Shown here: one piece after another, positions 1 through 64,000 of the stretch
How the letters are laid out: each line of letters opens with the position of its first letter
How positions within the stretch are numbered: position 1 is the first letter of the stretch
Virus record (IMG/VR): IMGVR_UViG_3300036821_000136
Span: 44,247 to 108,246 of that record
DNA from: a virus
Lineage: Duplodnaviria > Caudoviricetes
Strand: one strand, 5' to 3'
DNA: 64,000 nt
Made by a program: the position numbers and the translations under genes
Notes under the pieces: model-generated
The model's database searches: none
Told to the model about the DNA's origin: nothing
What the model saw: the letters and a program-made list of their open reading frames with translations, nothing else

Positions 1-40
1 TGGGTCTACCCGTACCCCCGGCCGCTGCTGGCGGGCGCCG

Positions 41-59
41 CGTAGCCCGGCGGGCCACG
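41..59. repeat. 19-bp palindrome copy (CGTAGCCCG-N-CGGGCTACG family)
   Basis: CGTAGCCCGGCGGGCCACG, one mismatch; identical to the copy at 16355. Confidence 0.7.
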
Positions 60-142
60 GCGCCGCCGCATGTATGTGCCGTGCCCGGGAACGCCGCCGC
101 CCCCGGCGCGGTGCGCGGCGGGGGCGGGTGACGGGCGGGCGG

Positions 143-367
143 TCAGCCTTCCGGCCAGCCCCACCGGGGGCGGGTCCACCGCACCATCGAGCCGACGCGG
201 GCGTAGACCTCCGGGATGTAGAAGAACCGGTAGCGGCCGCCCGGGCAGGCGAGCGTGTGGGCCCGCTGCCCGGTGCCGTCCTGGACGTGGTCGCGGACCA
301 GCGTCAGGCCGTGGTCGTGGCCGCGGACCGGGCAGGCCGGGAACGCCGGCGCGGTCGTGGTCGTCAT
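143..367 (-). CDS. hypothetical protein
   Basis: ATG after GGAGGG RBS; last gene of the leftward operon. Confidence 0.7.
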   Translation of the reverse strand: MTTTTAPAFPACPVRGHDHGLTLVRDHVQDGTGQRAHTLACPGGRYRFFYIPEVYARVGSMVRWTRPRWGWPEG

Positions 368-370
368 CGG

Positions 371-493
371 TCAGCCCTCCTGCCCGGCGGCGGGCGCCGC
401 CGGGGTCTCGTTGTGCTCGGCGCAGGCCGGGCGGGGCCCGAGGCCCCGCCAGTAGCCCGCGCAGGTGCAGGGGCCGCTCATCAGGTTCGCCAT
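371..493 (-). CDS. small hypothetical protein (MANLMSGPCTC...)
   Basis: TGATG overlap with the upstream gene; 40 aa. Confidence 0.55.
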   Translation of the reverse strand: MANLMSGPCTCAGYWRGLGPRPACAEHNETPAAPAAGQEG

Positions 494-627
494 CAGTGGC
501 TCACCATCGCGCCGCGCATGCCCACGCGGGGCGAGCGCCGCCCGGGGCTGACGTAGGCGGGGGCGGACCACACGCGGCGGCCGTCGCGGACGAACCAGCG
601 GCCGCGGTGGTAGGTCTTGCGGATCAT
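493..627 (-). CDS. small basic hypothetical protein (MIRKTYHRGRW...)
   Basis: Preceded by TGAAGGAGAGAGACC RBS; 44 aa. Confidence 0.65.
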   Translation of the reverse strand: MIRKTYHRGRWFVRDGRRVWSAPAYVSPGRRSPRVGMRGAMVSH

Positions 628-639
628 GGTCTCTCTCCT

Positions 640-801
640 TCAGATGTGCAGGTCGGCGCCGGTGGCGGGGTGGTACCGGGGCGGGTCGCTCAGGTCGCCC
701 TCGACGACGGCGAAGCCGCCGCCGACGCGGGCCCACCACACGCGGTCGGTGTGGTCGTAGGTCCAGGGACCGTAGGTGTCGGCGTCGCTTTCGTGTTGCA
801 T
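640..801 (-). CDS. leaderless hypothetical protein (MQHESDAD...)
   Basis: ATG 6 nt after TACCTT -10; stop codon overlaps the next RBS. Confidence 0.65.
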   Translation of the reverse strand: MQHESDADTYGPWTYDHTDRVWWARVGGGFAVVEGDLSDPPRYHPATGADLHI

Positions 802-816
802 ATATATAAGGTACAC
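792..816 (-). promoter_or_regulatory. early promoter/operator cassette copy 1
   Basis: GTGTACCTTATATATATGCAACACG (2 nt shorter than the other copies). Confidence 0.75.
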
Positions 817-912
817 CAACGCCGCCGTGACTTCGCCCGTTCCGGCAGGCCAGGGCACGTTTTCCGGTGTGATGACCGTCCTACGCCCAGGGGCGTCACG
901 GGCGGCTCCACG

Positions 913-939
913 TGGTATTATGTATATATGAGCAACACG
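913..939 (+). promoter_or_regulatory. early promoter/operator cassette copy 2
   Basis: TGG-TATTAT-GTATAT-ATGA-GCAACACG; extended -10. Confidence 0.85.
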
Positions 940-1122
940 ACAGCCACCGCCACCGCCACCGCCGGCCGGAGCTACACGACCGGCATGGTGCACGACGCCC
1001 GGCCGACCGGCCCCGAGGGCCAGCTGACCCAGCGGTGCGGCATGGGCCGCCGCCAGCTCGCCTACCTCGCCCCCACCGACGCCCCGGTCACCTGCAAGCG
1101 GTGCCTGGGCCTCGGCGCCTGA
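928..1122 (+). CDS. leaderless hypothetical protein with His/Cys motif
   Basis: ATG at the predicted +1; VH...RCG...VTCKRC motif. Confidence 0.75.
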   Translation: MSNTTATATATAGRSYTTGMVHDARPTGPEGQLTQRCGMGRRQLAYLAPTDAPVTCKRCLGLGA

Positions 1123-1133
1123 AGGAGACCACG

Positions 1134-1562
1134 ATGACCGACACCATCACCCGCCTGGCCGGCGAGGACCGCACCGCGTTCCTGGCCGCCGCCGCGGCCG
1201 CCGCCGACGAGTTCCTTGACGAGTCCGCCGACGCCGGCGTGACCGGCTGGCCGACCTTCACCCACGCGGTCGTCGCGCTCGGCGAGTACATCACCGCCGT
1301 CGCCGCCGTGGCCGACTGGGGCCGGCAGCCGGTCCCGCACCGCGAGCCGGCCATGACCTCGGCGGCCGCCGTCACCGGCACCGACCGGGACGCCCTGGCC
1401 GCCGCCGTCGCCGCCGCCGCCACCGAGTACGTCGAGGAATCTGAGGCCGAGGGCGAGGACGTGTGGCCCAGCTTCACCGCCGCCCTGCAGGACTTCGGCC
1501 TGTACCTGACCCACGGCGCCGGCGACGCCGACTGGGGCTACCTGCCAACCGCCACCGCCTGA
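1134..1562 (+). CDS. hypothetical acidic protein with two tandem ~60-aa repeats
   Basis: CTGAAGGAG RBS; DR..L.A..AAA.E...ES...G...WP.FT.A....G.Y.T.....ADWG occurs twice. Confidence 0.8.
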   Translation: MTDTITRLAGEDRTAFLAAAAAAADEFLDESADAGVTGWPTFTHAVVALGEYITAVAAVADWGRQPVPHREPAMTSAAAVTGTDRDALAAAVAAAATEYVEESEAEGEDVWPSFTAALQDFGLYLTHGAGDADWGYLPTATA

Positions 1563-1596
1563 CCACCGCCAAACCGGCACTTGAAGGAGAGAGACC

Positions 1597-2172
1597 ATGA
1601 CCGCACGACACGACTGGCAGCCCGGCGATTTCGCCACCTTCCCCGACAGCCGCCGCGGCCCCGACCGCACCGGCATCTACACCGGCGAGACCCGCGTCTC
1701 GACCACCCGCCTCACCGCCCTCGGCGAGGAAGTGACCCGCAAGGTGCCCGTCACCTACGCGATGATCCTCGTCACGCCGGCCGGCGGCCTGGACCACCCC
1801 GGCCGCGGCGCCGGCTCGGTCAGCGTCGACGTGCGCAAGCTGCGCCCGGCGACCCCCGCCGAAATCACCGCCAGCGACGTCCGGCAGGGCTGGGCGACGT
1901 GCCAGGCGCGGGCCGCGGCCGCCGCGGCGTGGTGGGAGGCCGCCACCCCGGCGGTCACCTACCTGATCGAAGCGGGCTACGCCGACGGCCACGGCCAGAT
2001 GGGCATGGCCATCGTGAACCTGCTGCTCGAGGCCGACCGCTACCCCGGCCGGTACGCCTACACGCTCGACCGCCGGCACTGGGTGGTCAAGTACATGCCC
2101 GCCCGGTGGAACGCCGGCGCGACCCACCCCGCCGACCCGGCGCTGCGCGCCACGGCGGGCGGTGCGCGGTGA
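1597..2172 (+). CDS. hypothetical protein
   Basis: TGAAGGAGAGAGACC RBS; high GC3. Confidence 0.8.
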   Translation: MTARHDWQPGDFATFPDSRRGPDRTGIYTGETRVSTTRLTALGEEVTRKVPVTYAMILVTPAGGLDHPGRGAGSVSVDVRKLRPATPAEITASDVRQGWATCQARAAAAAAWWEAATPAVTYLIEAGYADGHGQMGMAIVNLLLEADRYPGRYAYTLDRRHWVVKYMPARWNAGATHPADPALRATAGGAR

Positions 2173-2777
2173 CCGCCGACCTGACCGCCGCCGCGCTCGC
2201 CGCCGCCGCCGAGCTCGACGACGAGGCCGAGGACGCGGCCAAGGCCAAGCCCAAGCCGCGCCACCCGTGCGGGTTCTGCGCGACCGGCGACCACAACCTG
2301 TGCAAGGAGACGATCCGCAACGGGTCGCAGGCCAAGGTGGCTGTGTGGGAGTGCCCGTGCTGGCAGGCCGGGCACACCCTCGGCCGCCAGCCGCCGCTCA
2401 ACCGCACCCCGCCGCGGATGGCCGCCTCGGCGATGCCGCCCCGCCCGGCCGCCGTCGTCACCGTCGACCTGCCCGGCACGTCCCCGGCCGGCCCGCCCGT
2501 GCGCCGGTCCTCGAGGCGGGCCGCGCCCTCGCCGTTCCCGGCCGGCGTGGTCAGCCCGTACGGCTTCCGCAAGGCCCTGCTCGACGCGGGCCTGGAGCCG
2601 GCGTCGTTCCGGCCGCAGACCGTCTACACGTGGGTCAAGCAGGCCGCCGCCGGCGGCACGTTCCCGGTCCGCTGGTACGCCGGCGGCGCCGAGACCGACG
2701 CGGGCGCCGACGGCGCCAAGCCCGGCGTCCCGGTCGAGCAGGCCCTCGCCTGGCACCGGGCGGGCGGCGCCAAGTGA
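2169..2777 (+). CDS. hypothetical protein, Cys/His zinc motif plus possible C-terminal HTH
   Basis: GTGA overlap; CGFC..H..C...CPC; RPQTVYTWVK. Confidence 0.7.
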   Translation: MTADLTAAALAAAAELDDEAEDAAKAKPKPRHPCGFCATGDHNLCKETIRNGSQAKVAVWECPCWQAGHTLGRQPPLNRTPPRMAASAMPPRPAAVVTVDLPGTSPAGPPVRRSSRRAAPSPFPAGVVSPYGFRKALLDAGLEPASFRPQTVYTWVKQAAAGGTFPVRWYAGGAETDAGADGAKPGVPVEQALAWHRAGGAK

Positions 2778-3232
2778 ACGCCGCCGAGATCACCACCCCG
2801 TGCCTGGTCTGCGCGGTGCAGGCCGCGCTCAAGGACTCCGCGTTCTGGGCGGGCCGCGGCCTGAGCTGGCCAGTCGCCGAGGTCGCCGGCCACACCGCCC
2901 ACAAGGCGTGCGCGTCCGAGGTCGAGCACCTGATCGCCGTCATCGGCGGCCTGGCCGTCGACGCCGCCGGGGTGCCCCGCTGGACCGCCAGCGGCAACGT
3001 GCCCCCCGACGACACCGTCGCGCTGATCATCGCCTTCGGCCTGGCCGGCGGCATCGACGCGGTGGCGGCGTCCGCCGCCTACGCCGAGCAGACCGCCGAG
3101 GCGATCGCCGCCTACCGCCGCGAGCGCGAGCTGCAGGGCTACAGCGACGAGGAACTGGCGCAGATGGCCGCCGCGTTCGGCCCGGGCGCCACCGTCGTCG
3201 ACGCGCTCACCGGCCAGCGGATCGAGCTGTGA
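2774..3232 (+). CDS. hypothetical protein
   Basis: GTGA overlap; ends SDEELAQMAAAFGPGATVVDALTG. Confidence 0.75.
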   Translation: MNAAEITTPCLVCAVQAALKDSAFWAGRGLSWPVAEVAGHTAHKACASEVEHLIAVIGGLAVDAAGVPRWTASGNVPPDDTVALIIAFGLAGGIDAVAASAAYAEQTAEAIAAYRRERELQGYSDEELAQMAAAFGPGATVVDALTGQRIEL

Positions 3233-3681
3233 GCAGGCGCCGCCGCCGGCGCGGCGCGCTGTACCTGGTCTGCTACCACCGGCCGTTCCGGCACGCCCGC
3301 CATTACCTGGGATTCGCCTACCCCGACGACCTCGGCCGCGCCGACCCGCTGATCGTCGCGGAGGTCCGCGCCGCGCCCCAGACGCGGATCACCTGCCGGT
3401 ACCTGACCGCCGCGCAGGCCGCCGGGGTCGCCTGCCGGATCGCCCAGCACCGCGCCGGGGTCGGCGCCCGGATCCTCGCCGTGATCGGCGCGGCGGGCAT
3501 CGGGTTCGACGTCGTGCGGATCTGGCCGAGCGCCACCGAGCACCACGAGAAGGGCCTGAAGGAGCTGAAGAACGGCGCGCTGCTGTGCCCGCGCTGCCAT
3601 CCCGGCACCCGCGCCGGCGACGTCATCACGCCGCGTACGTCGCGCCGCCCGCGCCGCCGTCAGCTCGTCCCGGCCGCCTGA
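3229..3681 (+). CDS. GIY-YIG-like endonuclease
   Basis: LYLV...ARHYLG...RIAQHRAG.GA...E..LK...CPRC pattern. Confidence 0.65.
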   Translation: MSRRRRRRGALYLVCYHRPFRHARHYLGFAYPDDLGRADPLIVAEVRAAPQTRITCRYLTAAQAAGVACRIAQHRAGVGARILAVIGAAGIGFDVVRIWPSATEHHEKGLKELKNGALLCPRCHPGTRAGDVITPRTSRRPRRRQLVPAA

Positions 3682-3696
3682 CGAGTGACCGGCGGC

Positions 3697-3715
3697 CGTA
3701 GCCCGCCGGGCTACG
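3697..3715. repeat. 19-bp perfect palindrome CGTAGCCCGCCGGGCTACG
   Basis: Between convergent genes. Confidence 0.8.
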
Positions 3716-3723
3716 GGCAGACG

Positions 3724-3764
3724 CAGGCGGCGGCACCCCCCCGGGGTCGGGGTGCCGCCGCCTG
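3724..3764. terminator. bidirectional hairpin terminator
   Basis: CAGGCGGCGGCACCCC / GGGGTGCCGCCGCCTG 16-bp stem between convergent genes. Confidence 0.7.
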
Positions 3765-3775
3765 GTCGTGCCGGG

Positions 3776-4063
3776 CTACCGGTCCCGGCCGCTCAGCACC
3801 GCCCGGGCGGCCCGCCGGTCGTCGGCGAGCGCGGCCTGCTCGGCCGGGTCGTCGAAGTCCTCGGGCCACAGCGCCGGCGCGATCGCGCAGAAGCCGAGCA
3901 TGAACACGGCGGCCAGCCGGGCGGCGACGTCGCCCGCCGACAGCCAGAGGACGACGACGGCGGCGGCCAGCAGCGCGATCGCCAGCCAGGTCCAGGCGCC
4001 CAGCGCCTGGGTCAGCAGCGCGGCGGCGACGGCGCCGGTGAGGAACGTGGTCAGCGATCGCAT
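3776..4063 (-). CDS. leaderless membrane protein
   Basis: TGT-TACACT-6 nt-ATG; three hydrophobic segments. Confidence 0.7.
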   Translation of the reverse strand: MRSLTTFLTGAVAAALLTQALGAWTWLAIALLAAAVVVLWLSAGDVAARLAAVFMLGFCAIAPALWPEDFDDPAEQAALADDRRAARAVLSGRDR

Positions 4064-4378
4064 GCGCGCAGTGTAACACCGGCGTGACGGTGCGGAGGCG
4101 GGTCGCGGGCCGGCCCCCGGGGGCACCGTGCACTGGGCTCCCTGATAGGCGTGGGGGCCGGCCCGGCCGGGCGGCCCGGAGGTTGCGGCCGGGTGCGCAG
4201 GCATCCTGCGGAAGCGGCCGGGGGCACCGGACGCCCGGACACGGCCAGGATAGCGGGCGGGGACGGCGGCGGCCGGCCAGGCCCGGGCGTTGGGCTGGCC
4301 GGCCGCCAGTGGCGTCGCCCTGCGTAGTAGTACACAGGCGGTGCCGGCAAGATTACGCTGCGCGACCCGCCGCGTCCA

Positions 4379-4396
4379 GTGTGCCCGAGGGCACAG
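4379..4396. promoter_or_regulatory. inverted-repeat site GTGTGCC-N4-GGCACAG
   Basis: Ends 43 bp before the -10 of the cassette at 4436. Confidence 0.6.
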
Positions 4397-4435
4397 CACC
4401 GGACACGTTTTCGGGAGCCGGCACCTGACCTGGGC

Positions 4436-4462
4436 TGGTATTGTATATATATAAGCAACACG
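4436..4462 (+). promoter_or_regulatory. early promoter/operator cassette copy 3
   Basis: TGG-TATTGT-ATATAT-ATAA-GCAACACG followed by CTGAAGGAG. Confidence 0.85.
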
Positions 4463-4483
4463 GCAGACTGAAGGAGCACGACA

Positions 4484-5230
4484 ATGACGAACCAGTACCC
4501 CGGCCAGTGCGGGACCTGCGGCCAGCGGGTCGAGGCCGGCGAGGGCACGGTCACGAAGGTCCGCGGCCGGTGGACCCCGTTCCACGCGGCCGGCCAGTGC
4601 CCGGAGAACACCGAGGCGGTCGAGCAGGCCGAGGCCGTCCTGGCCAGCGCCGAGGTCGGCGACATGCTGGAGCGCCAGTCGCGTGACCGGCACGCCCGGG
4701 CCGCCGCCGACCAGCCGCGCCCCAACCGGTACGGCGGGACCTGCGGCGCCTGCGGCGCCTGGGTCGACGAGGGCGAGGGCACGGCCGTCAAGGTGGCCGG
4801 CAGCTGGACCGCCCGCCACATCGGCGAGTGCCCGGTGCCGGCGCCGGTCGGCATCTACCGCGACCCCGAGGGCACGATCTGGCTGGTCAAGGAGTCCCGC
4901 GGCCAGAAGGACGTGCCGGTCGAGCAGCGCCGCCGGTACGCCAAGAAGATGATCGAGTCCGCGGCCGCCCGGTTCACCGAGGGCGGCGACTCGGTGCGCT
5001 ACGACTGGGAGATCGTGCGCGGCGCGGTCTACCGGCTGACCGAGGACATGCGCGTCCCGCTGGACGACGAGCAGGTGACCGCGCTGATGATCGCCACCGG
5101 CAAGTGCATCGTCTGCGACCACGCGATGTGGGCCGAGAAGACCCTGCGGCGGGCCAAGGAGACCGGCGTGATGGTCGGGCCGGTCTGCGTCAAGAGCTTC
5201 GCGCCGGCCCGGTTCCGCCAGGACGCCTGA
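4484..5230 (+). CDS. zinc-ribbon repeat protein with DUF6011-like C-terminus
   Basis: Two N.Y.G.CG.CG..V..GEG repeats; C-terminal GKCIVC...GPVC. Confidence 0.75.
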   Translation: MTNQYPGQCGTCGQRVEAGEGTVTKVRGRWTPFHAAGQCPENTEAVEQAEAVLASAEVGDMLERQSRDRHARAAADQPRPNRYGGTCGACGAWVDEGEGTAVKVAGSWTARHIGECPVPAPVGIYRDPEGTIWLVKESRGQKDVPVEQRRRYAKKMIESAAARFTEGGDSVRYDWEIVRGAVYRLTEDMRVPLDDEQVTALMIATGKCIVCDHAMWAEKTLRRAKETGVMVGPVCVKSFAPARFRQDA

Positions 5231-5243
5231 CTCCCGCCCGCGA

Positions 5244-5280
5244 GGCGGCGGCCCCCCGGCGACGGGGCGGCCGTCGCTTT
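5244..5280 (+). terminator. intrinsic terminator
   Basis: GC-rich hairpin followed by TTT after the stop codon. Confidence 0.5.
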
Positions 5281-5281
5281 C

Positions 5282-5299
5282 GTGTGCCGGACGGCACAC
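5282..5299. promoter_or_regulatory. inverted-repeat site GTGTGCC-GGAC-GGCACAC
   Basis: Perfect 7-bp arms; ends 44 bp before the -10. Confidence 0.65.
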
Positions 5300-5339
5300 C
5301 GCCCGGACGCTTGTTCGAGCGCCGCCGCCTGACCTGCGG

Positions 5340-5366
5340 GGGTATTCTGTATATATAAGCAATACG
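5340..5366 (+). promoter_or_regulatory. early promoter/operator cassette copy 4
   Basis: GGG-TATTCT-GTATAT-ATAA-GCAATACG. Confidence 0.8.
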
Positions 5367-5380
5367 GGATTGGAGCCCAG

Positions 5381-5743
5381 ATGTACATCGACCACCGCGC
5401 CGAGGCCAGCCGGCACCACAACGAGGCCAGCAAGAACTACCGCCAGGGCAAGCGCGACGCCGAGCGGGCCGCCCGCTACTACGGCCAGGCCGCCGAGCAC
5501 CGGACGATGGCCCGCTGGCTGACCGGCCGCCCCGAGCTGTGGGAGGGCGAGTTCACCCCGGCCGGCAGCGAGGCCGCCGCCCGCACGTGGACGCGGCTGG
5601 GCGACCTGTACCTGCGGTCCTCGTTCTCGTCCACCGAGCGCGGCCGGTTCTACCGCGGCCTGCAGCGCCGGTCCGAGGCGCTGGCCGCCCGGGCCGAGGC
5701 GCGGCTGGCCGAGTGGGAAGCCGAGCGGGCGGGGGCGCAGTGA
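5381..5743 (+). CDS. hypothetical protein
   Basis: Directly after the cassette; GGAG RBS. Confidence 0.8.
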   Translation: MYIDHRAEASRHHNEASKNYRQGKRDAERAARYYGQAAEHRTMARWLTGRPELWEGEFTPAGSEAAARTWTRLGDLYLRSSFSSTERGRFYRGLQRRSEALAARAEARLAEWEAERAGAQ

Positions 5744-6753
5744 TGGGCGGGCTGCGCGTGCCGGACCCGATGAAGGGCACCGACCTCAAGGCGATGATCG
5801 CCTGGGGCCAGCCCGGGCAGTTCGACGCGATCGGCGCCTGGCTGGTCCCCGAGTGGGCCGCCGAGCCCAAGTACGACGGCTGCCGCGCCTTCCTGCAGAT
5901 CCTGGCGGGCCGGTCCCGGTTCGGCGAGAACCGGTCGGCGTCGTTCCCCGACCTGGCCGCCGTGCACGTCGACGAGCCGGTGACCGTCGCCGGCGTCGAG
6001 TTCCCGGGCCTGGCCGGGACGGTCCTCGACGGCGAGCTGGTCGCGGCCGCGCCCGGCCGCCGGGCGCCGATCGGGATCACCGCCGGCTGGTTCGGCTCCG
6101 GCGTCACCCGCGCCCGGATGTACCGGATGCAGTTCGGCGCCCCGACCTTCTACGTGTTCGACCTGCCCCACCTGGCCGGCACCGACCTCACCGGCCTGAC
6201 CTACGACCAGCGCCGCGCCGCGCTCGAGGAGGTCGTCGCGATCCTGGCTGACCGGTGCCCGGACGCGCAGATCGTGCTGGTCCCGCAGCTCCCGGCGACC
6301 GCCGGGGCGATCCAGGCCGAGATCAACCGGGGCGGCGAGGGCGTCATGCTCAAGCGCCGCGACGGCCGGTACGAGCCCGCCGCCCGCCCCGGGCAGCGGT
6401 CGAGGGCGTGGGCGAAGGTCAAGGCGATGGGCACCGTCGACGTGGTGCTGACCGGCGGCTGGACCCCCGGCGACAACACCCGCCGGGGCACCGTCGGGTC
6501 GGTGGAGATCGCGGTCGTCGGCGACGACGGGGCGTGGATCCCGGTCGGGCACTGCGCGGTCAAGCCGGAACTGCTCGGCGCCTACACCCCCGATGAGATG
6601 CCCGGCCTGGCCGGCACCGTCTGGGAGGTCATGGCGGCGGGCGTGACCACCGGCCGCAAGCTCCGCCACCCGCACATGATCCGGGTCCGCGACGACAAGC
6701 GGCCCGAGTGGTGCCCGGCCGGCCAGCTCGACGCGCTGCCCGCCGCCGCCTGA
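5743..6753 (+). CDS. ATP-dependent DNA ligase
   Basis: Motifs EPKYDG, VLDGEL, YVFDL, EGVMLK, WAKVK, LRHP. Confidence 0.92.
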   Translation: MGGLRVPDPMKGTDLKAMIAWGQPGQFDAIGAWLVPEWAAEPKYDGCRAFLQILAGRSRFGENRSASFPDLAAVHVDEPVTVAGVEFPGLAGTVLDGELVAAAPGRRAPIGITAGWFGSGVTRARMYRMQFGAPTFYVFDLPHLAGTDLTGLTYDQRRAALEEVVAILADRCPDAQIVLVPQLPATAGAIQAEINRGGEGVMLKRRDGRYEPAARPGQRSRAWAKVKAMGTVDVVLTGGWTPGDNTRRGTVGSVEIAVVGDDGAWIPVGHCAVKPELLGAYTPDEMPGLAGTVWEVMAAGVTTGRKLRHPHMIRVRDDKRPEWCPAGQLDALPAAA

Positions 6754-6816
6754 CCACCCCGCAGACTCCCGGCCGCACCCGCGGCCGGGCGCACCAACAC
6801 TGAAGGAGAGACCACC

Positions 6817-7374
6817 ATGACACCCCGCAAGATCGCCCTGGCCATCGCCGCCGGCGTGGCCGCCCTGATCATCACCGGCGGCGCGTCCGCCGCCGTGGCG
6901 GTCACCCTGGCCGGCCACGGCCAGGCCGCGCCCGCCGCCGCCGCCAGGCCCGCCGCACCGCGGACCACGGTCCCGGCGCCGCGGCACACGCCCGCGCCGC
7001 CGCCCCCGGCGGCCACCTCACCGGCCAGGCCGTACACGCCCGCGCCGGCCGCCCCGGCGGCGCCCGCCGCCCCGGCGCTGACCAGCGCGACCGCCGTGAT
7101 CGCCCAGTTCTACCAGGACCTGACCGACCACGACTATCCCGGCGCGTGGGCGCTCGGCGGCAAGAACATCGGCGGCCAGGACTACGCCTCGTGGGTGGCC
7201 GGCTACGCCACCACGGCGAGCATCACCCTGCTGACCTACGGCCAGTTCGACAACGGCACCGTCTGGGCAACCCTGTCCGCGGTCCAGTCCGACGGCAGCA
7301 CCCGGACCTACTCCGGCACCTACACCGTCGCCGGCGGCGTGATCGTCGCGGCGAACATCACCCAGACCAGCTGA
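6817..7374 (+). CDS. secreted or membrane-anchored protein with Pro/Ala linker
   Basis: Basic N-terminus plus hydrophobic stretch; CTGAAGGAGAG RBS. Confidence 0.8.
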   Translation: MTPRKIALAIAAGVAALIITGGASAAVAVTLAGHGQAAPAAAARPAAPRTTVPAPRHTPAPPPPAATSPARPYTPAPAAPAAPAAPALTSATAVIAQFYQDLTDHDYPGAWALGGKNIGGQDYASWVAGYATTASITLLTYGQFDNGTVWATLSAVQSDGSTRTYSGTYTVAGGVIVAANITQTS

Positions 7375-7430
7375 CCCCGCCAAACCTAGGAAGGACCTGC
7401 CCGGAACATATTTCCCTGATATATATCGCG

Positions 7431-7468
7431 CCGCCCGCGCCGCCCCTGACCTGGGGCGGCGCGGGCGG
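7431..7468. terminator. hairpin terminator
   Basis: CCGCCCGCGCCGCCCC-TGACCT-GGGGCGGCGCGGGCGG. Confidence 0.65.
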
Positions 7469-7490
7469 TCTTCCCGCTAGGCTGGCCGGC

Positions 7491-7883
7491 ATGGACAGCC
7501 CAGCGGTGCCGGGCAGGGTGGTTTCATCGCGGATCCTGGACGGCCCGGTCCGGCTGTGGTTCGCGGTCACCGACGCCGACGGCAGGATCATGGGCGCGGC
7601 CCCGATGCCCGTGCCGATGCCCTGGCTGTGGCGGGGCGGGCAGCTGTGCCTGGCCTACACCGGGCTCCGGATCGTCATGACCCGGCCGGGCCGGTACAGC
7701 GACGGGCTGATCTGCGCGGTGACCGAGGGCGAGCAGGCAGCCCCGTTCGTGCCGATGTGGCAGGTCAGTCTCGGCAAGCCCGAGGACATGCGGGCCGGCG
7801 ACGACGTGTGGATCGGCGACGGCGTGATCGTGATCATCCCGGAGGGGCAAACTGCCCTGCCCGCGGCGATCAGGCCCGCCTGA
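7491..7883 (+). CDS. hypothetical protein (probably leaderless)
   Basis: TAGGCT 7 nt before the ATG; high GC3. Confidence 0.65.
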   Translation: MDSPAVPGRVVSSRILDGPVRLWFAVTDADGRIMGAAPMPVPMPWLWRGGQLCLAYTGLRIVMTRPGRYSDGLICAVTEGEQAAPFVPMWQVSLGKPEDMRAGDDVWIGDGVIVIIPEGQTALPAAIRPA

Positions 7884-7888
7884 CCCGG

Positions 7889-8707
7889 TCAGCCCGCCGC
7901 CTGGGCGGCCGCCCGGTCCCGGCCGATCGCCCACGCCACCGCGACCACCTCGGCCGCGGTCCGCCACAGCGGCGGGAGCTGCCCGACGTTGAGCCACCGG
8001 ACCCGCCCGGTGAACCGCCACCCGGCGGCGGCCAGCGCCGCGTCGAGGGTGCCGGCGTGCTCGGCGCCCCACACCGCCACCGCGTCCCGGCCGGGGTCGA
8101 TCGCGTCGACCGCCAGCTGCGACCGCTGCTCTAGCAGCACCGCGTACAGGTCCGGCGACAGCCGGCCGGTCAGCCGGGCCATCCACCGGGAGTGGCGCCG
8201 GGCCAGCCGCCGGTAGGTCACCGGCGCCACCGCCGCCATGTAGCGGTCCTCGTGGCGGCCGAGCTGCTCCGACGCCTGGGCGGCCCGGGCGCCGGCCGCC
8301 GCGATGGGCTCGGTGCCGGCGATCCTGATCAGCTCCAGGTCGGTGAGGTCGGTGACCGTCCACGTGCTGCCGCCGATCGCCTCGCCCTGGAACACCCAGC
8401 CCAGCCCGGCCGCCATCGCGGCGGGCCGGTCGTGGTAGAGCCCGCGCAGCACCTCGCGGGCGGCGCGCTCGGCATCGGTCGCGGCCGCCCACTGCCCGTC
8501 GGGCGCGGCGCAGATCCCCTCCAGGTAGACGGCGGCGCCGCGGTCTTCCAGCTCGGCGATCCGGCGGCGCATCAGGGCAAAGTAGCCGCGGCTGCCGATG
8601 TGGTTGTTCAGCACCAGGACCAGCGTCGCCTTCGTGTCGGCGTGCCGGTACCAGCGCACCGGCGTCGCCAGCGTGCGGGCGCGCAGCCGCATCACGCCGC
8701 TAGGCAC
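7889..8707 (-). CDS. TraB/GumN/Tiki-superfamily-like metal-dependent hydrolase
   Basis: N-terminal NNHIG, VYLEG, conserved R, C-terminal VWGAEH; overlaps the MFS stop codon. Confidence 0.55.
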   Translation of the reverse strand: MPSGVMRLRARTLATPVRWYRHADTKATLVLVLNNHIGSRGYFALMRRRIAELEDRGAAVYLEGICAAPDGQWAAATDAERAAREVLRGLYHDRPAAMAAGLGWVFQGEAIGGSTWTVTDLTDLELIRIAGTEPIAAAGARAAQASEQLGRHEDRYMAAVAPVTYRRLARRHSRWMARLTGRLSPDLYAVLLEQRSQLAVDAIDPGRDAVAVWGAEHAGTLDAALAAAGWRFTGRVRWLNVGQLPPLWRTAAEVVAVAWAIGRDRAAAQAAG

Positions 8708-9932
8708 CGGCCGCCTCCCCCGCCCGGGCCCGCCGCCACGCCAGCGCCAGCACCGCCCCGGCCGCGCTGCCGCCGACGGCGAACCACGCGATGACCAGCG
8801 CCGGGCTGACCCGCTGCGCGATCGCGCCCGCCGCCAGCACCGCGACCGCCTGGGCCAGGCTCATCGCCGCGCCGACGACCCCGTTCGCCTTGCCCCGGTG
8901 CTCGTCCGGGACCGCCATGATCATCGCCCCGGCCGCGGCCGGGATGAACCCGGTGAACAGGCCCGACACCGCCAGGATCACGACCGCGCCGGCCAGCACC
9001 GGCGGGCCCGCGAACGCGGTCAGCACCACGACCCCGGCCAGGGCGGTCACGGCGGCCAGCCGCATCCGCAGGTCCTCGCCGACGAACCGGGTGTAGACCA
9101 TCGGCCCGATCGTCGCGCCGACCGCGCCCGCCGCTAGCAGCACCCCGACCGTGCCCGCGCCGCCGCCCAGCTGGCGGCTGAGCGGCACCGACAGTCCCTC
9201 CGGGACGCCGTAGAAGCCGGTCAGGCAGAGCAGGCCCATCGCGGCGACGGCGACCGGGCGGGTGAACACGACCCGGACCCCGGCGAGCACCTGCGGCCTG
9301 GCCGGGCCGCCGCCGCCGGGCGCCGGGCGGGCCCGCAGGCCGAACCGGATCAGGGCGGCCGAGGCCAGGAACGAGGCGGCGTCGACGGCGATCGCGGCGC
9401 GCACCCCGAGCGCGGCGACGACCGCGCCGCCGGCGGCGAACCCGGCGAGCTGCGCCACCTGGTAGGTCGCCAGGGTGATGCCGTTGCCGACCTGGAACCG
9501 CCGCTCGCCGAGCACCGCGACGTTGGTCGCCATCCGCGCCGACAGGAACGGCTCGATCGCCAGCCCGACCGTGAACAGCAGCGCGATCAGCGCGGCGAGC
9601 GGCAGGCCGGGGATCAGCATGACCGCGACCAGCGCGGCGCACGCCAGGTCGGCGACGATCATGACCTGCCGCCTCGGCCAGTGGTCGGCGGTCCAGCCGA
9701 GCAGCAGCCCGCCGGCGAACATCGCCAGCGTGGTCAGCGCGAACGTCACCGCGGCGAGCAGCGGCGAGCCGGTGCGGCCGTAGACCAGCACCGCGACCGC
9801 GACGCGGGCGAACTGGTCGCCGCCGAACGAGACGAGCTGCGCGAGCCACACCGCCCGCCACTCGGAGACCGCGAACACCTCGCGGAACGTGACCGCGCCG
9901 GCCGCCTGCTGCTCGGCGGTGCCGGCGGTCAC
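8700..9932 (-). CDS. MFS transporter
   Basis: About 12 hydrophobic segments; motif A GWTADHWPRRQVM; GTGA overlap with the P450 stop. Confidence 0.9.
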   Translation of the reverse strand: MTAGTAEQQAAGAVTFREVFAVSEWRAVWLAQLVSFGGDQFARVAVAVLVYGRTGSPLLAAVTFALTTLAMFAGGLLLGWTADHWPRRQVMIVADLACAALVAVMLIPGLPLAALIALLFTVGLAIEPFLSARMATNVAVLGERRFQVGNGITLATYQVAQLAGFAAGGAVVAALGVRAAIAVDAASFLASAALIRFGLRARPAPGGGGPARPQVLAGVRVVFTRPVAVAAMGLLCLTGFYGVPEGLSVPLSRQLGGGAGTVGVLLAAGAVGATIGPMVYTRFVGEDLRMRLAAVTALAGVVVLTAFAGPPVLAGAVVILAVSGLFTGFIPAAAGAMIMAVPDEHRGKANGVVGAAMSLAQAVAVLAAGAIAQRVSPALVIAWFAVGGSAAGAVLALAWRRARAGEAAGA

Positions 9933-11095
9933 GGCTGCCGCCCCACGTAGGACATCCAGGCCACGGCAACGTTGTTGAACATGGTCAGCGGCGCCCGCCC
10001 GAACGGCAGGTCCCGGTCCCAGCGCAGCGACGACCACCGGTCGGTCGCGGCGTAGACCACGGTGCGGAGCTCCTGCAGGGCGAGCGGCTCGCCCAGGCAG
10101 CGGTGCGGCCCGGACGCGAACGCCGGGTGCTGCTGGCCCAGGCCGGGGCGGCGCGGGTCGAGCAGGCCGGGGTCGGGGAACCTGGCCGGGTCGCGGCCGG
10201 CTGACCACAGCGACCCGGTGACCATCTGGCCGGCCGGGATCTCCACGTCGCCGAACGTGACGGGCCGGGTGGTCACCGCCCCGATCGTCGGGAACGGCGG
10301 AGCGAGCCGCAGGCACTCGGCGATCGCGCCGTCGCGCAGCCCGGGGTCGGCGCGCAGCTCGTCCCAGCCGCCCCACTCGGCCAGCAGCAGCAGGGTGCTG
10401 GCGATCGCCGCGTGCGTCGTGTGGATCCCGGCGGCGACCAGCCCCCAGAGATACCCGATGATGTCCTCGTCGGACAGGTCGGCCCCGTCGACCTGGTAGC
10501 CGGCCGCCTGGGCGGCGATCAGCTCGTCGACGAGGCCGCCGGCCGGGCGGCGGCGGCGCTCGGCGAGCAGGTCGGCGAAGAACGCCGCCTTGTCGGTCTG
10601 CACGATGGTCTGGTGGACCGCGGCCGACCCGGCCGCGAACTCGGCCAGCCACGCGCCGAACTGCTTGTTCGCCGCCAGGTCGAGACCCATGATCTGGCAG
10701 ATCACCGCCCCGGGCAGCGGCGCCGCCAGCTCGGCGACGACCTCGAACGGGCCGCCGTGCCGCTCGATGTCATCCATGAGCTGGTCGGCCAGGGCGCGGA
10801 TCCCGGGCGCCAGGGCGGCCAGCGCGGTCCGGCTGAACGGGTCGCGGACCAGGCGCCGCAGGTCGTGGTGCCGCGGCCCGTCGGCGACCCACATCACGTG
10901 GTCGTTGGGCTCCCTCGAGCGGGGGTCGGCGAACCCCTGGGAGAAGCACACGGCGTCCCGGGCGAGCCGGTCGACGTCGTCGTAGCTGAACACCTGCCAG
11001 CTGCGGCGGTCCGGGTCGTAGAACGGCCTGGTGCCGGCGTCGAGGGGCAGCCCTGGCGGGCCGAGCAGTCGCTGATCGGGCAGTACGGGGGTCAT
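9929..11095 (-). CDS. cytochrome P450
   Basis: Haem motif FASGPHRCLG, ExxR (ECLR), I-helix AAGIHTT, RDPARFPDP. Confidence 0.95.
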   Translation of the reverse strand: MTPVLPDQRLLGPPGLPLDAGTRPFYDPDRRSWQVFSYDDVDRLARDAVCFSQGFADPRSREPNDHVMWVADGPRHHDLRRLVRDPFSRTALAALAPGIRALADQLMDDIERHGGPFEVVAELAAPLPGAVICQIMGLDLAANKQFGAWLAEFAAGSAAVHQTIVQTDKAAFFADLLAERRRRPAGGLVDELIAAQAAGYQVDGADLSDEDIIGYLWGLVAAGIHTTHAAIASTLLLLAEWGGWDELRADPGLRDGAIAECLRLAPPFPTIGAVTTRPVTFGDVEIPAGQMVTGSLWSAGRDPARFPDPGLLDPRRPGLGQQHPAFASGPHRCLGEPLALQELRTVVYAATDRWSSLRWDRDLPFGRAPLTMFNNVAVAWMSYVGRQP

Positions 11096-11196
11096 GGCGT
11101 GTGCGCCGCCTTCCGGTAGGAGTCTGGGCAGCAGCACTCTAACAGGCGGTAACCGGATCGTTCCGCAGCGCAACGACGCGATTCGCGATTCGCGAT

Positions 11197-11556
11197 TCAC
11201 CAAACGCTAAAGGGCCCGGGCGGCGCTGCCGCCGGGGCCCTGCCGATAGCCAATCCTCCTTTCCCGGGCGATGCTAACGCGGCGTCGCCGGGGTCGTCCG
11301 GCTCTTCGCGGCCGACGGCGCGGCGCAGCGGGTGGTGCCGGCCGTACAGCCGGGTGACCCGCAGGTCGCCGTCGTCGCCGGCGATCTTGCGCGCCTTGCG
11401 GCGGGCGGCCAGCCGGGTCGAGGCGTGCACGCCGAACGTCATCACCCGCGGCGCGCTGCCCAGCAGGATCAGCGTGCCGTCACGGTCGATCGCCACGACC
11501 GGCGCGGGGCCGGGCCAGGTGACGCGCACCTGCCAGTTCCTCGTCCGGGGCATCAC
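11197..11556 (-). CDS. hypothetical protein; coding signal ends at in-frame TTA 11275-11277
   Basis: GTGA overlap; GC3 falls after the TTA codon. Confidence 0.65.
   Translation of the reverse strand: MMPRTRNWQVRVTWPGPAPVVAIDRDGTLILLGSAPRVMTFGVHASTRLAARRKARKIAGDDGDLRVTRLYGRHHPLRRAVGREEPDDPGDAALASPGKGGLAIGRAPAAAPPGPFSVW
11209..11241 (-). terminator. intrinsic terminator upstream of the P450 operon
   Basis: AGGGCCCCGGCGGC-AGC-GCCGCCCGGGCCCT followed by TT. Confidence 0.6.
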
Positions 11557-11711
11557 ACGTCCTCGGGATGGGCACCGGCGGCGAGGCCCTGCAGGTACTT
11601 CTCGCCCTCCAGGTCGCGCAGGATGCCGAGCGCCGCCGCCGAGCTGGCGGCCAGCTCGGGGCAGAGCGCGATCAGCGCGGCCAGGGCGTCGTCGGCGGTC
11701 TCGATGTACAT
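11553..11711 (-). CDS. small hypothetical protein (MYIETADD...)
   Basis: TGATG overlap. Confidence 0.65.
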   Translation of the reverse strand: MYIETADDALAALIALCPELAASSAAALGILRDLEGEKYLQGLAAGAHPEDV

Positions 11712-11827
11712 CAGTTGACCGCCCGGGCGATCTGCTCGTCGGTCACCCAGGTCCGGCACCGGCACTGGCGCCGGCACATGGCGAACACGTAGGCGACCGG
11801 GGCCCGGCAGCGCAGGCACAGCATCAC
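11711..11827 (-). CDS. small Cys-rich protein
   Basis: AGGAGGG RBS; CLRC...C...CRC; 38 aa. Confidence 0.6.
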   Translation of the reverse strand: MMLCLRCRAPVAYVFAMCRRQCRCRTWVTDEQIARAVN

Positions 11828-11923
11828 GGCGTCCCTCCTGACCTGCCGCGTCACCGGCAGGGTTCTCGTTTTGCGACCCGGTTTGAGGCGCCCGGGCCGA
11901 CTTGTAATTTTTGTAACTGTGTT

Positions 11924-12229
11924 TCAGATATTGGCCGGCGGGGCGCCGTGCCGGGCGATCTGCGCGGCGACCATCTTGCGGCTGGCGGTCATCGCGTCCT
12001 GCAGCCGGGCCTCGGCCCGGGCGCCGGAGAACTGGCTGGTGACGCGGGTCGACCGGTCGACGCCGCCGGCGGCGGTGAGCAGGTACTGGACGACGTAGAA
12101 CTCGGGCAGGGTGTGGCCCTCGCGGACGTGCCGGTAGACGCGCAGGCGGAAGATCCGGCCGTCGTCGGCGTAGCAGGTCAGCGTCTCGACGTCGGTGGTG
12201 CGGCGGCGGGGGATCCGGTGGTTGGCCAT
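11924..12229 (-). CDS. hypothetical protein
   Basis: Starts 1 nt after the upstream gene; high GC3. Confidence 0.7.
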   Translation of the reverse strand: MANHRIPRRRTTDVETLTCYADDGRIFRLRVYRHVREGHTLPEFYVVQYLLTAAGGVDRSTRVTSQFSGARAEARLQDAMTASRKMVAAQIARHGAPPANI

Positions 12230-12230
12230 G

Positions 12231-12542
12231 TCAGGCGCCGTCGTCGCAGGACCGGCAGAGCCGGTCGTAGTCGCTCATCCGCGCGTCGTCGTCGCAGACC
12301 GGGCGGCCGCAGCCGACGCACAGGCCGTCGGCCGGGCCGCTGCACAGGTGGCACGACTCCGCGGCGTGGGCCAGGACGGCGGCCAGGTTGGCGACCGGGA
12401 AGGTGCCGTCGGCGGTGCGGACGGCGACCAGGTAGCCGCTGGCGTCCTTGCCGTAGGCGAGCACCGGGGGCCCGTTCAGCCGGCCGCCGGTGGCGGCGAT
12501 CCAGGTGACTGCCCACGCGGTGTCGGTGGTGTCGGTGGCCAT
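12231..12542 (-). CDS. hypothetical zinc-finger protein
   Basis: CTGAAGGAGAGAGA RBS; CHLC..CVGC..C..CRSC. Confidence 0.8.
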   Translation of the reverse strand: MATDTTDTAWAVTWIAATGGRLNGPPVLAYGKDASGYLVAVRTADGTFPVANLAAVLAHAAESCHLCSGPADGLCVGCGRPVCDDDARMSDYDRLCRSCDDGA

Positions 12543-12563
12543 GGGTCTCTCTCCTTCAGTTAC

Positions 12564-12590
12564 CGTGTTGCGTATATATACATGGTACCA
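12564..12590 (-). promoter_or_regulatory. early promoter/operator cassette copy 5
   Basis: TGG-TACCAT-GTATAT-ATAC-GCAACACG. Confidence 0.85.
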
Positions 12591-12626
12591 TACGTGGGGC
12601 GTCCCGGCGCCATCGTCCCTGGCCGG

Positions 12627-12653
12627 GGGTACCGTCTATATATGGGCAACACG
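12627..12653 (+). promoter_or_regulatory. early promoter/operator cassette copy 6 (starts leaderless uORF MGNTPA, 12642-12662)
   Basis: GGG-TACCGT-CTATAT-ATGG-GCAACACG. Confidence 0.8.
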
Positions 12654-12681
12654 CCCGCCTGACCGCCTGAAGGAGAGACCG

Positions 12682-13170
12682 ATGACCCACCACCCGCACG
12701 AGCCCGCCGCCAACCAGCTCGGCCCCGACCTGGAAGCCACCTCGACGACGCCGGCCTGGGTCGGCGCCCCCCGCCCGGCCCGCGGCGACTACACCGTCGG
12801 CTGGCGCATCGAGGTCGCCGCGGTCAGCCCGGAGCACGCCGCCAGCGCCGCCCTGGCCGCCCAGCGCGGCCGGGGATCGCGCGCCACCGTGTTCACCGTC
12901 TCCGACGGCTCCAGCACGTGGCGCGTCGACCTGACCGAGGGCACCACCGAGCTGCTGGCGGGCGGGCCGCCGGAGCCCGGCGGGCTACTGCACGTGTTCA
13001 CGCTGCGGATCCCGTCGGAGGCGGTGACCGACAGCCCGGCGGGGTGGGGGACGGCGCTGATCGGCCAGATCCGCCGGCTGATGGCCGACGCCGGGATCGG
13101 CGACTACGAGCTGTGGCTGTCGACCGTCGGGCGGGGCACCGTCGAGGACGTCGCTCCCGAGGACGTGTGA
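12682..13170 (+). CDS. hypothetical protein
   Basis: CTGAAGGAGAGACCG RBS. Confidence 0.75.
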   Translation: MTHHPHEPAANQLGPDLEATSTTPAWVGAPRPARGDYTVGWRIEVAAVSPEHAASAALAAQRGRGSRATVFTVSDGSSTWRVDLTEGTTELLAGGPPEPGGLLHVFTLRIPSEAVTDSPAGWGTALIGQIRRLMADAGIGDYELWLSTVGRGTVEDVAPEDV

Positions 13171-13212
13171 CCGGCGTCCCGCCACCGGGCTACCCCCGCC
13201 CGCCCGCGCCGG

Positions 13213-13239
13213 GGGTACCATGTATATATAAGCAACACG
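13213..13239 (+). promoter_or_regulatory. early promoter/operator cassette copy 7
   Basis: GGG-TACCAT-GTATAT-ATAA-GCAACACG. Confidence 0.85.
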
Positions 13240-13262
13240 GCCACTGAAGGAGAGACACCACC

Positions 13263-13799
13263 ATGATCGACACCGCCGCCCTCCCGCTTGAGGACCGGTA
13301 CGCCCGCTACGCCGCCAACGAGGCCGCCCTCCGCGCCGTCGACGACGTCGTGGTCCTGCTCGGCGACAAGACCCCCGGCAGGCTGTACACCATCGTCAAG
13401 ACCAACCCGACCACGCTGATCCTCGCGCCCGCCGACGGCGGCCTGCAGGTCAAGGCGCACCGGTCGCTGGTCGAGGACGCGCCCGCCGGATCGGCCGCCA
13501 AGGTCGCCGCCGCCGCCGCGACCGTCCTGCCGCACCAGCCGCTCGGCGCGCTGGTCCGCCTCAAGGCCACCGCCCCGCCCGCCGGCGGGATCAACCCCGG
13601 CGAGGTCTGCGTCGTGATCATCGACAAGGGTGACCGCGTCCACGTCGCCAAGATCGGCGGCGTGCAGACCGCCCGCGGCGACGCCTACGCCCGCCCGCCC
13701 CGCGCGCTGGTCGAGGCCGTCAGCCCCGGCGACGTGCTGGTGCCCGCCGAGGTCAAGCCGGTCGCCGGCGCCCGCCCGTCACGCGGCCGGAGGTCATGA
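13263..13799 (+). CDS. hypothetical protein with possible SH3-like barrels
   Basis: RBS present; N-terminal domain paralogous to the C-terminus of 17135-17677. Confidence 0.8.
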   Translation: MIDTAALPLEDRYARYAANEAALRAVDDVVVLLGDKTPGRLYTIVKTNPTTLILAPADGGLQVKAHRSLVEDAPAGSAAKVAAAAATVLPHQPLGALVRLKATAPPAGGINPGEVCVVIIDKGDRVHVAKIGGVQTARGDAYARPPRALVEAVSPGDVLVPAEVKPVAGARPSRGRRS

Positions 13800-14509
13800 T
13801 GCAGTACCGGTTCACGTGCGCCCAGCACAACGTGGTGCTGGGCGGCTGCCCCGAGTTCTACCCCGCCGCCGAGGACGCGGCCGGCGGGGTCGCCGAGTGG
13901 GTCATCGACCTGTCCGACATGTCGTGCAGCGCCGACGACGCCTCCGACAACGGCAGCGGCTGCTCCGCCACCTGGCAGATCACCGCCGCCGGGGTCAGCC
14001 TCGCCGCGTTCACCCCCGCCGAGACGGCCGGGCTGTCCGACGCGCTCGCCGTCGCCGAGAACGCCGACGAGCACCTGACCCGCGACCAGCTCGCCGCGGC
14101 CGCCAAGCTCGACGCGGCGTTCGCGGCGGCCCCCGGGCCGCCCGCCGACCGCTACCCGGCGCCCGACCCCGCCGGCACCGACTGGGACGCCTACCCGCCG
14201 CTGAGCGACGAGACCGCCTGCCTGGTCATGCAGGAGATCCTGGTCGACACCGAGTTCCTGTGGCTGACGGCGGTCAACCCGCCCAGCGGCGAGCGCGCCG
14301 AGGTCACCATCGTCGACGCGGTCACCACGTTCGCGGGCAACTGCTGGGACGACCAGCACGACGGCGGCGCCCACCGGCAGAACCTGATCGACGCCAACCG
14401 GCTGCTGGGCTGGCTGGACCGCCCCGACCTGCGCGACGACTACAACGACGTGCACAGCCTGGTCGGCGACGACGTGCCCGAGCCCGAGCGCTGGGCGAGC
14501 CGGCCATGA
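13796..14509 (+). CDS. acidic hypothetical protein
   Basis: GGAGG RBS, ATGA overlap. Confidence 0.8.
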   Translation: MMQYRFTCAQHNVVLGGCPEFYPAAEDAAGGVAEWVIDLSDMSCSADDASDNGSGCSATWQITAAGVSLAAFTPAETAGLSDALAVAENADEHLTRDQLAAAAKLDAAFAAAPGPPADRYPAPDPAGTDWDAYPPLSDETACLVMQEILVDTEFLWLTAVNPPSGERAEVTIVDAVTTFAGNCWDDQHDGGAHRQNLIDANRLLGWLDRPDLRDDYNDVHSLVGDDVPEPERWASRP

Positions 14510-14703
14510 GGGCGGGCGTGTCGAGCAGCGGCCGCTGGTGGGTCAGCATGGGCCCCGTCGGCTGGCTGATCTACGCGGTCTGCTGGCTGGCCGGGGCGAT
14601 ACTGATCATCGCCGCCCGGCTGGTCTGGGCGCTGGCGCTGGGGGTCGCCTGGCTCGCCCGCGCCGGCTGGCGCGCCGCGACCACGAGAGGACAAGACCGA
14701 TGA
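14506..14703 (+). CDS. small membrane protein
   Basis: ATGA overlap; long hydrophobic segment. Confidence 0.7.
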   Translation: MRAGVSSSGRWWVSMGPVGWLIYAVCWLAGAILIIAARLVWALALGVAWLARAGWRAATTRGQDR

Positions 14704-15236
14704 CCCGCGCCTACGACACGATGCCGGGCGTCCCGGCCGCCGGCCACATCGCCGGCGGCGCCTGGCACCCCGGCCCCTCCCACCACTGCACCAAGTGCGA
14801 GCCGCCGCCGCGCCCGGGCACCGCCGACGCGGCCCGCTGGTACCTGCAGCGCGACCTGTCCTACGGCCTGGCCGCCGACGCCACGATCGCCGACGCCCGC
14901 CGGTACAACGGCCGCTACGTCTACACCCCCGACGGCTGCGCGTGGGTGCTCGCCGCCCGCGCCACCGGGCGGCTGGTCTGGTCGTTCGGCCGGGCGACCC
15001 GCGCCGAGCAGCACCTGGCCCACGACCGGCGCACGCCGACGGCGACCCGCGTGGACCCCGACGCGGTCCACGCCGGCGACCGGATCGCCTGGGGCACCGC
15101 GCGGGGCGGGCGCCTGGCCGGCTCCGGTACGGTCGAGTTCGCCACCGCCGAGGCGGTGCACGTGATCAGCGGCGCCGGCTACCACTACCCGATCGCCTGG
15201 ACCAGGGTCACCGGCCACTGGCCGGCGGCCGCCTGA
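14700..15236 (+). CDS. hypothetical protein
   Basis: ATGA overlap; GAGG RBS. Confidence 0.75.
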   Translation: MTRAYDTMPGVPAAGHIAGGAWHPGPSHHCTKCEPPPRPGTADAARWYLQRDLSYGLAADATIADARRYNGRYVYTPDGCAWVLAARATGRLVWSFGRATRAEQHLAHDRRTPTATRVDPDAVHAGDRIAWGTARGGRLAGSGTVEFATAEAVHVISGAGYHYPIAWTRVTGHWPAAA

Positions 15237-15247
15237 AGGAGAGAGAC

Positions 15248-15661
15248 ATGACCGACACCGCCGCGGCGATGCGCCGCCCCAGGATGCGCCGCGCCCTGCT
15301 CGCGCACCTGTTCGACAACCACGGGGTCATGCTGACCCGCGCCGACTCCGCCCGCGAGTCGCTGGGCCAGCTCGCCGAGATGGACCCGTGCGGCGCCGCG
15401 CCGCCGCTGGGCGACGCCGACCTCGGCTACGACGCCGACGGCTGGCGGGTCCGCCGGTCGGGCGGGACGGACTTCCGGGTCACCGACTGCTGCGCCAAGG
15501 ACGCCACCACCGCCGACGGCGACGACGAGGGCACCATCGTGTGCCGCCGCTGCAAGCAGCCGGCCGGCGAGTCGCTCGCGCTGCCCCCGATGCTGCCCTA
15601 CCTGGCGCCGGACGGTCACGTGCTGGTCCGGGCCGACACCGCGAAGGAGAGAGACCGGTGA
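15248..15661 (+). CDS. hypothetical protein with TDCC...CRRC motif
   Basis: TGAAGGAGAGAGAC RBS overlapping the previous stop. Confidence 0.75.
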   Translation: MTDTAAAMRRPRMRRALLAHLFDNHGVMLTRADSARESLGQLAEMDPCGAAPPLGDADLGYDADGWRVRRSGGTDFRVTDCCAKDATTADGDDEGTIVCRRCKQPAGESLALPPMLPYLAPDGHVLVRADTAKERDR

Positions 15662-15867
15662 GCGGCTTCTACGCGATCCGGCAGGCCCGCACGCGGGTGA
15701 TCGGGTCGCGGCTGATGACCCGCGAGCAGGCCGACCGGGAGGTCGCGGTGTGGGCGGCCGAGATCGGCCCGGCCCGCGTGCTGCCCGCCACCCCCGACCT
15801 GGCGCACGCGGTGCGCTACTACGACCAGGCCATCCTGGTGCCCGCGCTGAAGGGCGAGCCCTGGTGA
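15658..15867 (+). CDS. hypothetical protein
   Basis: GAAGGAGAGAGACC RBS, GTGA overlap. Confidence 0.7.
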   Translation: MSGFYAIRQARTRVIGSRLMTREQADREVAVWAAEIGPARVLPATPDLAHAVRYYDQAILVPALKGEPW

Positions 15868-16127
15868 CCGATGCCAGCGGCAGGCGCCGCCCGAAGTTCC
15901 GCAGCGCGGGGTCACCCGACCGGCTGACCGGCACGGTGACCCGCTGGGACCCCGGCGCCAGCTACGGGATGATCACCGGCGACGACGGCGGCAGCTACTT
16001 CCTGTCCGCCGCCGACCTGCCGCGCGGCCGCGAGAGCCTGGCCGTGGGGACCGCCGTCACCTTCACCAGCGGCGCCCCGGCACCCGGCAAGCGGTACCCG
16101 CGCGCCCGCCAGGCCCGGCCCGCATGA
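15864..16127 (+). CDS. cold-shock domain protein
   Basis: TGTVTRWD..SYGMI..DDG..YFL...L..G..V.F. Confidence 0.75.
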   Translation: MTDASGRRRPKFRSAGSPDRLTGTVTRWDPGASYGMITGDDGGSYFLSAADLPRGRESLAVGTAVTFTSGAPAPGKRYPRARQARPA

Positions 16128-16342
16128 TCACCGGCTACCAGGCCGGGACGGCCCGGCCGGAGCCGTGGCTGCCCGCCGGCCGGCACGCGGTCGCGGTGGT
16201 GCGGCTGGCGCACGGCGTCGAGCGGCCCGAGCCGGCCGCGGTGTGCGGCACGTGGATCGAGCACGCCAAGCCGGGCGGGCCGCTGGTGATCTCCTGCCCG
16301 GCCTGCGCGCGGGTCCTGGGCGCGCTACGGGCTACTCAGTAG
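16124..16342 (+). CDS. hypothetical zinc-finger protein
   Basis: ATGA overlap; H...VCG...CPAC. Confidence 0.65.
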   Translation: MITGYQAGTARPEPWLPAGRHAVAVVRLAHGVERPEPAAVCGTWIEHAKPGGPLVISCPACARVLGALRATQ

Positions 16343-16354
16343 CAGGCGAGCGGC

Positions 16355-16373
16355 CGTAGCCCGGCGGGCCACG
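16355..16373. repeat. 19-bp palindrome copy
   Basis: CGTAGCCCGGCGGGCCACG after the operon end. Confidence 0.7.
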
Positions 16374-16418
16374 GGACCGGGGTCACGGCCGCCCGGGGCG
16401 CCACCGGGCGGCCCCATG

Positions 16419-16445
16419 CCGTATTATGGATATATGAGGAACACG
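16419..16445 (+). promoter_or_regulatory. early promoter/operator cassette copy 8
   Basis: CCG-TATTAT-GGATAT-ATGA-GGAACACG. Confidence 0.75.
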
Positions 16446-16712
16446 ACAGACACCATGACCGCCCGGCACTGCTCGGGCTGCGCCCAGGTCGACCCCATCG
16501 ACGACGGCGACGGCTACACCGACTGCTGCAACGAGTGGATCTGCGACGGCAACGGCGCCGACCGGTGGACCGTCGGGACCCTCACGTTCGACGAGGCCGG
16601 CCGCGAGGTCCGCACCGTCACCGGCGAGCTGCTCGCCTGCTGCGGCGGCCAGGCCGACAAGCTGGCCGCCGCCCAGGCCCCCGGCCGCATCGCGCTGTGC
16701 CGCGCGCTCTGA
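16434..16712 (+). CDS. leaderless Cys-rich hypothetical protein
   Basis: ATG at the predicted +1 (MRNTT...). Confidence 0.75.
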   Translation: MRNTTDTMTARHCSGCAQVDPIDDGDGYTDCCNEWICDGNGADRWTVGTLTFDEAGREVRTVTGELLACCGGQADKLAAAQAPGRIALCRAL

Positions 16713-16738
16713 CACCACCACCTGAAGGAGAGACCGAC

Positions 16739-17062
16739 ATGACGACCCCCGACACCAGCCGGACCCACCGGTTCCCGCCGACCGGCTGCGTCAACCAATG
16801 GGCCGCCGACCACGACCACGCCGACTGCTGGGCCGCCTTCCTGGCCTTCCACGAAGCGCCGGCCGGGCTGGGCATCGACGAGTTCTACCGCTGGCTGGAG
16901 ACGACCCCGCACGCCGCCGACATCACCCCCGACGGCGATGGGTTCCTGGTGACCTGCCGCCGCGGCTGCGCGCTGGGCACCAGCGCGCGCCAGAGCGACC
17001 GGGCGGGCGCCGGCCGGCGGGTCCGGCAGCACCGGATCTGCACGACTCCGCTGACCGCCTGA
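16739..17062 (+). CDS. hypothetical protein
   Basis: CTGAAGGAGAGACC RBS. Confidence 0.75.
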   Translation: MTTPDTSRTHRFPPTGCVNQWAADHDHADCWAAFLAFHEAPAGLGIDEFYRWLETTPHAADITPDGDGFLVTCRRGCALGTSARQSDRAGAGRRVRQHRICTTPLTA

Positions 17063-17080
17063 GTGTGCCCGACGGCACAC
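17063..17080. promoter_or_regulatory. inverted-repeat site GTGTGCC-CGAC-GGCACAC
   Basis: Ends 43 bp before the -10. Confidence 0.65.
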
Positions 17081-17119
17081 CGGCCGGGTACCGGCCAGGG
17101 CGAGTTCCGGCGCCCCGGC

Positions 17120-17146
17120 TGGTACTATGTATATATGAGCAACACG
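17120..17146 (+). promoter_or_regulatory. early promoter/operator cassette copy 9
   Basis: TGG-TACTAT-GTATAT-ATGA-GCAACACG. Confidence 0.85.
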
Positions 17147-17677
17147 GCCACTGAAGGAGCCCCGATGACCACCCCGACCGCCAGCCGCGACGTCCGCGCC
17201 AACCCGGGCAACCGGGCCGGCCGCTACGTCGAGACCGCCGAGTACATCCAGGCGGCCCGCCGGTTCGTCCGCGGCGCCGGCCGCCGGGTCGGCGACATGA
17301 ACCTCGACGACCTCGACATGCTCATCGCGCTGGCCGAGGAAGCCAACGCCGTCGCCCACGAGGCCGCCCGCGACCTGCACGACCGCGAGAAGGACGGCTA
17401 CTCCTGGCAGGAGATCGGCGAGGCCGTCGGCTACGACCCGAAGACCGCCCGGCACACCGCCTGGAAGCGGTTCAAGGGCGCCCGCCGCGCCTTCCCGGCC
17501 GCCCCCCGCAAGGTCGTCAAGGACGACATAGTGGGCGTGTCCGGCCGCAAGTACGCCGGCCGCCGGTTCATCGTCGAGCGGGTCAGCCCGGCGACCGCCC
17601 TGCTGGCGCCGGTCGGCGGCGGACCCAAGGTCCGCGCCTTCCACGACCTGATCACCGACGCGCCCGAGGAGGGCTGA
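17135..17677 (+). CDS. HTH DNA-binding protein (in-frame starts at 17135 leaderless and 17165 SD-led)
   Basis: VETAEY..ARRFVR...GYSWQEIGEAVG HTH-like segment. Confidence 0.75.
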   Translation: MSNTATEGAPMTTPTASRDVRANPGNRAGRYVETAEYIQAARRFVRGAGRRVGDMNLDDLDMLIALAEEANAVAHEAARDLHDREKDGYSWQEIGEAVGYDPKTARHTAWKRFKGARRAFPAAPRKVVKDDIVGVSGRKYAGRRFIVERVSPATALLAPVGGGPKVRAFHDLITDAPEEG

Positions 17678-17680
17678 CCG

Positions 17681-17803
17681 ATGCCGCACCTGATCATGAT
17701 CTTCCCGGTGCTGTGGGGCTGGGCCCTGGCGCACTGGTACCTCGGCGCCGCCGCCCTGGCCGCCGCCACCCTGACCGCGGTCATCGGCCGCAGGAAGGCC
17801 TGA
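17681..17803 (+). CDS. small membrane peptide
   Basis: GGAGGG RBS; hydrophobic 40 aa. Confidence 0.6.
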   Translation: MPHLIMIFPVLWGWALAHWYLGAAALAAATLTAVIGRRKA

Positions 17804-17806
17804 CCA

Positions 17807-18130
17807 ATGGACCTGCCCGACAAGGACCTGCTGTTCATCCGCGTCGCCGTGTGCTGCAGCCGCCCCGGCTGCGGCCTGGCGACGCCCTGCCCGGCCTGCG
17901 CCGGCATCATGCGCGTGCCGCTGATCGCCGAGCGGTTCCGGCTGATCGCCGCCGCCGACGCCGAGCCGCCCGGCCCCGACCGGGACGCCCTGGCCGCCCG
18001 CATCACCGAGATCGAGCGCTGGCTCGACGCCCACCCCGAGGCCGCCGCCGATGATGACACCTGCCCGTGGTGCGGCGGCCCGATGCCGTGCACCGGGCCC
18101 TGCGACTACTCGATGGGCGGAGACCAGTGA
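17807..18130 (+). CDS. Cys-rich hypothetical protein
   Basis: GGAAGG RBS. Confidence 0.65.
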   Translation: MDLPDKDLLFIRVAVCCSRPGCGLATPCPACAGIMRVPLIAERFRLIAAADAEPPGPDRDALAARITEIERWLDAHPEAAADDDTCPWCGGPMPCTGPCDYSMGGDQ

Positions 18131-18564
18131 TGGACGACCAGCAGCGCACCGGCGTCACCGTCACCCAGTACCAGGGGCCGACGATGCGTTTCGAGACCGC
18201 CCAGGCGTACGGCGCCTGGCTGCTGTCCGGCGCCGGGGACCCCGACTTCGCCGTTGACCTGCACGAGAGCTGGGACGACCCCGGCTACGCGGCCGACGGC
18301 GCCCGGATCATCGACGCGATGGCCGACGCCGCCGGCGAGCCCGCCCCCGAGCCCTACCGGGCCAGCGTGACGCTCCCGGCCGGCGGCGCCCACCCGTTCG
18401 AGTGGACGATCACCTGGCCCGCCGGCTGGACCCCGCCCGGCTACCAGGTCACCGCCTGCCCGGCCTGCGGGCAGGTCACCGAGCCCTACAGCCTGACCGA
18501 CCCGCGCCTCGTCCACCGCGACACCGGCTGGACCATGTGCGACCCCGACACCTGGAAGGCGTAG
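18130..18564 (+). CDS. hypothetical protein
   Basis: TGATG overlap; stop codon supplied by the palindrome. Confidence 0.7.
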   Translation: MDDQQRTGVTVTQYQGPTMRFETAQAYGAWLLSGAGDPDFAVDLHESWDDPGYAADGARIIDAMADAAGEPAPEPYRASVTLPAGGAHPFEWTITWPAGWTPPGYQVTACPACGQVTEPYSLTDPRLVHRDTGWTMCDPDTWKA

Positions 18565-18578
18565 CCCGCCGGGCTACG
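18560..18578. repeat. 19-bp perfect palindrome
   Basis: CGTAGCCCGCCGGGCTACG overlapping a TAG stop. Confidence 0.8.
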
Positions 18579-18603
18579 CGGCAACCGCGAAGGAGAGAGA
18601 CCG

Positions 18604-19068
18604 ATGACCAAGACCGACACCGGCACGTGGGCCGCCGAGCCGCTGGTCTACGGCGGCACCGCGGCGGGCAAGACCGTCGCCCGCGTGGCCGTCTGGTATG
18701 ACGAGCAGCGCAACCAGCTGGTATTCAGCCCCGACAAAGGCCGCCACTACGTGATCGGCGGCGTCTACGACACCGAGGTCCGCCGCGACGCCGGCGGCCA
18801 GGTCAAGAGCCGCCGCGGCACGCCCCGGTTCACCGGGCGCCACCCCGACACCGAATGGGTCGCCGTGCTCGAGGCCGACGACTACGCCGCCCAGCAGAAG
18901 ATCGCCGCCGGCCAGCTGGAGCGCCGCGCCCGCCGCGACCCGGAGATCGCCAAGGTGCTCCAGCCGGTCGAGGCGTTCGCCGCCGGCCTCAACTACGCCC
19001 AGCGCGACGCGCTGATCGCCCTGATCACCCGCACGGTCTACCGTGCCAGGAACACCGGAAAGAGCTGA
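18604..19068 (+). CDS. hypothetical protein
   Basis: GAAGGAGAGAGACCG RBS. Confidence 0.8.
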   Translation: MTKTDTGTWAAEPLVYGGTAAGKTVARVAVWYDEQRNQLVFSPDKGRHYVIGGVYDTEVRRDAGGQVKSRRGTPRFTGRHPDTEWVAVLEADDYAAQQKIAAGQLERRARRDPEIAKVLQPVEAFAAGLNYAQRDALIALITRTVYRARNTGKS

Positions 19069-19073
19069 CCACC

Positions 19074-19478
19074 ATGCCCATGTTCAGGAAGACTGAGCGC
19101 ACCCCCGAGGAGGCGGCGCTGCGCGCCGCCCAGTTCGCCGCGATCGGCGCCAGCATCGACCTGCCCGGCCTGTACCGCGGCGCCGGTCCCGGCAAGATCG
19201 CCAGGCGGCTCGCCGAGCTGGCCGCCGGCGGCGGCACCGCCGAGGTCACCGGGCAGACGTCGCGCACGTCGATCGGCGGCGCGCTCGGCGGCGAGCTGAT
19301 CGCCGGGCCGGTCGGCGCCGTCATCGGCGGGTCCCGGCACCGCACCCAGGTCGTCGTCCGCGACGGCGCCGGCGGCGTCAAGGTGACCGAGGTCCGCGAC
19401 GCGCAGAAGGCGTACGCCTTCACCGAGGCGTTCGCCGCCTACGCCGCCATCGTCGCTGGCGGGACCGACGTCCCGTGA
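19074..19478 (+). CDS. hypothetical protein with glycine-zipper-like segment
   Basis: IGGALGG.LIAGPVGAVIGG. Confidence 0.7.
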   Translation: MPMFRKTERTPEEAALRAAQFAAIGASIDLPGLYRGAGPGKIARRLAELAAGGGTAEVTGQTSRTSIGGALGGELIAGPVGAVIGGSRHRTQVVVRDGAGGVKVTEVRDAQKAYAFTEAFAAYAAIVAGGTDVP

Positions 19479-19496
19479 CCTGCGGTTACCCCCTGC

Positions 19497-19516
19497 CCGC
19501 GTTGCCGATATATAGT
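19497..19516. promoter_or_regulatory. inverted copy of the cassette core overlapping a + strand -10 (TATAGT)
   Basis: Minus strand reads TATATATCGGCAACGCG. Confidence 0.55.
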
Positions 19517-19565
19517 GTGGTCAGTTGCCGGTGTACCGGTGACCACTGAAGGAGAGAGACACACC

Positions 19566-19811
19566 ATGACCGTTCCGCCGCCGGGCATCACGTGCCCGCC
19601 CGACCCCGGCCGCCAGATCAGCGCCGCGCGCCGCGCCCAGGGGTTCCGCGACCAGGACCACCTCGACCGCTGGTTCGCCTACTCCGACCACACCAGGGAG
19701 TGCCCGGCCTGCGGCCTGCCCGGCGACGGCTACGACGGCCCCGACGGCTGGCAGCCCACCGTCACCGCCTGCCCGGAGTCGATCCGGCTGCTGGCGCTGG
19801 TGTCACCGTGA
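19566..19811 (+). CDS. hypothetical protein
   Basis: CTGAAGGAGAGAGA RBS. Confidence 0.7.
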   Translation: MTVPPPGITCPPDPGRQISAARRAQGFRDQDHLDRWFAYSDHTRECPACGLPGDGYDGPDGWQPTVTACPESIRLLALVSP

Positions 19812-20401
19812 CCGCGACCGTGCCCGCGACCGGCCGCGACGTGCTGCTGCAGGCGACCGCCGACGCGGCCCGCGCCGCGGTGCTGCGCCGCTACCGCCCC
19901 GACTCGTGCATCGCCACCACCAGGGTCGTGATCGAGGCGCTGCGCTACTTCGGCGTCACCGCCCGCCCGTGGGCGGTCGACCTGCAGATATACAACGCCG
20001 CCGCCTGGGCGGCCCGGGCCGGCGACGTGCCGGCGGCCGACTGGCCGGACGACGCCTGGACGATCGGCATAGCCCCGGCCGGCTACGCCGCCAGCGGCGC
20101 CACCGACCAGAACAATGTCGGGCACGTCGTCGCCGTCACCGCCGGCCGCCTCGTCGACGCCTCGATCGACCAGGCGTCCCGCCCGGCCAAGGGCCTGACC
20201 CTGACCCCGGTCGTCGCCGCGCTGCCCGACGGGTTCAACCCCGCCGACACCACGGCGACCATCGGCTACACGCTCGACGGCGTGCACCTGCTCTACCGGG
20301 CGTCGGGCAGCGGCGAGTTCCGGCGGTCCCGCAACTGGTCGCGCTCGCCGGAGAACCGGGCGATCGTCGCCGAGACGATCAGGGCGCTGCGCGACGGCTG
20401 A
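19808..20401 (+). CDS. putative transglutaminase/papain-like Cys-His-Asp enzyme
   Basis: SCIATT...GHVVAV...LVDAS spacing. Confidence 0.55.
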   Translation: MTATVPATGRDVLLQATADAARAAVLRRYRPDSCIATTRVVIEALRYFGVTARPWAVDLQIYNAAAWAARAGDVPAADWPDDAWTIGIAPAGYAASGATDQNNVGHVVAVTAGRLVDASIDQASRPAKGLTLTPVVAALPDGFNPADTTATIGYTLDGVHLLYRASGSGEFRRSRNWSRSPENRAIVAETIRALRDG

Positions 20402-20508
20402 CCGGCAACCGACTGGACCGAAACGCGCAAACGGCGTCCGGGGGACAGTGACCCCGCCGATGATGGTCCCAACGCCCGTCACCGAACTACACACCGAAAG
20501 GCACCACC

Positions 20509-20820
20509 ATGACCGCCAACACCACCACGCCGAAGCCCGAGGACATCGCCCGCACGCTGGCCGGCTACGCGAACGCCGACCTGTCGACCACCTGCGCGAT
20601 CTTCGCCGGCATCCTGCAGTCGGTGCGCCTGACCGGCCCCGACGACCAGATCCCGGCCGGCATGGCCGCCGCCAAGGGCGGCGCCGACAAGCTGCGCGTC
20701 GAGACCGACAAGTGGGGCAAGCGGTTCCGCAAGGTCAACGGCGCCGGCGCCGCCGCCGACGACCCGATCGCCAAGCTGGTCAACGCCGGCAAGGCCGCCC
20801 TCGCGCAGCCCGCCGAGTAG
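20509..20820 (+). CDS. hypothetical protein
   Basis: GAAAGG RBS; high GC3. Confidence 0.75.
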   Translation: MTANTTTPKPEDIARTLAGYANADLSTTCAIFAGILQSVRLTGPDDQIPAGMAAAKGGADKLRVETDKWGKRFRKVNGAGAAADDPIAKLVNAGKAALAQPAE

Positions 20821-20919
20821 CCGATCCCCGGGACCGCCCGCGCGCCCCGTGCAGGGGCCGGGACGCGCGGGCCCGGCCCGGCAACACCCCCACCGACCGA
20901 CTGAAGGAGAGAGAGACCG

Positions 20920-21339
20920 ATGACCGACCACAGCGTGCACCCCGACGGCCACCCGACCCCCGGCAGGTACGTGATCCGGCAGCACGACATGATCCGGATC
21001 AGCGACGCCGACGACCAGGAGATCGGGCACCGCGACCTGTACGACCCCGACGGCAACTGGCTGGCGATGCTCGACCCGGCCACGCCGGTGACCGGCGCGA
21101 TGCCCGACCTGACCCTCGGCCCGGCCGAGCGCGCCTACCTCGCCGACGTGCTCGCCCGCGTCCTGGACGAGGCCGAGGGCGAGCACTCGACGGCGACGAT
21201 GTTCGGCCCGTTCGCGGCGATCGCCCAGATCGCGCTGACCAGCCCGGCGATCCGCCAGCAGGTCGACGAGAACCCGCCCGTTCCCGCTGACTCGGCGCCG
21301 AGCGAGTGCCCGCACCCGGCACGCTGCGGATTCCGCTGA
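20920..21339 (+). CDS. hypothetical protein
   Basis: CTGAAGGAGAGAGAGA RBS. Confidence 0.75.
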   Translation: MTDHSVHPDGHPTPGRYVIRQHDMIRISDADDQEIGHRDLYDPDGNWLAMLDPATPVTGAMPDLTLGPAERAYLADVLARVLDEAEGEHSTATMFGPFAAIAQIALTSPAIRQQVDENPPVPADSAPSECPHPARCGFR

Positions 21340-21436
21340 CCGGGGCGGGCGCGGCACGGCCGCCCGAGGGGGGTGACCGTGCCGCGCCCGGCCCGGGGAC
21401 AGTCCCCGCAAGCCACGGCACCTGAAGGAGCCAACC

Positions 21437-21841
21437 ATGAAACGCACCACCACCCGCCGCATCGTCATGATCGCGGCCGGCCCCGCCACCCTGGCGGGCC
21501 TGCTGCTGACGACCGGCACCGCCTTCGCCAGCACCGGCCCGGCCGGCAACGGGCAGGCCGGTCACGTGACCGGCGGCAGGGCGGCCAGCTACACCGACCC
21601 GGTCTTCGGGCCGGTGCGGTGCAACGAGACCCAGCACCCGGCCTTCGACACGGTCGCGTGCCAGTCCGCCACCGGCGCGCCGCTGACCGGCGTGGTCGGC
21701 GGCCAGGCCGGGTCGGTCGGCTGGAACAGCGATTTCGGCGCCGTCACCATCCACCCGGTGACCGGGACGCTGACCTACACCGTCAGCCCGGACGGCCTGT
21801 CCTACACCGGCCAGGCCACCTACCCGGCGCTGGCGGGCTAG
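21437..21841 (+). CDS. secreted protein
   Basis: Signal peptide ending AFA; CTGAAGGAG RBS. Confidence 0.8.
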   Translation: MKRTTTRRIVMIAAGPATLAGLLLTTGTAFASTGPAGNGQAGHVTGGRAASYTDPVFGPVRCNETQHPAFDTVACQSATGAPLTGVVGGQAGSVGWNSDFGAVTIHPVTGTLTYTVSPDGLSYTGQATYPALAG

Positions 21842-22022
21842 GCCCCGACGGGGACCCGGCCGGGGGCTCGCACCCCGGCCGGGCCGCTCGGAGGGAAGCG
21901 CCGGGCCGGGTGCGGGGTGCCCGGCCCGGCGCGCACGAAGCGGGCGGCCGCCCGGTTTTCCCACGCGGGGTGGGATCCGGGCGGCCGCCCGTTCCTGCTG
22001 CCCGTGCCGTACGCGGGCAACC

Positions 22023-22823
22023 CTACGCCGTCAGGTCGAAGCTGACCTCGAGGACCCGGCCGGCCAGCGTGACCTGCTCAAGGTAGGACCAGCAGCGCCC
22101 GCCGGGGTCGAACCACATCCACACGGTGGCCGACACGTAGCCGCCCGGGGCCAGGCCGAGCAGCGGCCCCTCCCGGCCGTCGTCGAGGATCGGGCGGGCC
22201 TCGTAGGCGGTGCGGCCGCGGGCGAACGTGACCGGCTTGTGCGGCCACCGGCCGGGGTCGGCGGTGCGCTGCTCGATCAGCGGCAGCGCGCCGCGCGGGT
22301 CGGCCAGCGGCACGGCGTGCAGCAGCTCCGGGCACGGCACCGACAGCTCGCCGGGGAACCACTCGACCGACAGCGCGAACGGCCGCCCGCCGTCCTCGTC
22401 GTCGCCGTCGGTCTCGAAGTAGCGCTGCTCGCGGCGCACCACCGGCGCGACCCCGTTGCGCGGCGCGGGCTCCAGGTCCAGCAGCGGGATCAGCCGCGGG
22501 TAGACGGCCGCGGCGTCGACGTAGTCCGCGGCGGTGACCTCGGTGCGCTCGGCGGGCGGCGGCCCGGTCCAGGACAGCCGCTGCACCGGCCCGTGCTTGT
22601 ACCGGCCGGCCTGCACGTAGGAGCCGGACGGGTCGGTGCGGACCAGCCCGTCGGTGCGCAGCCAGGCGACGGCGCGGTTGGCGGTCGCCGGGCTGACGCC
22701 GTGGGCGTCGGCCAGCGCGCGCACCGACGGCAGCCGGATCCCGTCGGCGACGCGGCCGGTGGTGATGTCGGCGGCCAGTTCGTCGTGCAGCTGCTCGGCG
22801 GGCGACCGCAGGTCGATGGGCAT
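22023..22823 (-). CDS. GntR-family regulator (KorSA/TraR-like) with UTRA-like C-terminus
   Basis: RLPSVRALADAHGVSPATANRAVAWLRTDGLV; divergent from the transfer genes. Confidence 0.85.
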   Translation of the reverse strand: MPIDLRSPAEQLHDELAADITTGRVADGIRLPSVRALADAHGVSPATANRAVAWLRTDGLVRTDPSGSYVQAGRYKHGPVQRLSWTGPPPAERTEVTAADYVDAAAVYPRLIPLLDLEPAPRNGVAPVVRREQRYFETDGDDEDGGRPFALSVEWFPGELSVPCPELLHAVPLADPRGALPLIEQRTADPGRWPHKPVTFARGRTAYEARPILDDGREGPLLGLAPGGYVSATVWMWFDPGGRCWSYLEQVTLAGRVLEVSFDLTA

Positions 22824-22892
22824 GGCGGGGCCTTTCCGGTAGTCGTCCTCCCGGCGATCGTACGCCGTCGCGTGACACGACCGCGACAGTGT

Positions 22893-22906
22893 GAGACGAT
22901 CGTCTC
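22893..22906. promoter_or_regulatory. 14-bp palindrome GAGACGATCGTCTC, candidate GntR operator
   Basis: Perfect palindrome between gntR and the transfer operon. Confidence 0.55.
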
Positions 22907-22944
22907 TGACTCGTATCGCCCGTATCACCGGAGGAGCCCCGACA

Positions 22945-23598
22945 ATGTCAGCCACAGATACAACCGGCGCGACGCCCGCCGAGCTGCTGTGGGCAGCGTG
23001 GCGCGGCCGCGTGTTCGCCGGCCTGGCGGTCGCGGTGTGTCTCACCGTGCCCGCCGCGTTCTTCGAGTCATTCCACGGCCTGATCGAGTGGTGCCAGGGC
23101 AACGGGCTGGGCGGCGTCTACGCCTGGTTCGCCCCGGCGATGGTCGACGTGTTCATTTTGGCCGGCGAGACCGTGCTGCTGCTGGCCATCATGGAAAGCT
23201 GGGACTGGCCCGCCAAGGCCGCCGGCTGGGCCGCGATCGGCGCCGGGCTGGCCGTGTCCGTGGCCGGCAACGTCGGCCGCTCCGGCTGGCACGTGCCGCT
23301 GGAGCGGATGGCCACCTTCGCCGTCGCGCCGCTCGCGCTGGCCGGCCTGACCGCCCTGTTCCTGCTCGTCGCCAAGCGGCTCATGCACCCGCGTGTCCGC
23401 GACCGCGTCGACGCGAACGAGGACCTGGTGATCGCGCTGCTGCGGTACCGCGACCACGCGGAGGCGGGCACGGTGCCGACCTTCGCCGAGGTGATGGCCG
23501 ACCTGAACTGCGGGCAGCCCCGCGCCCGCCGTATCCGCGCGTGCCTGCCCGTGCTCACCCCGGTCCTGGCGACCCTGAACGGGACGGTGCACCCGTGA
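22945..23598 (+). CDS. DUF2637/SpdA-like membrane protein
   Basis: ESFHGL...AWFAPAMVD, four TM segments, C-terminal L.CGQPRARRIR. Confidence 0.75.
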   Translation: MSATDTTGATPAELLWAAWRGRVFAGLAVAVCLTVPAAFFESFHGLIEWCQGNGLGGVYAWFAPAMVDVFILAGETVLLLAIMESWDWPAKAAGWAAIGAGLAVSVAGNVGRSGWHVPLERMATFAVAPLALAGLTALFLLVAKRLMHPRVRDRVDANEDLVIALLRYRDHAEAGTVPTFAEVMADLNCGQPRARRIRACLPVLTPVLATLNGTVHP

Positions 23599-24008
23599 CC
23601 CGCACCGCGCGCCGGCCGCTGGCCCGGGTGATCGGCGACGTCGCTGACCGTCACCGCGGCGCGGTCCGCCTCGTCGTGCTCGCCGTCGTGGCCGCCGGCG
23701 GGGCCGCCTGGCACTGGCACACCTGGCTGCCGCTCGTCTTCCTCGCCGGGGCGCTGACCGCCGAGGGCGGCCGGCTGGCCGCCGAGGCGTGGGGCTGGCA
23801 GCGGGCCGGCGGCAAGGCCGAGCTGCGGCGGCTGCGCCGCCACGGCGGGCCCGCCACCATGCGCGAGCTGCACCGGCACCTGTCGCTGCGCGCCGCCCGC
23901 CGCGCCGCCCGGGCCGCGCGCCCGTCCCTGGCCGCCCTGCGGCTCGCGGCGATCCCCGCGCACCAGGCGGGCATCGCGCTGGGCACCGCGAGGAGGTCAG
24001 CGCGATGA
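23595..24008 (+). CDS. membrane protein resembling the N-terminal anchor of a coupling protein
   Basis: Two TM segments plus G.A..REL.RHLS..A.R....RPSL...G..LG. Confidence 0.65.
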   Translation: MTRTARRPLARVIGDVADRHRGAVRLVVLAVVAAGGAAWHWHTWLPLVFLAGALTAEGGRLAAEAWGWQRAGGKAELRRLRRHGGPATMRELHRHLSLRAARRAARAARPSLAALRLAAIPAHQAGIALGTARRSAR

Positions 24009-25492
24009 GGCGTCCCTGGCAGTACGTCCGCCCCAGCGTCGACGTGTTCGGGTCGTTCCGCAGCGCGTATGCGGTGATCGGCCCGCCGAACAGCGGCAAG
24101 ACCGCGTTCCTGGCCCGCGCCGCGCTGACCGCGCCCGGGGCGCTGCTCACGTTCTCGACCAACTACGAGCTGGCCCGCGACACCGCCGCCGCCCGGATCC
24201 GCGAGGACCGCGGCCTGGGCCCGGTGTGGTGGGTCAACCCCGGCCGCGCCGGCGGGTTCCCGTCCAACTGCGGCTACAGCCCGCTGGCCGGCTGCGAGTC
24301 GCCTGGCATGGCGATGGAGGCCGCCGGGGCGCTGATGGCCGCCGCGCCGCACGACAAGAAGGACGCGCACTGGGACGCCCTGTCCAAGAGGTTCCTGCAG
24401 TACCTGATGCACGCCGCGGCGCTGCACCCCGACCGGCCCGACATCCGGATCGTGCGGCAGTGGGCCGCCGACCCGGCCAACCCCGACGAGCCGATGGAGG
24501 TGCTGGACCGGTGGGGCACCCAGGACTGGGCGCAGCAGCTCGACGACCTGGCCGCGCAGTGCCGCACCGACATGGACGGGAAGACCGCCACGGCGGTCGC
24601 CGGCGGCGTCCTCGCCGCCCTGGCCTGGCTCGATGACCCGGGGCTGGCGGTGCTGGCCTGCCCGCCGCCCGGATATGAGTTCGACGCCCGCGCGTTCCTG
24701 CGCGAGCGGGGCACCGTCTACGCGATCGGCGCCGACTCCGAGCACAACCCGCAGACCCCGTTCCTGTCGTGCTTCTGCACGTACGTGTGGAACGAGGCGA
24801 ACCGGGCCGCGCAGGACCCCCGTGAGGCGTGCGCGGCCCGGGGCAAGCTCGACCCGCCGCTGATGATCGTCGGCGACGAGCCGGGCAACTCCTGCCTGGT
24901 GCCCTACGACAAGTGGGCGTCGACGGCCGGCGGCCGCGGCGTCTGCCTGATCACCGGCTGGCAGTCCGACGCGCAGATGCCGATGCGGTGGGGCGACCAC
25001 GCCGCCCGGGTGATGCTCGACGCGTTCGGCGGGCTGGTCGTGTTCGGCGGGGTCAAGGGCGACCTGGCCGCGCTGGCGTCCTCGTGGGCCGCCGACAAGC
25101 CGACCTGGCACAAGGGCGAGCGCGGCGCGAAGGTGCTGGCCAGCGCGCCCACCTTCAGCCCGGCGGTGCTCGGCACCCTGAAGGACTACCGGGCGATGGT
25201 CAAGTACGGCAGGCGGCGCGCGTTCCTGGCCGACATGCCCGACGTCCGCCGCCACCCGTGGTACCGCGAGGTCACCGCGGCCGACTTCCCGTCCGACCCG
25301 GTGTGGGAACCCGCCGCGCTGGCCGCCCGCACCAACCGCCGCCGCGTCGCCGCCGCCCGCGGCGGCCTGACCGCCGTCACCGACCACGGCCGCACCGCCG
25401 TCACCGACCAAGGAGCACCGTCATGGCCACCACAACTAAGCAGCAGGCGGGCCCTCCCGGGCGGACACCGTCCCGGCGGGCGCGCCGGCTAG
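24005..25492 (+). CDS. VirD4/TraG-like type IV coupling ATPase
   Basis: Walker A GPPNSGKT; Walker B MIVGDE; GGRGV...WQS.AQ..RWG. Confidence 0.8.
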   Translation: MRRPWQYVRPSVDVFGSFRSAYAVIGPPNSGKTAFLARAALTAPGALLTFSTNYELARDTAAARIREDRGLGPVWWVNPGRAGGFPSNCGYSPLAGCESPGMAMEAAGALMAAAPHDKKDAHWDALSKRFLQYLMHAAALHPDRPDIRIVRQWAADPANPDEPMEVLDRWGTQDWAQQLDDLAAQCRTDMDGKTATAVAGGVLAALAWLDDPGLAVLACPPPGYEFDARAFLRERGTVYAIGADSEHNPQTPFLSCFCTYVWNEANRAAQDPREACAARGKLDPPLMIVGDEPGNSCLVPYDKWASTAGGRGVCLITGWQSDAQMPMRWGDHAARVMLDAFGGLVVFGGVKGDLAALASSWAADKPTWHKGERGAKVLASAPTFSPAVLGTLKDYRAMVKYGRRRAFLADMPDVRRHPWYREVTAADFPSDPVWEPAALAARTNRRRVAAARGGLTAVTDHGRTAVTDQGAPSWPPQLSSRRALPGGHRPGGRAG

Positions 25493-26253
25493 CGAAGCTG
25501 ATCGGGCACCGCAAGGTCCGCCGCGACAAGCAGCTGCTGCACCGCCTGATGCAGGAGCTGCAGCGGGAGCTCAAGCGGGCCCGCAGCCCGTGGTCGCGGC
25601 TGCGCGCCAAGGCCCGCGAGGCGATGGACCGCCGCCGCAACCCCTACACCCGCGCCGACACCGGCCGGTCCTACCGCACCAGCGAGGCCGCCATGCGCGA
25701 CCAGGGCGGCGGCGGCCGCCAGGCCAGGCAGCCGCAGGGCACGGGCCGCCAGGACCGGCAGCAGGCAGCTGCGGGCCGCCACCGCGCCCCCGGGGGACCC
25801 CGTGAGCACGTCGGCGGCAGTACCCTGCGGACCCGCCGGAACCAGGCCCGCCGCCGCCGCCTGGCGGGCCGCTCGGGCTGGGCACGGCGCGGCTGGGACC
25901 GCGGGTGGCACGGCGCCGCCCAGCGCCAGGCCAACGTCCGCGCCTGGGGCGCCCGCCGCCGCGCCGCCTACCAGCGCGCCGCGGAGCCCGGGATCCGCCG
26001 CGCCGAGGTCCGCGCCGACGCCCGCGCCAACGGGATGGACAGGCGCCGCGCCGCCGCGCACGCCAACCGGGTGCACCCCGGCGCGGTCCGCCGCCGGTGG
26101 CGGTCCTCACGCGGCCCGGCCCGCGCGACCGCCGCCCGCGGCCAGGCCGTGCGCGCCGCCTCGTACGCCGGCCGCCGCGCCCCCCGGATGCGCCGGGTCC
26201 GCCGTCCCCGCGTGGCGCGGATGCCCCGCCTGATCGGCCGCGGCGGCCGGTAA
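25423..26253 (+). CDS. highly basic Arg-rich protein
   Basis: AAGGAG RBS; TAA stop; fills the gap in the operon. Confidence 0.6.
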   Translation: MATTTKQQAGPPGRTPSRRARRLAKLIGHRKVRRDKQLLHRLMQELQRELKRARSPWSRLRAKAREAMDRRRNPYTRADTGRSYRTSEAAMRDQGGGGRQARQPQGTGRQDRQQAAAGRHRAPGGPREHVGGSTLRTRRNQARRRRLAGRSGWARRGWDRGWHGAAQRQANVRAWGARRRAAYQRAAEPGIRRAEVRADARANGMDRRRAAAHANRVHPGAVRRRWRSSRGPARATAARGQAVRAASYAGRRAPRMRRVRRPRVARMPRLIGRGGR

Positions 26254-26295
26254 CACACCGTATTTGTGCAGGTCAGCGACCCGAAGGAGAGACCG

Positions 26296-27024
26296 ATGAC
26301 CACCACCCGAGAAGCCGCCCGCGAGGAGGCATGGAGCCGCGACGACGCGCTGTCCGCGTTCCTGGCCGTCACCGCCCGCCCTGACCCCGACGACGGCACC
26401 AGCAGCCTGATCGTCCTCGACGACGCGCAGCTGGCCCGGCTGCGCCCGGTCGTCGAGCGGGCCCGCCGCGTCGGCTACTGCCTGCAGTGCGACCCCGGCT
26501 TCCCCGAGGTGTGGGCGGCCGTCGGCGACGGCTGGCCGCACCTGGCCAGCTCCCACGGCAAGGTCCGGTCCCGGCGCCGCACGCTGACCCTGCGGCCGAT
26601 GAACCGGCCGCCCGGCGACGGCGTCGTCAAGTACGAGCAGACCGACCTCTGCTTCGGCGGCCGCCAGGTCACCAAGCCGGTCCACCAGATCCTGCTGCTG
26701 GCCTTCGAGGGCACCCGCCCGTCCGACAAGCACGAGTCCTGCCACGGCGACGACGTGGCCAACCACAACCACTGGACCAACCTGCGCTACGGCCTCGACA
26801 ACGGCCTGGACAAGGCGCGGCAGGCCGCGTTCCTCAGCCCGGGCGCGGCCGAGCGCCGGTCGGCCGCCGCCCGCCGCGCGCAGCGGGCCGGCCGGCAGCG
26901 CCTCGACGACCGCCGCGCCGCCGACCGCGCAACACACCGTGACGATGACACGCAGCGTAGCGGCCTGGCGAAGGTCACCGGCTGGCTTGCCCGTCACGGA
27001 ATGTGGCGACGTGGGGACCGGTGA
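26296..27024 (+). CDS. NUMOD4/HNH endonuclease-like protein
   Basis: E.W..V....SSHGKVRS...VHQILLLAF.G...CH.D....N...NLRYG. Confidence 0.7.
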   Translation: MTTTREAAREEAWSRDDALSAFLAVTARPDPDDGTSSLIVLDDAQLARLRPVVERARRVGYCLQCDPGFPEVWAAVGDGWPHLASSHGKVRSRRRTLTLRPMNRPPGDGVVKYEQTDLCFGGRQVTKPVHQILLLAFEGTRPSDKHESCHGDDVANHNHWTNLRYGLDNGLDKARQAAFLSPGAAERRSAAARRAQRAGRQRLDDRRAADRATHRDDDTQRSGLAKVTGWLARHGMWRRGDR

Positions 27025-27255
27025 CAGGCGGTGAGCGGAACCGATGACAGACCGATGACACGTTTCCGCAGGTCAACGGCCTGCACGCTGCGTAACCGCG
27101 GAACTCGGAAGCCGGCACGCAAATTCGCCGCCTTCGGCGGCGCCTTCCGAGTTAGCCGACCGGTGACAGCGCGTGACGAACACGGAGCGTAGCCGCTCGC
27201 CCGGCGGTGACAGCGAGTGACGACGATGGGAGGCCACCCAGCGTGACGATGACCG
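27018..27255 (+). repeat. cluster of G(T/A)GAC-core direct repeats plus nested hairpin
   Basis: CCGGTGACAG, CCGATGACAG, CCGATGACAC, CCGGTGACAG, GCGGTGACAG and others; stem AACTCGGAAG/CTTCCGAGTT. Confidence 0.55.
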
Positions 27256-29249
27256 GGACGACCCCGCTGCCCGTGACCGGCTTCCACCCGACGCACGGCT
27301 GGATCGCCGTCGCGGTCGCCGCGCTGTGCGTCGGGCTGGTCGTGAACGTGGTGGCGGGGCGGGTGCGGCGCGCCAACGGCAAGGAGGGCGGCGCGACGGC
27401 GGTCGGGCGGCTGCTGGCCGGGATCGACCTGCACCACGGCCGCGATCACTGGACGAACGCGGGGTGGCTGACGCGGCCGGGAGAGGTCACCCTCGTCGGC
27501 GCCGGGACCAAGCGGGGGCGGGCGTCGTGGTGGCAGCACCAGAACTACCTGTTCCGGTCGGTGGTCCGCTCAGGGTGGCTGCCCGTGGCCGCTGCGTGGT
27601 TCCTGGCCGGGGCGGAGGCGGCCTGTGCGGCCGCGCTGGCGCTCGGGCTGTTCGCGTTCTACGTCAGGACCCGCACCCGCCCTGGGTGGCTGTCCGCGGC
27701 GTGGATCCCGCGGGTCCGCGGCGAGCACGACGCCGGCCGGGTCGGGCCGCTGGCTGAGGCGCTGGCCACCGCGACCAACGTCAGCAGCCGGGCGGTCGCC
27801 CGCGGGCTGCACTGGCACCCCGATTACGCCCTGTCACAGCCGGGCGATGAGGTGCTGAGCTGGGATATCCCGCCGGCGTTCAAGGCGGCGGGCGGCGAGC
27901 GGCGCACCGTCGAGGACCTGATCGAGTCGCGGGTCGGGTTCGGGCTGCAGGCGTCGTGGCGGACGTCGCAGGTGCCGCCGGTGCTGGTGATGAGCCGGGC
28001 CCGGTCGCTGCCGCCGATCGTGTTCCTGGCCGACGTGCTGGACCGGGTCGACGCGCTGCCGGCGTCCAAGACCGCGATCGGCCTGGATGACCTCGACCGG
28101 CTGGTCTGCTGGGACTGGGGGTGCGAGACCCCGCACGGCGTGATGAACGCCGGGTCGCGGCACGGCAAGAGCGAGACCAACAAGTGCCTGATCTGCCAGA
28201 TCCTGCGCAAGGGCGGGTCGGTCACCGCGATCGACGTCAAGGAGATCAGTTTCCAGGGCCTCGAGGGACTGCCCGGGTTCACCCTGGTCAACGACCCCGG
28301 CGACATCCCGGCGATGTGGGAGGCGATCGCCGACTTCGCCGGCGAGCTGAACGTGCGGCGCGCCGAACGGGCGGCCGGGACGGCAACCAGCTGGCCGGTC
28401 AAGCTGCTGATCATCGAGGAGGCCAACCAGTTCGGCGAGATGACCGACGACTGCTGGGAGGACCTGCCCTGCGTCGACGACATGGAGCCCGAGGAGCGCG
28501 AGCTGCTGCGCGGCACCGAGCTGTGGAAGACCAAGGGCGCCAAGAAGACCCCGCGCGTGTGGCGGCACGTCAAGGCGGTCGCCTGGCAGGGCGCCGCGTT
28601 CAACATGCACGTGCTCGTCGACGGCCAGGACATGAAGGATTCGGTCGTCAAGGGGCTGCGCAACAGCCTCGGGATGCGGCTGCTCGGCGGGTACCTGCCG
28701 CAGCAGTGGAAGTTCCTCGTCGGCACCACCCCGGTCCCCGCCGCGCCGGCGGTCAAGGGCCGGTTCTGCCTGGTGATCGGCAACCAGCAGACGTGGACGC
28801 AGGCGATCCTCGCCGACACCGACCCCGACGTCAGCTCGCGGATCTGGCGCGACTTCGCGCTCAACGGCCGGCCCGACCCCGGCCCCGGCGGCGCCGGTGA
28901 CAGCCACCGACGACAATTCACCGACGACAGCGTCCCGCCGCTGGTCAGCGCTACAAACGGCGACGGCCCGTCACCGGTGACCGGCGACACGGCGATCCCC
29001 ATGACGCTGCTGTCCATCGTGCGGATCTTCCTGGCCCCCGACGCCGGCGACGACGACCAGAAGAAGCTGGCGGCCGCGCTCAAGCAGGACCGGCAGCGGC
29101 ACGACCGCGGCGCGCTGCCGCCCGGGCTGATCTTCCCCGGCCAGGTCGGCACCGACGGGCAGGCCGAGCTGTTCCTGCCCCACCAGGTGATCAAGTTCAA
29201 CACCGCGCGGCGCGGCCAGCCCGCCGCCAGAAACGGAGGACCGTCATGA
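27243..29249 (+). CDS. FtsK/SpoIIIE-like plasmid transfer translocase (Tra/TraB type)
   Basis: N-terminal TM segments; AGSRHGKS, AIDVK, LLIIEEAN; C-terminal FP..VG..G..LF domain. Confidence 0.75.
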   Translation: MTMTGTTPLPVTGFHPTHGWIAVAVAALCVGLVVNVVAGRVRRANGKEGGATAVGRLLAGIDLHHGRDHWTNAGWLTRPGEVTLVGAGTKRGRASWWQHQNYLFRSVVRSGWLPVAAAWFLAGAEAACAAALALGLFAFYVRTRTRPGWLSAAWIPRVRGEHDAGRVGPLAEALATATNVSSRAVARGLHWHPDYALSQPGDEVLSWDIPPAFKAAGGERRTVEDLIESRVGFGLQASWRTSQVPPVLVMSRARSLPPIVFLADVLDRVDALPASKTAIGLDDLDRLVCWDWGCETPHGVMNAGSRHGKSETNKCLICQILRKGGSVTAIDVKEISFQGLEGLPGFTLVNDPGDIPAMWEAIADFAGELNVRRAERAAGTATSWPVKLLIIEEANQFGEMTDDCWEDLPCVDDMEPEERELLRGTELWKTKGAKKTPRVWRHVKAVAWQGAAFNMHVLVDGQDMKDSVVKGLRNSLGMRLLGGYLPQQWKFLVGTTPVPAAPAVKGRFCLVIGNQQTWTQAILADTDPDVSSRIWRDFALNGRPDPGPGGAGDSHRRQFTDDSVPPLVSATNGDGPSPVTGDTAIPMTLLSIVRIFLAPDAGDDDQKKLAAALKQDRQRHDRGALPPGLIFPGQVGTDGQAELFLPHQVIKFNTARRGQPAARNGGPS

Positions 29250-29578
29250 CGCAGCTGACCGAGCGGCTGTCCCTGTTCTGGGCGCGGCACCGCCCGTCGC
29301 GGGTGCCGGGCCGGTGGCGGCACGGCCCGGCCGCCACCCAGGTCCACAACTGGCGCAGCGCCCGCACCATCGCCCGCGGCCGGGTGCCCTACTGGCAGCG
29401 GGCCACCGCCGCCGCCGGGTCGCGGACCCCGGTCTACCGCAGCCGGATCAACCGGGCGACCGGCCGCCCGCACCGCGACGACGCGATGATGCGCCGCAGC
29501 GGCGACCAGGCGCTCGCCCGGACCCGGGACCGGCACACGCCCCGGCCGCGCCGGGTGGGCGGCCGGGGCGGACGGTGA
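29246..29578 (+). CDS. basic hypothetical protein
   Basis: GGAGG RBS, ATGA overlap. Confidence 0.65.
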   Translation: MTQLTERLSLFWARHRPSRVPGRWRHGPAATQVHNWRSARTIARGRVPYWQRATAAAGSRTPVYRSRINRATGRPHRDDAMMRRSGDQALARTRDRHTPRPRRVGGRGGR

Positions 29579-29592
29579 GATGATTACGGGCC

Positions 29593-29892
29593 ATGACCAG
29601 ATTGCTACTGCTGGTAGCCGGCTACGGCGGCGGCATCCTGCTGACCTGGCGCGGCGACTGGCGGCACGGCCTGGCGATCTTCGCGCTCACCGCCGCCCTG
29701 CACTTCCTGTCCGTGCTGGCCTACCCCTGGCACCGCTGCTGGGCATGCCGCGGCCGCGGCGTGTTCTGGCTCGGCCGCAACCACGGCGACTGCGTGGTGT
29801 GCGGCAACCGCCGCCGCTACCCCCGCACCGGCGCCCGGATCCTGACCCCCGGCCGCGCCCGCAGAATGACCCAGCGAAGGAGAGGACGATGA
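29593..29892 (+). CDS. membrane protein with DnaJ-like CxxCxGxG zinc finger, of a type seen next to actinomycete tra genes
   Basis: YPWHRCWACRGRG...CVVCG..R.GAR. Confidence 0.7.
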   Translation: MTRLLLLVAGYGGGILLTWRGDWRHGLAIFALTAALHFLSVLAYPWHRCWACRGRGVFWLGRNHGDCVVCGNRRRYPRTGARILTPGRARRMTQRRRGR

Positions 29893-30299
29893 CCCACCCC
29901 GCGCACTACGAAATCATCGGCGGCCCCGCGCCGTACCCCGACTCGGCGGCCGCGCTCAGGGCGGCGGCTACCCGCCGTGACCAGGTCACGGCCAGGCAGG
30001 CGGCGGACATGCGCCGGCTATCCGCGGACACGCCCGGTAACGACCCCGACCCCGCCCGGCGGCAGCGGATGGCCCGCGCCTTCCTGCAGGCGGTCGGCGA
30101 AAGCCTCGACGAGGCGTGGCCCGAGCTGATCGCCCGCGCCTGCATATACGCGGGCATGGGCGCGCCGGTCCCGGGCGCCGACGAGTACGTCGACATGCTC
30201 GCCGCGGCGCTCGGCGTCCCGGCCGACGAGGCGCCGTTCGAGCTCGACCAGCTGATCCCCGGCGTGCCGGACACGGCCAGGCACGAGGTGACGTCATGA
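29889..30299 (+). CDS. hypothetical protein
   Basis: GAAGGAGAGG RBS, ATGA overlap. Confidence 0.7.
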   Translation: MTHPAHYEIIGGPAPYPDSAAALRAAATRRDQVTARQAADMRRLSADTPGNDPDPARRQRMARAFLQAVGESLDEAWPELIARACIYAGMGAPVPGADEYVDMLAAALGVPADEAPFELDQLIPGVPDTARHEVTS

Positions 30300-30727
30300 G
30301 GGTCCGGATCGGCACCAGCGGGCTGCTGCTGCTGATCGCCCTCGCCGTGATCATCCTGATCGCCGGGCTGCGCTGGCTCGGCTCCAACGCCGCCGCGATC
30401 CGCGCCGGGGTCGGCACCGGCGTGCTGGTCCTCGTCGTCGCCGGGGTGCTCGGCCTGGCCGTGCACCTGCTGCTGCAGGCGCACCGCGCCGAGCGGCTGC
30501 CCTGGCAGCGGCCCGTCCCGCCGCCCGTCCCGCCGGCCACGATGACCGCCGAGGTGCTGCCCGCCGCCGCGGCCGAGCTGACCGCCCCGGCGCCGGTCGC
30601 CGCGATCGCGCCGGCCCCGGCCGGGGTCACTGTCGTCGTGTCGACCGCGGAGGCGGCCGAGGCGTTCGCCCGCGGCCTGCACGTCCCGCCGCCGGCTGGC
30701 GGGCAGGGCAGCGACGGGAGCCCGTGA
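30296..30727 (+). CDS. membrane protein
   Basis: Two TM segments; ATGA overlap. Confidence 0.7.
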   Translation: MRVRIGTSGLLLLIALAVIILIAGLRWLGSNAAAIRAGVGTGVLVLVVAGVLGLAVHLLLQAHRAERLPWQRPVPPPVPPATMTAEVLPAAAAELTAPAPVAAIAPAPAGVTVVVSTAEAAEAFARGLHVPPPAGGQGSDGSP

Positions 30728-31551
30728 CGACGGCGCGGACCCGGCCGGCGGCGACAGCCACTGCCACATCGCCGGCCGGGTCCAGCTGGGACGTCACCCC
30801 GGCGGCCTTCCGTGGGGCCGGGGGGCACCACCGGACGCTACCGGGCGCCGCGCCGCCGCGCCGCCCGAACCGGGGAACTGATGGCGTTTTTGTGACGGCC
30901 GCCCCGGCACCTGCCCCGGGCACTGATCCTGATGGCGCTTTGACGCAAAAACGCCATAGGAACGCGCACGCGGGCAGCGAGCGGCCCGCCGAGCCGCTGA
31001 CCCCCGCCGAGGCCGCCGCGCTGCTCGCCGCCGCGTCCCGCGCCTCCTGGAGCGGGATCCGCGACCGCGCCATGATCACCGTGCTGTACCGGTCGGGGCT
31101 GCGGATCAGCGAGCTGCTCGGCCTGCGGCTGGCCGACCTCGACACCGCGGCGCGGACGCTGCGGCTTCGGCACACCAAATCCGGCCGGCCGCAGATGCGC
31201 GGCTACCACCCCGGCGCCGACGACGCCCTGGAGCTGTGGCTGCAGCTGCGCCGGCCGATGGGTCCCGGGCCGCTGTTCTGCACCCGGGCGGGCGGCCCGG
31301 TCTGGCCGCAGCAGGTCCGCGCGACGCTGGCCCGCCTCGCCGGCCGCGCCGGGATCGCCAAGGCGGTCCGGCCGCACGGGCTGCGGCACACCCTGGCCGT
31401 CGAGCTGCTGCGCGCCGGGGAGGACATCGCCGTGATCTCCAAGATCCTGGGGCACTCGTCGATCGCCACCACGGCGCGCTACCTTGATCACCTGACCAAC
31501 AGCGCCGCGCTCACCAGGCTCGCCGCGGCCGACCTGCCGCCCCTGGAGTGA
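30724..31551 (+). CDS. tyrosine recombinase, essentially catalytic domain only (true start may be TTG 30940)
   Basis: RSGLRISE, TKSG, HGLRH, LGHSS...TARY. Confidence 0.9.
   Translation: MTTARTRPAATATATSPAGSSWDVTPAAFRGAGGHHRTLPGAAPPRRPNRGTDGVFVTAAPAPAPGTDPDGALTQKRHRNAHAGSERPAEPLTPAEAAALLAAASRASWSGIRDRAMITVLYRSGLRISELLGLRLADLDTAARTLRLRHTKSGRPQMRGYHPGADDALELWLQLRRPMGPGPLFCTRAGGPVWPQQVRATLARLAGRAGIAKAVRPHGLRHTLAVELLRAGEDIAVISKILGHSSIATTARYLDHLTNSAALTRLAAADLPPLE
30878..30959. other. putative dif/loxP-like recombination site plus upstream half-site
   Basis: ATGGCGCTTT-GACGCA-AAAACGCCAT (30932-30957); CTGATGGCGTTTTTG at 30878. Confidence 0.6.
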
Positions 31552-31757
31552 GAAGGGGAACCGCCGGTGATCATCATCATCGCCGAGCACCAAGCCGACA
31601 TGCGGGAGATCGAGCGCGCGATCGAGCGGGCCGCCGCGGCGGGCCTGTTCGGCGGCCGCGACTACGCGGTGATGCGGGCGGTGCCCGGCAGGATCCCGGT
31701 GTTCGACGCGGCGCGGCGCGACGGCAGTCCCCGGCCGCCGCCGGCCATCATGGGGCC

Positions 31758-32048
31758 ATGCCTGATATCTCACTGTCCATCGTCCGCGCCGGCAGCCCGC
31801 CGCCGTGGGAGGACATCGCCACCGGCGGCCTCCCGTTCACCGATCTCGGCGAGTCGTGGAAGGTGGCCGTCCTCGAGCGCGGCATGCGCTCGGGTGACCC
31901 GTCGGTCGCGCTGCGCCTGGACCTGCCCGACGGGCGGATCCTGATCGCGCAGACCAGCGTGGCCGCGTGGATCGCCGCCACCGCCGCGATGCGCGGCGCG
32001 TTCCCCGAGGCGTTCGCCGGCGGGCCGCTCGCCGCCGGCCAGCCATGA
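31758..32048 (+). CDS. phage hypothetical protein
   Basis: GMRSGDPSVALRLDLPDG; high GC3. Confidence 0.7.
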   Translation: MPDISLSIVRAGSPPPWEDIATGGLPFTDLGESWKVAVLERGMRSGDPSVALRLDLPDGRILIAQTSVAAWIAATAAMRGAFPEAFAGGPLAAGQP

Positions 32049-32275
32049 CCGACAGGCACGCCGCGTACATCGTGGTGCTGGGCAGCGACATCCGCGACGA
32101 TGACGCCGAGCCCGTGCTGACCGCCCTGCGGATGGTCAAGGGCGTGGCGTCCGTGGAGCCCGTCATCGCCGATTACCCGTTCGCGGTGGCCCGCACCCGG
32201 CGTGACTCCGCGTGGCGGGATGCGCTGTACGGGCTGGCCCGTCAGGGGCCGCCCGAGACGGGAGACGGTGGCTAG
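32045..32275 (+). CDS. phage hypothetical protein
   Basis: ATGA overlap; MTDR...DIRDDDAE...MVKGV. Confidence 0.75.
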   Translation: MTDRHAAYIVVLGSDIRDDDAEPVLTALRMVKGVASVEPVIADYPFAVARTRRDSAWRDALYGLARQGPPETGDGG

Positions 32276-32639
32276 CCGCCGCGACCGGCGGGCCCTGGCA
32301 GCGTTCCGCGCGCTGCTGGACCGCCGCCCTACCTGCCCGCCGCCCGCCCGCACGGCGGGCCGCGCCAGCGACGGGCTGCCCGCGCACTGGCGGGCCTGCG
32401 CCGGGCTGTACGCGGCGGCCGCGCCGCGCGCCCTGGCCGCCGGCCCGCTGCTGGCCGGGATGATGCTCGACCAGGCCGCCCGCGACCGGTACGCCGCCGC
32501 GCGGCTGGAGGAGTGGCAGCGGGTCATGTTCCCGGTGCCTGCGGTGCGTGACCGGGCGGGCGCGGTGCGGTACGGTGGGCGGGCCCGGCCGCGTTTGGGG
32601 GACGGTCCGCCGTTCGTGTCGGCCGGGTGCAAGGAATGA
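32268..32639 (+). CDS. hypothetical protein
   Basis: GGGAG RBS; overlaps the previous stop. Confidence 0.5.
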   Translation: MASRRDRRALAAFRALLDRRPTCPPPARTAGRASDGLPAHWRACAGLYAAAAPRALAAGPLLAGMMLDQAARDRYAAARLEEWQRVMFPVPAVRDRAGAVRYGGRARPRLGDGPPFVSAGCKE

Positions 32640-32871
32640 GAACGGCCTTGCGATCTGGAGAGGTCACCGGAGCCAAGTCAGGAACGGGCCAATCCGCCGG
32701 CCGGGGAACGACAACAGCGTCGACCAGCCCCGCCCGCCGGACCCTGCCCGGCGCGCACCCCAGACCCCGGTGAACCTCACCGCCCGCCCGGCGGCCCGCA
32801 GAGCGATTCTGCGGGGCCGCCCGGCCGGGGGGTAGCCGCTACCCGGCGGCGGCCGCGTACGGTCCGCAGCG

Positions 32872-32890
32872 CGTAGCCTGGCGGGCTACG
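32872..32890. repeat. 19-bp palindrome copy at the junction of convergent arms
   Basis: CGTAGCCTGGCGGGCTACG; supplies the TAG of 32886-32987. Confidence 0.7.
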
Positions 32891-32987
32891 TCCGCCAGTA
32901 CGCGATCGCCGCCGCGATGACGACGGCGGCCAGGAGGAGCGCGGCGGCGGTCAGGCCGGCCAGCAGGCCCGTCGCCCACGCGGGCAT
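32886..32987 (-). CDS. 33-aa single-TM peptide
   Basis: AAGGAGG RBS; MPAWATGLLAG...AYWRT. Confidence 0.6.
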   Translation of the reverse strand: MPAWATGLLAGLTAAALLLAAVVIAAAIAYWRT

Positions 32988-33010
32988 CAGGCCGCCTCCT
33001 TGGCGCACGA

Positions 33011-33048
33011 GAAAAGGCCGGCCCGCCGGGGGGGTGGCGGGCCGGCCT
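33011..33048 (-). terminator. intrinsic terminator of the late operon
   Basis: AGGCCGGCCCGCC...GGCGGGCCGGCCT followed by TTT. Confidence 0.8.
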
Positions 33049-33060
33049 GCTTGCGGGTGC

Positions 33061-33303
33061 CTACGCCGCCGGCGGCACCGGCGACGGCGGCGGCGGCGGG
33101 GGGACGGGCGCCAGGTCCGGGGCGGCCGCGACCGCGGCCGCGGAGCCGGCGTTGGGCACCTGGTAGATGCCGAGCCCGGTGGCGACCAGGATCCCCATCG
33201 CCACGTAGACGTTGGAGCTGCCCCACACCTGCACGGCGACCTCGAGCACGGTCCCGGCGACGAATACCAGCACCTTGCGGTGCACCGCTATCCACGCCTT
33301 CAT
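33061..33303 (-). CDS. holin
   Basis: RK.L..two TM segments..GIYQVPN; downstream of the endolysin. Confidence 0.7.
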   Translation of the reverse strand: MKAWIAVHRKVLVFVAGTVLEVAVQVWGSSNVYVAMGILVATGLGIYQVPNAGSAAAVAAAPDLAPVPPPPPPSPVPPAA

Positions 33304-33869
33304 GATGCCCCCCACAGCTGCCGGTCGGCCCAGTCCCACCACTGCGCCGGGGTGGTCTGCCGCTCCGCGCCCGGCTCCGGCGACGCCCACCCGGTCAGCT
33401 TGTACAGCATCGCCGCGAGCGAGCTGCACACCACGTGGCCGGGCAGCTCCTTGTCGTTCCCGCCCCACCGCCACAGCGGGTCGATCGCCTTGGCCAGGTT
33501 GTGCAGGCCGATCGACCGGGCGGTGTCCTGGCCGATGCCGACCCAGTCGTAGTCGATGCCGAGCGACGCGGCGCACGAGGCCAGGAACACCTCCAGCTGC
33601 CCGGCGTCGTTGGGCCGCGGCTGGGCGTGGTTGCCGCGGGTCCGCGAGTCGGTCAGGAACGGGGTGCAGTCGACCGGGCCGACGCCGCCGGGCCGCCCCT
33701 CGATGCCCATCCACCGGCCGGCCTGGTCCTGGTGGGTCACGACGATGACGTGGTTGGCGACGCCCGGGCGGCCGCGCAGCACCGCGCCGATCCGGATCAC
33801 CGTGCCGAAGAACGAGTTGGACGACCAGACCGCCAGGATCACGCCCGGCTCGACCGGGACGGCGGTCAC
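33300..33869 (-). CDS. permuted papain-like (YiiX/YebB-type NlpC/P60) hydrolase
   Basis: NHV..., IEG.PGGV, YDW, CSSL; His precedes Cys. Confidence 0.7.
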   Translation of the reverse strand: MTAVPVEPGVILAVWSSNSFFGTVIRIGAVLRGRPGVANHVIVVTHQDQAGRWMGIEGRPGGVGPVDCTPFLTDSRTRGNHAQPRPNDAGQLEVFLASCAASLGIDYDWVGIGQDTARSIGLHNLAKAIDPLWRWGGNDKELPGHVVCSSLAAMLYKLTGWASPEPGAERQTTPAQWWDWADRQLWGAS

Positions 33870-34774
33870 CGGGTCACCGGCGCGGTCCAGGTCGCCGCCC
33901 ACGTCTGCGCGCCGACCTTGCCGTCGACGCCGAGGCCCTTCTCGGCCTGGAACGCGCGGGCCTTGGCGTCGCAGTCCGGCCCGAACCGGCCGTCCTGGGC
34001 GAGCTTCCAGCCGCGGCGGACCATCTGGACCTGCCAGGTGTGCACGTTGGCGTTGTCCGCGCCGCCGTAGTAGCCCGAATGGCAGTAGCCGCTGGAGGAC
34101 GGCTGGCCGAGGTAGTGCCCGGCGCCGTAGGGGAACGGCGGCGCCTTGGTGCCCGGCTTGACGTCGGCCGGGGCGGCCGGCGCGGCGCCGCCGGCCAGCG
34201 CCCGGAACTGCGCGATCGTCCCCTTGAACGCGCTGAAGTCGACCCGCTGGCCGTTGAAGGCGTGCGCGTCGGTCCACTGCCACACCGCCGGGGTCATCCC
34301 GCCGTAGGGCGCCCAGCCCTGCCCGGTGTCGGAATAGCCGCTGTACGCCGACGACCACAGCGCCATGTGGCGGCTGATCATCGGGCTCAGCGACGGGGAG
34401 CCGATCTGCTGCCAGTACCAGTGCGGGAAGTAGAGCAGGTTGCAGACGCCGCCGGCCTTCCGGTAGGCGTCGATGAACCCGGTGGCGTCGCCCATGCCCG
34501 GCCGGGAGGACCCGGTGGGCTCCCAGTCGAGCATCAGCGGCAGCCCGCCGTCGCGGGCGTTGCACCAGGCGGCCTGCCCGGCCGGGTTCCCGGCGTGCAG
34601 GAAGTGGTAGGCGATACCGAGCGCGCCGGCCGCCTTGGCGCGGGCGGCGGCGTCGGTGAACCACTTGCCGGCCTGCCAGCCGGTGCCCTCGGTGGTCTTC
34701 ATGGCCACCGCGGGCGCGCCGGACAGGCCGATGCCGCCCTGGAACGGGGAAACGTCGGGGAAGTGGATCGTCAT
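33866..34774 (-). CDS. endolysin, GH25 muramidase plus peptidoglycan-binding domain
   Basis: DVSPFQG, K.TEG, AYHF, LDWE, WQWT; DG.FGP..FQ..GL.VDG.VG..TW. Confidence 0.9.
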   Translation of the reverse strand: MTIHFPDVSPFQGGIGLSGAPAVAMKTTEGTGWQAGKWFTDAAARAKAAGALGIAYHFLHAGNPAGQAAWCNARDGGLPLMLDWEPTGSSRPGMGDATGFIDAYRKAGGVCNLLYFPHWYWQQIGSPSLSPMISRHMALWSSAYSGYSDTGQGWAPYGGMTPAVWQWTDAHAFNGQRVDFSAFKGTIAQFRALAGGAAPAAPADVKPGTKAPPFPYGAGHYLGQPSSSGYCHSGYYGGADNANVHTWQVQMVRRGWKLAQDGRFGPDCDAKARAFQAEKGLGVDGKVGAQTWAATWTAPVTR

Positions 34775-34796
34775 CAGGGTCCCTTTCGTGCGGGGG

Positions 34797-35033
34797 TCAG
34801 GGGTTGATCGTGCAGGGCGGCGGCGCCGGCGCGACGGTCACGCCGGCGTGCGCGCCGAGCCGCTGGATCTCGTGCCATTCCGCCGCCACGATCACGCACA
34901 GCTGCACGTCGGTGCGGTGCTGGCGGTCGTACAGGTCGTTGATCGCCACGGCAATCAGCGCGATGGAGGCGAACCCGAGCAGCGCCAGCACGGCGACGGC
35001 GGCCTGGATCCGGCGCAGCCGCCGCCTGCTCAG
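34797..35033 (-). CDS. membrane protein, start uncertain (possibly CTG overlapping the upstream stop)
   Basis: High GC3 and a TM segment; no ATG/GTG at the expected start. Confidence 0.5.
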   Translation of the reverse strand: MSRRRLRRIQAAVAVLALLGFASIALIAVAINDLYDRQHRTDVQLCVIVAAEWHEIQRLGAHAGVTVAPAPPPCTINP

Positions 35034-35278
35034 CTTTTGCGCAGCAGGTGGATGAGCGCCACGATCCCGATCACCACGAGCGGCAGCACCAGGCCGGTCA
35101 CGATCGCCAGCGCCGCCTGCCAGATGCGGGTCTTGTGCGCGGTCTCCTCCGTGGTCTGCTGGTCCAGCCATGCGGCCACGGTCCTTTCCAGCGCGTCGAT
35201 GCGGGCGCCGACCGCCGCGGTGGTGGCGGTGAACCGGCCCCACGTGACCGGCGCGTCGTCGCCGCGTCCGTTCGGCAC
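35030..35278 (-). CDS. membrane protein in the lysis region
   Basis: Coiled coil plus C-terminal TM segment. Confidence 0.7.
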   Translation of the reverse strand: MPNGRGDDAPVTWGRFTATTAAVGARIDALERTVAAWLDQQTTEETAHKTRIWQAALAIVTGLVLPLVVIGIVALIHLLRKS

Positions 35279-35281
35279 CTG

Positions 35282-35581
35282 CTACGCGCCGCCCCAGAAC
35301 TTGCTCGCGTTGTCGCGGTAGTCCAGCACCGGCGGCGCCGCGCCGCCGGTGTAGGCGGTGTACAGGTCGAAGTGCTGGTCGAGGGCGGCGATCAGCGCGG
35401 TCGCGTCGGCCTGCGCCATGCCCAGCCCGTCGGGCTGCGGGTCGGTCAGGAAGGTCAGCCCGCCCATCGAGTTGATGTAGGACCGCTGGTCCATGATGTT
35501 GGTGAACCGGTCGCGGAGCTGGCTGAGGATCGACCCGACGAAAGACAGGTAGGTCTGCGGGACCGGGACGTTGACGGGCAC
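35282..35581 (-). CDS. hypothetical protein (possible tail fibre chaperone)
   Basis: GGGAGGG RBS; follows the fibre gene. Confidence 0.7.
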   Translation of the reverse strand: MPVNVPVPQTYLSFVGSILSQLRDRFTNIMDQRSYINSMGGLTFLTDPQPDGLGMAQADATALIAALDQHFDLYTAYTGGAAPPVLDYRDNASKFWGGA

Positions 35582-35601
35582 GCGGGCCCTCCCTTCCGGG
35601 G

Positions 35602-37299
35602 TCAGTTGACGTTGATCGGGAAGCCGCCGTTGAAGATCATCGCGGTCGCGCCGGTGATGGTCGGGATGGTGAAGTCCCCGTTGGTGTTGGCCGTGGCGTA
35701 CCAGTTGCCGACCGCCGTCGCGCCGAACGAGGACATCGGGATGCCGGTGGGGGACAGCGGCCGGTAGCCGGCCGGCAGCGTGAACAGCGTCCCGCCCACG
35801 ATCGCGCCGCCGCCGCTCTTGTTGATCGTGCCGACGATCCACACGATGCCCTCGGACAGCATCCGGTAGGACACCTTGATCCAGTTCGCCTGGTTGACGT
35901 AGGCGGAGGTCAGCGTGGCGGTGTGCCAGCCCTCCTGCTGCGGCGGGTTGGACGCCGACCCGCCGGTGCCCGGCACCTTGGCGTACATCTGGCCGACGTT
36001 GTAGATGCTGACGCCGTTCCAGTCAGCGGACAGCATCAGGTACGAGCCGCTGCCGACCGAGGGCGCCTGGTTGTAGATGATCTCGCAGCTGGCCGAGCTG
36101 GTCCCGTCGGAGGAGTTGAGCTCCAGCCCCACATAGTCGTCGTGCCCGGCGGTGTTCTTGCGCGGCCCCTGCAGCAGCATCTGGGCGAAGCTGCTGTTGT
36201 ACACGCCCTGCAGGTAGCCGTCGATCACGCTGGCCTGGTTGAAGTTCACCGCGTAGACGCCCTGGCCGGAGCTGGTGGTGATCCGCACCTGCACGTTCGG
36301 CGCGGTCCCGGCGATCAGGGTCGCGCCCTGGATGGTGGTCCCGTCGACGATCCCGGCGTACAGGATCCCGGCGGCCATCTGCGCAGCGGTGATCGTGGCC
36401 GCCTGGATCTGCGCCGCGGTGATCGTGTTCGCGGCGATCTGCGTCGCCGTGATCGTGTTGGCCACCATCCGGTCGCCGGTGATCGACGCGGCCGCGATCT
36501 GCGCCGCGGTGATCGTGTTCGCCGCGATCAGCGCCGCGGTGATCGCGTTGGCGGAGATCGCCTGCGTGCCGAAGGTGTAGGGGGTCCAGCCGCTGCTGGT
36601 CTGATACTGCGACAGCGCGTTGCCCGCGCTGGTGTTGAACCACAGGTCGCCGGGGTTCGGCGAGGCCGGCGCCGACGGGGCGAAGCTGACCGCGACGCCG
36701 CCGGCGGAGATGGTGAACCCGAGCTGCGCCTGCATGATCGACCCGGCCGGGATCGCCTGCGCGGCGGTGATCGGGGTCGCCGACGCGGCGGTCGACGGCG
36801 CGGAGACGGCGCCGGAGGAGTTGACCGCGACCAGCGCGGCCCAGTATTGGGTGCCCGCGGTCAGCCCGGGCACGACGACCACGCCGGGCGCGATCATGGT
36901 CCGCTGCAGCGTGGCCGCCGACGGGGTGAACCCGGCCCCCGACGGTGACACGTGCACCTGCACGCAGATGAAGTCGGACAGCGGCGGCGTGCCGCCGAGC
37001 TGCCCGTCCCACCCGACGACCAGCCCGCCGATCGCCGCGCTGACCGTCGGCGTGTCCGGCGCCGCCGGCGGCGGCGCGTTCATGTCCACGACGGTGTTGG
37101 TGCCGTCGGGCTGCGCGCCGATCAGCTGCCGGGTGGTGCCCGCCCCGTCGGTGACGGTCAGCGCTCCGCCGTCGATCGAGGAGTAGCCGAGCTGCGCGGT
37201 GCGCTGCCCGGCCTCCAGCTGGACGATCCGCTTCTGCAGCGCCGCGATCTCGCGGCCGAGCGCGGCGACCGACGCCGCGGTGATCGTGTCCAGCGTCAA
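35602..37299 (-). CDS. minor tail/fibre protein with ITAAQIAANT repeats
   Basis: FnIII-like segment, about seven 10-aa repeats, C-terminal FTLPAGYRP. Confidence 0.8.
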   Translation of the reverse strand: MTLDTITAASVAALGREIAALQKRIVQLEAGQRTAQLGYSSIDGGALTVTDGAGTTRQLIGAQPDGTNTVVDMNAPPPAAPDTPTVSAAIGGLVVGWDGQLGGTPPLSDFICVQVHVSPSGAGFTPSAATLQRTMIAPGVVVVPGLTAGTQYWAALVAVNSSGAVSAPSTAASATPITAAQAIPAGSIMQAQLGFTISAGGVAVSFAPSAPASPNPGDLWFNTSAGNALSQYQTSSGWTPYTFGTQAISANAITAALIAANTITAAQIAAASITGDRMVANTITATQIAANTITAAQIQAATITAAQMAAGILYAGIVDGTTIQGATLIAGTAPNVQVRITTSSGQGVYAVNFNQASVIDGYLQGVYNSSFAQMLLQGPRKNTAGHDDYVGLELNSSDGTSSASCEIIYNQAPSVGSGSYLMLSADWNGVSIYNVGQMYAKVPGTGGSASNPPQQEGWHTATLTSAYVNQANWIKVSYRMLSEGIVWIVGTINKSGGGAIVGGTLFTLPAGYRPLSPTGIPMSSFGATAVGNWYATANTNGDFTIPTITGATAMIFNGGFPINVN

Positions 37300-37312
37300 C
37301 CCGCCCTCCCGG

Positions 37313-38497
37313 TCAGTAGTAGGTCGGGGCGTAGCTGAACGAGTCCGACCGTGCCGTGGTCAGCGTCTGGATACCGGTCGCCGGGTTGAGGGTGATCGCG
37401 GTCACCCGGTGCCATATCTGCTGCCCGCCGAGCCAGCCCGTCGCGAACTGCAGCAGGATGTCATCGCCCACGCTGACCGACCCCAGCGGCGCGTTCGGGT
37501 GGTTGGCGATGGTGACCGACGCGGCGCCGCCCATGTTCTGCCGGGCGGCGAGCTCCCGCGACAGCAGCGGCTTGAGCGCCCCGGCGGCGGTGATGCCCTG
37601 GTCCTGGTAGACCCCGAACCGGCGCAGCCGCCCGTCGTCGACCGCGACCTGCCCCTGGATCGTCGTCGACCCCGACCCGGCGCCCGCCCCCGCGATCCCG
37701 TTGGCGTAGGTCGACCCGTCGCGGGTCAGCGGCACCACCGCGGCCATGTTCTCGTCCTCGACGAACCGCAGGTCGGTCCGGCGGGTCCCGGCGCGGGGCA
37801 CCGCGAACGACAGCGTGTGGCTGACCTGCTCGCCGCCCGCCGCCCAGGCGTGGCTCTCGGTCATGTCGGCCGGGATGGTCCCGGCGAGGCGGGTGATCTC
37901 CTGGCCCACGTCGGTCAGGTTCCACGGCGCCATCTCCCACGGCTGCGCCGCGACCGCCGCGACGGTGCCGTGCGCCGCCACGGCGGGGGTGCCGAGCCGG
38001 GCGGCGCTGTGGGTGGCCGCGTCGACGGCCAGGTGCAGGTTGCCGGACGGGAACGACTGCAGGTGCGCCCACAGGAACCGGATCCCGTCGAGCGGGTCCA
38101 TGTTGACCCGCTGCGTGTCGGGGCCGGTGTAGGGCTGCCCGGGCGGGTAGCCGCGGAACCCGGTCGCCGTCACCGCCCAGGTCGGCCCGTTGAAATCGGA
38201 GTGCGTGTGGATGCCGCCCCACCGGATCTGCCCGTCGGCGACCGCGTAGATCAGGGTCGACCACTCGTCCAGCAGCGGCCGCCCGTCGGCGGCGGCCGCC
38301 AGCGCGATCGCCGGGGCGATGTCGGCGGTCAGGGAGTCGGCGGTCAGGTCCCACGTCATCGCCACGTTCTCCAGCGGCAGCCCGGCCCGGTCCAGCCACG
38401 CGCCGGTGACCGCCCGCTGCGCGTAGTACACCCACGACGACGGCCGCACCAGCCGCAGATCCGGCACCGCCAGCGGCGCCGCGGCGAGGCTGCTCAT
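37313..38497 (-). CDS. minor tail protein
   Basis: Position in the operon; DGQIRWGGI; SVGDDI. Confidence 0.75.
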   Translation of the reverse strand: MSSLAAAPLAVPDLRLVRPSSWVYYAQRAVTGAWLDRAGLPLENVAMTWDLTADSLTADIAPAIALAAAADGRPLLDEWSTLIYAVADGQIRWGGIHTHSDFNGPTWAVTATGFRGYPPGQPYTGPDTQRVNMDPLDGIRFLWAHLQSFPSGNLHLAVDAATHSAARLGTPAVAAHGTVAAVAAQPWEMAPWNLTDVGQEITRLAGTIPADMTESHAWAAGGEQVSHTLSFAVPRAGTRRTDLRFVEDENMAAVVPLTRDGSTYANGIAGAGAGSGSTTIQGQVAVDDGRLRRFGVYQDQGITAAGALKPLLSRELAARQNMGGAASVTIANHPNAPLGSVSVGDDILLQFATGWLGGQQIWHRVTAITLNPATGIQTLTTARSDSFSYAPTYY

Positions 38498-39474
38498 TGG
38501 GTCTGCAGCGCCTCTTGCCACTCGATGTCGACGACGTAACCGCTGGACCCGTCCAGCTGCCAGTAGGCGGTGCCGACCGCGCCGCCCTTGCCCTGGCCCT
38601 GCAGCTGGAAGTTCTGCGTCGTGCCCCGCATCGCCGGCGGGATCGACAGCGTGTCGACGCAGATGCCGGTGTCCCGGTAGGGGTTGGTCGCGGACTGGTA
38701 GTTGCTCGAGTCCATGATCATCGTCTGCGACAGCAGCGTGCCGAGCTGGAACCGGATGTTGGCCCACGGCCCGTTCGTCGACCCCGACACCCACACCGAC
38801 ATGACCTGCGTCCACATGCAGACGACCCGGGCGCTGACCGCCCAGGAGGGCACCGCGACACTGAACGACGCGGCCGGCGGCCAGGTGACGAACGCCGCCT
38901 GGCTGTTCAGCAGCCGCCACGTGCCGACGGGCAGGTTCACCGCGACCAGGGTGCGGTCGCGGCGGGCGTTCAGCATCGACCGCACGTCGGTGATCATCGC
39001 CTGGGTGATGACCGAGGTGGAGGCGGGCACGTCGACGCGGGCCAGCGGGATCGCGGACATGCCGCCGGGCGGCGCGGTGGTGCCGGCGACGACGCCGGAG
39101 ATCACGCGGGTGTAGACGATCTGGTCGGTCAGCGGGTTGTGCGACCAGCCACCGCCGGCGACGGTGGGATCCTCGACCTTCGCCACGATCAGGTCCGAGC
39201 GGGCCGCCCCGCCCGTCGCCGCGATGGACACCAGGTCATCGCCCACGTTGTAGCCGTAGTACGACCCCTGCCAGGCGGCCTCGGCGCCGGCGATGACGCA
39301 CGCGCCGTTGGACGCCCGCACCTGGCCCGAGGCGGTGGCGGTCTGCTTGACGTACAGGTCGGCGGCGCCGACGACGCCCTGCCCGGAGCGGGTCGCGGAC
39401 TGCAGCTGCAGCCGCCACAGCGACCCGGGCAGCGGGTTCCCGTCGACCGCGTAGAGGCCCTGCGTCCAGGTCAT
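38494..39474 (-). CDS. minor tail protein
   Basis: RSDLIVAKVEDP...IPLARVDVPAST..IT.AMITD.R. Confidence 0.75.
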   Translation of the reverse strand: MTWTQGLYAVDGNPLPGSLWRLQLQSATRSGQGVVGAADLYVKQTATASGQVRASNGACVIAGAEAAWQGSYYGYNVGDDLVSIAATGGAARSDLIVAKVEDPTVAGGGWSHNPLTDQIVYTRVISGVVAGTTAPPGGMSAIPLARVDVPASTSVITQAMITDVRSMLNARRDRTLVAVNLPVGTWRLLNSQAAFVTWPPAASFSVAVPSWAVSARVVCMWTQVMSVWVSGSTNGPWANIRFQLGTLLSQTMIMDSSNYQSATNPYRDTGICVDTLSIPPAMRGTTQNFQLQGQGKGGAVGTAYWQLDGSSGYVVDIEWQEALQTQ

Positions 39475-39488
39475 CGCGCCCCTTTCCC

Positions 39489-39818
39489 TCAGCCCTCGTC
39501 GCCGGGGGCCGGCGGCAGCATGGACAGCCAGGTCAGCGTGTCGGCCGCGGCCGAGCAGGCGTACAGCACCGGCGCCGGGTGCGACGGGTCGGCGGGCGCC
39601 ACCGGCGCGCCGAACCCCATCGCGCCGGGGATGAACGTGGGGACGTTCACCGCCAGCGGGAAGCCGGTCGCGGTGGTCACGTCCGGCCCGCCGACGAACG
39701 TGCCGCCGCCGGCGCCGCTCGGGTCGATGACGAGGCAGCCGTGCGGGCCGACCCGGCAGACCGGCACCGCGCCGCCGCCGGCGGGCAGCGGAACCTGGCC
39801 GGTGTAGTAGCGCGCCAT
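39489..39818 (-). CDS. hypothetical virion-associated protein
   Basis: TGATG overlap; FVGGPDVTTATGFPL. Confidence 0.65.
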   Translation of the reverse strand: MARYYTGQVPLPAGGGAVPVCRVGPHGCLVIDPSGAGGGTFVGGPDVTTATGFPLAVNVPTFIPGAMGFGAPVAPADPSHPAPVLYACSAAADTLTWLSMLPPAPGDEG

Positions 39819-41203
39819 CAGGTGCTCCCTCCGATCGAGCCGGTGACGGGCCGCCAGGTGACCGTGAGGCGGGAGGTGCCGGTCGGGTCCTGCCCGGTGA
39901 ACCGGATCGTGGTGATGCCGGCGGGCAGCGCCAGGTCGCGCAGCAGGTTCCCGCGGACCGCCCCGGCGAGGCTGGCGCCGTCGTTGCGGAGCACCGACCG
40001 CTGCCACGGGCGGGTGTCGACGGTGGCGGTCTGCCCGGCCGCCAGGGTGGTCGCCAGCTGCAGCCACTTGCCGGCCAGCGGGTAGCTCACCTGCGGGTTG
40101 GTGACCGGCCCGGCGAAGGTGAACACCGGCCAGGCGGCCCGCACGCCCGGGTTGGCGGCCGCGTTGGCGGTGTCGGACGTGCCGCCCAGCACGGTCGGCG
40201 GGGTGGCGGGCGGCGCGAAACCGCCGATGTTGTCGATGAACCCGGCGTCGTCGACCCACGCCACGTCGCCGGCGGCGGGGGTGCCGGAGTAGACCAGCCG
40301 GGGGCTGGCGGTGATCGTGCCCGCCGGCGGCACGCCTGGCGCGGTCAGCGGCGTCCAGGTGCCCGCCGCCGGGACGACCGCCGGCCCGGCGCTGGCCGAG
40401 ATCACCGCGCCGCCGGCGTTCAGCCAGGCGATCTGGCAGGACACCGGCACCGACAGCGTGCCGGCCGCGTACACCCACAGCCCCATCGTCTCGGCGCGGG
40501 TCGTGCTGACCGCGGCGCCGCCGTCGATGCCCATCGCCACGTACACGCCGGCGGTCCCGCCGGCCGGGGTGACCCGCATCGACCCGGGCGCGGTGTGGCC
40601 CTGCGCGCCGTCCCACGCCGTCGAGCAGTTCACCGGGGCCCAGTTGGCAACGCCTGTGTCGAACGTCTGGTTGAGGCAGCGGTTGCGCAGCAGCACCACC
40701 CCGGCGATATCGGAGGGGACCAGGGTCAGGATCACCGTCGAGTCGCCGTCGGCGTAGAAGTACGGGCTGGCGCAGTCGAAATCCGCGGTCCAGCCGATCA
40801 GCCCCTGCCGGACCTGCCCGAGGACCGGGGCGATCTTGCGGCCGCGGCCGAACACGGCGCGGGTGCCGGGGCTGCCGGGGTAGCGGAGCCGCAGCGTGGA
40901 GTAGGCGCCGGGCACCGCGCGGACCTGCTCGTTCAGCCAGGCGGCGGCCAGCTGCTCGTAGGTGTCGAGCGCCAGGCCGGCCTGCCCGTTCCCGGCGGTG
41001 ATGATCCCGGTCAGGCTGATCGTCATGGCGCCGAGGGTGTCAGCGCCCATCCGCAGCCCGTCGCCCTGCACGACCGGGGTGTCCTGGGCGGCGATGCCGG
41101 CGGACTGGTCGAACGCGGTCTGCTGGACCCTGATCAGGGTGCCGTTGCCGATCAGCAGCGCGCCGTCGAGCTCGTACTGCCCGTCCGCCAGCACCGTCGC
41201 CAC
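39818..41203 (-). CDS. distal tail (Dit)-like protein with inserted carbohydrate-binding module
   Basis: Follows the tape measure gene; AVFGRGR, WPV.TF.GPVTNP; insert NQTFDTG..W...WVDD. Confidence 0.7.
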   Translation of the reverse strand: MATVLADGQYELDGALLIGNGTLIRVQQTAFDQSAGIAAQDTPVVQGDGLRMGADTLGAMTISLTGIITAGNGQAGLALDTYEQLAAAWLNEQVRAVPGAYSTLRLRYPGSPGTRAVFGRGRKIAPVLGQVRQGLIGWTADFDCASPYFYADGDSTVILTLVPSDIAGVVLLRNRCLNQTFDTGVANWAPVNCSTAWDGAQGHTAPGSMRVTPAGGTAGVYVAMGIDGGAAVSTTRAETMGLWVYAAGTLSVPVSCQIAWLNAGGAVISASAGPAVVPAAGTWTPLTAPGVPPAGTITASPRLVYSGTPAAGDVAWVDDAGFIDNIGGFAPPATPPTVLGGTSDTANAAANPGVRAAWPVFTFAGPVTNPQVSYPLAGKWLQLATTLAAGQTATVDTRPWQRSVLRNDGASLAGAVRGNLLRDLALPAGITTIRFTGQDPTGTSRLTVTWRPVTGSIGGST

Positions 41204-41213
41204 GCCTGCCTCC

Positions 41214-44200
41214 TCACGGGCGGGAGAACGCGCCCATCCTGGCCTTCCGCAGCGTGAACGCCAGCTCCCGCATGGCGGCGGCCGCGTCGCCGGTGCCGTA
41301 GTAGTTGGTGTGGTAGGAGCCGATCAGCGGCGCCTGCCCGCCGCCGTCGCCGCTGCCGGGCCGGTCCGGGACGACCCACTCGGTGCCGGACTCGCCGAAC
41401 CGGTACAGCTTGCCGCTCAGCGCGCCGATCCCGCTGACCGGCTCGCTGACCGGCCCGCCGTTGGCATAGCCGTAGTAGGTGCCGCTGGTCAGCCCGGAGA
41501 TCGCCGACGGGCTGCGGTAGATCGCGGCGATGTAGCGGGCCGCGGAAGCCAGGTTGTCGACCGGGTTCCAGATGTCGCCGTGCCCGGCCAGCGCGTACTG
41601 CAGGAACGTGGCGGGGAGCATCTGCGCGACGCCCTCGGCGTGCTGGCCCAGCACCGAGATCGGGTTCTCCGCGCGGGCGTTGCCGCCGGACTCCTTGCCG
41701 ACCAGGATGCCCATCAGGCTCGCCCAGGAGGCCGGTTCCCCGGCCAGCGCGAGTGCGGTGCTGATCCACTGCCCGACCGTGCCGCTGACGGCGCCGCCGA
41801 ACCCGCTGGGCGGGGTGCCGGTCCACAGCAGCGGCATGTCGTTGATGCCCATCAGCTGCGGGCCCATCCCGCCGCCCTGGCTGATGACCATCGCCGCGTT
41901 CTTGACGATCGCCACGTGCCCGGGGTCGGGGCCGCCGGCCGGGCTGTGGTAGAACGCCAGCCCGCCGGTCTCCGGCGCGCCGCGCTTGACCCACGCGCCC
42001 TGCGCCTCGCTGGTGCGCGGCGCGTGGATCCCGAAGTGGTTGTAAATCGCCTGCGTGAACCCCGAGCAGTCGCAGCCGCTCAGCGACGTGCCCCCCCAGG
42101 TGTACGGGATTTTCCCGATGAACGTGGCGGCATAGTTGGCGATGTCGGCGCCCGACCCGCTGCCCCCCGACCGGCCCATGATCCAGTCGATCAGCTTGCC
42201 GATCAGCTCCTTGGGGATCTGCAGCAGGATCTGGTCGAGCAGCTTGCCCTTCTCGGCGCCGCCGCTGCCCATGTGGGTGAAGTCGGCGAACGCGTTGACG
42301 AACGCCGTCCGGTTCCCGGTGGCGAACGCGGCGGTGAGCTTGGCGACGTCCAGCGCCTTGTCGACCACGCCGGTGACGGTGTGCGCGACCGCCCCGGCCG
42401 CGCTGGTCGCGGCGTGGGCGACGCTGCTGGCGGCGTGGGCGGCCAGGTGCGTGATCCCGCTGAACAGGCCGCCGCCGCCGCCGGGGTTCGGCGGGGCCTG
42501 GCCGGTGCGGTGCGGCACCCCGCCGCCCTGGTAGCCGGGCACCCCGACCGCGGCGAACGCGCCGGCCAGCACCCGGGAGTGGTCGGCGCTCACGATGGTC
42601 TCGTCGCGGGAGACCCGCACCAGCACGTCGTCGGCCGTCGGCGTCGTGCCGGCCGTGATCCGGCCGCCGCCGGCGAACCCGGCGCTGATCTTCTTGATCG
42701 GCGACCCCAGCCCGACGTGGGAGGTGATCCAGTCGAACGCGCCGATCAGCCCGTCCAGCACGGTGTTGATCACCCACCGCACCGGCGAGGCGACGGTGTT
42801 CTGCAGGTTGTTCCACCAGCGGCCGATGGCCGCCACCGAGGTCTGGAAGACGGCGGGCAGCGTGCGGGTGAAGAAGTTGGCGACGTCGGTGCCGAACACC
42901 TGGTGGATCCAGTTGAGCAAGCCCTGCAGCCCGCTGGTGAACGGCTGCCACAGCCGGGAGCGGGCCAGCCCGATCGCCCGGTCCCACACTCCCGGCAGCG
43001 TGCGGGTGAAGAACCCCAGCACGTCGGTGTAGAACACCTGGTGGATCCAGGCCAGCTCGGCGCGCCACCCGGCCCGCCACCGGTTCCACAGCCGGGTCAC
43101 GGTCGCCGCCCAGAACCGGTCCCAGATCGCGGGGACGGTCTTGGTGAAGAAGTTGGCCAGGTCGGTGCCGAATATCTGGTGGAACCAGCCGAGCAGCGCC
43201 GCCGCGCCGGCCCGGATGGTGGCCCAGTGCTTGGCGATCAGCACCACGGCCAGGCCGACCGGGCCGGTCAGGATGCCGAGCACCAGCGGCCAGTTGGCCC
43301 GCAGCCAGTTGTAGGTCGCCTGGTAGGCGGCGTCGAGCGCGTGCCAGGTCGCCATCCACGCCGACGCGATCCACGCCGCCGCGGCCCGCAGCACGTCCCA
43401 CATGTCGTGCACCACGTCGCGGAACGCCTTGCTGTGCTGGTAGGCGTAGATCAGCCCGATGACCAGCGCGGCGATCGCCGCGATGATCAGCCCGATCGGG
43501 TTGGCGTCCAGCTCGAGGTTGAGCGCCGCCTGCGCGAACTTCCACGCATCGGTGGCCAGCTTGGCGACCTTGACGTAGGCGGTGTACACCAGCAGCCCGC
43601 CGCCGATCGCCAGGATCGCCCAGCGCAGCAGGTCGGCGGCCTTGCTCCCGCCGGTGAACCAGCCGATCACCGCCGCCAGCGGCCCGACCATCTTGGCCAG
43701 CAGCCCGATCAGCCCGTTGAACGCGGGCAGCAGCTTCTGCCCGACCTCCTCCTCCAGGCTGTGCAGGGTGACCTGGAGCCGCGCCATCGGGGTCGCCGCG
43801 GCGGCCGCGGTGCCGCCGTAGGACTTGCCGAGCGCGTCGAGGATGACCTTCTGCGCCTTCAGCGTGTCACCGCTCTTGGTGAACGCTTTGACCTGGTCCT
43901 GCTGCTGGGCGGTCAGCACGACGCCGAACCGGCGCAGCGCCGTCATCCCCTTGGCCGGGTCGTCGAGGGCCTTGCCTAGCGCCTTGGTGGTCTGCGACAG
44001 CGACCCCGCCGAGACGACCCCGCCGTGCATCGCGGCGGTCAGGTCGATGGCGGCCTGGCTGGCCCGGTTGAAAACGTCGTTGCCCTTGCCGACCTCGTTG
44101 CGCACGTCGGTGAACCGCAGCAGCATCGTCGACGCCTGCTCGATCGACAGCTTGTCGACGGCGTTGCGGCTGGACTCGCTGGCCGCCAGCTTGTCGATAT

Positions 44201-44705
44201 CGTCGGCGCTGACCCGCGCCGCGCCGCCGGTCGACCGGATCGCCTGCTCAACGATCTTCGCGGTCCGCTCGGCGGTCTCGCCGCCCTCGATCAGCCCCTT
44301 GAACAGCTCGACGGCGCCGCCGGCGGCCAGCGCGCCGAACAGCATCCCCTTCAGCGACCCGATCGCCTCGCCGGCGGTGTCGCGGAACCCCTCGGAGTAT
44401 TCCCTGCCGCCCTTCTCCCCGGCGGCCTTGGCCTCGGCGCCGGCCTTGGCGGCGATGCCCTCGCCGAGCGCCTTGCCGGCCTTCTCGCCCTCGGCCTTGG
44501 CCTCGGTGGTGGATACCAGCTTCCCGGCGACGGTCTTGGCGCGGGTCTCGGCCTCCTTGGCGAACCCGCCGCTGAACTGCGTGCCGGCGGCCTTCCCGGC
44601 GTCCGCGCTGGCCCGGCCGGACACCGCCTCCCGCATCGCCTTCTCGGCGGCGGGCTTGTCGATGCGCAGCTGCAGGGTGGCGAACAGCTCGGCGAAGCCG
44701 GCCAC
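41214..44705 (-). CDS. tape measure protein with NlpC/P60 and lytic transglycosylase domains
   Basis: 1163 aa, helical; LGKALDDP.KG; PYTWGG..DCSG..GHVAI; ESGGN..QMLPATF..NPVDN. Confidence 0.9.
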   Translation of the reverse strand: MAGFAELFATLQLRIDKPAAEKAMREAVSGRASADAGKAAGTQFSGGFAKEAETRAKTVAGKLVSTTEAKAEGEKAGKALGEGIAAKAGAEAKAAGEKGGREYSEGFRDTAGEAIGSLKGMLFGALAAGGAVELFKGLIEGGETAERTAKIVEQAIRSTGGAARVSADDIDKLAASESSRNAVDKLSIEQASTMLLRFTDVRNEVGKGNDVFNRASQAAIDLTAAMHGGVVSAGSLSQTTKALGKALDDPAKGMTALRRFGVVLTAQQQDQVKAFTKSGDTLKAQKVILDALGKSYGGTAAAAATPMARLQVTLHSLEEEVGQKLLPAFNGLIGLLAKMVGPLAAVIGWFTGGSKAADLLRWAILAIGGGLLVYTAYVKVAKLATDAWKFAQAALNLELDANPIGLIIAAIAALVIGLIYAYQHSKAFRDVVHDMWDVLRAAAAWIASAWMATWHALDAAYQATYNWLRANWPLVLGILTGPVGLAVVLIAKHWATIRAGAAALLGWFHQIFGTDLANFFTKTVPAIWDRFWAATVTRLWNRWRAGWRAELAWIHQVFYTDVLGFFTRTLPGVWDRAIGLARSRLWQPFTSGLQGLLNWIHQVFGTDVANFFTRTLPAVFQTSVAAIGRWWNNLQNTVASPVRWVINTVLDGLIGAFDWITSHVGLGSPIKKISAGFAGGGRITAGTTPTADDVLVRVSRDETIVSADHSRVLAGAFAAVGVPGYQGGGVPHRTGQAPPNPGGGGGLFSGITHLAAHAASSVAHAATSAAGAVAHTVTGVVDKALDVAKLTAAFATGNRTAFVNAFADFTHMGSGGAEKGKLLDQILLQIPKELIGKLIDWIMGRSGGSGSGADIANYAATFIGKIPYTWGGTSLSGCDCSGFTQAIYNHFGIHAPRTSEAQGAWVKRGAPETGGLAFYHSPAGGPDPGHVAIVKNAAMVISQGGGMGPQLMGINDMPLLWTGTPPSGFGGAVSGTVGQWISTALALAGEPASWASLMGILVGKESGGNARAENPISVLGQHAEGVAQMLPATFLQYALAGHGDIWNPVDNLASAARYIAAIYRSPSAISGLTSGTYYGYANGGPVSEPVSGIGALSGKLYRFGESGTEWVVPDRPGSGDGGGQAPLIGSYHTNYYGTGDAAAAMRELAFTLRKARMGAFSRP

Positions 44706-44715
44706 GCGCGCCCCC

Positions 44716-45282
44716 TAACCCTTGGTCGCCGCCCGCCGCGGCGATGAACGCGGCGACCTGCGCGGCGCGCGCCGCCGGGTCAGCGGCCCGCGCCGGCTCG
44801 GTCTCCTCCTCCAGCACGTCGGCCGGGTCGTCCCAGTCGGCGGCGCCCTCCCAGCCCAGCCGGCCCGCGATCACCGTCAGCAGCCGCAGCTCGGCCCGGG
44901 CGCGGGCCTCGTCGGTCCAGATCGCCTCGACCGCGTCCAGCCAGGCCGCTAGCCGGCCGGGTCCGCGTCCTCGATCACCGGCGGCCGCTCCGGGTGGGCG
45001 AAGCTCAGGGTCACGTTCCGCGGCCGCGGATCCGGCGGCGGCTCCGTTCCCGGCGGCGGCGGAGCCGCGAACGACACGTCGCCGAGCTGTGCCAGCAGCG
45101 CCAGGTCCTCGGCCGGCGGCCAGTCGGGCACCGCCGCCTGGTCCTGGTCCGCCTGGTCCGGCGCCGGGGCCGGGTCCGGGACCGGGGCGGGCGCCGCCGC
45201 CAAAGCCGGCGAGGGCGAGCCGGCCGGCGCAGTACCGGGAGCTGGCGGCCCAGCCGGCGAAGGCGATGGCGCTGTGGTAGGG
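44716..45282 (-). CDS. tail assembly chaperone, -1 frameshift extension (gpT-like), apparent end at TTA 44716-44718
   Basis: GC3-rich -1 frame PYHSAIAFAGWA...GRLALAG and LAAWLDAVEAIW...; no start codon of its own. Confidence 0.55.
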
Positions 45283-45611
45283 CGGTTGCTGGAGTCCTCG
45301 ATGACGTCGAACAGGATCTGCTGCACCACGTCGTCGGGGGTGTTGTGCGCCCGCCGGTGGGCGGTGAGCTGCCGGTAGGTCGCGTCGCCGAGGATGGTGC
45401 GCAGGAAGTCGGACAAGATCCGCAGCACGCTGGGATCGGTCGTCTCCGACGCGGTGCCGGCGTCGGCGATCGGCCCGGCGAACTCGGCCAGGTCGAACGC
45501 GGAGATCCGGCCGTGGCAGGTGAACGTCACCCCGTCCAGCTCGAACTCGATGCCGTCGGTGGACTGCGCGTCGTCCGGCGACGCGGAGGAATATTGGCGC
45601 TTGGGGGGCAT
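44949..45611 (-). CDS. tail assembly chaperone (gpG-like)
   Basis: GAAAGGA RBS; FELDG.TF...NRPT; lies between the major tail and tape measure genes. Confidence 0.75.
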   Translation of the reverse strand: MPPKRQYSSASPDDAQSTDGIEFELDGVTFTCHGRISAFDLAEFAGPIADAGTASETTDPSVLRILSDFLRTILGDATYRQLTAHRRAHNTPDDVVQQILFDVIEDSSNRPTTAPSPSPAGPPAPGTAPAGSPSPALAAAPAPVPDPAPAPDQADQDQAAVPDWPPAEDLALLAQLGDVSFAAPPPPGTEPPPDPRPRNVTLSFAHPERPPVIEDADPAG

Positions 45612-45639
45612 GGGCGCGGTTCCTTTCCCCAGGTGTGGA

Positions 45640-45870
45640 TAACGGTGTGGACGTGCGCTCGGGGCGCTCCGGCCAGGTGCGCGGCGGCACCAGCTGCCAC
45701 CGCCAGATCCGCCGCGGCGGCCGGTAGTCCGGGCACAGGCAGTGCGAGCAGTCGGTCCGGTCCCGGTAGTGCTGGTGCGCGGCGTGAAGGTGCCCGCACC
45801 GGCAGTCCGGCCTGCTCTTCCCGGCCGCCGACGGCAGTCCCGCCGCCGACACCGTCCGCCTGGCCGTCAC
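45640..45870 (-). CDS. small Cys/His zinc-binding protein, apparent end at TTA 45640-45642
   Basis: GTGA overlap; CRCGH..AH.HYR..DCSHCLC; no canonical stop until 44248. Confidence 0.55.
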
Positions 45871-46052
45871 CGGTAGCCGTCGCGCAGCCGGGGCGGCAGC
45901 GCCGCCGCCGCGCGGGCCTGGACCCGGGCGAACAGCTCCAGCGGCCACCACCACGGCGGGAACTCGCGGGTCGGGATCGGCGCCCGCCCGTCGGCGGCGG
46001 GCACCCGGTGCCCGGTCAGCATCGACCGCGGCGGCGGCTGCCAGGCCGTCAT
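45867..46052 (-). CDS. small hypothetical protein
   Basis: TGATG overlap with the major tail gene. Confidence 0.5.
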   Translation of the reverse strand: MTAWQPPPRSMLTGHRVPAADGRAPIPTREFPPWWWPLELFARVQARAAAALPPRLRDGYR

Positions 46053-46609
46053 CAGGACCGCTGCGGGGTCGCCAGCATGGCCTTGAACAGCCGCGCGCCG
46101 GTGGCCGGCTTCTCCAGGCTGAACGTCGTCGCGATCGTCGCGTTGGCGTTGCCCTTCTGCCGGACGATCTTCATCGTGCCGGACTGGAAGCACTGCCGCC
46201 ACAGCCACCGCTCGGTGTGGTCCTCGGACTCGAACCCGATCATGGTGCGGACCTCGGTGCCCAGGTCGGGCGGCTCGATCGTGACGGTGCCGGTGCCGGT
46301 GGTGATCACCCCGCCGTTCATCGCCAGTTTCAGGTTCGTGGCGGTCAGCTGGGACAGGTTGAAGATCACCGACGACGTGCGGCCGGTGGTGGCGATCTGC
46401 ACCGGGTCGAGCTCCTCGGCGACCGTCACGTCGCCGGTCGCCAGCGCGTAGTCGAACTCGCTGCCGGTCTCGGTGTAGCCCAGCGCCAGCCAGGCCGCCG
46501 AGACGGTCAGCCAGGGCGTTGTCAGGTCGGCGAACTCGGGGGTGCCGATCGGGGCCGCGTACAGGTAGCCGGGGCCCAGCGCTAGTGCCTGGGGGTTGCC
46601 GCGTGCCAT
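46052..46609 (-). CDS. major tail protein
   Basis: LGPG.LY.AP.GT.E...W..LGYTE.G; GAGGAG RBS. Confidence 0.85.
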   Translation of the reverse strand: MARGNPQALALGPGYLYAAPIGTPEFADLTTPWLTVSAAWLALGYTETGSEFDYALATGDVTVAEELDPVQIATTGRTSSVIFNLSQLTATNLKLAMNGGVITTGTGTVTIEPPDLGTEVRTMIGFESEDHTERWLWRQCFQSGTMKIVRQKGNANATIATTFSLEKPATGARLFKAMLATPQRS

Positions 46610-46696
46610 AGCTCACTCCTCACGTGCGCGCCGGGCCGGCGCGGCGGTGTTCATTTGCGGGGGGTGAGGCCGGCGCGGTGGCCCCAGAAGGTGGTG

Positions 46697-47101
46697 TCAG
46701 GTGCCGCCGCCGGCTCCTTCGCCGGTGCCGGTGGCTCCCTCGCCGGTGCCGACGCCGCCGCCGGCGCCGGGGGTCGCGGCGGGGCCGGACGGCGGTGCAG
46801 CCGGGGCGGGCCCGCCGGGCGCGTCCTGATCGGGCTGATCGGGGGCGGGCGGCTCAGGCGGGGACAGCTGGCCGGCGAACTGGTCAGGCACGCGGACCTT
46901 GCCCTGCCAGCCGTTCGGCTCGACCACGTCCGGCACCACCCGGTCCCCGGCCCGGTAGGCGAGCTGCGGCACGGCGCCGGACTCCGGGTTCCACACGTAC
47001 AGGTCGTCGGTCGCCTCGTAGTAGGGCGGCTCGATGGAATCCGGCGGCGGCGGCGGCGGCTCGGTGGCGGCCGCGGTGGCGGGCCGGCTGCGTGGCGGCA
47101 T
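46697..47101 (-). CDS. hypothetical protein
   Basis: GAGGAGG RBS; YYEATDDL...AYRAGDRV. Confidence 0.7.
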   Translation of the reverse strand: MPPRSRPATAAATEPPPPPPDSIEPPYYEATDDLYVWNPESGAVPQLAYRAGDRVVPDVVEPNGWQGKVRVPDQFAGQLSPPEPPAPDQPDQDAPGGPAPAAPPSGPAATPGAGGGVGTGEGATGTGEGAGGGT

Positions 47102-47111
47102 CGGGTCCTCC

Positions 47112-47468
47112 TCAGTTCTGCGCGATGGAAAGCGCCTTGACCGTGACCGACGCGGTCGCGCTGTAGGACAGGTTGACCAGCCCGTTCTGGTCGCCGAACG
47201 GGGAGGCCGGGAACGGCCCGTAGATCATGTCGCCGGTGGTCGCGGCGACCGGCGGGGTCAGCGCGATCGGCGCGATGGTGGTGCCGAGCGGGCCGCTGCC
47301 GGCGGCGGGGGTGACCGTGACGGTGACCGCGGCGCCGCTGGCGTTCTTGACGTGCAGGTAGGTGGCGACCGACGCGGGCAGCGTGTCGCCGTTGGTCGCG
47401 GGCACCATGCCGGCGCTGATGTCGGTGCCGGCCAGCCGGGCGACTGGCGTCGGGGTCAGGGCGGTCAT
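47112..47468 (-). CDS. putative virion structural protein
   Basis: GAGGGAG RBS; NGD...LHVKN.SG..TVT...GPFP. Confidence 0.75.
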   Translation of the reverse strand: MTALTPTPVARLAGTDISAGMVPATNGDTLPASVATYLHVKNASGAAVTVTVTPAAGSGPLGTTIAPIALTPPVAATTGDMIYGPFPASPFGDQNGLVNLSYSATASVTVKALSIAQN

Positions 47469-47730
47469 GGCGCTCCCTCGTGGTTGAATAGCCCCCGGGT
47501 AGCCGGCCACCGGGCCGGCGGTCTGGTGCGTCCGCCAGTGCCGGGGCCTGTCGGCGGCGGGCGGATAACGAGTGACGGGCAGCCCGGGCCAGCAGGCGGG
47601 GCGCCGGGCCGCCCGCCGAAGTGCCCGGCGCGCCGAAGTGCGGCCGCACTTGGCGTTGCCTAGCTGGGGTCGGCCGCCAGGCCGGGGAAGGTGACGGGCG
47701 CGGAGGCTAGATCGGGCGCCGGCTGCCCCC

Positions 47731-48408
47731 CTACGACCGGGCCGGCCTCGGCTTAGCGGGCGGGATGCCGAGGACGTCCAGGGCGGTGATCCAGTCCGCG
47801 GCGATCGCCTGCTGCGCGGATTCGAGGCGGTCCTGCGCGTCGGCCGGGGTCCGGCACCCGGCGGACAGCTCGCCCTCGGCCACCGCTTTGACGCACCCGC
47901 ACACCCAGGCGTGCAGGGCATTCTCGGCCTGGTCCTTGGGGTTCGGCGTCGGCGGCGGCTCGGGCCACAGGTTCGTCGCGTCGTTGGACCCGCCGAGCTG
48001 CAGGGACACCAGGTGGTCCAGCTCGGTCTTGGTGTCCGGCGCGAGGCCGTAGGCGGGATATGCCTGCTGGTACTTGAACCGGGTCGTCTCCGACGACGAC
48101 GGCCGGTAGGTGCGGGTGGTGTATCCCTTGGCGCACAGCACGGCGGCGGTGACGGCCGGGTCGATGGAGCCGGGGGTGCAGGCCGGGTCGGGCAGCTCGC
48201 CGCCGGCGCTGGCGTGGCACCAGTGCCCCCTGGCGGGTTCGCCGAGGGTGCCGGTGACGTCGCCGGGGTTGTGCACGCGGGTCAGCGGCGGGGCCGCCGC
48301 GGCCGGGGACACCAGCGATTCCGACGGTGCCGGCGCGGAGCCGGCGGTGCTGGTGCAGCCGGCCGCGGCGGCGGCGGCCAGGGCGGCGATCGCCAGGCGT
48401 GCCCTCAT
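47731..48408 (-). CDS. lipoprotein with HNH-like fold
   Basis: Lipobox AAGC; TPG...ELDHLVSLQLGGS...NLWPE...KD..EN.LH..VC. Confidence 0.7.
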   Translation of the reverse strand: MRARLAIAALAAAAAAGCTSTAGSAPAPSESLVSPAAAAPPLTRVHNPGDVTGTLGEPARGHWCHASAGGELPDPACTPGSIDPAVTAAVLCAKGYTTRTYRPSSSETTRFKYQQAYPAYGLAPDTKTELDHLVSLQLGGSNDATNLWPEPPPTPNPKDQAENALHAWVCGCVKAVAEGELSAGCRTPADAQDRLESAQQAIAADWITALDVLGIPPAKPRPARS

Positions 48409-48417
48409 GGTCCCCCG

Positions 48418-48864
48418 TTACCACACCTGGCTGAGCAGCAGGAAGTCGGCGCTGGTCGAAAAGCAGTGCTGCTCGCCGCCGGTCGCCGGCATCGGCACGT
48501 AGGACGGGTCGGAGAAGTTGCCGGCGACCAGCACCGTGACGCCGGTGCCGCCGCACGGCTCCGGGCTGCCGCCCAGGGTCTGCCAGGCGTTGGCCAGCGC
48601 GGTCGCGCCCGCCTCGGCCGCCTCGATCGTCCCGGCGTACACGTGGGCGGTGATCCGCGCCGTCGACGGGTCGATCGCCTCGGCGACGACCCCGACCGAC
48701 GACTGGCCGGGCTCGCGGATCAGCAGCGCGTACGCGCCGGCCGCCGGGGACCGCGGCTGGCGGCCGTTGAGGTAGGCGCCGAGCGCCAGCGGCCCCCCGG
48801 CGGCGGTCAGGTCGGCCCGGGCGTTGATCCACGCGCGGATCGCGGTCTCGGCGGCGACAGCCAC
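48418..48864 (-). CDS. tail terminator-like protein
   Basis: Position and size; GGGAGGG RBS. Confidence 0.65.
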   Translation of the reverse strand: MAVAAETAIRAWINARADLTAAGGPLALGAYLNGRQPRSPAAGAYALLIREPGQSSVGVVAEAIDPSTARITAHVYAGTIEAAEAGATALANAWQTLGGSPEPCGGTGVTVLVAGNFSDPSYVPMPATGGEQHCFSTSADFLLLSQVW

Positions 48865-48876
48865 GGCCCCTCCCGG

Positions 48877-49332
48877 TCAGCGGATGACGATGCGGCGGCC
48901 GTTCAGCGCCTCCGCGGCCGGCGCGATGAACGGGTGCGCCGCGGTGCCCGGATGGTCGACGTGCGGGCCGAAATACTGGCCGGTGACCGCGTTGCGCAGC
49001 GACCACGGGCCGAGCGCGTCAATGCTGTGCGGGCCGGTGCCCAGCTCGATCATCGGGCCGAGGAACTCCCCCGAGGCGGTGCGGTCGGTCGGGCCGACGA
49101 TGTAGCCGCCGTCCGGCAGCCGCAGCCGGCGGATCGAGGACCGCAGGGTGCCGGACCTGCGGGCTGGCCAGCGGCGGGTCGCGGGCCGGTCGGCCGGCGC
49201 GACCGGGCAGCGGCGCTTCATCTCGTTGACCAGCTGCCCGGCCAGCAGCTCCATGCCCTGCGCGACCGCGCCGCCCGCGCTCGTCGCCGACAGCCTGATC
49301 GCGGCGTCGTCCCAGACGATCTCGATGCTCAC
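48877..49332 (-). CDS. HK97 gp10-like neck protein
   Basis: KRRCPV...SGTLRSSI...IELGTGPH...V.HPGT...PF. Confidence 0.8.
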   Translation of the reverse strand: MSIEIVWDDAAIRLSATSAGGAVAQGMELLAGQLVNEMKRRCPVAPADRPATRRWPARRSGTLRSSIRRLRLPDGGYIVGPTDRTASGEFLGPMIELGTGPHSIDALGPWSLRNAVTGQYFGPHVDHPGTAAHPFIAPAAEALNGRRIVIR

Positions 49333-49380
49333 GGTGGGTCTCCTGTCTCGGTGACGGCCGCGCGGCAGGCGGCGGCCGGG

Positions 49381-49399
49381 CGTAGCCCGCCGGGCTACA
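49381..49399. repeat. 19-bp palindrome copy
   Basis: CGTAGCCCGCCGGGCTACA; supplies the TAG of 49395-49565. Confidence 0.75.
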
Positions 49400-49565
49400 C
49401 CCGCGGCGACCGGTAGTAGCCGCCCCGGTGCCAGCCCCACGCCACCTCCACCGCCACCGCTATCAGCCCGATGATCAGCAGCCATATCTGGGCGCTGGCG
49501 TGCGTGTTCGTCAGCCTGAAAACGGCAGCGACCACTCCGCAGATGAACGCGACGACAGCGAACAT
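49395..49565 (-). CDS. small two-TM membrane protein
   Basis: GGAGGAGG RBS; 56 aa. Confidence 0.7.
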   Translation of the reverse strand: MFAVVAFICGVVAAVFRLTNTHASAQIWLLIIGLIAVAVEVAWGWHRGGYYRSPRV

Positions 49566-49589
49566 GCCAACCTCCTCCGGGCCGGGTTC

Positions 49590-50009
49590 CTATCTCGGGC
49601 GCCGGGCCTTGACGTGGACGACGCGCAGCACCGGGCGGCGGGCCTTGACGCGGGCGACGGCGGGATGCCGGGGACGGCGGGCCTTGACGCGGACCGGGGG
49701 CAGGTGCAGCGGCCGGGCCTTCGGCGGCCGGGCGGTGCCGCGGGCCAGCGCCGCGGCGTGGTGCGCGGCGATCGCGGCCCGGACCTGCGCCCCCGTGGCG
49801 TGGGCGCGGCGGGGCCGGGCGGCGCGGCGGGCCGGGCGGCGGGCGCGGTGCCGGGCAGCGCGATGGTGCGCGGGTACCCGGCGGCGGTGCCTGACACGGT
49901 GGTGCTGCACCCGGGCGCGCCGGTGCTGCACCCGGGCCCGGTGGGCGGGACGGCGGCGGCGGCGGGCGGCGCGGCGGCGGCGGTGGCGGGGTTTGGCGGC
50001 CCAGGTCAC
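49590..50009 (-). CDS. protamine-like Arg/His-rich protein
   Basis: GTGA overlap; about 45 of 139 residues Arg; no Asp/Glu; VKARRP three times. Confidence 0.6.
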   Translation of the reverse strand: MTWAAKPRHRRRRAARRRRRPAHRARVQHRRARVQHHRVRHRRRVPAHHRAARHRARRPARRAARPRRAHATGAQVRAAIAAHHAAALARGTARPPKARPLHLPPVRVKARRPRHPAVARVKARRPVLRVVHVKARRPR

Positions 50010-50503
50010 AGCGGGCCCTGGTCGATCCCGCCGAAGTAGATCGCCAGCGGCAGCGTGTAGTCGCCGGGGTCCTTGTCGGCGTAGACCGGCGGGTTCGGCG
50101 CCGACCAGAACGGCACCTGCTCGACGAACCCCTCGCCCAGTGCCTCCAGCAGGTGCACCAGCTGGGCCATCGAGTCCTTGGCCCGCTGGTCCAGCTCGGC
50201 GTAGACGGCGACGTCGGCGTCGCGGTTGGGGTAGGCGAGCTCGATGTCGGCGGCCGCGCGCCACTCCGCTGCGGCGCGGGCGGCGGTCAGCAGCCCCGCC
50301 TCGGTCTCATCCAGCGGCCCGGTCTCCGACAAGATGAACTGCACCGCGCCGTCGATGACCGCCTGGGCGGCGGCGTTGTCCGGGGTGGTGCTGGCGGTGA
50401 ACGTGCCGAGCAGCGCGTCGGAGCCGGGGGTCTTGGTGTCGCGGGTGCGGGTCGGGATGTGCCGGGCCACGTCGTCCAGCGCCGGCGCCCACGCCTCGGC
50501 CAT
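50006..50503 (-). CDS. head-to-tail adaptor
   Basis: WAP..DDVA..IPTRT...GTFT..T.P; AAGGAGG RBS. Confidence 0.75.
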   Translation of the reverse strand: MAEAWAPALDDVARHIPTRTRDTKTPGSDALLGTFTASTTPDNAAAQAVIDGAVQFILSETGPLDETEAGLLTAARAAAEWRAAADIELAYPNRDADVAVYAELDQRAKDSMAQLVHLLEALGEGFVEQVPFWSAPNPPVYADKDPGDYTLPLAIYFGGIDQGPL

Positions 50504-50516
50504 TGCCAGGACCTCC

Positions 50517-50837
50517 TTAGTAGTTCGCCACGACGGGGACGTCCCCGCCCGGGCCCTGCACGACCGGCTTGCCCGCCGCCGGGTGGCCCGCCTTCTTCTC
50601 GGCCTCGCGGGCGGACGCGGCGCCGCCGAGGGCGAGCGCCGCGGCGGTGAAGTCGGCGGCGCTGCCCGCCGCCATCACCGGCCGCAGCGCGCCGCAGGCC
50701 CGCAGCGTCGCGCGGACCGCCTGGTCGGCGGCGGTGGTCGCGGCGGGCAGCACGTCGAACGTGCCGTAGGCCGCCGGGGTGCCGTTGGTGGTGACCGTCA
50801 GCGGCATCATCGCCTGGTCGGCCAGCGTCGCCGTCAT
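50517..50837 (-). CDS. hypothetical protein
   Basis: Position in the operon; high GC3. Confidence 0.65.
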   Translation of the reverse strand: MTATLADQAMMPLTVTTNGTPAAYGTFDVLPAATTAADQAVRATLRACGALRPVMAAGSAADFTAAALALGGAASAREAEKKAGHPAAGKPVVQGPGGDVPVVANY

Positions 50838-50843
50838 CGCGGG

Positions 50844-51536
50844 CTACCGGCCGAACTGGGCGGCAAGCTGGTCGCGGCTCATCGACTCGGCGACGCCCCG
50901 GTCCGCCTGGCCGCTGGCCACGGCGTACTCCACCCAGGCGGTCTTGGACGCGTTCGGCGCCGGCCGCCGCGGCGCCACGCCGCCCGGGGCCATCACCGCC
51001 GGCCCGGGCTCGCCCTCGCCGTCGGCCTGCTCGCCGGCCTCGTCGCCGGCCTGGCCGCCGGCCGGCTCGCCGTGCTCGTCGCCGTGCTCGCCGCCGGGCG
51101 GGGTCACCACCGGCTGCGCGACGGGGGTGCCGGCCAGCTCCGCGGCGGCCGCGCCGGGCTCGTTGGCGTACGGCGGCGCGGCGGTGTCATCGTCGCGGAC
51201 GCCTTCACGCCCGCCCGGCGGCCCGATGACGACCGGGCTGCCGTGCGTGGAGGTCAGCGTCGGCGGGTGCTCGCCGGCCTGCGGGTCCGGCTCGTACGCG
51301 GCCGACGCGGTGGCGGCCAGCTCGGCCCGGGCGGTCGCCTGGCTGGCCAGTTCCTCGGGGGTGTAGACGACCTCGACGGTGCGCAGCGCGCCGCCCAGCC
51401 GCAGCAGCGACCGGGCCGCCGCCTCCTCGTCGCTGGCCGGGTCGGGCAGCAGCTCGCCCCGCTTGTAGTTGACGCTGCCCTTCTCGGGGTGCGGGACGTT
51501 CACGCTCGCCCACACGGCCTGATCCTGGATCGGCAT
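50844..51536 (-). CDS. capsid-associated hypothetical protein
   Basis: AGGAGG RBS; C-terminal RPAPNASKTAWVEYAV. Confidence 0.75.
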   Translation of the reverse strand: MPIQDQAVWASVNVPHPEKGSVNYKRGELLPDPASDEEAAARSLLRLGGALRTVEVVYTPEELASQATARAELAATASAAYEPDPQAGEHPPTLTSTHGSPVVIGPPGGREGVRDDDTAAPPYANEPGAAAAELAGTPVAQPVVTPPGGEHGDEHGEPAGGQAGDEAGEQADGEGEPGPAVMAPGGVAPRRPAPNASKTAWVEYAVASGQADRGVAESMSRDQLAAQFGR

Positions 51537-51591
51537 GGGGATCCTCCTGGTAGTGGTCTGCCGCGGCCTTGCCTGGCCGGCGGTGTGCGGG

Positions 51592-52551
51592 CTACTGGCC
51601 GGTCGTGCCGCTGATCGCGGCGATCGCGTTGGGCTCCTGGATGATCGGGACGACCGGGCGGCGGCCGCGGATGAGCCACTGGTCGTTCGCCGACGGGTCG
51701 CGGCGGGTCCAGCTCTCGACGCCGTTGGCGGGGTCGCCCGCGTACTCGGGGGACTCCAGCCGCTCGAACGCCAGCCCGCCGAGCAGGGTGGAGTCGAGCA
51801 CGAACGCGAAGAACGTGGACAGGGTCGGGATGTTGTTGGTGGCGAAGATCCGCAGGCCGCCGATCTCCTCCACGTCGCCGGTCGCGGTGACGGTGGCGTT
51901 GCCCACCCCGCCGCCGGCCTCGCGGGCCAGCCCGGCGATGATGTTCCGGTCGGCGATAATGCGCGCCTTGCCCAGGTCGGTCGTCACGATCGTGTCGGCC
52001 TGGTAGCCCTGGTCGTAGGACTCGACCTTCGCCTTGGCGGTCATCAGGTCCAGCAGGATGTTGCTGGTGGCGGGGGTATTCCACGCGCCGACCTGGGTGA
52101 TCTGGTTGCCGACCGGCACCGCGGCGCCGAGCAGCGTCATCGCGGTCGTGTCGACCTGCCGGACCAGGTAGTTCGTGATCTTCAGCAGCGCCACGTCGAC
52201 GGCGCGGCGGCCGTACCGGTGGATGTGCTCGTCGGTCACCGGGACGTCCTGGCCCCATTTGGTGACCGCTGCCAGCGCGGCCGGGCCGGGCGCGGCGGGC
52301 GACCGCGGGTACTCGGCGCCCGCGTTAACCGCCTCGGGCGGCTTGGCGGTGTAGATCGACTCGGTCTGCTCGTACAGCAGCGCGCCGCCGCTGGTTTCGT
52401 ACCGGCCCTGCAGGATGGAGTCGGCGATGAACCGGGCCTCGGCGATGGTGCGGAGGCGCCGCTGGACCAGGGCAGGGGAGTTGAGAAACCTGCTGATGGT
52501 CAGGATGTCGCCGGTCAGGGTCGGCGGTGCCGGAGGGTAGATGTGCGGCAT
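51592..52551 (-). CDS. major capsid protein
   Basis: YPPAPPT..GD.LTIS.FL..P..., V..GAEYP, KWG; follows the decoration genes. Confidence 0.85.
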   Translation of the reverse strand: MPHIYPPAPPTLTGDILTISRFLNSPALVQRRLRTIAEARFIADSILQGRYETSGGALLYEQTESIYTAKPPEAVNAGAEYPRSPAAPGPAALAAVTKWGQDVPVTDEHIHRYGRRAVDVALLKITNYLVRQVDTTAMTLLGAAVPVGNQITQVGAWNTPATSNILLDLMTAKAKVESYDQGYQADTIVTTDLGKARIIADRNIIAGLAREAGGGVGNATVTATGDVEEIGGLRIFATNNIPTLSTFFAFVLDSTLLGGLAFERLESPEYAGDPANGVESWTRRDPSANDQWLIRGRRPVVPIIQEPNAIAAISGTTGQ

Positions 52552-52650
52552 GGCCCGTCAGTCCTTTCACTGGGGTGCGTGCCGACCCCCGGCGCGGTGG
52601 GGGGCTGCTACGGGTCCCGCGGCCGCGGCGCGGCCCCGGTGCTTGGTGGG

Positions 52651-53067
52651 TCAGGTTTGCATCCACCGGACGGGGATGCCGTCCGGGGCGGAGGTCAACG
52701 CGAGCCCGATGATCACGCGGGCCTGGTCGACGTCGGTCTTGCCGGGGACCGTCGCGGTGGCGGGCACGGTCCGGACCTGGCAGCCGGCTTTCGCCGACGC
52801 CATGAGCTGATCGCCGGCGGTGATCGCCCCGTCGGCGTTGCCCTGGTGCACGACCCGGTCGATGACCACGGTCAGCTGCAGGCCGGGCGCGGTGTCCATC
52901 AGCGCGACGCCGACGTAGCGGGCGGAGCCGAGCCCGGACGGCCCGGCGGTGCACTTCTGGACCGTGCCCGACCCGGCGACCTCGACCGGATCGCCGCCGG
53001 TGATCGCCCCGGCCGCCACCGACGTCATGGTCAGGCCCGGCAGGAACACCGGCGAGTAGTCGGGCAC
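52651..53067 (-). CDS. capsid decoration/cement protein paralog 3 (DUF2190-like)
   Basis: PDY...AGAITGG..V.V.G.G.V...GVA..D...IG.ALT. Confidence 0.75.
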   Translation of the reverse strand: MPDYSPVFLPGLTMTSVAAGAITGGDPVEVAGSGTVQKCTAGPSGLGSARYVGVALMDTAPGLQLTVVIDRVVHQGNADGAITAGDQLMASAKAGCQVRTVPATATVPGKTDVDQARVIIGLALTSAPDGIPVRWMQT

Positions 53068-53076
53068 CGGGCGGCC

Positions 53077-53541
53077 TTACAGCTGCATCCAGCGGACGGT
53101 CGCCCCGTCGGCGGCGCCGGTCAGCGCCAGCCCGATCCGGCGGGCGCCGCCGGCGTTGACCGCCGCGACGACCGCGTTCACCGCGGTGTTGATCGTGGTC
53201 TGGGTCGGGGCGGCGCCGACGTCCTGGTTGCCGAGGACCCCGGCGGCGGCGATGGTGCGGACGGCGCGGCCCGCCACGGCGGAGGCGCCGAGCAGGTCAC
53301 CGGCGGCGATGGGCCCGTCGGCGGGCCCGTCGTGCACCGCGTGGGCGGCGATCACGCTGATCCGCTGCCCGGCGGCCGAGTCGTGCGCGGCCATCCCGAC
53401 GAACTTGGGGCTGTTGCCCGTCGCGCACTTCTGGACCTGCCCGGCGGCGGCCACCTCGAGCGGGTCGCCGCCGGTGATCGGCCCGGCGGCCAGCGAGGGG
53501 AACAGCCCGCCGGGCAGGTAGGTCGCGGTGTAGTCGGGCAC
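53077..53541 (-). CDS. capsid decoration/cement protein paralog 2
   Basis: Same pattern as paralog 3. Confidence 0.75.
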   Translation of the reverse strand: MPDYTATYLPGGLFPSLAAGPITGGDPLEVAAAGQVQKCATGNSPKFVGMAAHDSAAGQRISVIAAHAVHDGPADGPIAAGDLLGASAVAGRAVRTIAAAGVLGNQDVGAAPTQTTINTAVNAVVAAVNAGGARRIGLALTGAADGATVRWMQL

Positions 53542-53544
53542 CGG

Positions 53545-53907
53545 TCACACCTCGGTCTTGATCCGGCAGACGTTATTCGCCGCCGCCTTGAGCGCGATGC
53601 CCATGCGGACCCCGGTGGCGACGGCCGTGACCACGCCGGCGGCGCCGGCCTGGACCGGGGCGCCGGCCACGATCGCGCCGCTGGCGGTCGCGTCGTAGAC
53701 GCAGCCGCTGCCCATCAGCACGGTCAGCGCGGCGCCCTGCGCGGCGTCATGCCCGGCGAACCCGATGAAGTTGGCCGCGTTGGCGGCGGTGGGCTGCACC
53801 GTCATGTCGCCGCCGGCCAGGCCGACCGCCTGCCCGCCGGTGATCACCGCCCCGGCGGTGAAGGTGACGTTCTGCGGCCGCCCGTAGGTGCTGGCAAAGT
53901 CAGGCAC
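53545..53907 (-). CDS. capsid decoration/cement protein paralog 1 (alternative start 53916)
   Basis: PDF...AGAVITGG...G.AGHDA...G.AL. Confidence 0.75.
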   Translation of the reverse strand: MPDFASTYGRPQNVTFTAGAVITGGQAVGLAGGDMTVQPTAANAANFIGFAGHDAAQGAALTVLMGSGCVYDATASGAIVAGAPVQAGAAGVVTAVATGVRMGIALKAAANNVCRIKTEV

Positions 53908-56611
53908 GACCGCCACCGCCCCTCACGCCCGGCGCGTGCGAGACGCCGCCGCGGACGTCCTCCGGGTACAGGGTGGCGTAGGCCGACTGCTGCTCGAAGT
54001 CGCCGGGCATGTCGGGGTCGTAGCCGGGCTGACCGTGGGGGCCGGTGCCGACCGGGACCAGCCCGGCGGCGAGCGCGTCGACGTGCGCGCGGGTGCCCTC
54101 CGGGTCCTTGTCCCACAGCTGCTTGTAGTGGTCGAGGCGGGCCTGCGGGAACTTGCCGACCCGGATCGCGGCGGCGAGCACGTGGTCGCGCTCGTCGACG
54201 CGCAGCTGCCGGACCGCCGCGTCGCCGGCCAGGGCCCGCTGCTGGTAGTCCCGCAGGATCTCCGAGTCGACCAGGTAGGTGCCCTCGCTGATCGGCGGCG
54301 TCACCGGCCCGCCGTCGCCGTCGCCGGCGGCGGCCTGCGCCGGGTCGAACACGGGCGCCGGCGGCGCGGCCAGCGCCGCCGCGAGCTCGGCCGCGGTCAC
54401 CTCCTCGCCGTCCTTCTTGCCCAGCCGCGAGCGGATCGCGGCCATCTGGTCCGTGGTGAAGTCCACCTCGGCTCCCTTCTGACTGGCCGCCGTGGGGGCG
54501 GCTGACATCGGGTCGTGCACGTGGTTGTGCACCCCGTCGTTGGTGTGGGCGTGCACGTGGGCGTGGGTCATGTCGCCGCCCTGGCTGCCGAACGCCGAGT
54601 GCGGGTGGGTGTGCTCGCCGTCGAACGGCCCGTGGGTCTGCGCGCCCGCATACGCGCGGCTGGCGACCGCGGCGGCCACCTCGCCGGGGGCGTCGTCGGG
54701 GTCGTAGATGCCGAGCATGTCCATCAGCTGGTCGACGATCGACTCGGCGGCGGTGATCATGTCCAGCGCCTGCCCGGCCGCCTCGGGCACCGCCTTGCGG
54801 TCGACGGTGGCGCCCAGGTCGGACGCCTCGTCGAGCACCGCGTCGAGGCTGGCGATGAGCATGTTCACGTTGTCGTCGGCGTCGGTGTCGCCGACCGCCG
54901 CCCGGATCGCCAGCAGCCGGTCCAGCCGCGCCGCCGCCGCCGCGGACCCGGTGTACTCGGGGGCCTCGTTCCCGGCGTCGGTGATGTGCTTGGCCAGGTG
55001 GTTGTAGGCCATCTTCTTGTCGTCGGCGGAGACGCCCGCCAGGCCGCCGCGGCCGCCGTTGAGCGCGCCGATCGCCGCCGAGCAGGCGGCCAGGTTCGCC
55101 TCGCCGACCTTCCCGTCGCTGCTGACCTCGTGGTGCGGCAGCTTGGAGGCGGTCTTGGTGTCGGCGGGCAGCGCGTACAGCGCCTTGATCGCCGACGTCG
55201 ACGGGTCCTCGCCGAGGTTGGTCTGCGCCTGCTGCCCGTCCCACGCGCCGGTGGACGCGGCGCGGATCCCGGCGGCCGACGCGGCCCGGCTGGCCCACGC
55301 GGCGGCGACCCGCCGCCCGGCGCCGCCCTTGGCCTGCTCGACCTGCCCGGGCGGCGCGTCGATGTACTGCACCAGCACGGCGGTCTGCGGCCCGAAACTG
55401 ACCGTGCCGGGCGCCTTGGCGTCGAGCACGACCGGGACCTTGTACAGGGTGCCGTCGGCGTCGTCGGACACGATCAGCGTCGGCGGGTCCAGCTGCAGTT
55501 CGATGATCCACTGGGACCAGGGCGCGGCCTCGTAGAACGCGCGGCGCACGTCGTCGATGGTGGTGGCGGTCCCGGCGGCGCGGAGCAGGGGCGTGCTGCC
55601 CGGCGGCGATGGCATAAGTCCTCCCGGGGGAAGGTCGAGGGTGAACCGGGCGGCGGCCTCGGCCGGCTCGGGCGCGGCGGGCAGGGCGATGCCGTACAGG
55701 GCGGCGATGTCGTTGAGGCCGGCGATGGTGCCGACCCCGGGCGGGGTCACCCCGAGCAGGGCGACGGCGGTGATCACGAACGGGTGGGTGTGGCCCTGCT
55801 GGCAGATGAAGTTCCAGCAGCCCTCCACCGACCGCTTGGGGTAGGCGGACGGCAGGATGCCGCCGAGCCAGTCGGGCATCCCGGCGTAGTCGCCGAGGAT
55901 CTTGGTCTGCGGGTCGTTCAGCCGCAGGTTGACCACCGACCCGATGGCGGGCTCGCCGTCGAAGTCGAAGCGGGGGTCGCTGTGGCCGAGCTTGATCACC
56001 GGCCAGCCGACCGACGGGCACTGCGCCGCGGCGACCGCCGACTGCAGGTCGCCGGTGGTGAACGACGCCAGGCCGGTGGACAGCTCCCACTCCCCGGCGG
56101 CGATCAGCTCGACGTCATCCCAGTGCCCGGTCGCCGCGCCGGTGGAGACGGGCGTGGCGGCGGGCGTGGCGGCGGTGACGGCGGGGCTGTCGGGCAGCGC
56201 GCCGGGCACCTCCGGCGCCGGGGAGGCGTCGCCGATGTCCAGGTGCAGCGCGATGTCCTGCGCTTCTTCCTTGGTCTTGTGGCAGGCCAGCAGGTGCCCG
56301 TCGCCGTCGACGAGGCCGTGCGGCGTGGCCGCCGGGCAGTCCGGGTGGTTCTCCACCACCGTGTGCGGCCCGGCGCCGGGGACCACCGTCGACGCGGCGC
56401 GCGCTGACCCGACGGGCTGCTCGGGCTCGCCCATCGCCGACAGCGTCGACGCCAGGTCGATCGCGTCGGCCAGCTCGGCGTGGCACTGCACCACCTGCCC
56501 GCCGGGGTCGACGGTGGCGTGCGGCGCGAACGCCGGGCAGTCGGGGTGGTCCTCGGCGGCGGTGTAGCCGGCGCCGTCGTCGCCCTGCGCGTACGCGGTG
56601 CCGGTCATCAC
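53900..56611 (-). CDS. Mu gpI-like capsid maturation protease-scaffold polyprotein
   Basis: VELIAAGEW, IKLGH, GEPAIG, AYPKRSVEG, ITAVALLG.TPP; C-terminal scaffold AAIR.GKFP.AR. Confidence 0.8.
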   Translation of the reverse strand: MMTGTAYAQGDDGAGYTAAEDHPDCPAFAPHATVDPGGQVVQCHAELADAIDLASTLSAMGEPEQPVGSARAASTVVPGAGPHTVVENHPDCPAATPHGLVDGDGHLLACHKTKEEAQDIALHLDIGDASPAPEVPGALPDSPAVTAATPAATPVSTGAATGHWDDVELIAAGEWELSTGLASFTTGDLQSAVAAAQCPSVGWPVIKLGHSDPRFDFDGEPAIGSVVNLRLNDPQTKILGDYAGMPDWLGGILPSAYPKRSVEGCWNFICQQGHTHPFVITAVALLGVTPPGVGTIAGLNDIAALYGIALPAAPEPAEAAARFTLDLPPGGLMPSPPGSTPLLRAAGTATTIDDVRRAFYEAAPWSQWIIELQLDPPTLIVSDDADGTLYKVPVVLDAKAPGTVSFGPQTAVLVQYIDAPPGQVEQAKGGAGRRVAAAWASRAASAAGIRAASTGAWDGQQAQTNLGEDPSTSAIKALYALPADTKTASKLPHHEVSSDGKVGEANLAACSAAIGALNGGRGGLAGVSADDKKMAYNHLAKHITDAGNEAPEYTGSAAAAARLDRLLAIRAAVGDTDADDNVNMLIASLDAVLDEASDLGATVDRKAVPEAAGQALDMITAAESIVDQLMDMLGIYDPDDAPGEVAAAVASRAYAGAQTHGPFDGEHTHPHSAFGSQGGDMTHAHVHAHTNDGVHNHVHDPMSAAPTAASQKGAEVDFTTDQMAAIRSRLGKKDGEEVTAAELAAALAAPPAPVFDPAQAAAGDGDGGPVTPPISEGTYLVDSEILRDYQQRALAGDAAVRQLRVDERDHVLAAAIRVGKFPQARLDHYKQLWDKDPEGTRAHVDALAAGLVPVGTGPHGQPGYDPDMPGDFEQQSAYATLYPEDVRGGVSHAPGVRGGGGRA

Positions 56612-58935
56612 TCGCCCCCGTCGCCGGTCAGGTCGGTCAGGTCGGCCGGGTCGCCCTCACCGGGGTAGTCCTGGCCGCTGCCGTCGTCGACCGTCACCGA
56701 CGGGTCCCACACGGCGATGACGGTGCCGCGGCAGCGCAGCTCGCCCTCGCAGTCGACGTAGCCGCCGTTGACGTAGTTGTCTTCCGCCTCGCCGAGGGTG
56801 GCGAAGTCGGTGCCGTCGATCGCGGCGCACGGCTCGCACGTGTTCTGGTCGAGGATCTCGCTGGCGGTGTAGGTCGCCTCGGCGGGCGCGGCCTCCAGCG
56901 CCGACAGCCGCCCCTGGTTCTGCGCGGCCATCAGCGCCGCCGACAGCTGGTCGATCAGCGGGGTGGGTGACAGCCCCTGCAGGGTGACCAGCACGTCGCC
57001 GGCCGCCTGCGGGCCGGTGGTGGTCGCGTCGGTGATCCGCAGCGCGCGGGACGCGGCCGCCGACGCGAGCCGCTGGCCCATGATCGCCGAGCGGGCTTTC
57101 GCGATCTGCACCAGCCGGGCCTCGTCGATCGAGGCGCGCGCCGGGTCGATGGTGACCCCCTGCTGCGCGGCCTCGGCGGCGACCCGGCGGACCGCGGAGT
57201 GCGCGGCGGTGATCATCGCCTCGCGCAGCAGCGCCTCCCCGCCGCCGTCGGGCGCGGCCAGGCCGGCGAGCGCGGCCAGGTCCGAATCGGACACGGCGGC
57301 GTTGACCTGATCGGACAGGTCCTGCCGCTGGGTGCGCAGCACCGCCGCCCACTGCCCGGCGAGCTGGTCGACGGCCAGGTTGAACTGGTCGCGGATGCCG
57401 GGGAAGTCGGCGCCGGACGCGGCCTCGACCGGGGTCAGGTGGCGGCGCAGCCCGAACGGCGGCGGCCCGGCCGGCGCCTGCGCGCGGGCCCGCCGGCGCC
57501 ACCAGCGGGGGCGCGCCTGGACCTCGCTGCCGCCCGGGGCGGGCGTGCCGCCCGGGGATGGTGGGGCGGGCTCTGTTCCGCCGGGCGCGGCCGGGGTAGG
57601 CTGCCCGTCACCGGGGACGGTACCGGGCCCGGCCGGGGTGGTGCCGGGCCCGGTGCCGGGCGCCGGCGGCGGCGGGTTGACCTCGGCCCGCTCGGGCAGC
57701 CCCCAGGCGTTGCGGATGAACGATTCCAGGTTGGGGTCCGGGGTCAGCGCCCCGGCGAGCACCAGCAGGTTCAGCGCCTCGGCGGTGACCTCGTGCCGGT
57801 CGCCGACGTCGGTCGCGACGATCTTGGGCACCGGCTCGCCCTCGCCCCAGTTGTACTCGACCAGCGACCGGGCCAGCCCCGGCATCGACGGGGAGCCGGT
57901 GGTGGCGGTGTCGCCGACCGCGTCGGCGGCGGCCTGCAGGCCGAGCAGGAACAGGTCGAGGAACGACTCGCCGAGCGCCCGCGACCCGTAGGTGCCGTGC
58001 GCCAGCTCGACGATCTGCGCGAGCGCCGACCCGCTGATCTGCTGGTCGAGGTACTGCAGGAACCCGATCGCGTCGGGCGCCGATCCGGTCAGGCCGGTGA
58101 GCTGGAAGTCGAACCCGTCGGGCAGCCCGGCGCCGGCGGTGTCGCCGACGCGCATCCCGGCGGCGAGCCGCTGCGCCTCGATGAGCATCGCCGGGGTGGC
58201 GCCGGGCGGCGCGTGCACGGTCGGGACGCCCATCCCGAACCGGCGGATCGCCGTCGCGTGCACCCGCAGCGTCTCGTGCTTGAGGATCCACGGCGTGTAG
58301 CAGGACCGCAGCATGGACACGCCCGCCCAGTTGGCGCCCTCCCGCTCGTGGGCGTACCACAGCAGCCGGTTCGCGGCGACCGGCTCCTGCTGGGTGTTCT
58401 GGAACACCTGCCGGACCTGGCCGTCGTCGGCGATGTCGATGATGGCGATGGTGTGCGGCTGGCGTTCCTGCACCCCGGCCAGGTGGGTCAGCCCGGCGCG
58501 GACCTCGAACCACTGCTCGAACGGCATGTGCCCGTAGACCAGGTTGAGCAGCGCCAGCCGCACGTGGTCATGCCAGGTGAAGCCGCGCACGGGACTGTCG
58601 GTGACCGGCGCCTTCTCGCCCAGCACCGGCAGCCCCAGGTCGGTGGCGACCAGGTCGACGGCCTCGGCCCGGTCGACGCCTTCCGGGTCGACCGCCCAGG
58701 TGGTCCGCAGGATCGGCAGGAAGAACGCCGACAGCACCGACGTGATGCGGGCGTCGCGGCGCATCCGCCCGTAGGTCCGCACCGATTCGGGCCAGGTCAG
58801 GTCCGGGACGGTCTCGGCCCACTCGGTCAGCAGCCCGCCCTGGCCGGGCAGCCCCCACAGCACGTCGGGGTGGCCGACGGGTGACGTCGGCACGCTGCCG
58901 GGCGCTACGCGCATCCCGTTCATCGACGGCGGCAA
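56608..58935 (-). CDS. portal protein (DUF935/Mu gp29-like) fused to a MuF-like head morphogenesis domain
   Basis: L.WPES..Y.RMR.D, YGH..FE, G.S.LR..Y..W..K, RFGMGVP; C-terminal SEILD.NTC..C...C.G..RCRG; start approximate. Confidence 0.85.
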   Translation of the reverse strand: MPPSMNGMRVAPGSVPTSPVGHPDVLWGLPGQGGLLTEWAETVPDLTWPESVRTYGRMRRDARITSVLSAFFLPILRTTWAVDPEGVDRAEAVDLVATDLGLPVLGEKAPVTDSPVRGFTWHDHVRLALLNLVYGHMPFEQWFEVRAGLTHLAGVQERQPHTIAIIDIADDGQVRQVFQNTQQEPVAANRLLWYAHEREGANWAGVSMLRSCYTPWILKHETLRVHATAIRRFGMGVPTVHAPPGATPAMLIEAQRLAAGMRVGDTAGAGLPDGFDFQLTGLTGSAPDAIGFLQYLDQQISGSALAQIVELAHGTYGSRALGESFLDLFLLGLQAAADAVGDTATTGSPSMPGLARSLVEYNWGEGEPVPKIVATDVGDRHEVTAEALNLLVLAGALTPDPNLESFIRNAWGLPERAEVNPPPPAPGTGPGTTPAGPGTVPGDGQPTPAAPGGTEPAPPSPGGTPAPGGSEVQARPRWWRRRARAQAPAGPPPFGLRRHLTPVEAASGADFPGIRDQFNLAVDQLAGQWAAVLRTQRQDLSDQVNAAVSDSDLAALAGLAAPDGGGEALLREAMITAAHSAVRRVAAEAAQQGVTIDPARASIDEARLVQIAKARSAIMGQRLASAAASRALRITDATTTGPQAAGDVLVTLQGLSPTPLIDQLSAALMAAQNQGRLSALEAAPAEATYTASEILDQNTCEPCAAIDGTDFATLGEAEDNYVNGGYVDCEGELRCRGTVIAVWDPSVTVDDGSGQDYPGEGDPADLTDLTGDGGE

Positions 58936-58984
58936 CTGGGCTTCGCACCTCCGGCGGCGGCCCGCGTGGGCTACCTTCTTGGGC

Positions 58985-59338
58985 ATGGACCTGGGCTGGA
59001 TCCGCCGCGCCGGGTCGCCGCGGTGGGAGCTGCGCGGTTCCGACGGCGCCCTGGTCACGCTGGCCGACGAGGCGGGCCGGCTGCTGGCGCCGGCCGCGCC
59101 GGGGTGGCCGCCGTGGACCGGCGTCCCGGCGGTGGTGTGCGCGCTGGACGGCGGGCCGCTCGACGGGCTGTGGCAGTACCTCGACCTGCCGGCCGGCGAG
59201 GAGCCGCCCGCCGAGCTGATGCTGGAGCTGACCGGCGGCCGCCCCCCGGCGGCGTACGTGCTGTCCGCGCAGGCGTGCGGGCACGGCCGGGCCTGCCCGT
59301 TCCCGTACCGGTACCTGCCCCCGCCCCGTAGCGGATAG
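58985..59338 (+). CDS. hypothetical protein (probably leaderless)
   Basis: TACCTT 7 nt before the ATG; high GC3. Confidence 0.6.
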   Translation: MDLGWIRRAGSPRWELRGSDGALVTLADEAGRLLAPAAPGWPPWTGVPAVVCALDGGPLDGLWQYLDLPAGEEPPAELMLELTGGRPPAAYVLSAQACGHGRACPFPYRYLPPPRSG

Positions 59339-59474
59339 TGACGGGTTGACCCCGGCGCGTTGGCTCCGGTAGGTTCGGGCAGCAGCGCGCGGCCAGGCCG
59401 GGGCGGCGGATGCTGCCCGCCCCGGTCCCCCGCGCGCCCCGTCCGGTAGCTCGCCAGGGAAGGGAACCCCCGCC

Positions 59475-59693
59475 ATGCCCGACACCACGCAACCGCGCCC
59501 CCGCGTCGGCCTTGACCTCGACCACTGGCTGGAGGAGTGCGGGCCGACCACGGCGGAGATCGCCGCGGCGGTCGGGCAGATGCCCGACATCGTCGCCCGG
59601 GGCAGCGGCCACGCCAGCGGCACCGGCCTGCCCGGTCACCTGCACGTCGGCGGCGCGCTGCGGCTCGGCGGCTTCCTCGGCAGCGGGTGGTAG
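59475..59693 (+). CDS. hypothetical protein
   Basis: GGAAGGG RBS. Confidence 0.55.
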   Translation: MPDTTQPRPRVGLDLDHWLEECGPTTAEIAAAVGQMPDIVARGSGHASGTGLPGHLHVGGALRLGGFLGSGW

Positions 59694-59695
59694 CG

Positions 59696-60073
59696 ATGTC
59701 CCGCGCCGGCCACTGCCTGACCGCCCCCGCCGAGCCGGCCGCCCGGCCGCCGCGGCCCGGGGTCCGCACCGACCCGCGGATGACCGTCAAGATCATCACC
59801 GACGCGGCCGCCGCCGCCGGGTACACCGTCACCGAAACCGACCGCCCGGCCGACGAGAGGTCGCCCCGTCACCGGCGCCGGCTGGAACTCGACATCACCA
59901 CCGACCCGGGCGGCGCCTACCAGTTCCGCGCCTACTTCTGGTTCAACCCCATGACCGGGTTCTGGCGGTGGGACCGCGGATATGAAGGCGCCGGCCTGCG
60001 GATCTTCTCGATCACCCGGCTGGCCGACCGGCTCGCCGAGGCCGCCGCCCGGCAGGCCGCCCCGGCGCGATGA
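59696..60073 (+). CDS. hypothetical protein
   Basis: High GC3; follows the previous stop. Confidence 0.6.
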   Translation: MSRAGHCLTAPAEPAARPPRPGVRTDPRMTVKIITDAAAAAGYTVTETDRPADERSPRHRRRLELDITTDPGGAYQFRAYFWFNPMTGFWRWDRGYEGAGLRIFSITRLADRLAEAAARQAAPAR

Positions 60074-60077
60074 CCCG

Positions 60078-60569
60078 CTACGCCGTCGGCGGCTGCCCGG
60101 GCGGCTGCAACGGCTGGCCCGCCGCCTGCTGGCCCGGCGCGGGCCCGCCCAGCAGGTTCGGCGTGCCCGCCGGCTGCTGGCCTGCCGGGGCCGCCTGCTG
60201 GCCCGCCGGGGCCGCGGCCGGCGGCACCAGCCCGGCGATCGCGTCGACCGACGTCTGGTGCTGGCCCAGCGCCGCCTCGAACGCGGTCACCACCGCCGGG
60301 TCCACCGGCGCGTTCGCGGCGACGGCGGCCTGCAGGTCGGCGAGGACCTGCGCCAGCTTGGTGTTGGAGTCCTGCAAGCTGGCGGTCTCGTCCTGCAGCG
60401 TCACGGTCGCCGCGGCAAGGTCATCCTGGAGAGCCATCACGAGCCTCATTTCCGGTAGCAGCGTGTCGAGTTTGGAACCGTTGGCGGCCGCCTGCGCGGC
60501 CACGGCGGCGAGCTGGCTGCTGACGCCCTGCAGCAGGGCGTACAGCTGGTCGGTCGTGGTGGTGGCCAC
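60078..60569 (-). CDS. coiled-coil protein with QQ..PAG tail repeats
   Basis: GGGAGG RBS. Confidence 0.7.
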   Translation of the reverse strand: MATTTTDQLYALLQGVSSQLAAVAAQAAANGSKLDTLLPEMRLVMALQDDLAAATVTLQDETASLQDSNTKLAQVLADLQAAVAANAPVDPAVVTAFEAALGQHQTSVDAIAGLVPPAAAPAGQQAAPAGQQPAGTPNLLGGPAPGQQAAGQPLQPPGQPPTA

Positions 60570-60603
60570 CGGCGCCTCCCGGGGCGTGTCGTGGGGATAA
60601 CCG

Positions 60604-60765
60604 GTGAACCGTGACCTGCGCCCGGCGGTCGCGGCGCTGATCTGGATCGTGGTCGCCGGCGGCGGCGCGTTCGTGATCGGCTACCGGGAAGGCGTCCCGG
60701 GCCTGGCCGTGATCGCCGCCGTGTGCCTGGTGCTGGCGGTGATCGTGCTGGCCCGCCGCCGCTAA
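60604..60765 (+). CDS. small two-TM membrane protein
   Basis: Hydrophobic 53 aa ending RRR-TAA. Confidence 0.55.
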   Translation: MNRDLRPAVAALIWIVVAGGGAFVIGYREGVPGLAVIAAVCLVLAVIVLARRR

Positions 60766-60770
60766 CTAGG

Positions 60771-62378
60771 TCAGCCCAGCGGCATCGTCAGCAGGTCGTC
60801 GCCGCGGTGCCCGTCGCCGGTGGCCGCCGCGTACGCCGTGGTGATCTGGTCCGGCTTGGCCGGCCTGACCGGGGCGGGCGGCGGCGCCGGCGACCAGTGC
60901 GCGGCCGCGACCCGCGCCGCGTAGGAGAACGTGTCCACCTGGTCGTCGTGGGCGCCGCGGTCGAACGCGGCGAGCTCGTCGCACCACTCCGCCAGCCACG
61001 CCCCGGTCGGGCCGCAGTTGCCGCAGGTGCAGCCGGACGTCTCGGCCGGGAACCACGCCTTGCCCGCGTGCAGCCGCCCGGCGGCCGGGATCGCGCGGGT
61101 GACCTTGTCGGTGTCGGCGGTGACCTCGGCGACCGGCACCCCGGCGGCGCGGGCGTCGGCGACGAGGGTCTTGGAGTAGAACTGGCGTTCCACGAAACAC
61201 ACGTCGAACCGCCACCGCGCCCGCAGCGGGGCGACCATCGAGAAGTGGTCGCCCATCTCGATGCGGGCCCGCCGCCGGTCCAGCAGGATCAGGTTGCCCT
61301 CCCGGTCGATCGCCCACACCGCGACCACCGTCCAGTCCGCCGACGTCTTCTCCGACGCGGCGACGTCGATGGTGGCGAACCGCCACACGGCGGGGTCGGC
61401 CAGGTCGAGGCGCCGGCCCTCCAAGGTGATCCACGCGCCGGCCATCGACCCCAGCCGCGCGGCGGGATCCCCGATCTCGGGCAGCGCCCGCCAGTAGCGG
61501 AACGCGGCCCGGCGGAACAGGTTACCCTCAACCGCCACCGGGTTCTGCTGGTACAGGCCGGAAAACACGTACGCGCTCATCCCGGCCCGCAGCCGCGCGA
61601 AGTAGCCGGGCTCCCGCTTGCGCACCGACGGGAACTCCTGCCCGGGGCGGCGGCCGATCGGGTCGCGGTCCCCGGCGATCGCCGGTATCACCAGCACCCG
61701 CCAGCGCAGCGGCGACGGCCGGGCCAGGATCCGGCCCGCCAGGTCGTCCTCGTGCCAGCGGGTCTGGACCAGCACCACGATCCCGCCCGGCGCCAGCCGC
61801 GGGATGGCGACCGACTCCCACCACTGCCAGTTCGCCTCGCGCAGCCGCGCCGACTCTGCCGCCTCCCGGTCCTTGACCGGGTCGTCGATGACCAGCACCT
61901 CCACGGGCCGGCCGGCCAGCGCGCCGCCGACGCCGACGCAGTACACGCCGCCGCCCTCGGGGGTGTCCCACCGCCCGGCCGCGCTCGAGTCGGGCTGGAT
62001 CCGCACGTCGAGGATCCGCCGGTCGGCGTGCGCCAGGTCCCGCTTGATCTGCCGGCCCCACCGCACCGCCATCTCCGCCTCATAGCTCACGACGGCGATC
62101 CGCAGGCTGGGGTCGTGGGACAGCAGCCAGATGGGCAGCCACCGCGAACAGCGCTGGCTCTTGCCCTCCTGCGGCGGCATGAACACGGCCAGCGCCTCGG
62201 CGGGCACCTTATGGTCGGCGAGCGCGACGAGCTCCCGGTCGATCGCGGCCAGCGCCGGGCTGGTCCCGGTGTTGGGGTCCAGCGCCGCCGCGAGCGCGCC
62301 GGGCGACGCCCACCGGCGCGGCCGCGGCTCGAAGTGCCGGGCGGCGTGCTCGCGCCAGTCGGCCTCGGCCAGGGTCAC
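60771..62378 (-). CDS. terminase large subunit
   Basis: MPPQEGKS, VLVIDDP.KD, QTRWHEDDL.G, LYQQNP, D.A...ADWT, HDDQVD. Confidence 0.95.
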   Translation of the reverse strand: MTLAEADWREHAARHFEPRPRRWASPGALAAALDPNTGTSPALAAIDRELVALADHKVPAEALAVFMPPQEGKSQRCSRWLPIWLLSHDPSLRIAVVSYEAEMAVRWGRQIKRDLAHADRRILDVRIQPDSSAAGRWDTPEGGGVYCVGVGGALAGRPVEVLVIDDPVKDREAAESARLREANWQWWESVAIPRLAPGGIVVLVQTRWHEDDLAGRILARPSPLRWRVLVIPAIAGDRDPIGRRPGQEFPSVRKREPGYFARLRAGMSAYVFSGLYQQNPVAVEGNLFRRAAFRYWRALPEIGDPAARLGSMAGAWITLEGRRLDLADPAVWRFATIDVAASEKTSADWTVVAVWAIDREGNLILLDRRRARIEMGDHFSMVAPLRARWRFDVCFVERQFYSKTLVADARAAGVPVAEVTADTDKVTRAIPAAGRLHAGKAWFPAETSGCTCGNCGPTGAWLAEWCDELAAFDRGAHDDQVDTFSYAARVAAAHWSPAPPPAPVRPAKPDQITTAYAAATGDGHRGDDLLTMPLG

Positions 62379-62674
62379 GGGCGGGTGTCGCCGATCCGGA
62401 CGCGGCCGGACGGCAGCACCACCCGCTCGGCGCCGATGGTGATCCGCGCCCACGCGAAGTAGGCGCCCGCCGGGTAGGCCACGTCGCCGCCGGTGCCGAC
62501 CAGCAGGCCGACCTCGCCGTCGATCCACGCGCCGGTCACGTAGTCGTCGTCGTCGGGCTCGCTGCCGTCGTCGGGCACCAGGCACGCCTCGGGCACCGTC
62601 GTGGTCGGGTCGACGCCGGGCGGGGAGTCGATCGGGATCAGCATGTAGGGCCGCGAGCTGACCGGGATGTACAC
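62375..62674 (-). CDS. hypothetical virion-associated protein
   Basis: Own RBS GGGAGGGG before the GTG; GTGA overlap with terminase. Confidence 0.65.
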   Translation of the reverse strand: MYIPVSSRPYMLIPIDSPPGVDPTTTVPEACLVPDDGSEPDDDDYVTGAWIDGEVGLLVGTGGDVAYPAGAYFAWARITIGAERVVLPSGRVRIGDTRP

Positions 62675-62791
62675 GCGGTCCCCCCCTCCCGGGTCACGAT
62701 GGTTAAGTTCGCCGGCCGGACAGCGTCCGCGCACGCCGCCGTTCCGGCCGGCGAACCGCCCTAAGCCCCCCATCAGGGAAACCCGGACGAC

Positions 62792-64000
62792 TAAGCGGGG
62801 CGCGGGCGCCGGCTCGGCGGCGGCCCACTGCCCGTGCGGGGCGCGGGCGGCCCACCGGCCGCGGGGCGCTCCCGCTGCCCACCGGCCGCGCGGCGGCCCG
62901 GCGGCGGGCTGGTCCTGGCCGGGCGGCGCGGCGGCGGCCGCGGTCCGGGCGGGCCCGGCGGCGGGAGCCTCCGCGTGCGGCGCCGCGGCGGCCCAGCGCA
63001 GGTGCGGCGGCCGCGCGGCGGGCGCCTGCGCGTGCGGCTGCCCCGCCGCCCAGCGGGCGTGCGGCGCGCCGGCGGCGGGCTGCCCGGCGGGGTGCGGCGG
63101 GCCGGCGGCCCAGCGGGCGTGCGGCGCGCCGGCGGTGATCCCGGTCAGCTGCCCGGCGGCCAGGATGTGGACCTGCGGCGGCGGCGCGGTCGCCTCGGCG
63201 GCGGCCGGGGCCGGGCGGGCGGCGAGCGCCGGGTGCGGCGGCGCGGCGGACCCGGCGGCGGCGGCCAGGCCGGGGGTGACGGCCTTGACGGGGCTGGCGG
63301 ACGGGGCCGGCGCGGACCCTGATGCGGTCGCGGGCCCGGGCGTGGCGGTGATCGCCGGGGCGGGTGCCGGCGCTGACGCGGCGGCGGCCGCGGCGGGCGG
63401 GGTGCGGGCGGGCAGCGGCCCGGGCGCTGACCCGGCAGCCGTCGCGAGCCCGGCTGCCGGCGACGCGCCGGCCGTGGCCGCCGGTGCCGTGCCGGCCGCC
63501 GCTGCCAGGCCGGGGTCGGCGGTCCCGGCCGTGACCGTGACCACTGCCGGGGCCGGCGCGGCGGCGGTGGCCTGGGCGGGCCCGGCCGCCAGCGTTATCG
63601 CGGCGGCCAGGCCGCCGGCCGAAGCGGCTGCCTCCGCCGCCCCGGCGGAGGCGGAGACAGCCAGTCCTGGTGGCTGGGCGCTCGCGGTGGCGGCAGCGGT
63701 CCCGGCCGTGGCGGTGACGGTGGTCTGGGGCGCGGCTGCCAGCCCGGCCGCCGGCGCGGTGGCGGGCCGGGCGGTGACGGCGGTCTGCCCGGTGGGCTGC
63801 GGCGCCGATCCGGTCGCGGTCGCGGCGCCGGCGCCGGCGGTGACCGCCGCGGCGGCCGACACCACCGGGGCGGGCGCCGCCGCGGACCCGGCAGCCGCGG
63901 CGGCGGTCACGGTGAGCTGGGCTGCCGCCGCGCCGGCCAGGCCGGTAGCCGGCGGGGCGGGCGCGTGGGCGGCCAGGGCGGGCACCGGGCCGGGCGCTGA
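62792..64000 (-). CDS. Ala/Pro/Thr-rich repeat protein (5'-truncated), apparent end at TTA 62792-62794
   Basis: Low-complexity repeats; A.PH.RW.AG units at the C-terminus. Confidence 0.6.

Follow-up and report, generated by a model that had tools for sequence, protein, structure and literature searches.

The block between positions 22,023 and 31,551 of the window (the whole 64,000-nucleotide stretch of phage DNA analysed here) comprises a minus-strand regulatory gene and a divergent operon; the operon genes and the repeat array described below lie on the plus strand. Profile and structure searches recover the genes that a first-pass annotation had listed for this block, at or near the positions it gave them. 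The regulator (22,023-22,823, 266 aa; start read as the ATG at 22,823 with its RBS) is a GntR-family protein (Pfam GntR, 6e-10), and its HTH is 41% identical to that of pSN22 TraR over 44 aa. GntR genes also flank the homologous modules in two other phage genomes (G001 and G002). The control region between regulator and operon (22,824-22,944) contains a perfect 14-bp palindrome, GAGACGATCGTCTC, at 22,893-22,906 and a single GTGACA at 22,872-22,877, and may act as the operator. The operon begins with a DUF2637-like multi-pass membrane protein (22,945-23,598, 217 aa), recognized by its hydrophobic segments and a match to phrog_733 (5.9e-7). Its match to Pfam DUF2637 (E=0.004, 17.5 bits) lies below the cut-off of 22.8, and 28 of its 30 matches in the ESM Atlas are DUF2637 clusters (score 0.94).

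The next gene (23,595-24,008) overlaps its neighbour by 4 nt and encodes a 137-aa protein in which inspection by eye suggests a hydrophobic hairpin of two helices; no 19-residue window exceeds the hydropathy threshold. The neighbour (24,005-25,492) encodes a soluble 495-aa coupling ATPase of the VirD4/TraG type (PF12696, 2.5e-8), with Walker A (GPPNSGKT, residues 26-33) and Walker B (LMIVGDE) motifs and no TM helix. Its sequence places it clearly in the VirD4 family; homologues carry PF10412, PF02534 and PF12696 domains and are named VirD4, and actinobacterial plasmid T4CPs adjoining MobF are ~30% identical to it. In locus L007, a homologue of the 137-aa protein is encoded directly 5' of the VirD4-like gene, and the 137-aa protein is probably a membrane anchor split off from this ATPase. 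An extremely arginine-rich basic protein of 276 aa follows (25,423-26,253); GC3 in its frame is 0.94-1.0, and the matching minus frame is interrupted by stops.

The HNH endonuclease (26,296-27,024, 242 aa) matches phrog_1492 (1.1e-13), phrog_959 and phrog_59 and has NUMOD4-like and HNH_3-like motifs; His and Asn are conserved in the alignment. Around the junction with the next gene lies a GTGAC-core repeat array (26,937-27,285), consisting of six co-oriented CGRTGACA 8-mers (at 26,943, 27,019, 27,042, 27,053, 27,161 and 27,205) and variants, including GTGAC-N5-GTGAC pairs. The window holds 12 copies of this 8-mer against 4.8 expected, half of them in the array. Nowhere else in the genome are GTGAC/GTCAC words as dense as here, with 10 in 350 bp where the mean is 1.16. 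The enrichment is kept 5' of the corresponding ATPase gene in 21 homologous loci, where 107 GTGAC copies are observed against 29.9 expected from the density of the whole locus, as opposed to that of other intergenic DNA (Poisson 1e-27). Pairs spaced exactly 10 bp apart account for 10 of 74 inside the arrays and for 2 of 521 outside. Applied to pSN22 as a positive control, this k-mer count picks out the array of 8-mers adjoining traB. In clt regions, direct 8-bp repeats are bound by TraB (PMC4447253), and the GTGAC array is a candidate cis site of this kind by analogy, although the repeats could be operators or iterons instead, one copy being present in the control region of the GntR gene.

The gene that the array precedes (27,243-29,249) encodes a 668-aa ATPase, predicted from an AF2 model (pLDDT 76) and Foldseek to be membrane-anchored and of the FtsK/TcpA fold. 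Two TM helices lie at its N-terminus, its Walker motifs read AGSRHGKS (A) and LLIIEE (B), and at the C-terminus there is a small helix-wing domain (pLDDT 90), whose MerR-, Xis- and TerS-type winged-helix matches are weak (Z<=4.6). The best structural matches are TcpA (6o1w, 8.8e-14) and the FtsK motor (6t8b, 3.7e-12). At the sequence level, the label 'TraB-type' given in the first-pass annotation has to be dropped: the protein is neither Streptomyces TraB nor Pfam FtsK_SpoIIIE, as searches of Pfam (including FtsK_SpoIIIE), NCBIfam and PHROG return no match and comparison with pSN22 TraB reveals no sequence similarity. It is, by profile alignment, a clear homologue of the pRL2-11 ATPase (hhalign 99.5%, E 3e-23). 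Within the family, the catalytic residues are invariant and mean column identity is 46%. Non-metagenomic relatives of this motor are found only on 59 actinomycete plasmids, one such relative being labelled 'Tra protein' by its depositors; in those plasmids of 15-25 kb, the relative is the sole candidate translocase. Among 50,697 deposited phages, neither the motor nor the VirD4-like ATPase has a match.

Downstream, a basic 110-aa ORF (29,246-29,578) is open, with a less certain coding status, and a 47-aa stretch of it is 53% identical to a stretch adjoining the VirD4-like gene in locus L021. It is followed by a 99-aa zinc-ribbon membrane protein (29,593-29,892) with one hydrophobic helix and a CxxC-x17-CxxC motif; the pRL2 zinc protein matches NCBIfam QRL_CxxC_CxxC, whereas the phage protein does not. 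Next come an acidic 136-aa protein (29,889-30,299), preceded by the phage RBS word, and a 143-aa protein (30,296-30,727) that has a Pro/Ala-rich tail in addition to two TM helices, both without a family match. The last gene of the block, probably at 30,940-31,551, encodes a short tyrosine recombinase of ~203 aa (PF00589, 2.6e-34) that consists of the catalytic domain only; XerC, XerD and invertase models match this catalytic part alone. It is the single PF00589 match and the sole recombinase found in the genome, with no second tyrosine recombinase and no serine recombinase or resolvase. Three small ORFs (31,758-32,639; GC3 gene calls, no family matches) end the plus-strand unit, which converges with the late operon and its terminator hairpin at 33,048-33,015. 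The genes 3' of the motor, including the recombinase gene, are not conserved between loci.

The layout of the module is mirrored on actinomycete plasmids, in agreement with the earlier description of a coherent conjugation-type module. In pRL2, a divergent GntR gene is followed by genes for a DUF2637 protein, the ATPase and the zinc protein; in pPR2, DUF2637 and ATPase genes occur in the same order, and in both plasmids they adjoin each other. More generally, the pRL2-11 ATPase sits in GntR/DUF2637 loci of small actinomycete plasmids. The order in pSN22 (divergent TraR, traA, traB, spd) is likewise similar. The first-pass annotation had regarded the presence of two ATPases as unusual. Both are indeed encoded here, but of the six homologous loci whose sequence extends far enough upstream, four have the pair as well (G001 lacks the VirD4-like gene), and pELF2 offers a published, genetically proven counterpart, in which a soluble VirD4-like ATPase, TraD, accompanies an ATPase anchored by two TM helices, TraC (PMC13492992).

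The phage genome is ~108 kb, complete and that of a tailed phage, and the record closes on itself without host flanks; it also encodes a DnaB-type helicase. The host is probably a very GC-rich actinomycete; a mycelial lifestyle is assumed for it, the single genome match being to a Streptosporangiaceae MAG contig of 7 kb. The module looks native to this genome: repeats do not flank it, its tetranucleotide usage is ordinary (correlation 0.9932; genome mean 0.9950, sd 0.0026), it contains the phage RBS word, and the record is self-closing. Of the 14 exact copies of this word, GAAGGAGAG, in the window, 12 lie in the early arms and two in the module, at 26,283 and 29,876, next to the positions noted before; with up to one mismatch, there are 17 matches against 6.1 expected. 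Within the scope of the searches, the absences reported earlier also hold: searches with TrwC and PF03432 found no relaxase, only the catalytic-domain recombinase was found in place of a full-length integrase, and direct repeats around the module do not rise above the GC-rich background, no tRNA being found either. Plasmid maintenance genes were likewise not found (no AAA_31-type ParA, and one ParB_N protein with a sub-threshold match). The module is nevertheless native in a restricted sense. G001 has GntR and FtsK-like genes in common with the phage studied here, and G002 has GntR, VirD4-like, FtsK-like and DUF2637-like genes; these two tailed phages, one of which has terminal repeats, share almost nothing else with it. 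Because otherwise dissimilar phages share almost only these genes, the module is best described as a recurring phage cassette and not as a trait of this lineage.

The recurrence of plasmid-related pump genes in unrelated phages suggests that these phages may be able to move their DNA between cells or hyphae without virions, and conjugation-like DNA transfer appears the most likely function. Homologues of Spd proteins in actinophages have already been proposed to spread phage DNA (PMC4447253). We favour, tentatively and at slightly less than an even chance, the reading that the cassette is self-contained, gated by GntR and built to translocate DNA in the manner of actinomycete plasmid-transfer systems; it would pump phage DNA between cells or hyphae. 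Its core would be a hexameric-type FtsK/TcpA-fold motor, held in the membrane by its two helices, with the GTGAC array as its cis recognition site, read by the C-terminal helix-wing domain much as clt is by TraB. A DUF2637-type membrane protein and the VirD4-like coupling ATPase, with its anchor as a separate protein, would act beside the motor, and the channel would be formed or gated by the small membrane proteins and the zinc-ribbon protein. The arginine-rich protein might coat the DNA, and the HNH endonuclease may be of a nicking type. The GntR protein would silence the operon, in a control of the kil-kor type, while the short tyrosine recombinase could resolve multimers or recircularize the transferred DNA. 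As the end result, phage DNA would cross septa or pass to adjacent cells or hyphae; in this scheme we infer the repeat-binding protein, the DNA substrate, the direction of transport and the passage from cell to cell. If it is true, phages bearing the cassette could spread their DNA without virions.

The motor could instead handle DNA within the cell. At septa, an FtsK-like pump and a Xer-like recombinase would then clear, segregate or resolve the DNA of the phage or of a plasmid-prophage, making sure, for instance, that genomes enter spores or daughter compartments, with the GTGAC repeats as orienting or loading sites. FtsK activation of Xer recombination is an established precedent (PMC3130261, PMC2965235), and the FtsK fold of the motor, the resemblance of the sole recombinase to the XerC and XerD catalytic domains and the circular closure of the genome are all consistent with it. 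We consider it unlikely, however, as the recombinase is not kept beside the motor in other loci, the nearest non-metagenomic relatives of the motor lie in tra/spd-like loci of small plasmids and no AAA_31-type ParA was found. To our knowledge, dimer resolution also involves no coupling ATPase of the VirD4 type.

Alternatively, the cassette could be selfish, the HNH homing enzyme dragging the ATPase gene between co-infecting phages with little or no benefit for transmission. NUMOD4/HNH_3-type motifs, as found in the nuclease, are typical of free-standing phage homing endonucleases. Its homologues are encoded directly 5' of the motor gene in nine listed loci (L003, L005, L007, L009, L010, L011, L012, L014 and L016) that represent about six independent ones and at least that number for this argument, L003 and L010 being the same, L009 near-identical to them, and L005, L011 and L014 near-identical to one another. 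In G002, L028 and further motor homologues the P-loop is split by inteins, which point to the same parasitism, and the module is nearly all that the three dissimilar phages have in common. Yet homing leaves unexplained why a 668-aa ATPase with invariant catalytic residues is retained, inteins usually mark functionally important genes, and in G002 the GntR, DUF2637-like and VirD4-like genes accompany the motor where no HNH homologue was detected. On balance, this explanation is quite unlikely. A device for exclusion or competition, in which the ATPases block or hijack the DNA of competing plasmids or phages, or piggy-back on the transfer of a resident plasmid, would fit repressor-controlled membrane ATPases at the early/late junction, a common home of phage accessory and exclusion genes, and a VirD4-like protein that lacks its own relaxase, as expected if it partners foreign machinery. 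But the conserved cis array in the phage's own DNA argues for self DNA as the target, the cassette resembles entire plasmid transfer loci and no PADLOC defence family matches a module protein, which makes such a device distinctly improbable.

Export of phage proteins by a motor acting like type VII EccC/EssC is very improbable. The Foldseek matches do include EccC/EssC ATPase domains (2e-9 to 1e-6), pRL2-11 has a weak NCBIfam match to EccCb and the two-TM topology would suit secretion; however, TcpA and FtsK score better, the motor has one ATPase domain and not three, one homologue carries an FtsK-gamma domain, and the conserved DNA repeat array, the VirD4-type ATPase and the HNH nuclease in the operon all argue against it. 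Finally, the block might be foreign to the phage, either as a recent AICE/ICE insertion or through chimeric assembly. A gene content resembling that of plasmid/ICE transfer loci, a left border at a hairpin terminator region and the module's own regulator might point to such an origin. It is largely refuted and has hardly any probability left, given the missing direct repeats, tRNA and full-length integrase, the native composition and RBS word, the self-closing contig, the occurrence of the motor clade in just 1 of 401 sampled Actinomycetes genomes and the presence of the same gene set within another phage genome, one that bears terminal repeats.

Window positions 22,023-32,639 are most economically read as a GntR-gated cassette for DNA translocation, of the type that serves plasmid transfer in actinomycetes, and as a normal part of phage genomes. 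Because GC content is ~75%, genes were called by third-position GC (GC3), and with family, profile and structure searches these calls recovered every gene named in the first-pass annotation. The gene of the GntR regulator (22023-22823, minus strand; Pfam 6e-10) and the operon diverge from a 121-bp region that holds one GTGACA. Beyond it lies the gene of a DUF2637-like membrane protein (22945-23598; phrog_733, 5.9e-7), which scores 17.5 bits against Pfam PF10935, under the 22.8 cut-off, and has DUF2637 clusters as 28 of its 30 ESM Atlas matches (0.94). The control region between the two genes contains a perfect 14-bp palindrome, GAGACGATCGTCTC (22893-22906), which is a candidate operator. Since a hairpin region stands behind the last early gene, ahead of the module, and GntR is divergent from the operon, the module is its own transcription unit. 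Further along, an arginine-rich protein of 276 aa (25423-26253; GC3 0.94-1.0 in frame), composed mainly of arginine, alanine and glycine and lacking any family match, shares 70 nt with the 3' end of the VirD4-like gene; its frame is clearly coding by GC3, and the idea that it is the shadow of a minus-strand gene was ruled out, the matching minus frame being broken by stops. An HNH endonuclease follows (26296-27024; phrog_1492, 1.1e-13), in which alignment with seven homologues reveals NUMOD4-like and HNH_3-like motifs. The zinc-ribbon membrane protein (29593-29892) was recognized from its sequence and has no match to the QRL_CxxC_CxxC family.

The VirD4-like ATPase (24005-25492) matches PF12696 (2.5e-8), and its homologues carry PF10412 and PF02534. 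It contains a nucleotide-binding domain of the TraG-D_C/TrwB type, with Walker A and B readable in the sequence, and is ~30% identical to actinobacterial plasmid coupling proteins adjoining MobF relaxases. The initial reading saw no relaxase, and indeed TrwC (PF08751) and PF03432 are not found in the genome; Pfam and other family scans of the module proteins likewise gave no relaxase or VirB4-type match. The ATPase has neither a TM helix of its own nor any hydrophobic segment, and its Walker A begins at residue 26. The start of its gene is overlapped by an ORF for a 137-aa hydrophobic hairpin (23595-24008), in which two TM helices are discerned by eye and no 19-residue window exceeds the hydropathy threshold. 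The same pair, a 2-TM ORF and a VirD4-like gene, occurs in the homologous locus L007, and from these sequences the two ORFs resemble a coupling protein and its detached anchor. The closest relative of the ATPase (P0043, 80% identical) lies on an 88-kb contig.

The large ATPase (27243-29249), the motor of the module, comprises ~670 aa with two N-terminal hydrophobic helices and has no Pfam, NCBIfam or PHROG match. Its AlphaFold model (pLDDT 76) resembles the TcpA coupling protein (6o1w; Foldseek 8.8e-14, TM 0.61 on target) and the FtsK motor (6t8b; 3.7e-12), and the sequence contains Walker A (AGSRHGKS) and Walker B (LLIIEE). By model and sequence it combines an FtsK-like RecA-fold domain, bearing both Walker motifs, with an N-terminal membrane anchor. 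The earlier label 'TraB-type' fails at the sequence level, as hhalign against pSN22 TraB gives a probability of 0.4% and aligns the P-loop alone; nor does PF01580 (FtsK_SpoIIIE) match anywhere in the genome at E<=0.1. The C-terminal 87 aa are modeled with a pLDDT of 90. Their matches to known structures are weak, none rising above noise (Foldseek E>=0.8, VIA Z<=4.6), and nearly all are winged helices of MerR/Xis/TerS-type DNA-binding domains; judged from the model, it is plausible that this domain reads DNA. Homologues of the motor number ~40 in a large protein collection, nearly all of them unnamed metagenomic proteins; the closest (P0003, 90% identical) is on an 18.5-kb contig, one carries PF09397 (FtsK_gamma), and several carry inteins. 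Inteins lie near the P-loop in L004/L030 (10438-11447), L028 (2540-3594) and L013, and LAGLIDADG and intein-splicing Pfam domains are found on P0028, P0037 and P0039; the window motor has no intein.

Between the HNH and motor genes, six co-oriented CGRTGACA 8-mers lie within 270 bp, the window containing 12 copies against 4.8 expected. This stretch is also the genome-wide density maximum of GTGAC/GTCAC (10 in 350 bp; mean 1.16). The enrichment recurs across 21 non-redundant loci, where the 460 bp around the motor start contain 107 GTGAC/GTCAC against 29.9 expected from how dense these words are elsewhere in each locus (Poisson 1e-27), a background that represents the whole locus and not other intergenic DNA. 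Same-strand GTGAC neighbors are exactly 10 bp apart in 10 of 74 pairs inside these regions and in 2 of 521 outside, and pairs with this spacing are present in 10 of 22 loci. The same k-mer count applied to pSN22 as a positive control returned eight CCGCACA(G/C)C units directly beside traB, consistent with the published account of clt, in which TraB binds direct repeats of 8 bp (PMC4447253). The cluster of direct 8-bp repeats adjoining the motor gene is a putative clt-like feature, and the GTGAC array would be the cis site of the motor.

The nearest named relatives of the motor are on plasmids. It matches 59 actinomycete plasmids at 23-30% identity (tblastn, E down to 2e-26), 56 from Streptomyces and the others from Planobispora, Nocardiopsis and Pseudonocardia, where the matching proteins are annotated pRL2-11 or DUF87 and, in single cases, 'Tra protein' or 'FtsK'. 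pRL2-11 is homologous to the motor family profile across the N-terminal region and the ATPase domain (hhalign 99.5%, E 3e-23, 415 aligned columns). Two plasmids of this type were compared, pRL2 (Streptomyces sp. 44414, NC_007927) and pPR2 (Planobispora rosea, NC_019291). In pRL2 the ATPase operon is divergent from GntR and runs from DUF2637 through the ATPase to small genes that include one for a zinc-binding protein; in pPR2 the ATPase likewise follows a DUF2637 gene. The phage module has the pRL2/pPR2 layout, and it also mirrors the traR/traA-traB-spd arrangement of pSN22. Unlike the phage module, however, neither plasmid locus has genes for a VirD4-like ATPase, an HNH or a tyrosine recombinase beside the motor, and pairwise BLAST of the window DUF2637-like protein against those of pRL2 and pPR2 is not significant. 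A limited literature search on pRL2 yielded no publication on pRL2-11 function, and one on DUF2637 yielded nothing relevant. Like the TraB/clt/TraR(KorA)/Spd systems of pSVH1, pSN22 and pIJ101 (PMC4447253), the module has a direct 8-bp repeat cluster beside a motor gene whose product is membrane-associated, of FtsK fold and ~670 aa long; both also have a GntR regulator in divergent orientation and small membrane proteins that are translationally coupled. The differences are that the repeats precede the motor gene in the module but follow it in the TraB systems, that the module has an additional VirD4-like ATPase and HNH, that its carrier is a tailed phage, and that motor and TraB have no detectable sequence similarity past the P-loop.

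The two-ATPase design, one soluble and VirD4-like and the other anchored by two helices, without a relaxase, has a genetically proven parallel in the linear plasmid pELF2 of Enterococcus faecium, whose conjugation system comprises TraD/TraC/TraG and in which both ATPases, TraD and TraC, are essential for transfer (PMC13492992). pELF2 and the module each pair a soluble VirD4/FtsK-type ATPase devoid of TM helices with a second, 2-TM ATPase of no recognizable family, in one operon with membrane proteins. The likeness to this Firmicute plasmid is one of design, and TraC is treated as a VirB4 analogue (PMC13492992), whereas the anchored ATPase of the module is FtsK/TcpA-like by fold. TcpA of Clostridium perfringens pCW3, the best structural match of the motor domain, is also the sole PDB sequence match of the motor family profile (6o1w, E 0.03), although TcpA and motor are only 14-15% identical. 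TcpA itself carries a pair of N-terminal TM helices and is nearer to FtsK than to VirD4. The VirB4-like, VirB6-like and peptidoglycan hydrolase genes of the Tcp locus are not seen in the module.

Pattern scans for the motor returned two IMG/VR contigs, 29 metagenome loci and a single genome locus, the last on a 7-kb contig of a Streptosporangiaceae MAG; 401 sampled Actinomycetes genomes gave one close and two distant matches, and 50,697 deposited phage genomes gave none for either the motor or the VirD4-like ATPase. Both IMG/VR relatives are real tailed phages: G002 (128 kb) has direct terminal repeats, is 100% complete and encodes a portal, and G001 (78 kb) encodes a portal and a tape measure. 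In tblastn comparison (1e-5), what these two have in common with the full record (G000) is module proteins, a ParB_N-like protein and one structural-region protein. The G002 module comprises a divergent GntR, a VirD4-like ATPase, a motor with an intein and a DUF2637-like protein; G001 has GntR, HNH and motor genes and no VirD4-like gene. The cassette thus recurs in dissimilar phages. Locus L007 keeps the order 2-TM ORF, VirD4-like ATPase, HNH, motor; VirD4-like and motor genes occur together in L004/L030, L021 and L027, and HNH and motor genes in nine loci, roughly six of them independent. By gene content, the core of the cassette is GntR and motor, with the VirD4-like ATPase as a frequent accessory and HNH as the usual companion of the motor, although no HNH homologue was detected in G002. 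The gene right after the motor in G002 (L041 589-918) encodes an S13-like H2TH DNA-binding domain (PF22525, 5e-26) and sits where the window has a small basic ORF. The structural-region protein of 225 aa (window 47731-48408, minus strand) is 51% identical to the product of G002 37255-37707; it is the sole non-module protein common to G000 and G002 at this threshold and has no PHROG match.

Conjugation-like movement of phage DNA by the module is a serious possibility, rated a little short of even. The phage genome would be pumped into neighboring cells or hyphal compartments, a mycelial host being assumed. Spd homologues on actinophages have already been suggested to spread phage DNA (PMC4447253). 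The fuller proposal is more tentative and on balance doubtful: that uncultivated large actinomycete tailed phages possess a second, virion-independent route through a minimal conjugation apparatus, made up of an anchored FtsK/TcpA-like motor reading the GTGAC array, a split VirD4-like ATPase and an HNH nickase, and that the cassette moves between unrelated phages. Plasmids already provide the components and their logic, and Streptomyces offers one precedent for a conjugative plasmid-phage; the novelty lies in this particular cassette and its conserved repeat array, in its presence in at least three tailed phages that are otherwise dissimilar, and in the pRL2-11 link. Phages and conjugative elements are commonly viewed as using exclusive routes of horizontal transfer, and to our knowledge the documented exceptions are few, namely pZL12 in Streptomyces and the streptococcal Φ1207.3. 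If correct, the proposal would reveal a non-lytic way for phages to spread or persist where hosts are mycelial or densely packed, broaden the estimates of both host range and soil gene flow, and offer a compact system (motor, 8-mer array and regulator) for FtsK-type DNA export. The module also provides a first functional lead for the uncharacterized pRL2-11 ATPases of actinomycete plasmids.

The best placed of the alternatives is an intracellular, FtsK/Xer-like role, which is nonetheless unlikely. In its favor, the motor resembles FtsK in fold, and a tyrosine recombinase consisting of a catalytic domain alone is the sole recombinase found in the genome, which has no serine recombinase and no second tyrosine recombinase. 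A selfish cassette driven by HNH and inteins is distinctly unlikely. Exclusion or hijacking has a slim chance, and PADLOC matched no defence family to any of ten module proteins. Protein secretion is very improbable, TcpA and FtsK being better structural matches of the motor than EccC.

The suggestion that the module is native to the phage has held up. In tetranucleotide usage it correlates with the genome at 0.9932 (all 9.6-kb segments, 0.9950 ± 0.0026), which rules out a compositionally foreign block; the segment that departs most from the genome is the tail-fibre and lysis region. The recurrence of the phage-type RBS word within the module is upheld for two of the 14 exact copies of GAAGGAGAG, the other 12 lying in the early arms. 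The proposed search for repeats flanking the block found none above background, and no tRNA was found. The earlier statement that a full-length integrase is missing stands. The combination typical of an AICE (full-length integrase with att, Rep and TraB in a bounded insert) is absent, and no plasmid-type Rep was recognized among the proteins scanned. Given the composition, the RBS word, the lack of att-like repeats and the module's own transcription unit, an AICE insertion or chimeric assembly is unlikely, and a foreign insert or assembly artefact of any kind is exceedingly improbable.

The phage around the module has a complete set of structural and packaging genes. The late arm, on the minus strand from 62,378 down to 33,061, encodes the large terminase (TerL), a Mu-like portal, capsid, minor tail protein, tail fibre and GH25 endolysin, with a 1163-aa ORF (41214-44705) as candidate tape measure by size and position alone; a TerS-like protein, a DnaB-type helicase, an N6 methylase and a YqaJ/RecT pair are encoded in the part of the record outside the window. 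A conceptual precedent for a 'conjugative phage-plasmid', an actinomycete element combining phage and transfer locus, is found in pZL12 and pSLE1. pZL12 (from Zhong et al. 2010) is reportedly a tailed phage with a transfer locus, and both elements are said to carry ParA/ParB and repA. The Streptomyces plasmid-phage pZL12 is cited in PMC4487206. Neither element appears in the set of 59 plasmids that carry a motor homologue, and in contrast to them G000 has no AAA_31-type ParA by profile search, nor were plasmid maintenance genes found; candidate repressor or immunity genes gave generic HTH matches alone (Pfam). G000 does encode a ParB_N-domain protein (9962-10576, minus strand, locus L035; 24-26 bits, just under the Pfam cut-off), which could be a partition or a nuclease-type ParB. 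In G001 a homologue of this protein is encoded ~6 kb from the motor gene.

The record (108,246 bp, of which the window is the last 64 kb) is labeled 'linear' and estimated by CheckV to be 97% complete. Its final 126 bp (window 63875-64000) are identical to G000 17-142, so the genome closes on itself at ~108.1 kb, circular or terminally redundant and without host flanks; the IMG/VR label 'linear' is due to a 16-nt offset at the record ends. Past the terminase gene, window 62000-64000 has 82% GC, and blocks within it show 73-88% similarity to the opening 1.2 kb of the record; repeated GC-rich DNA therefore flanks the closure point on both sides and may be a packaging or end region.
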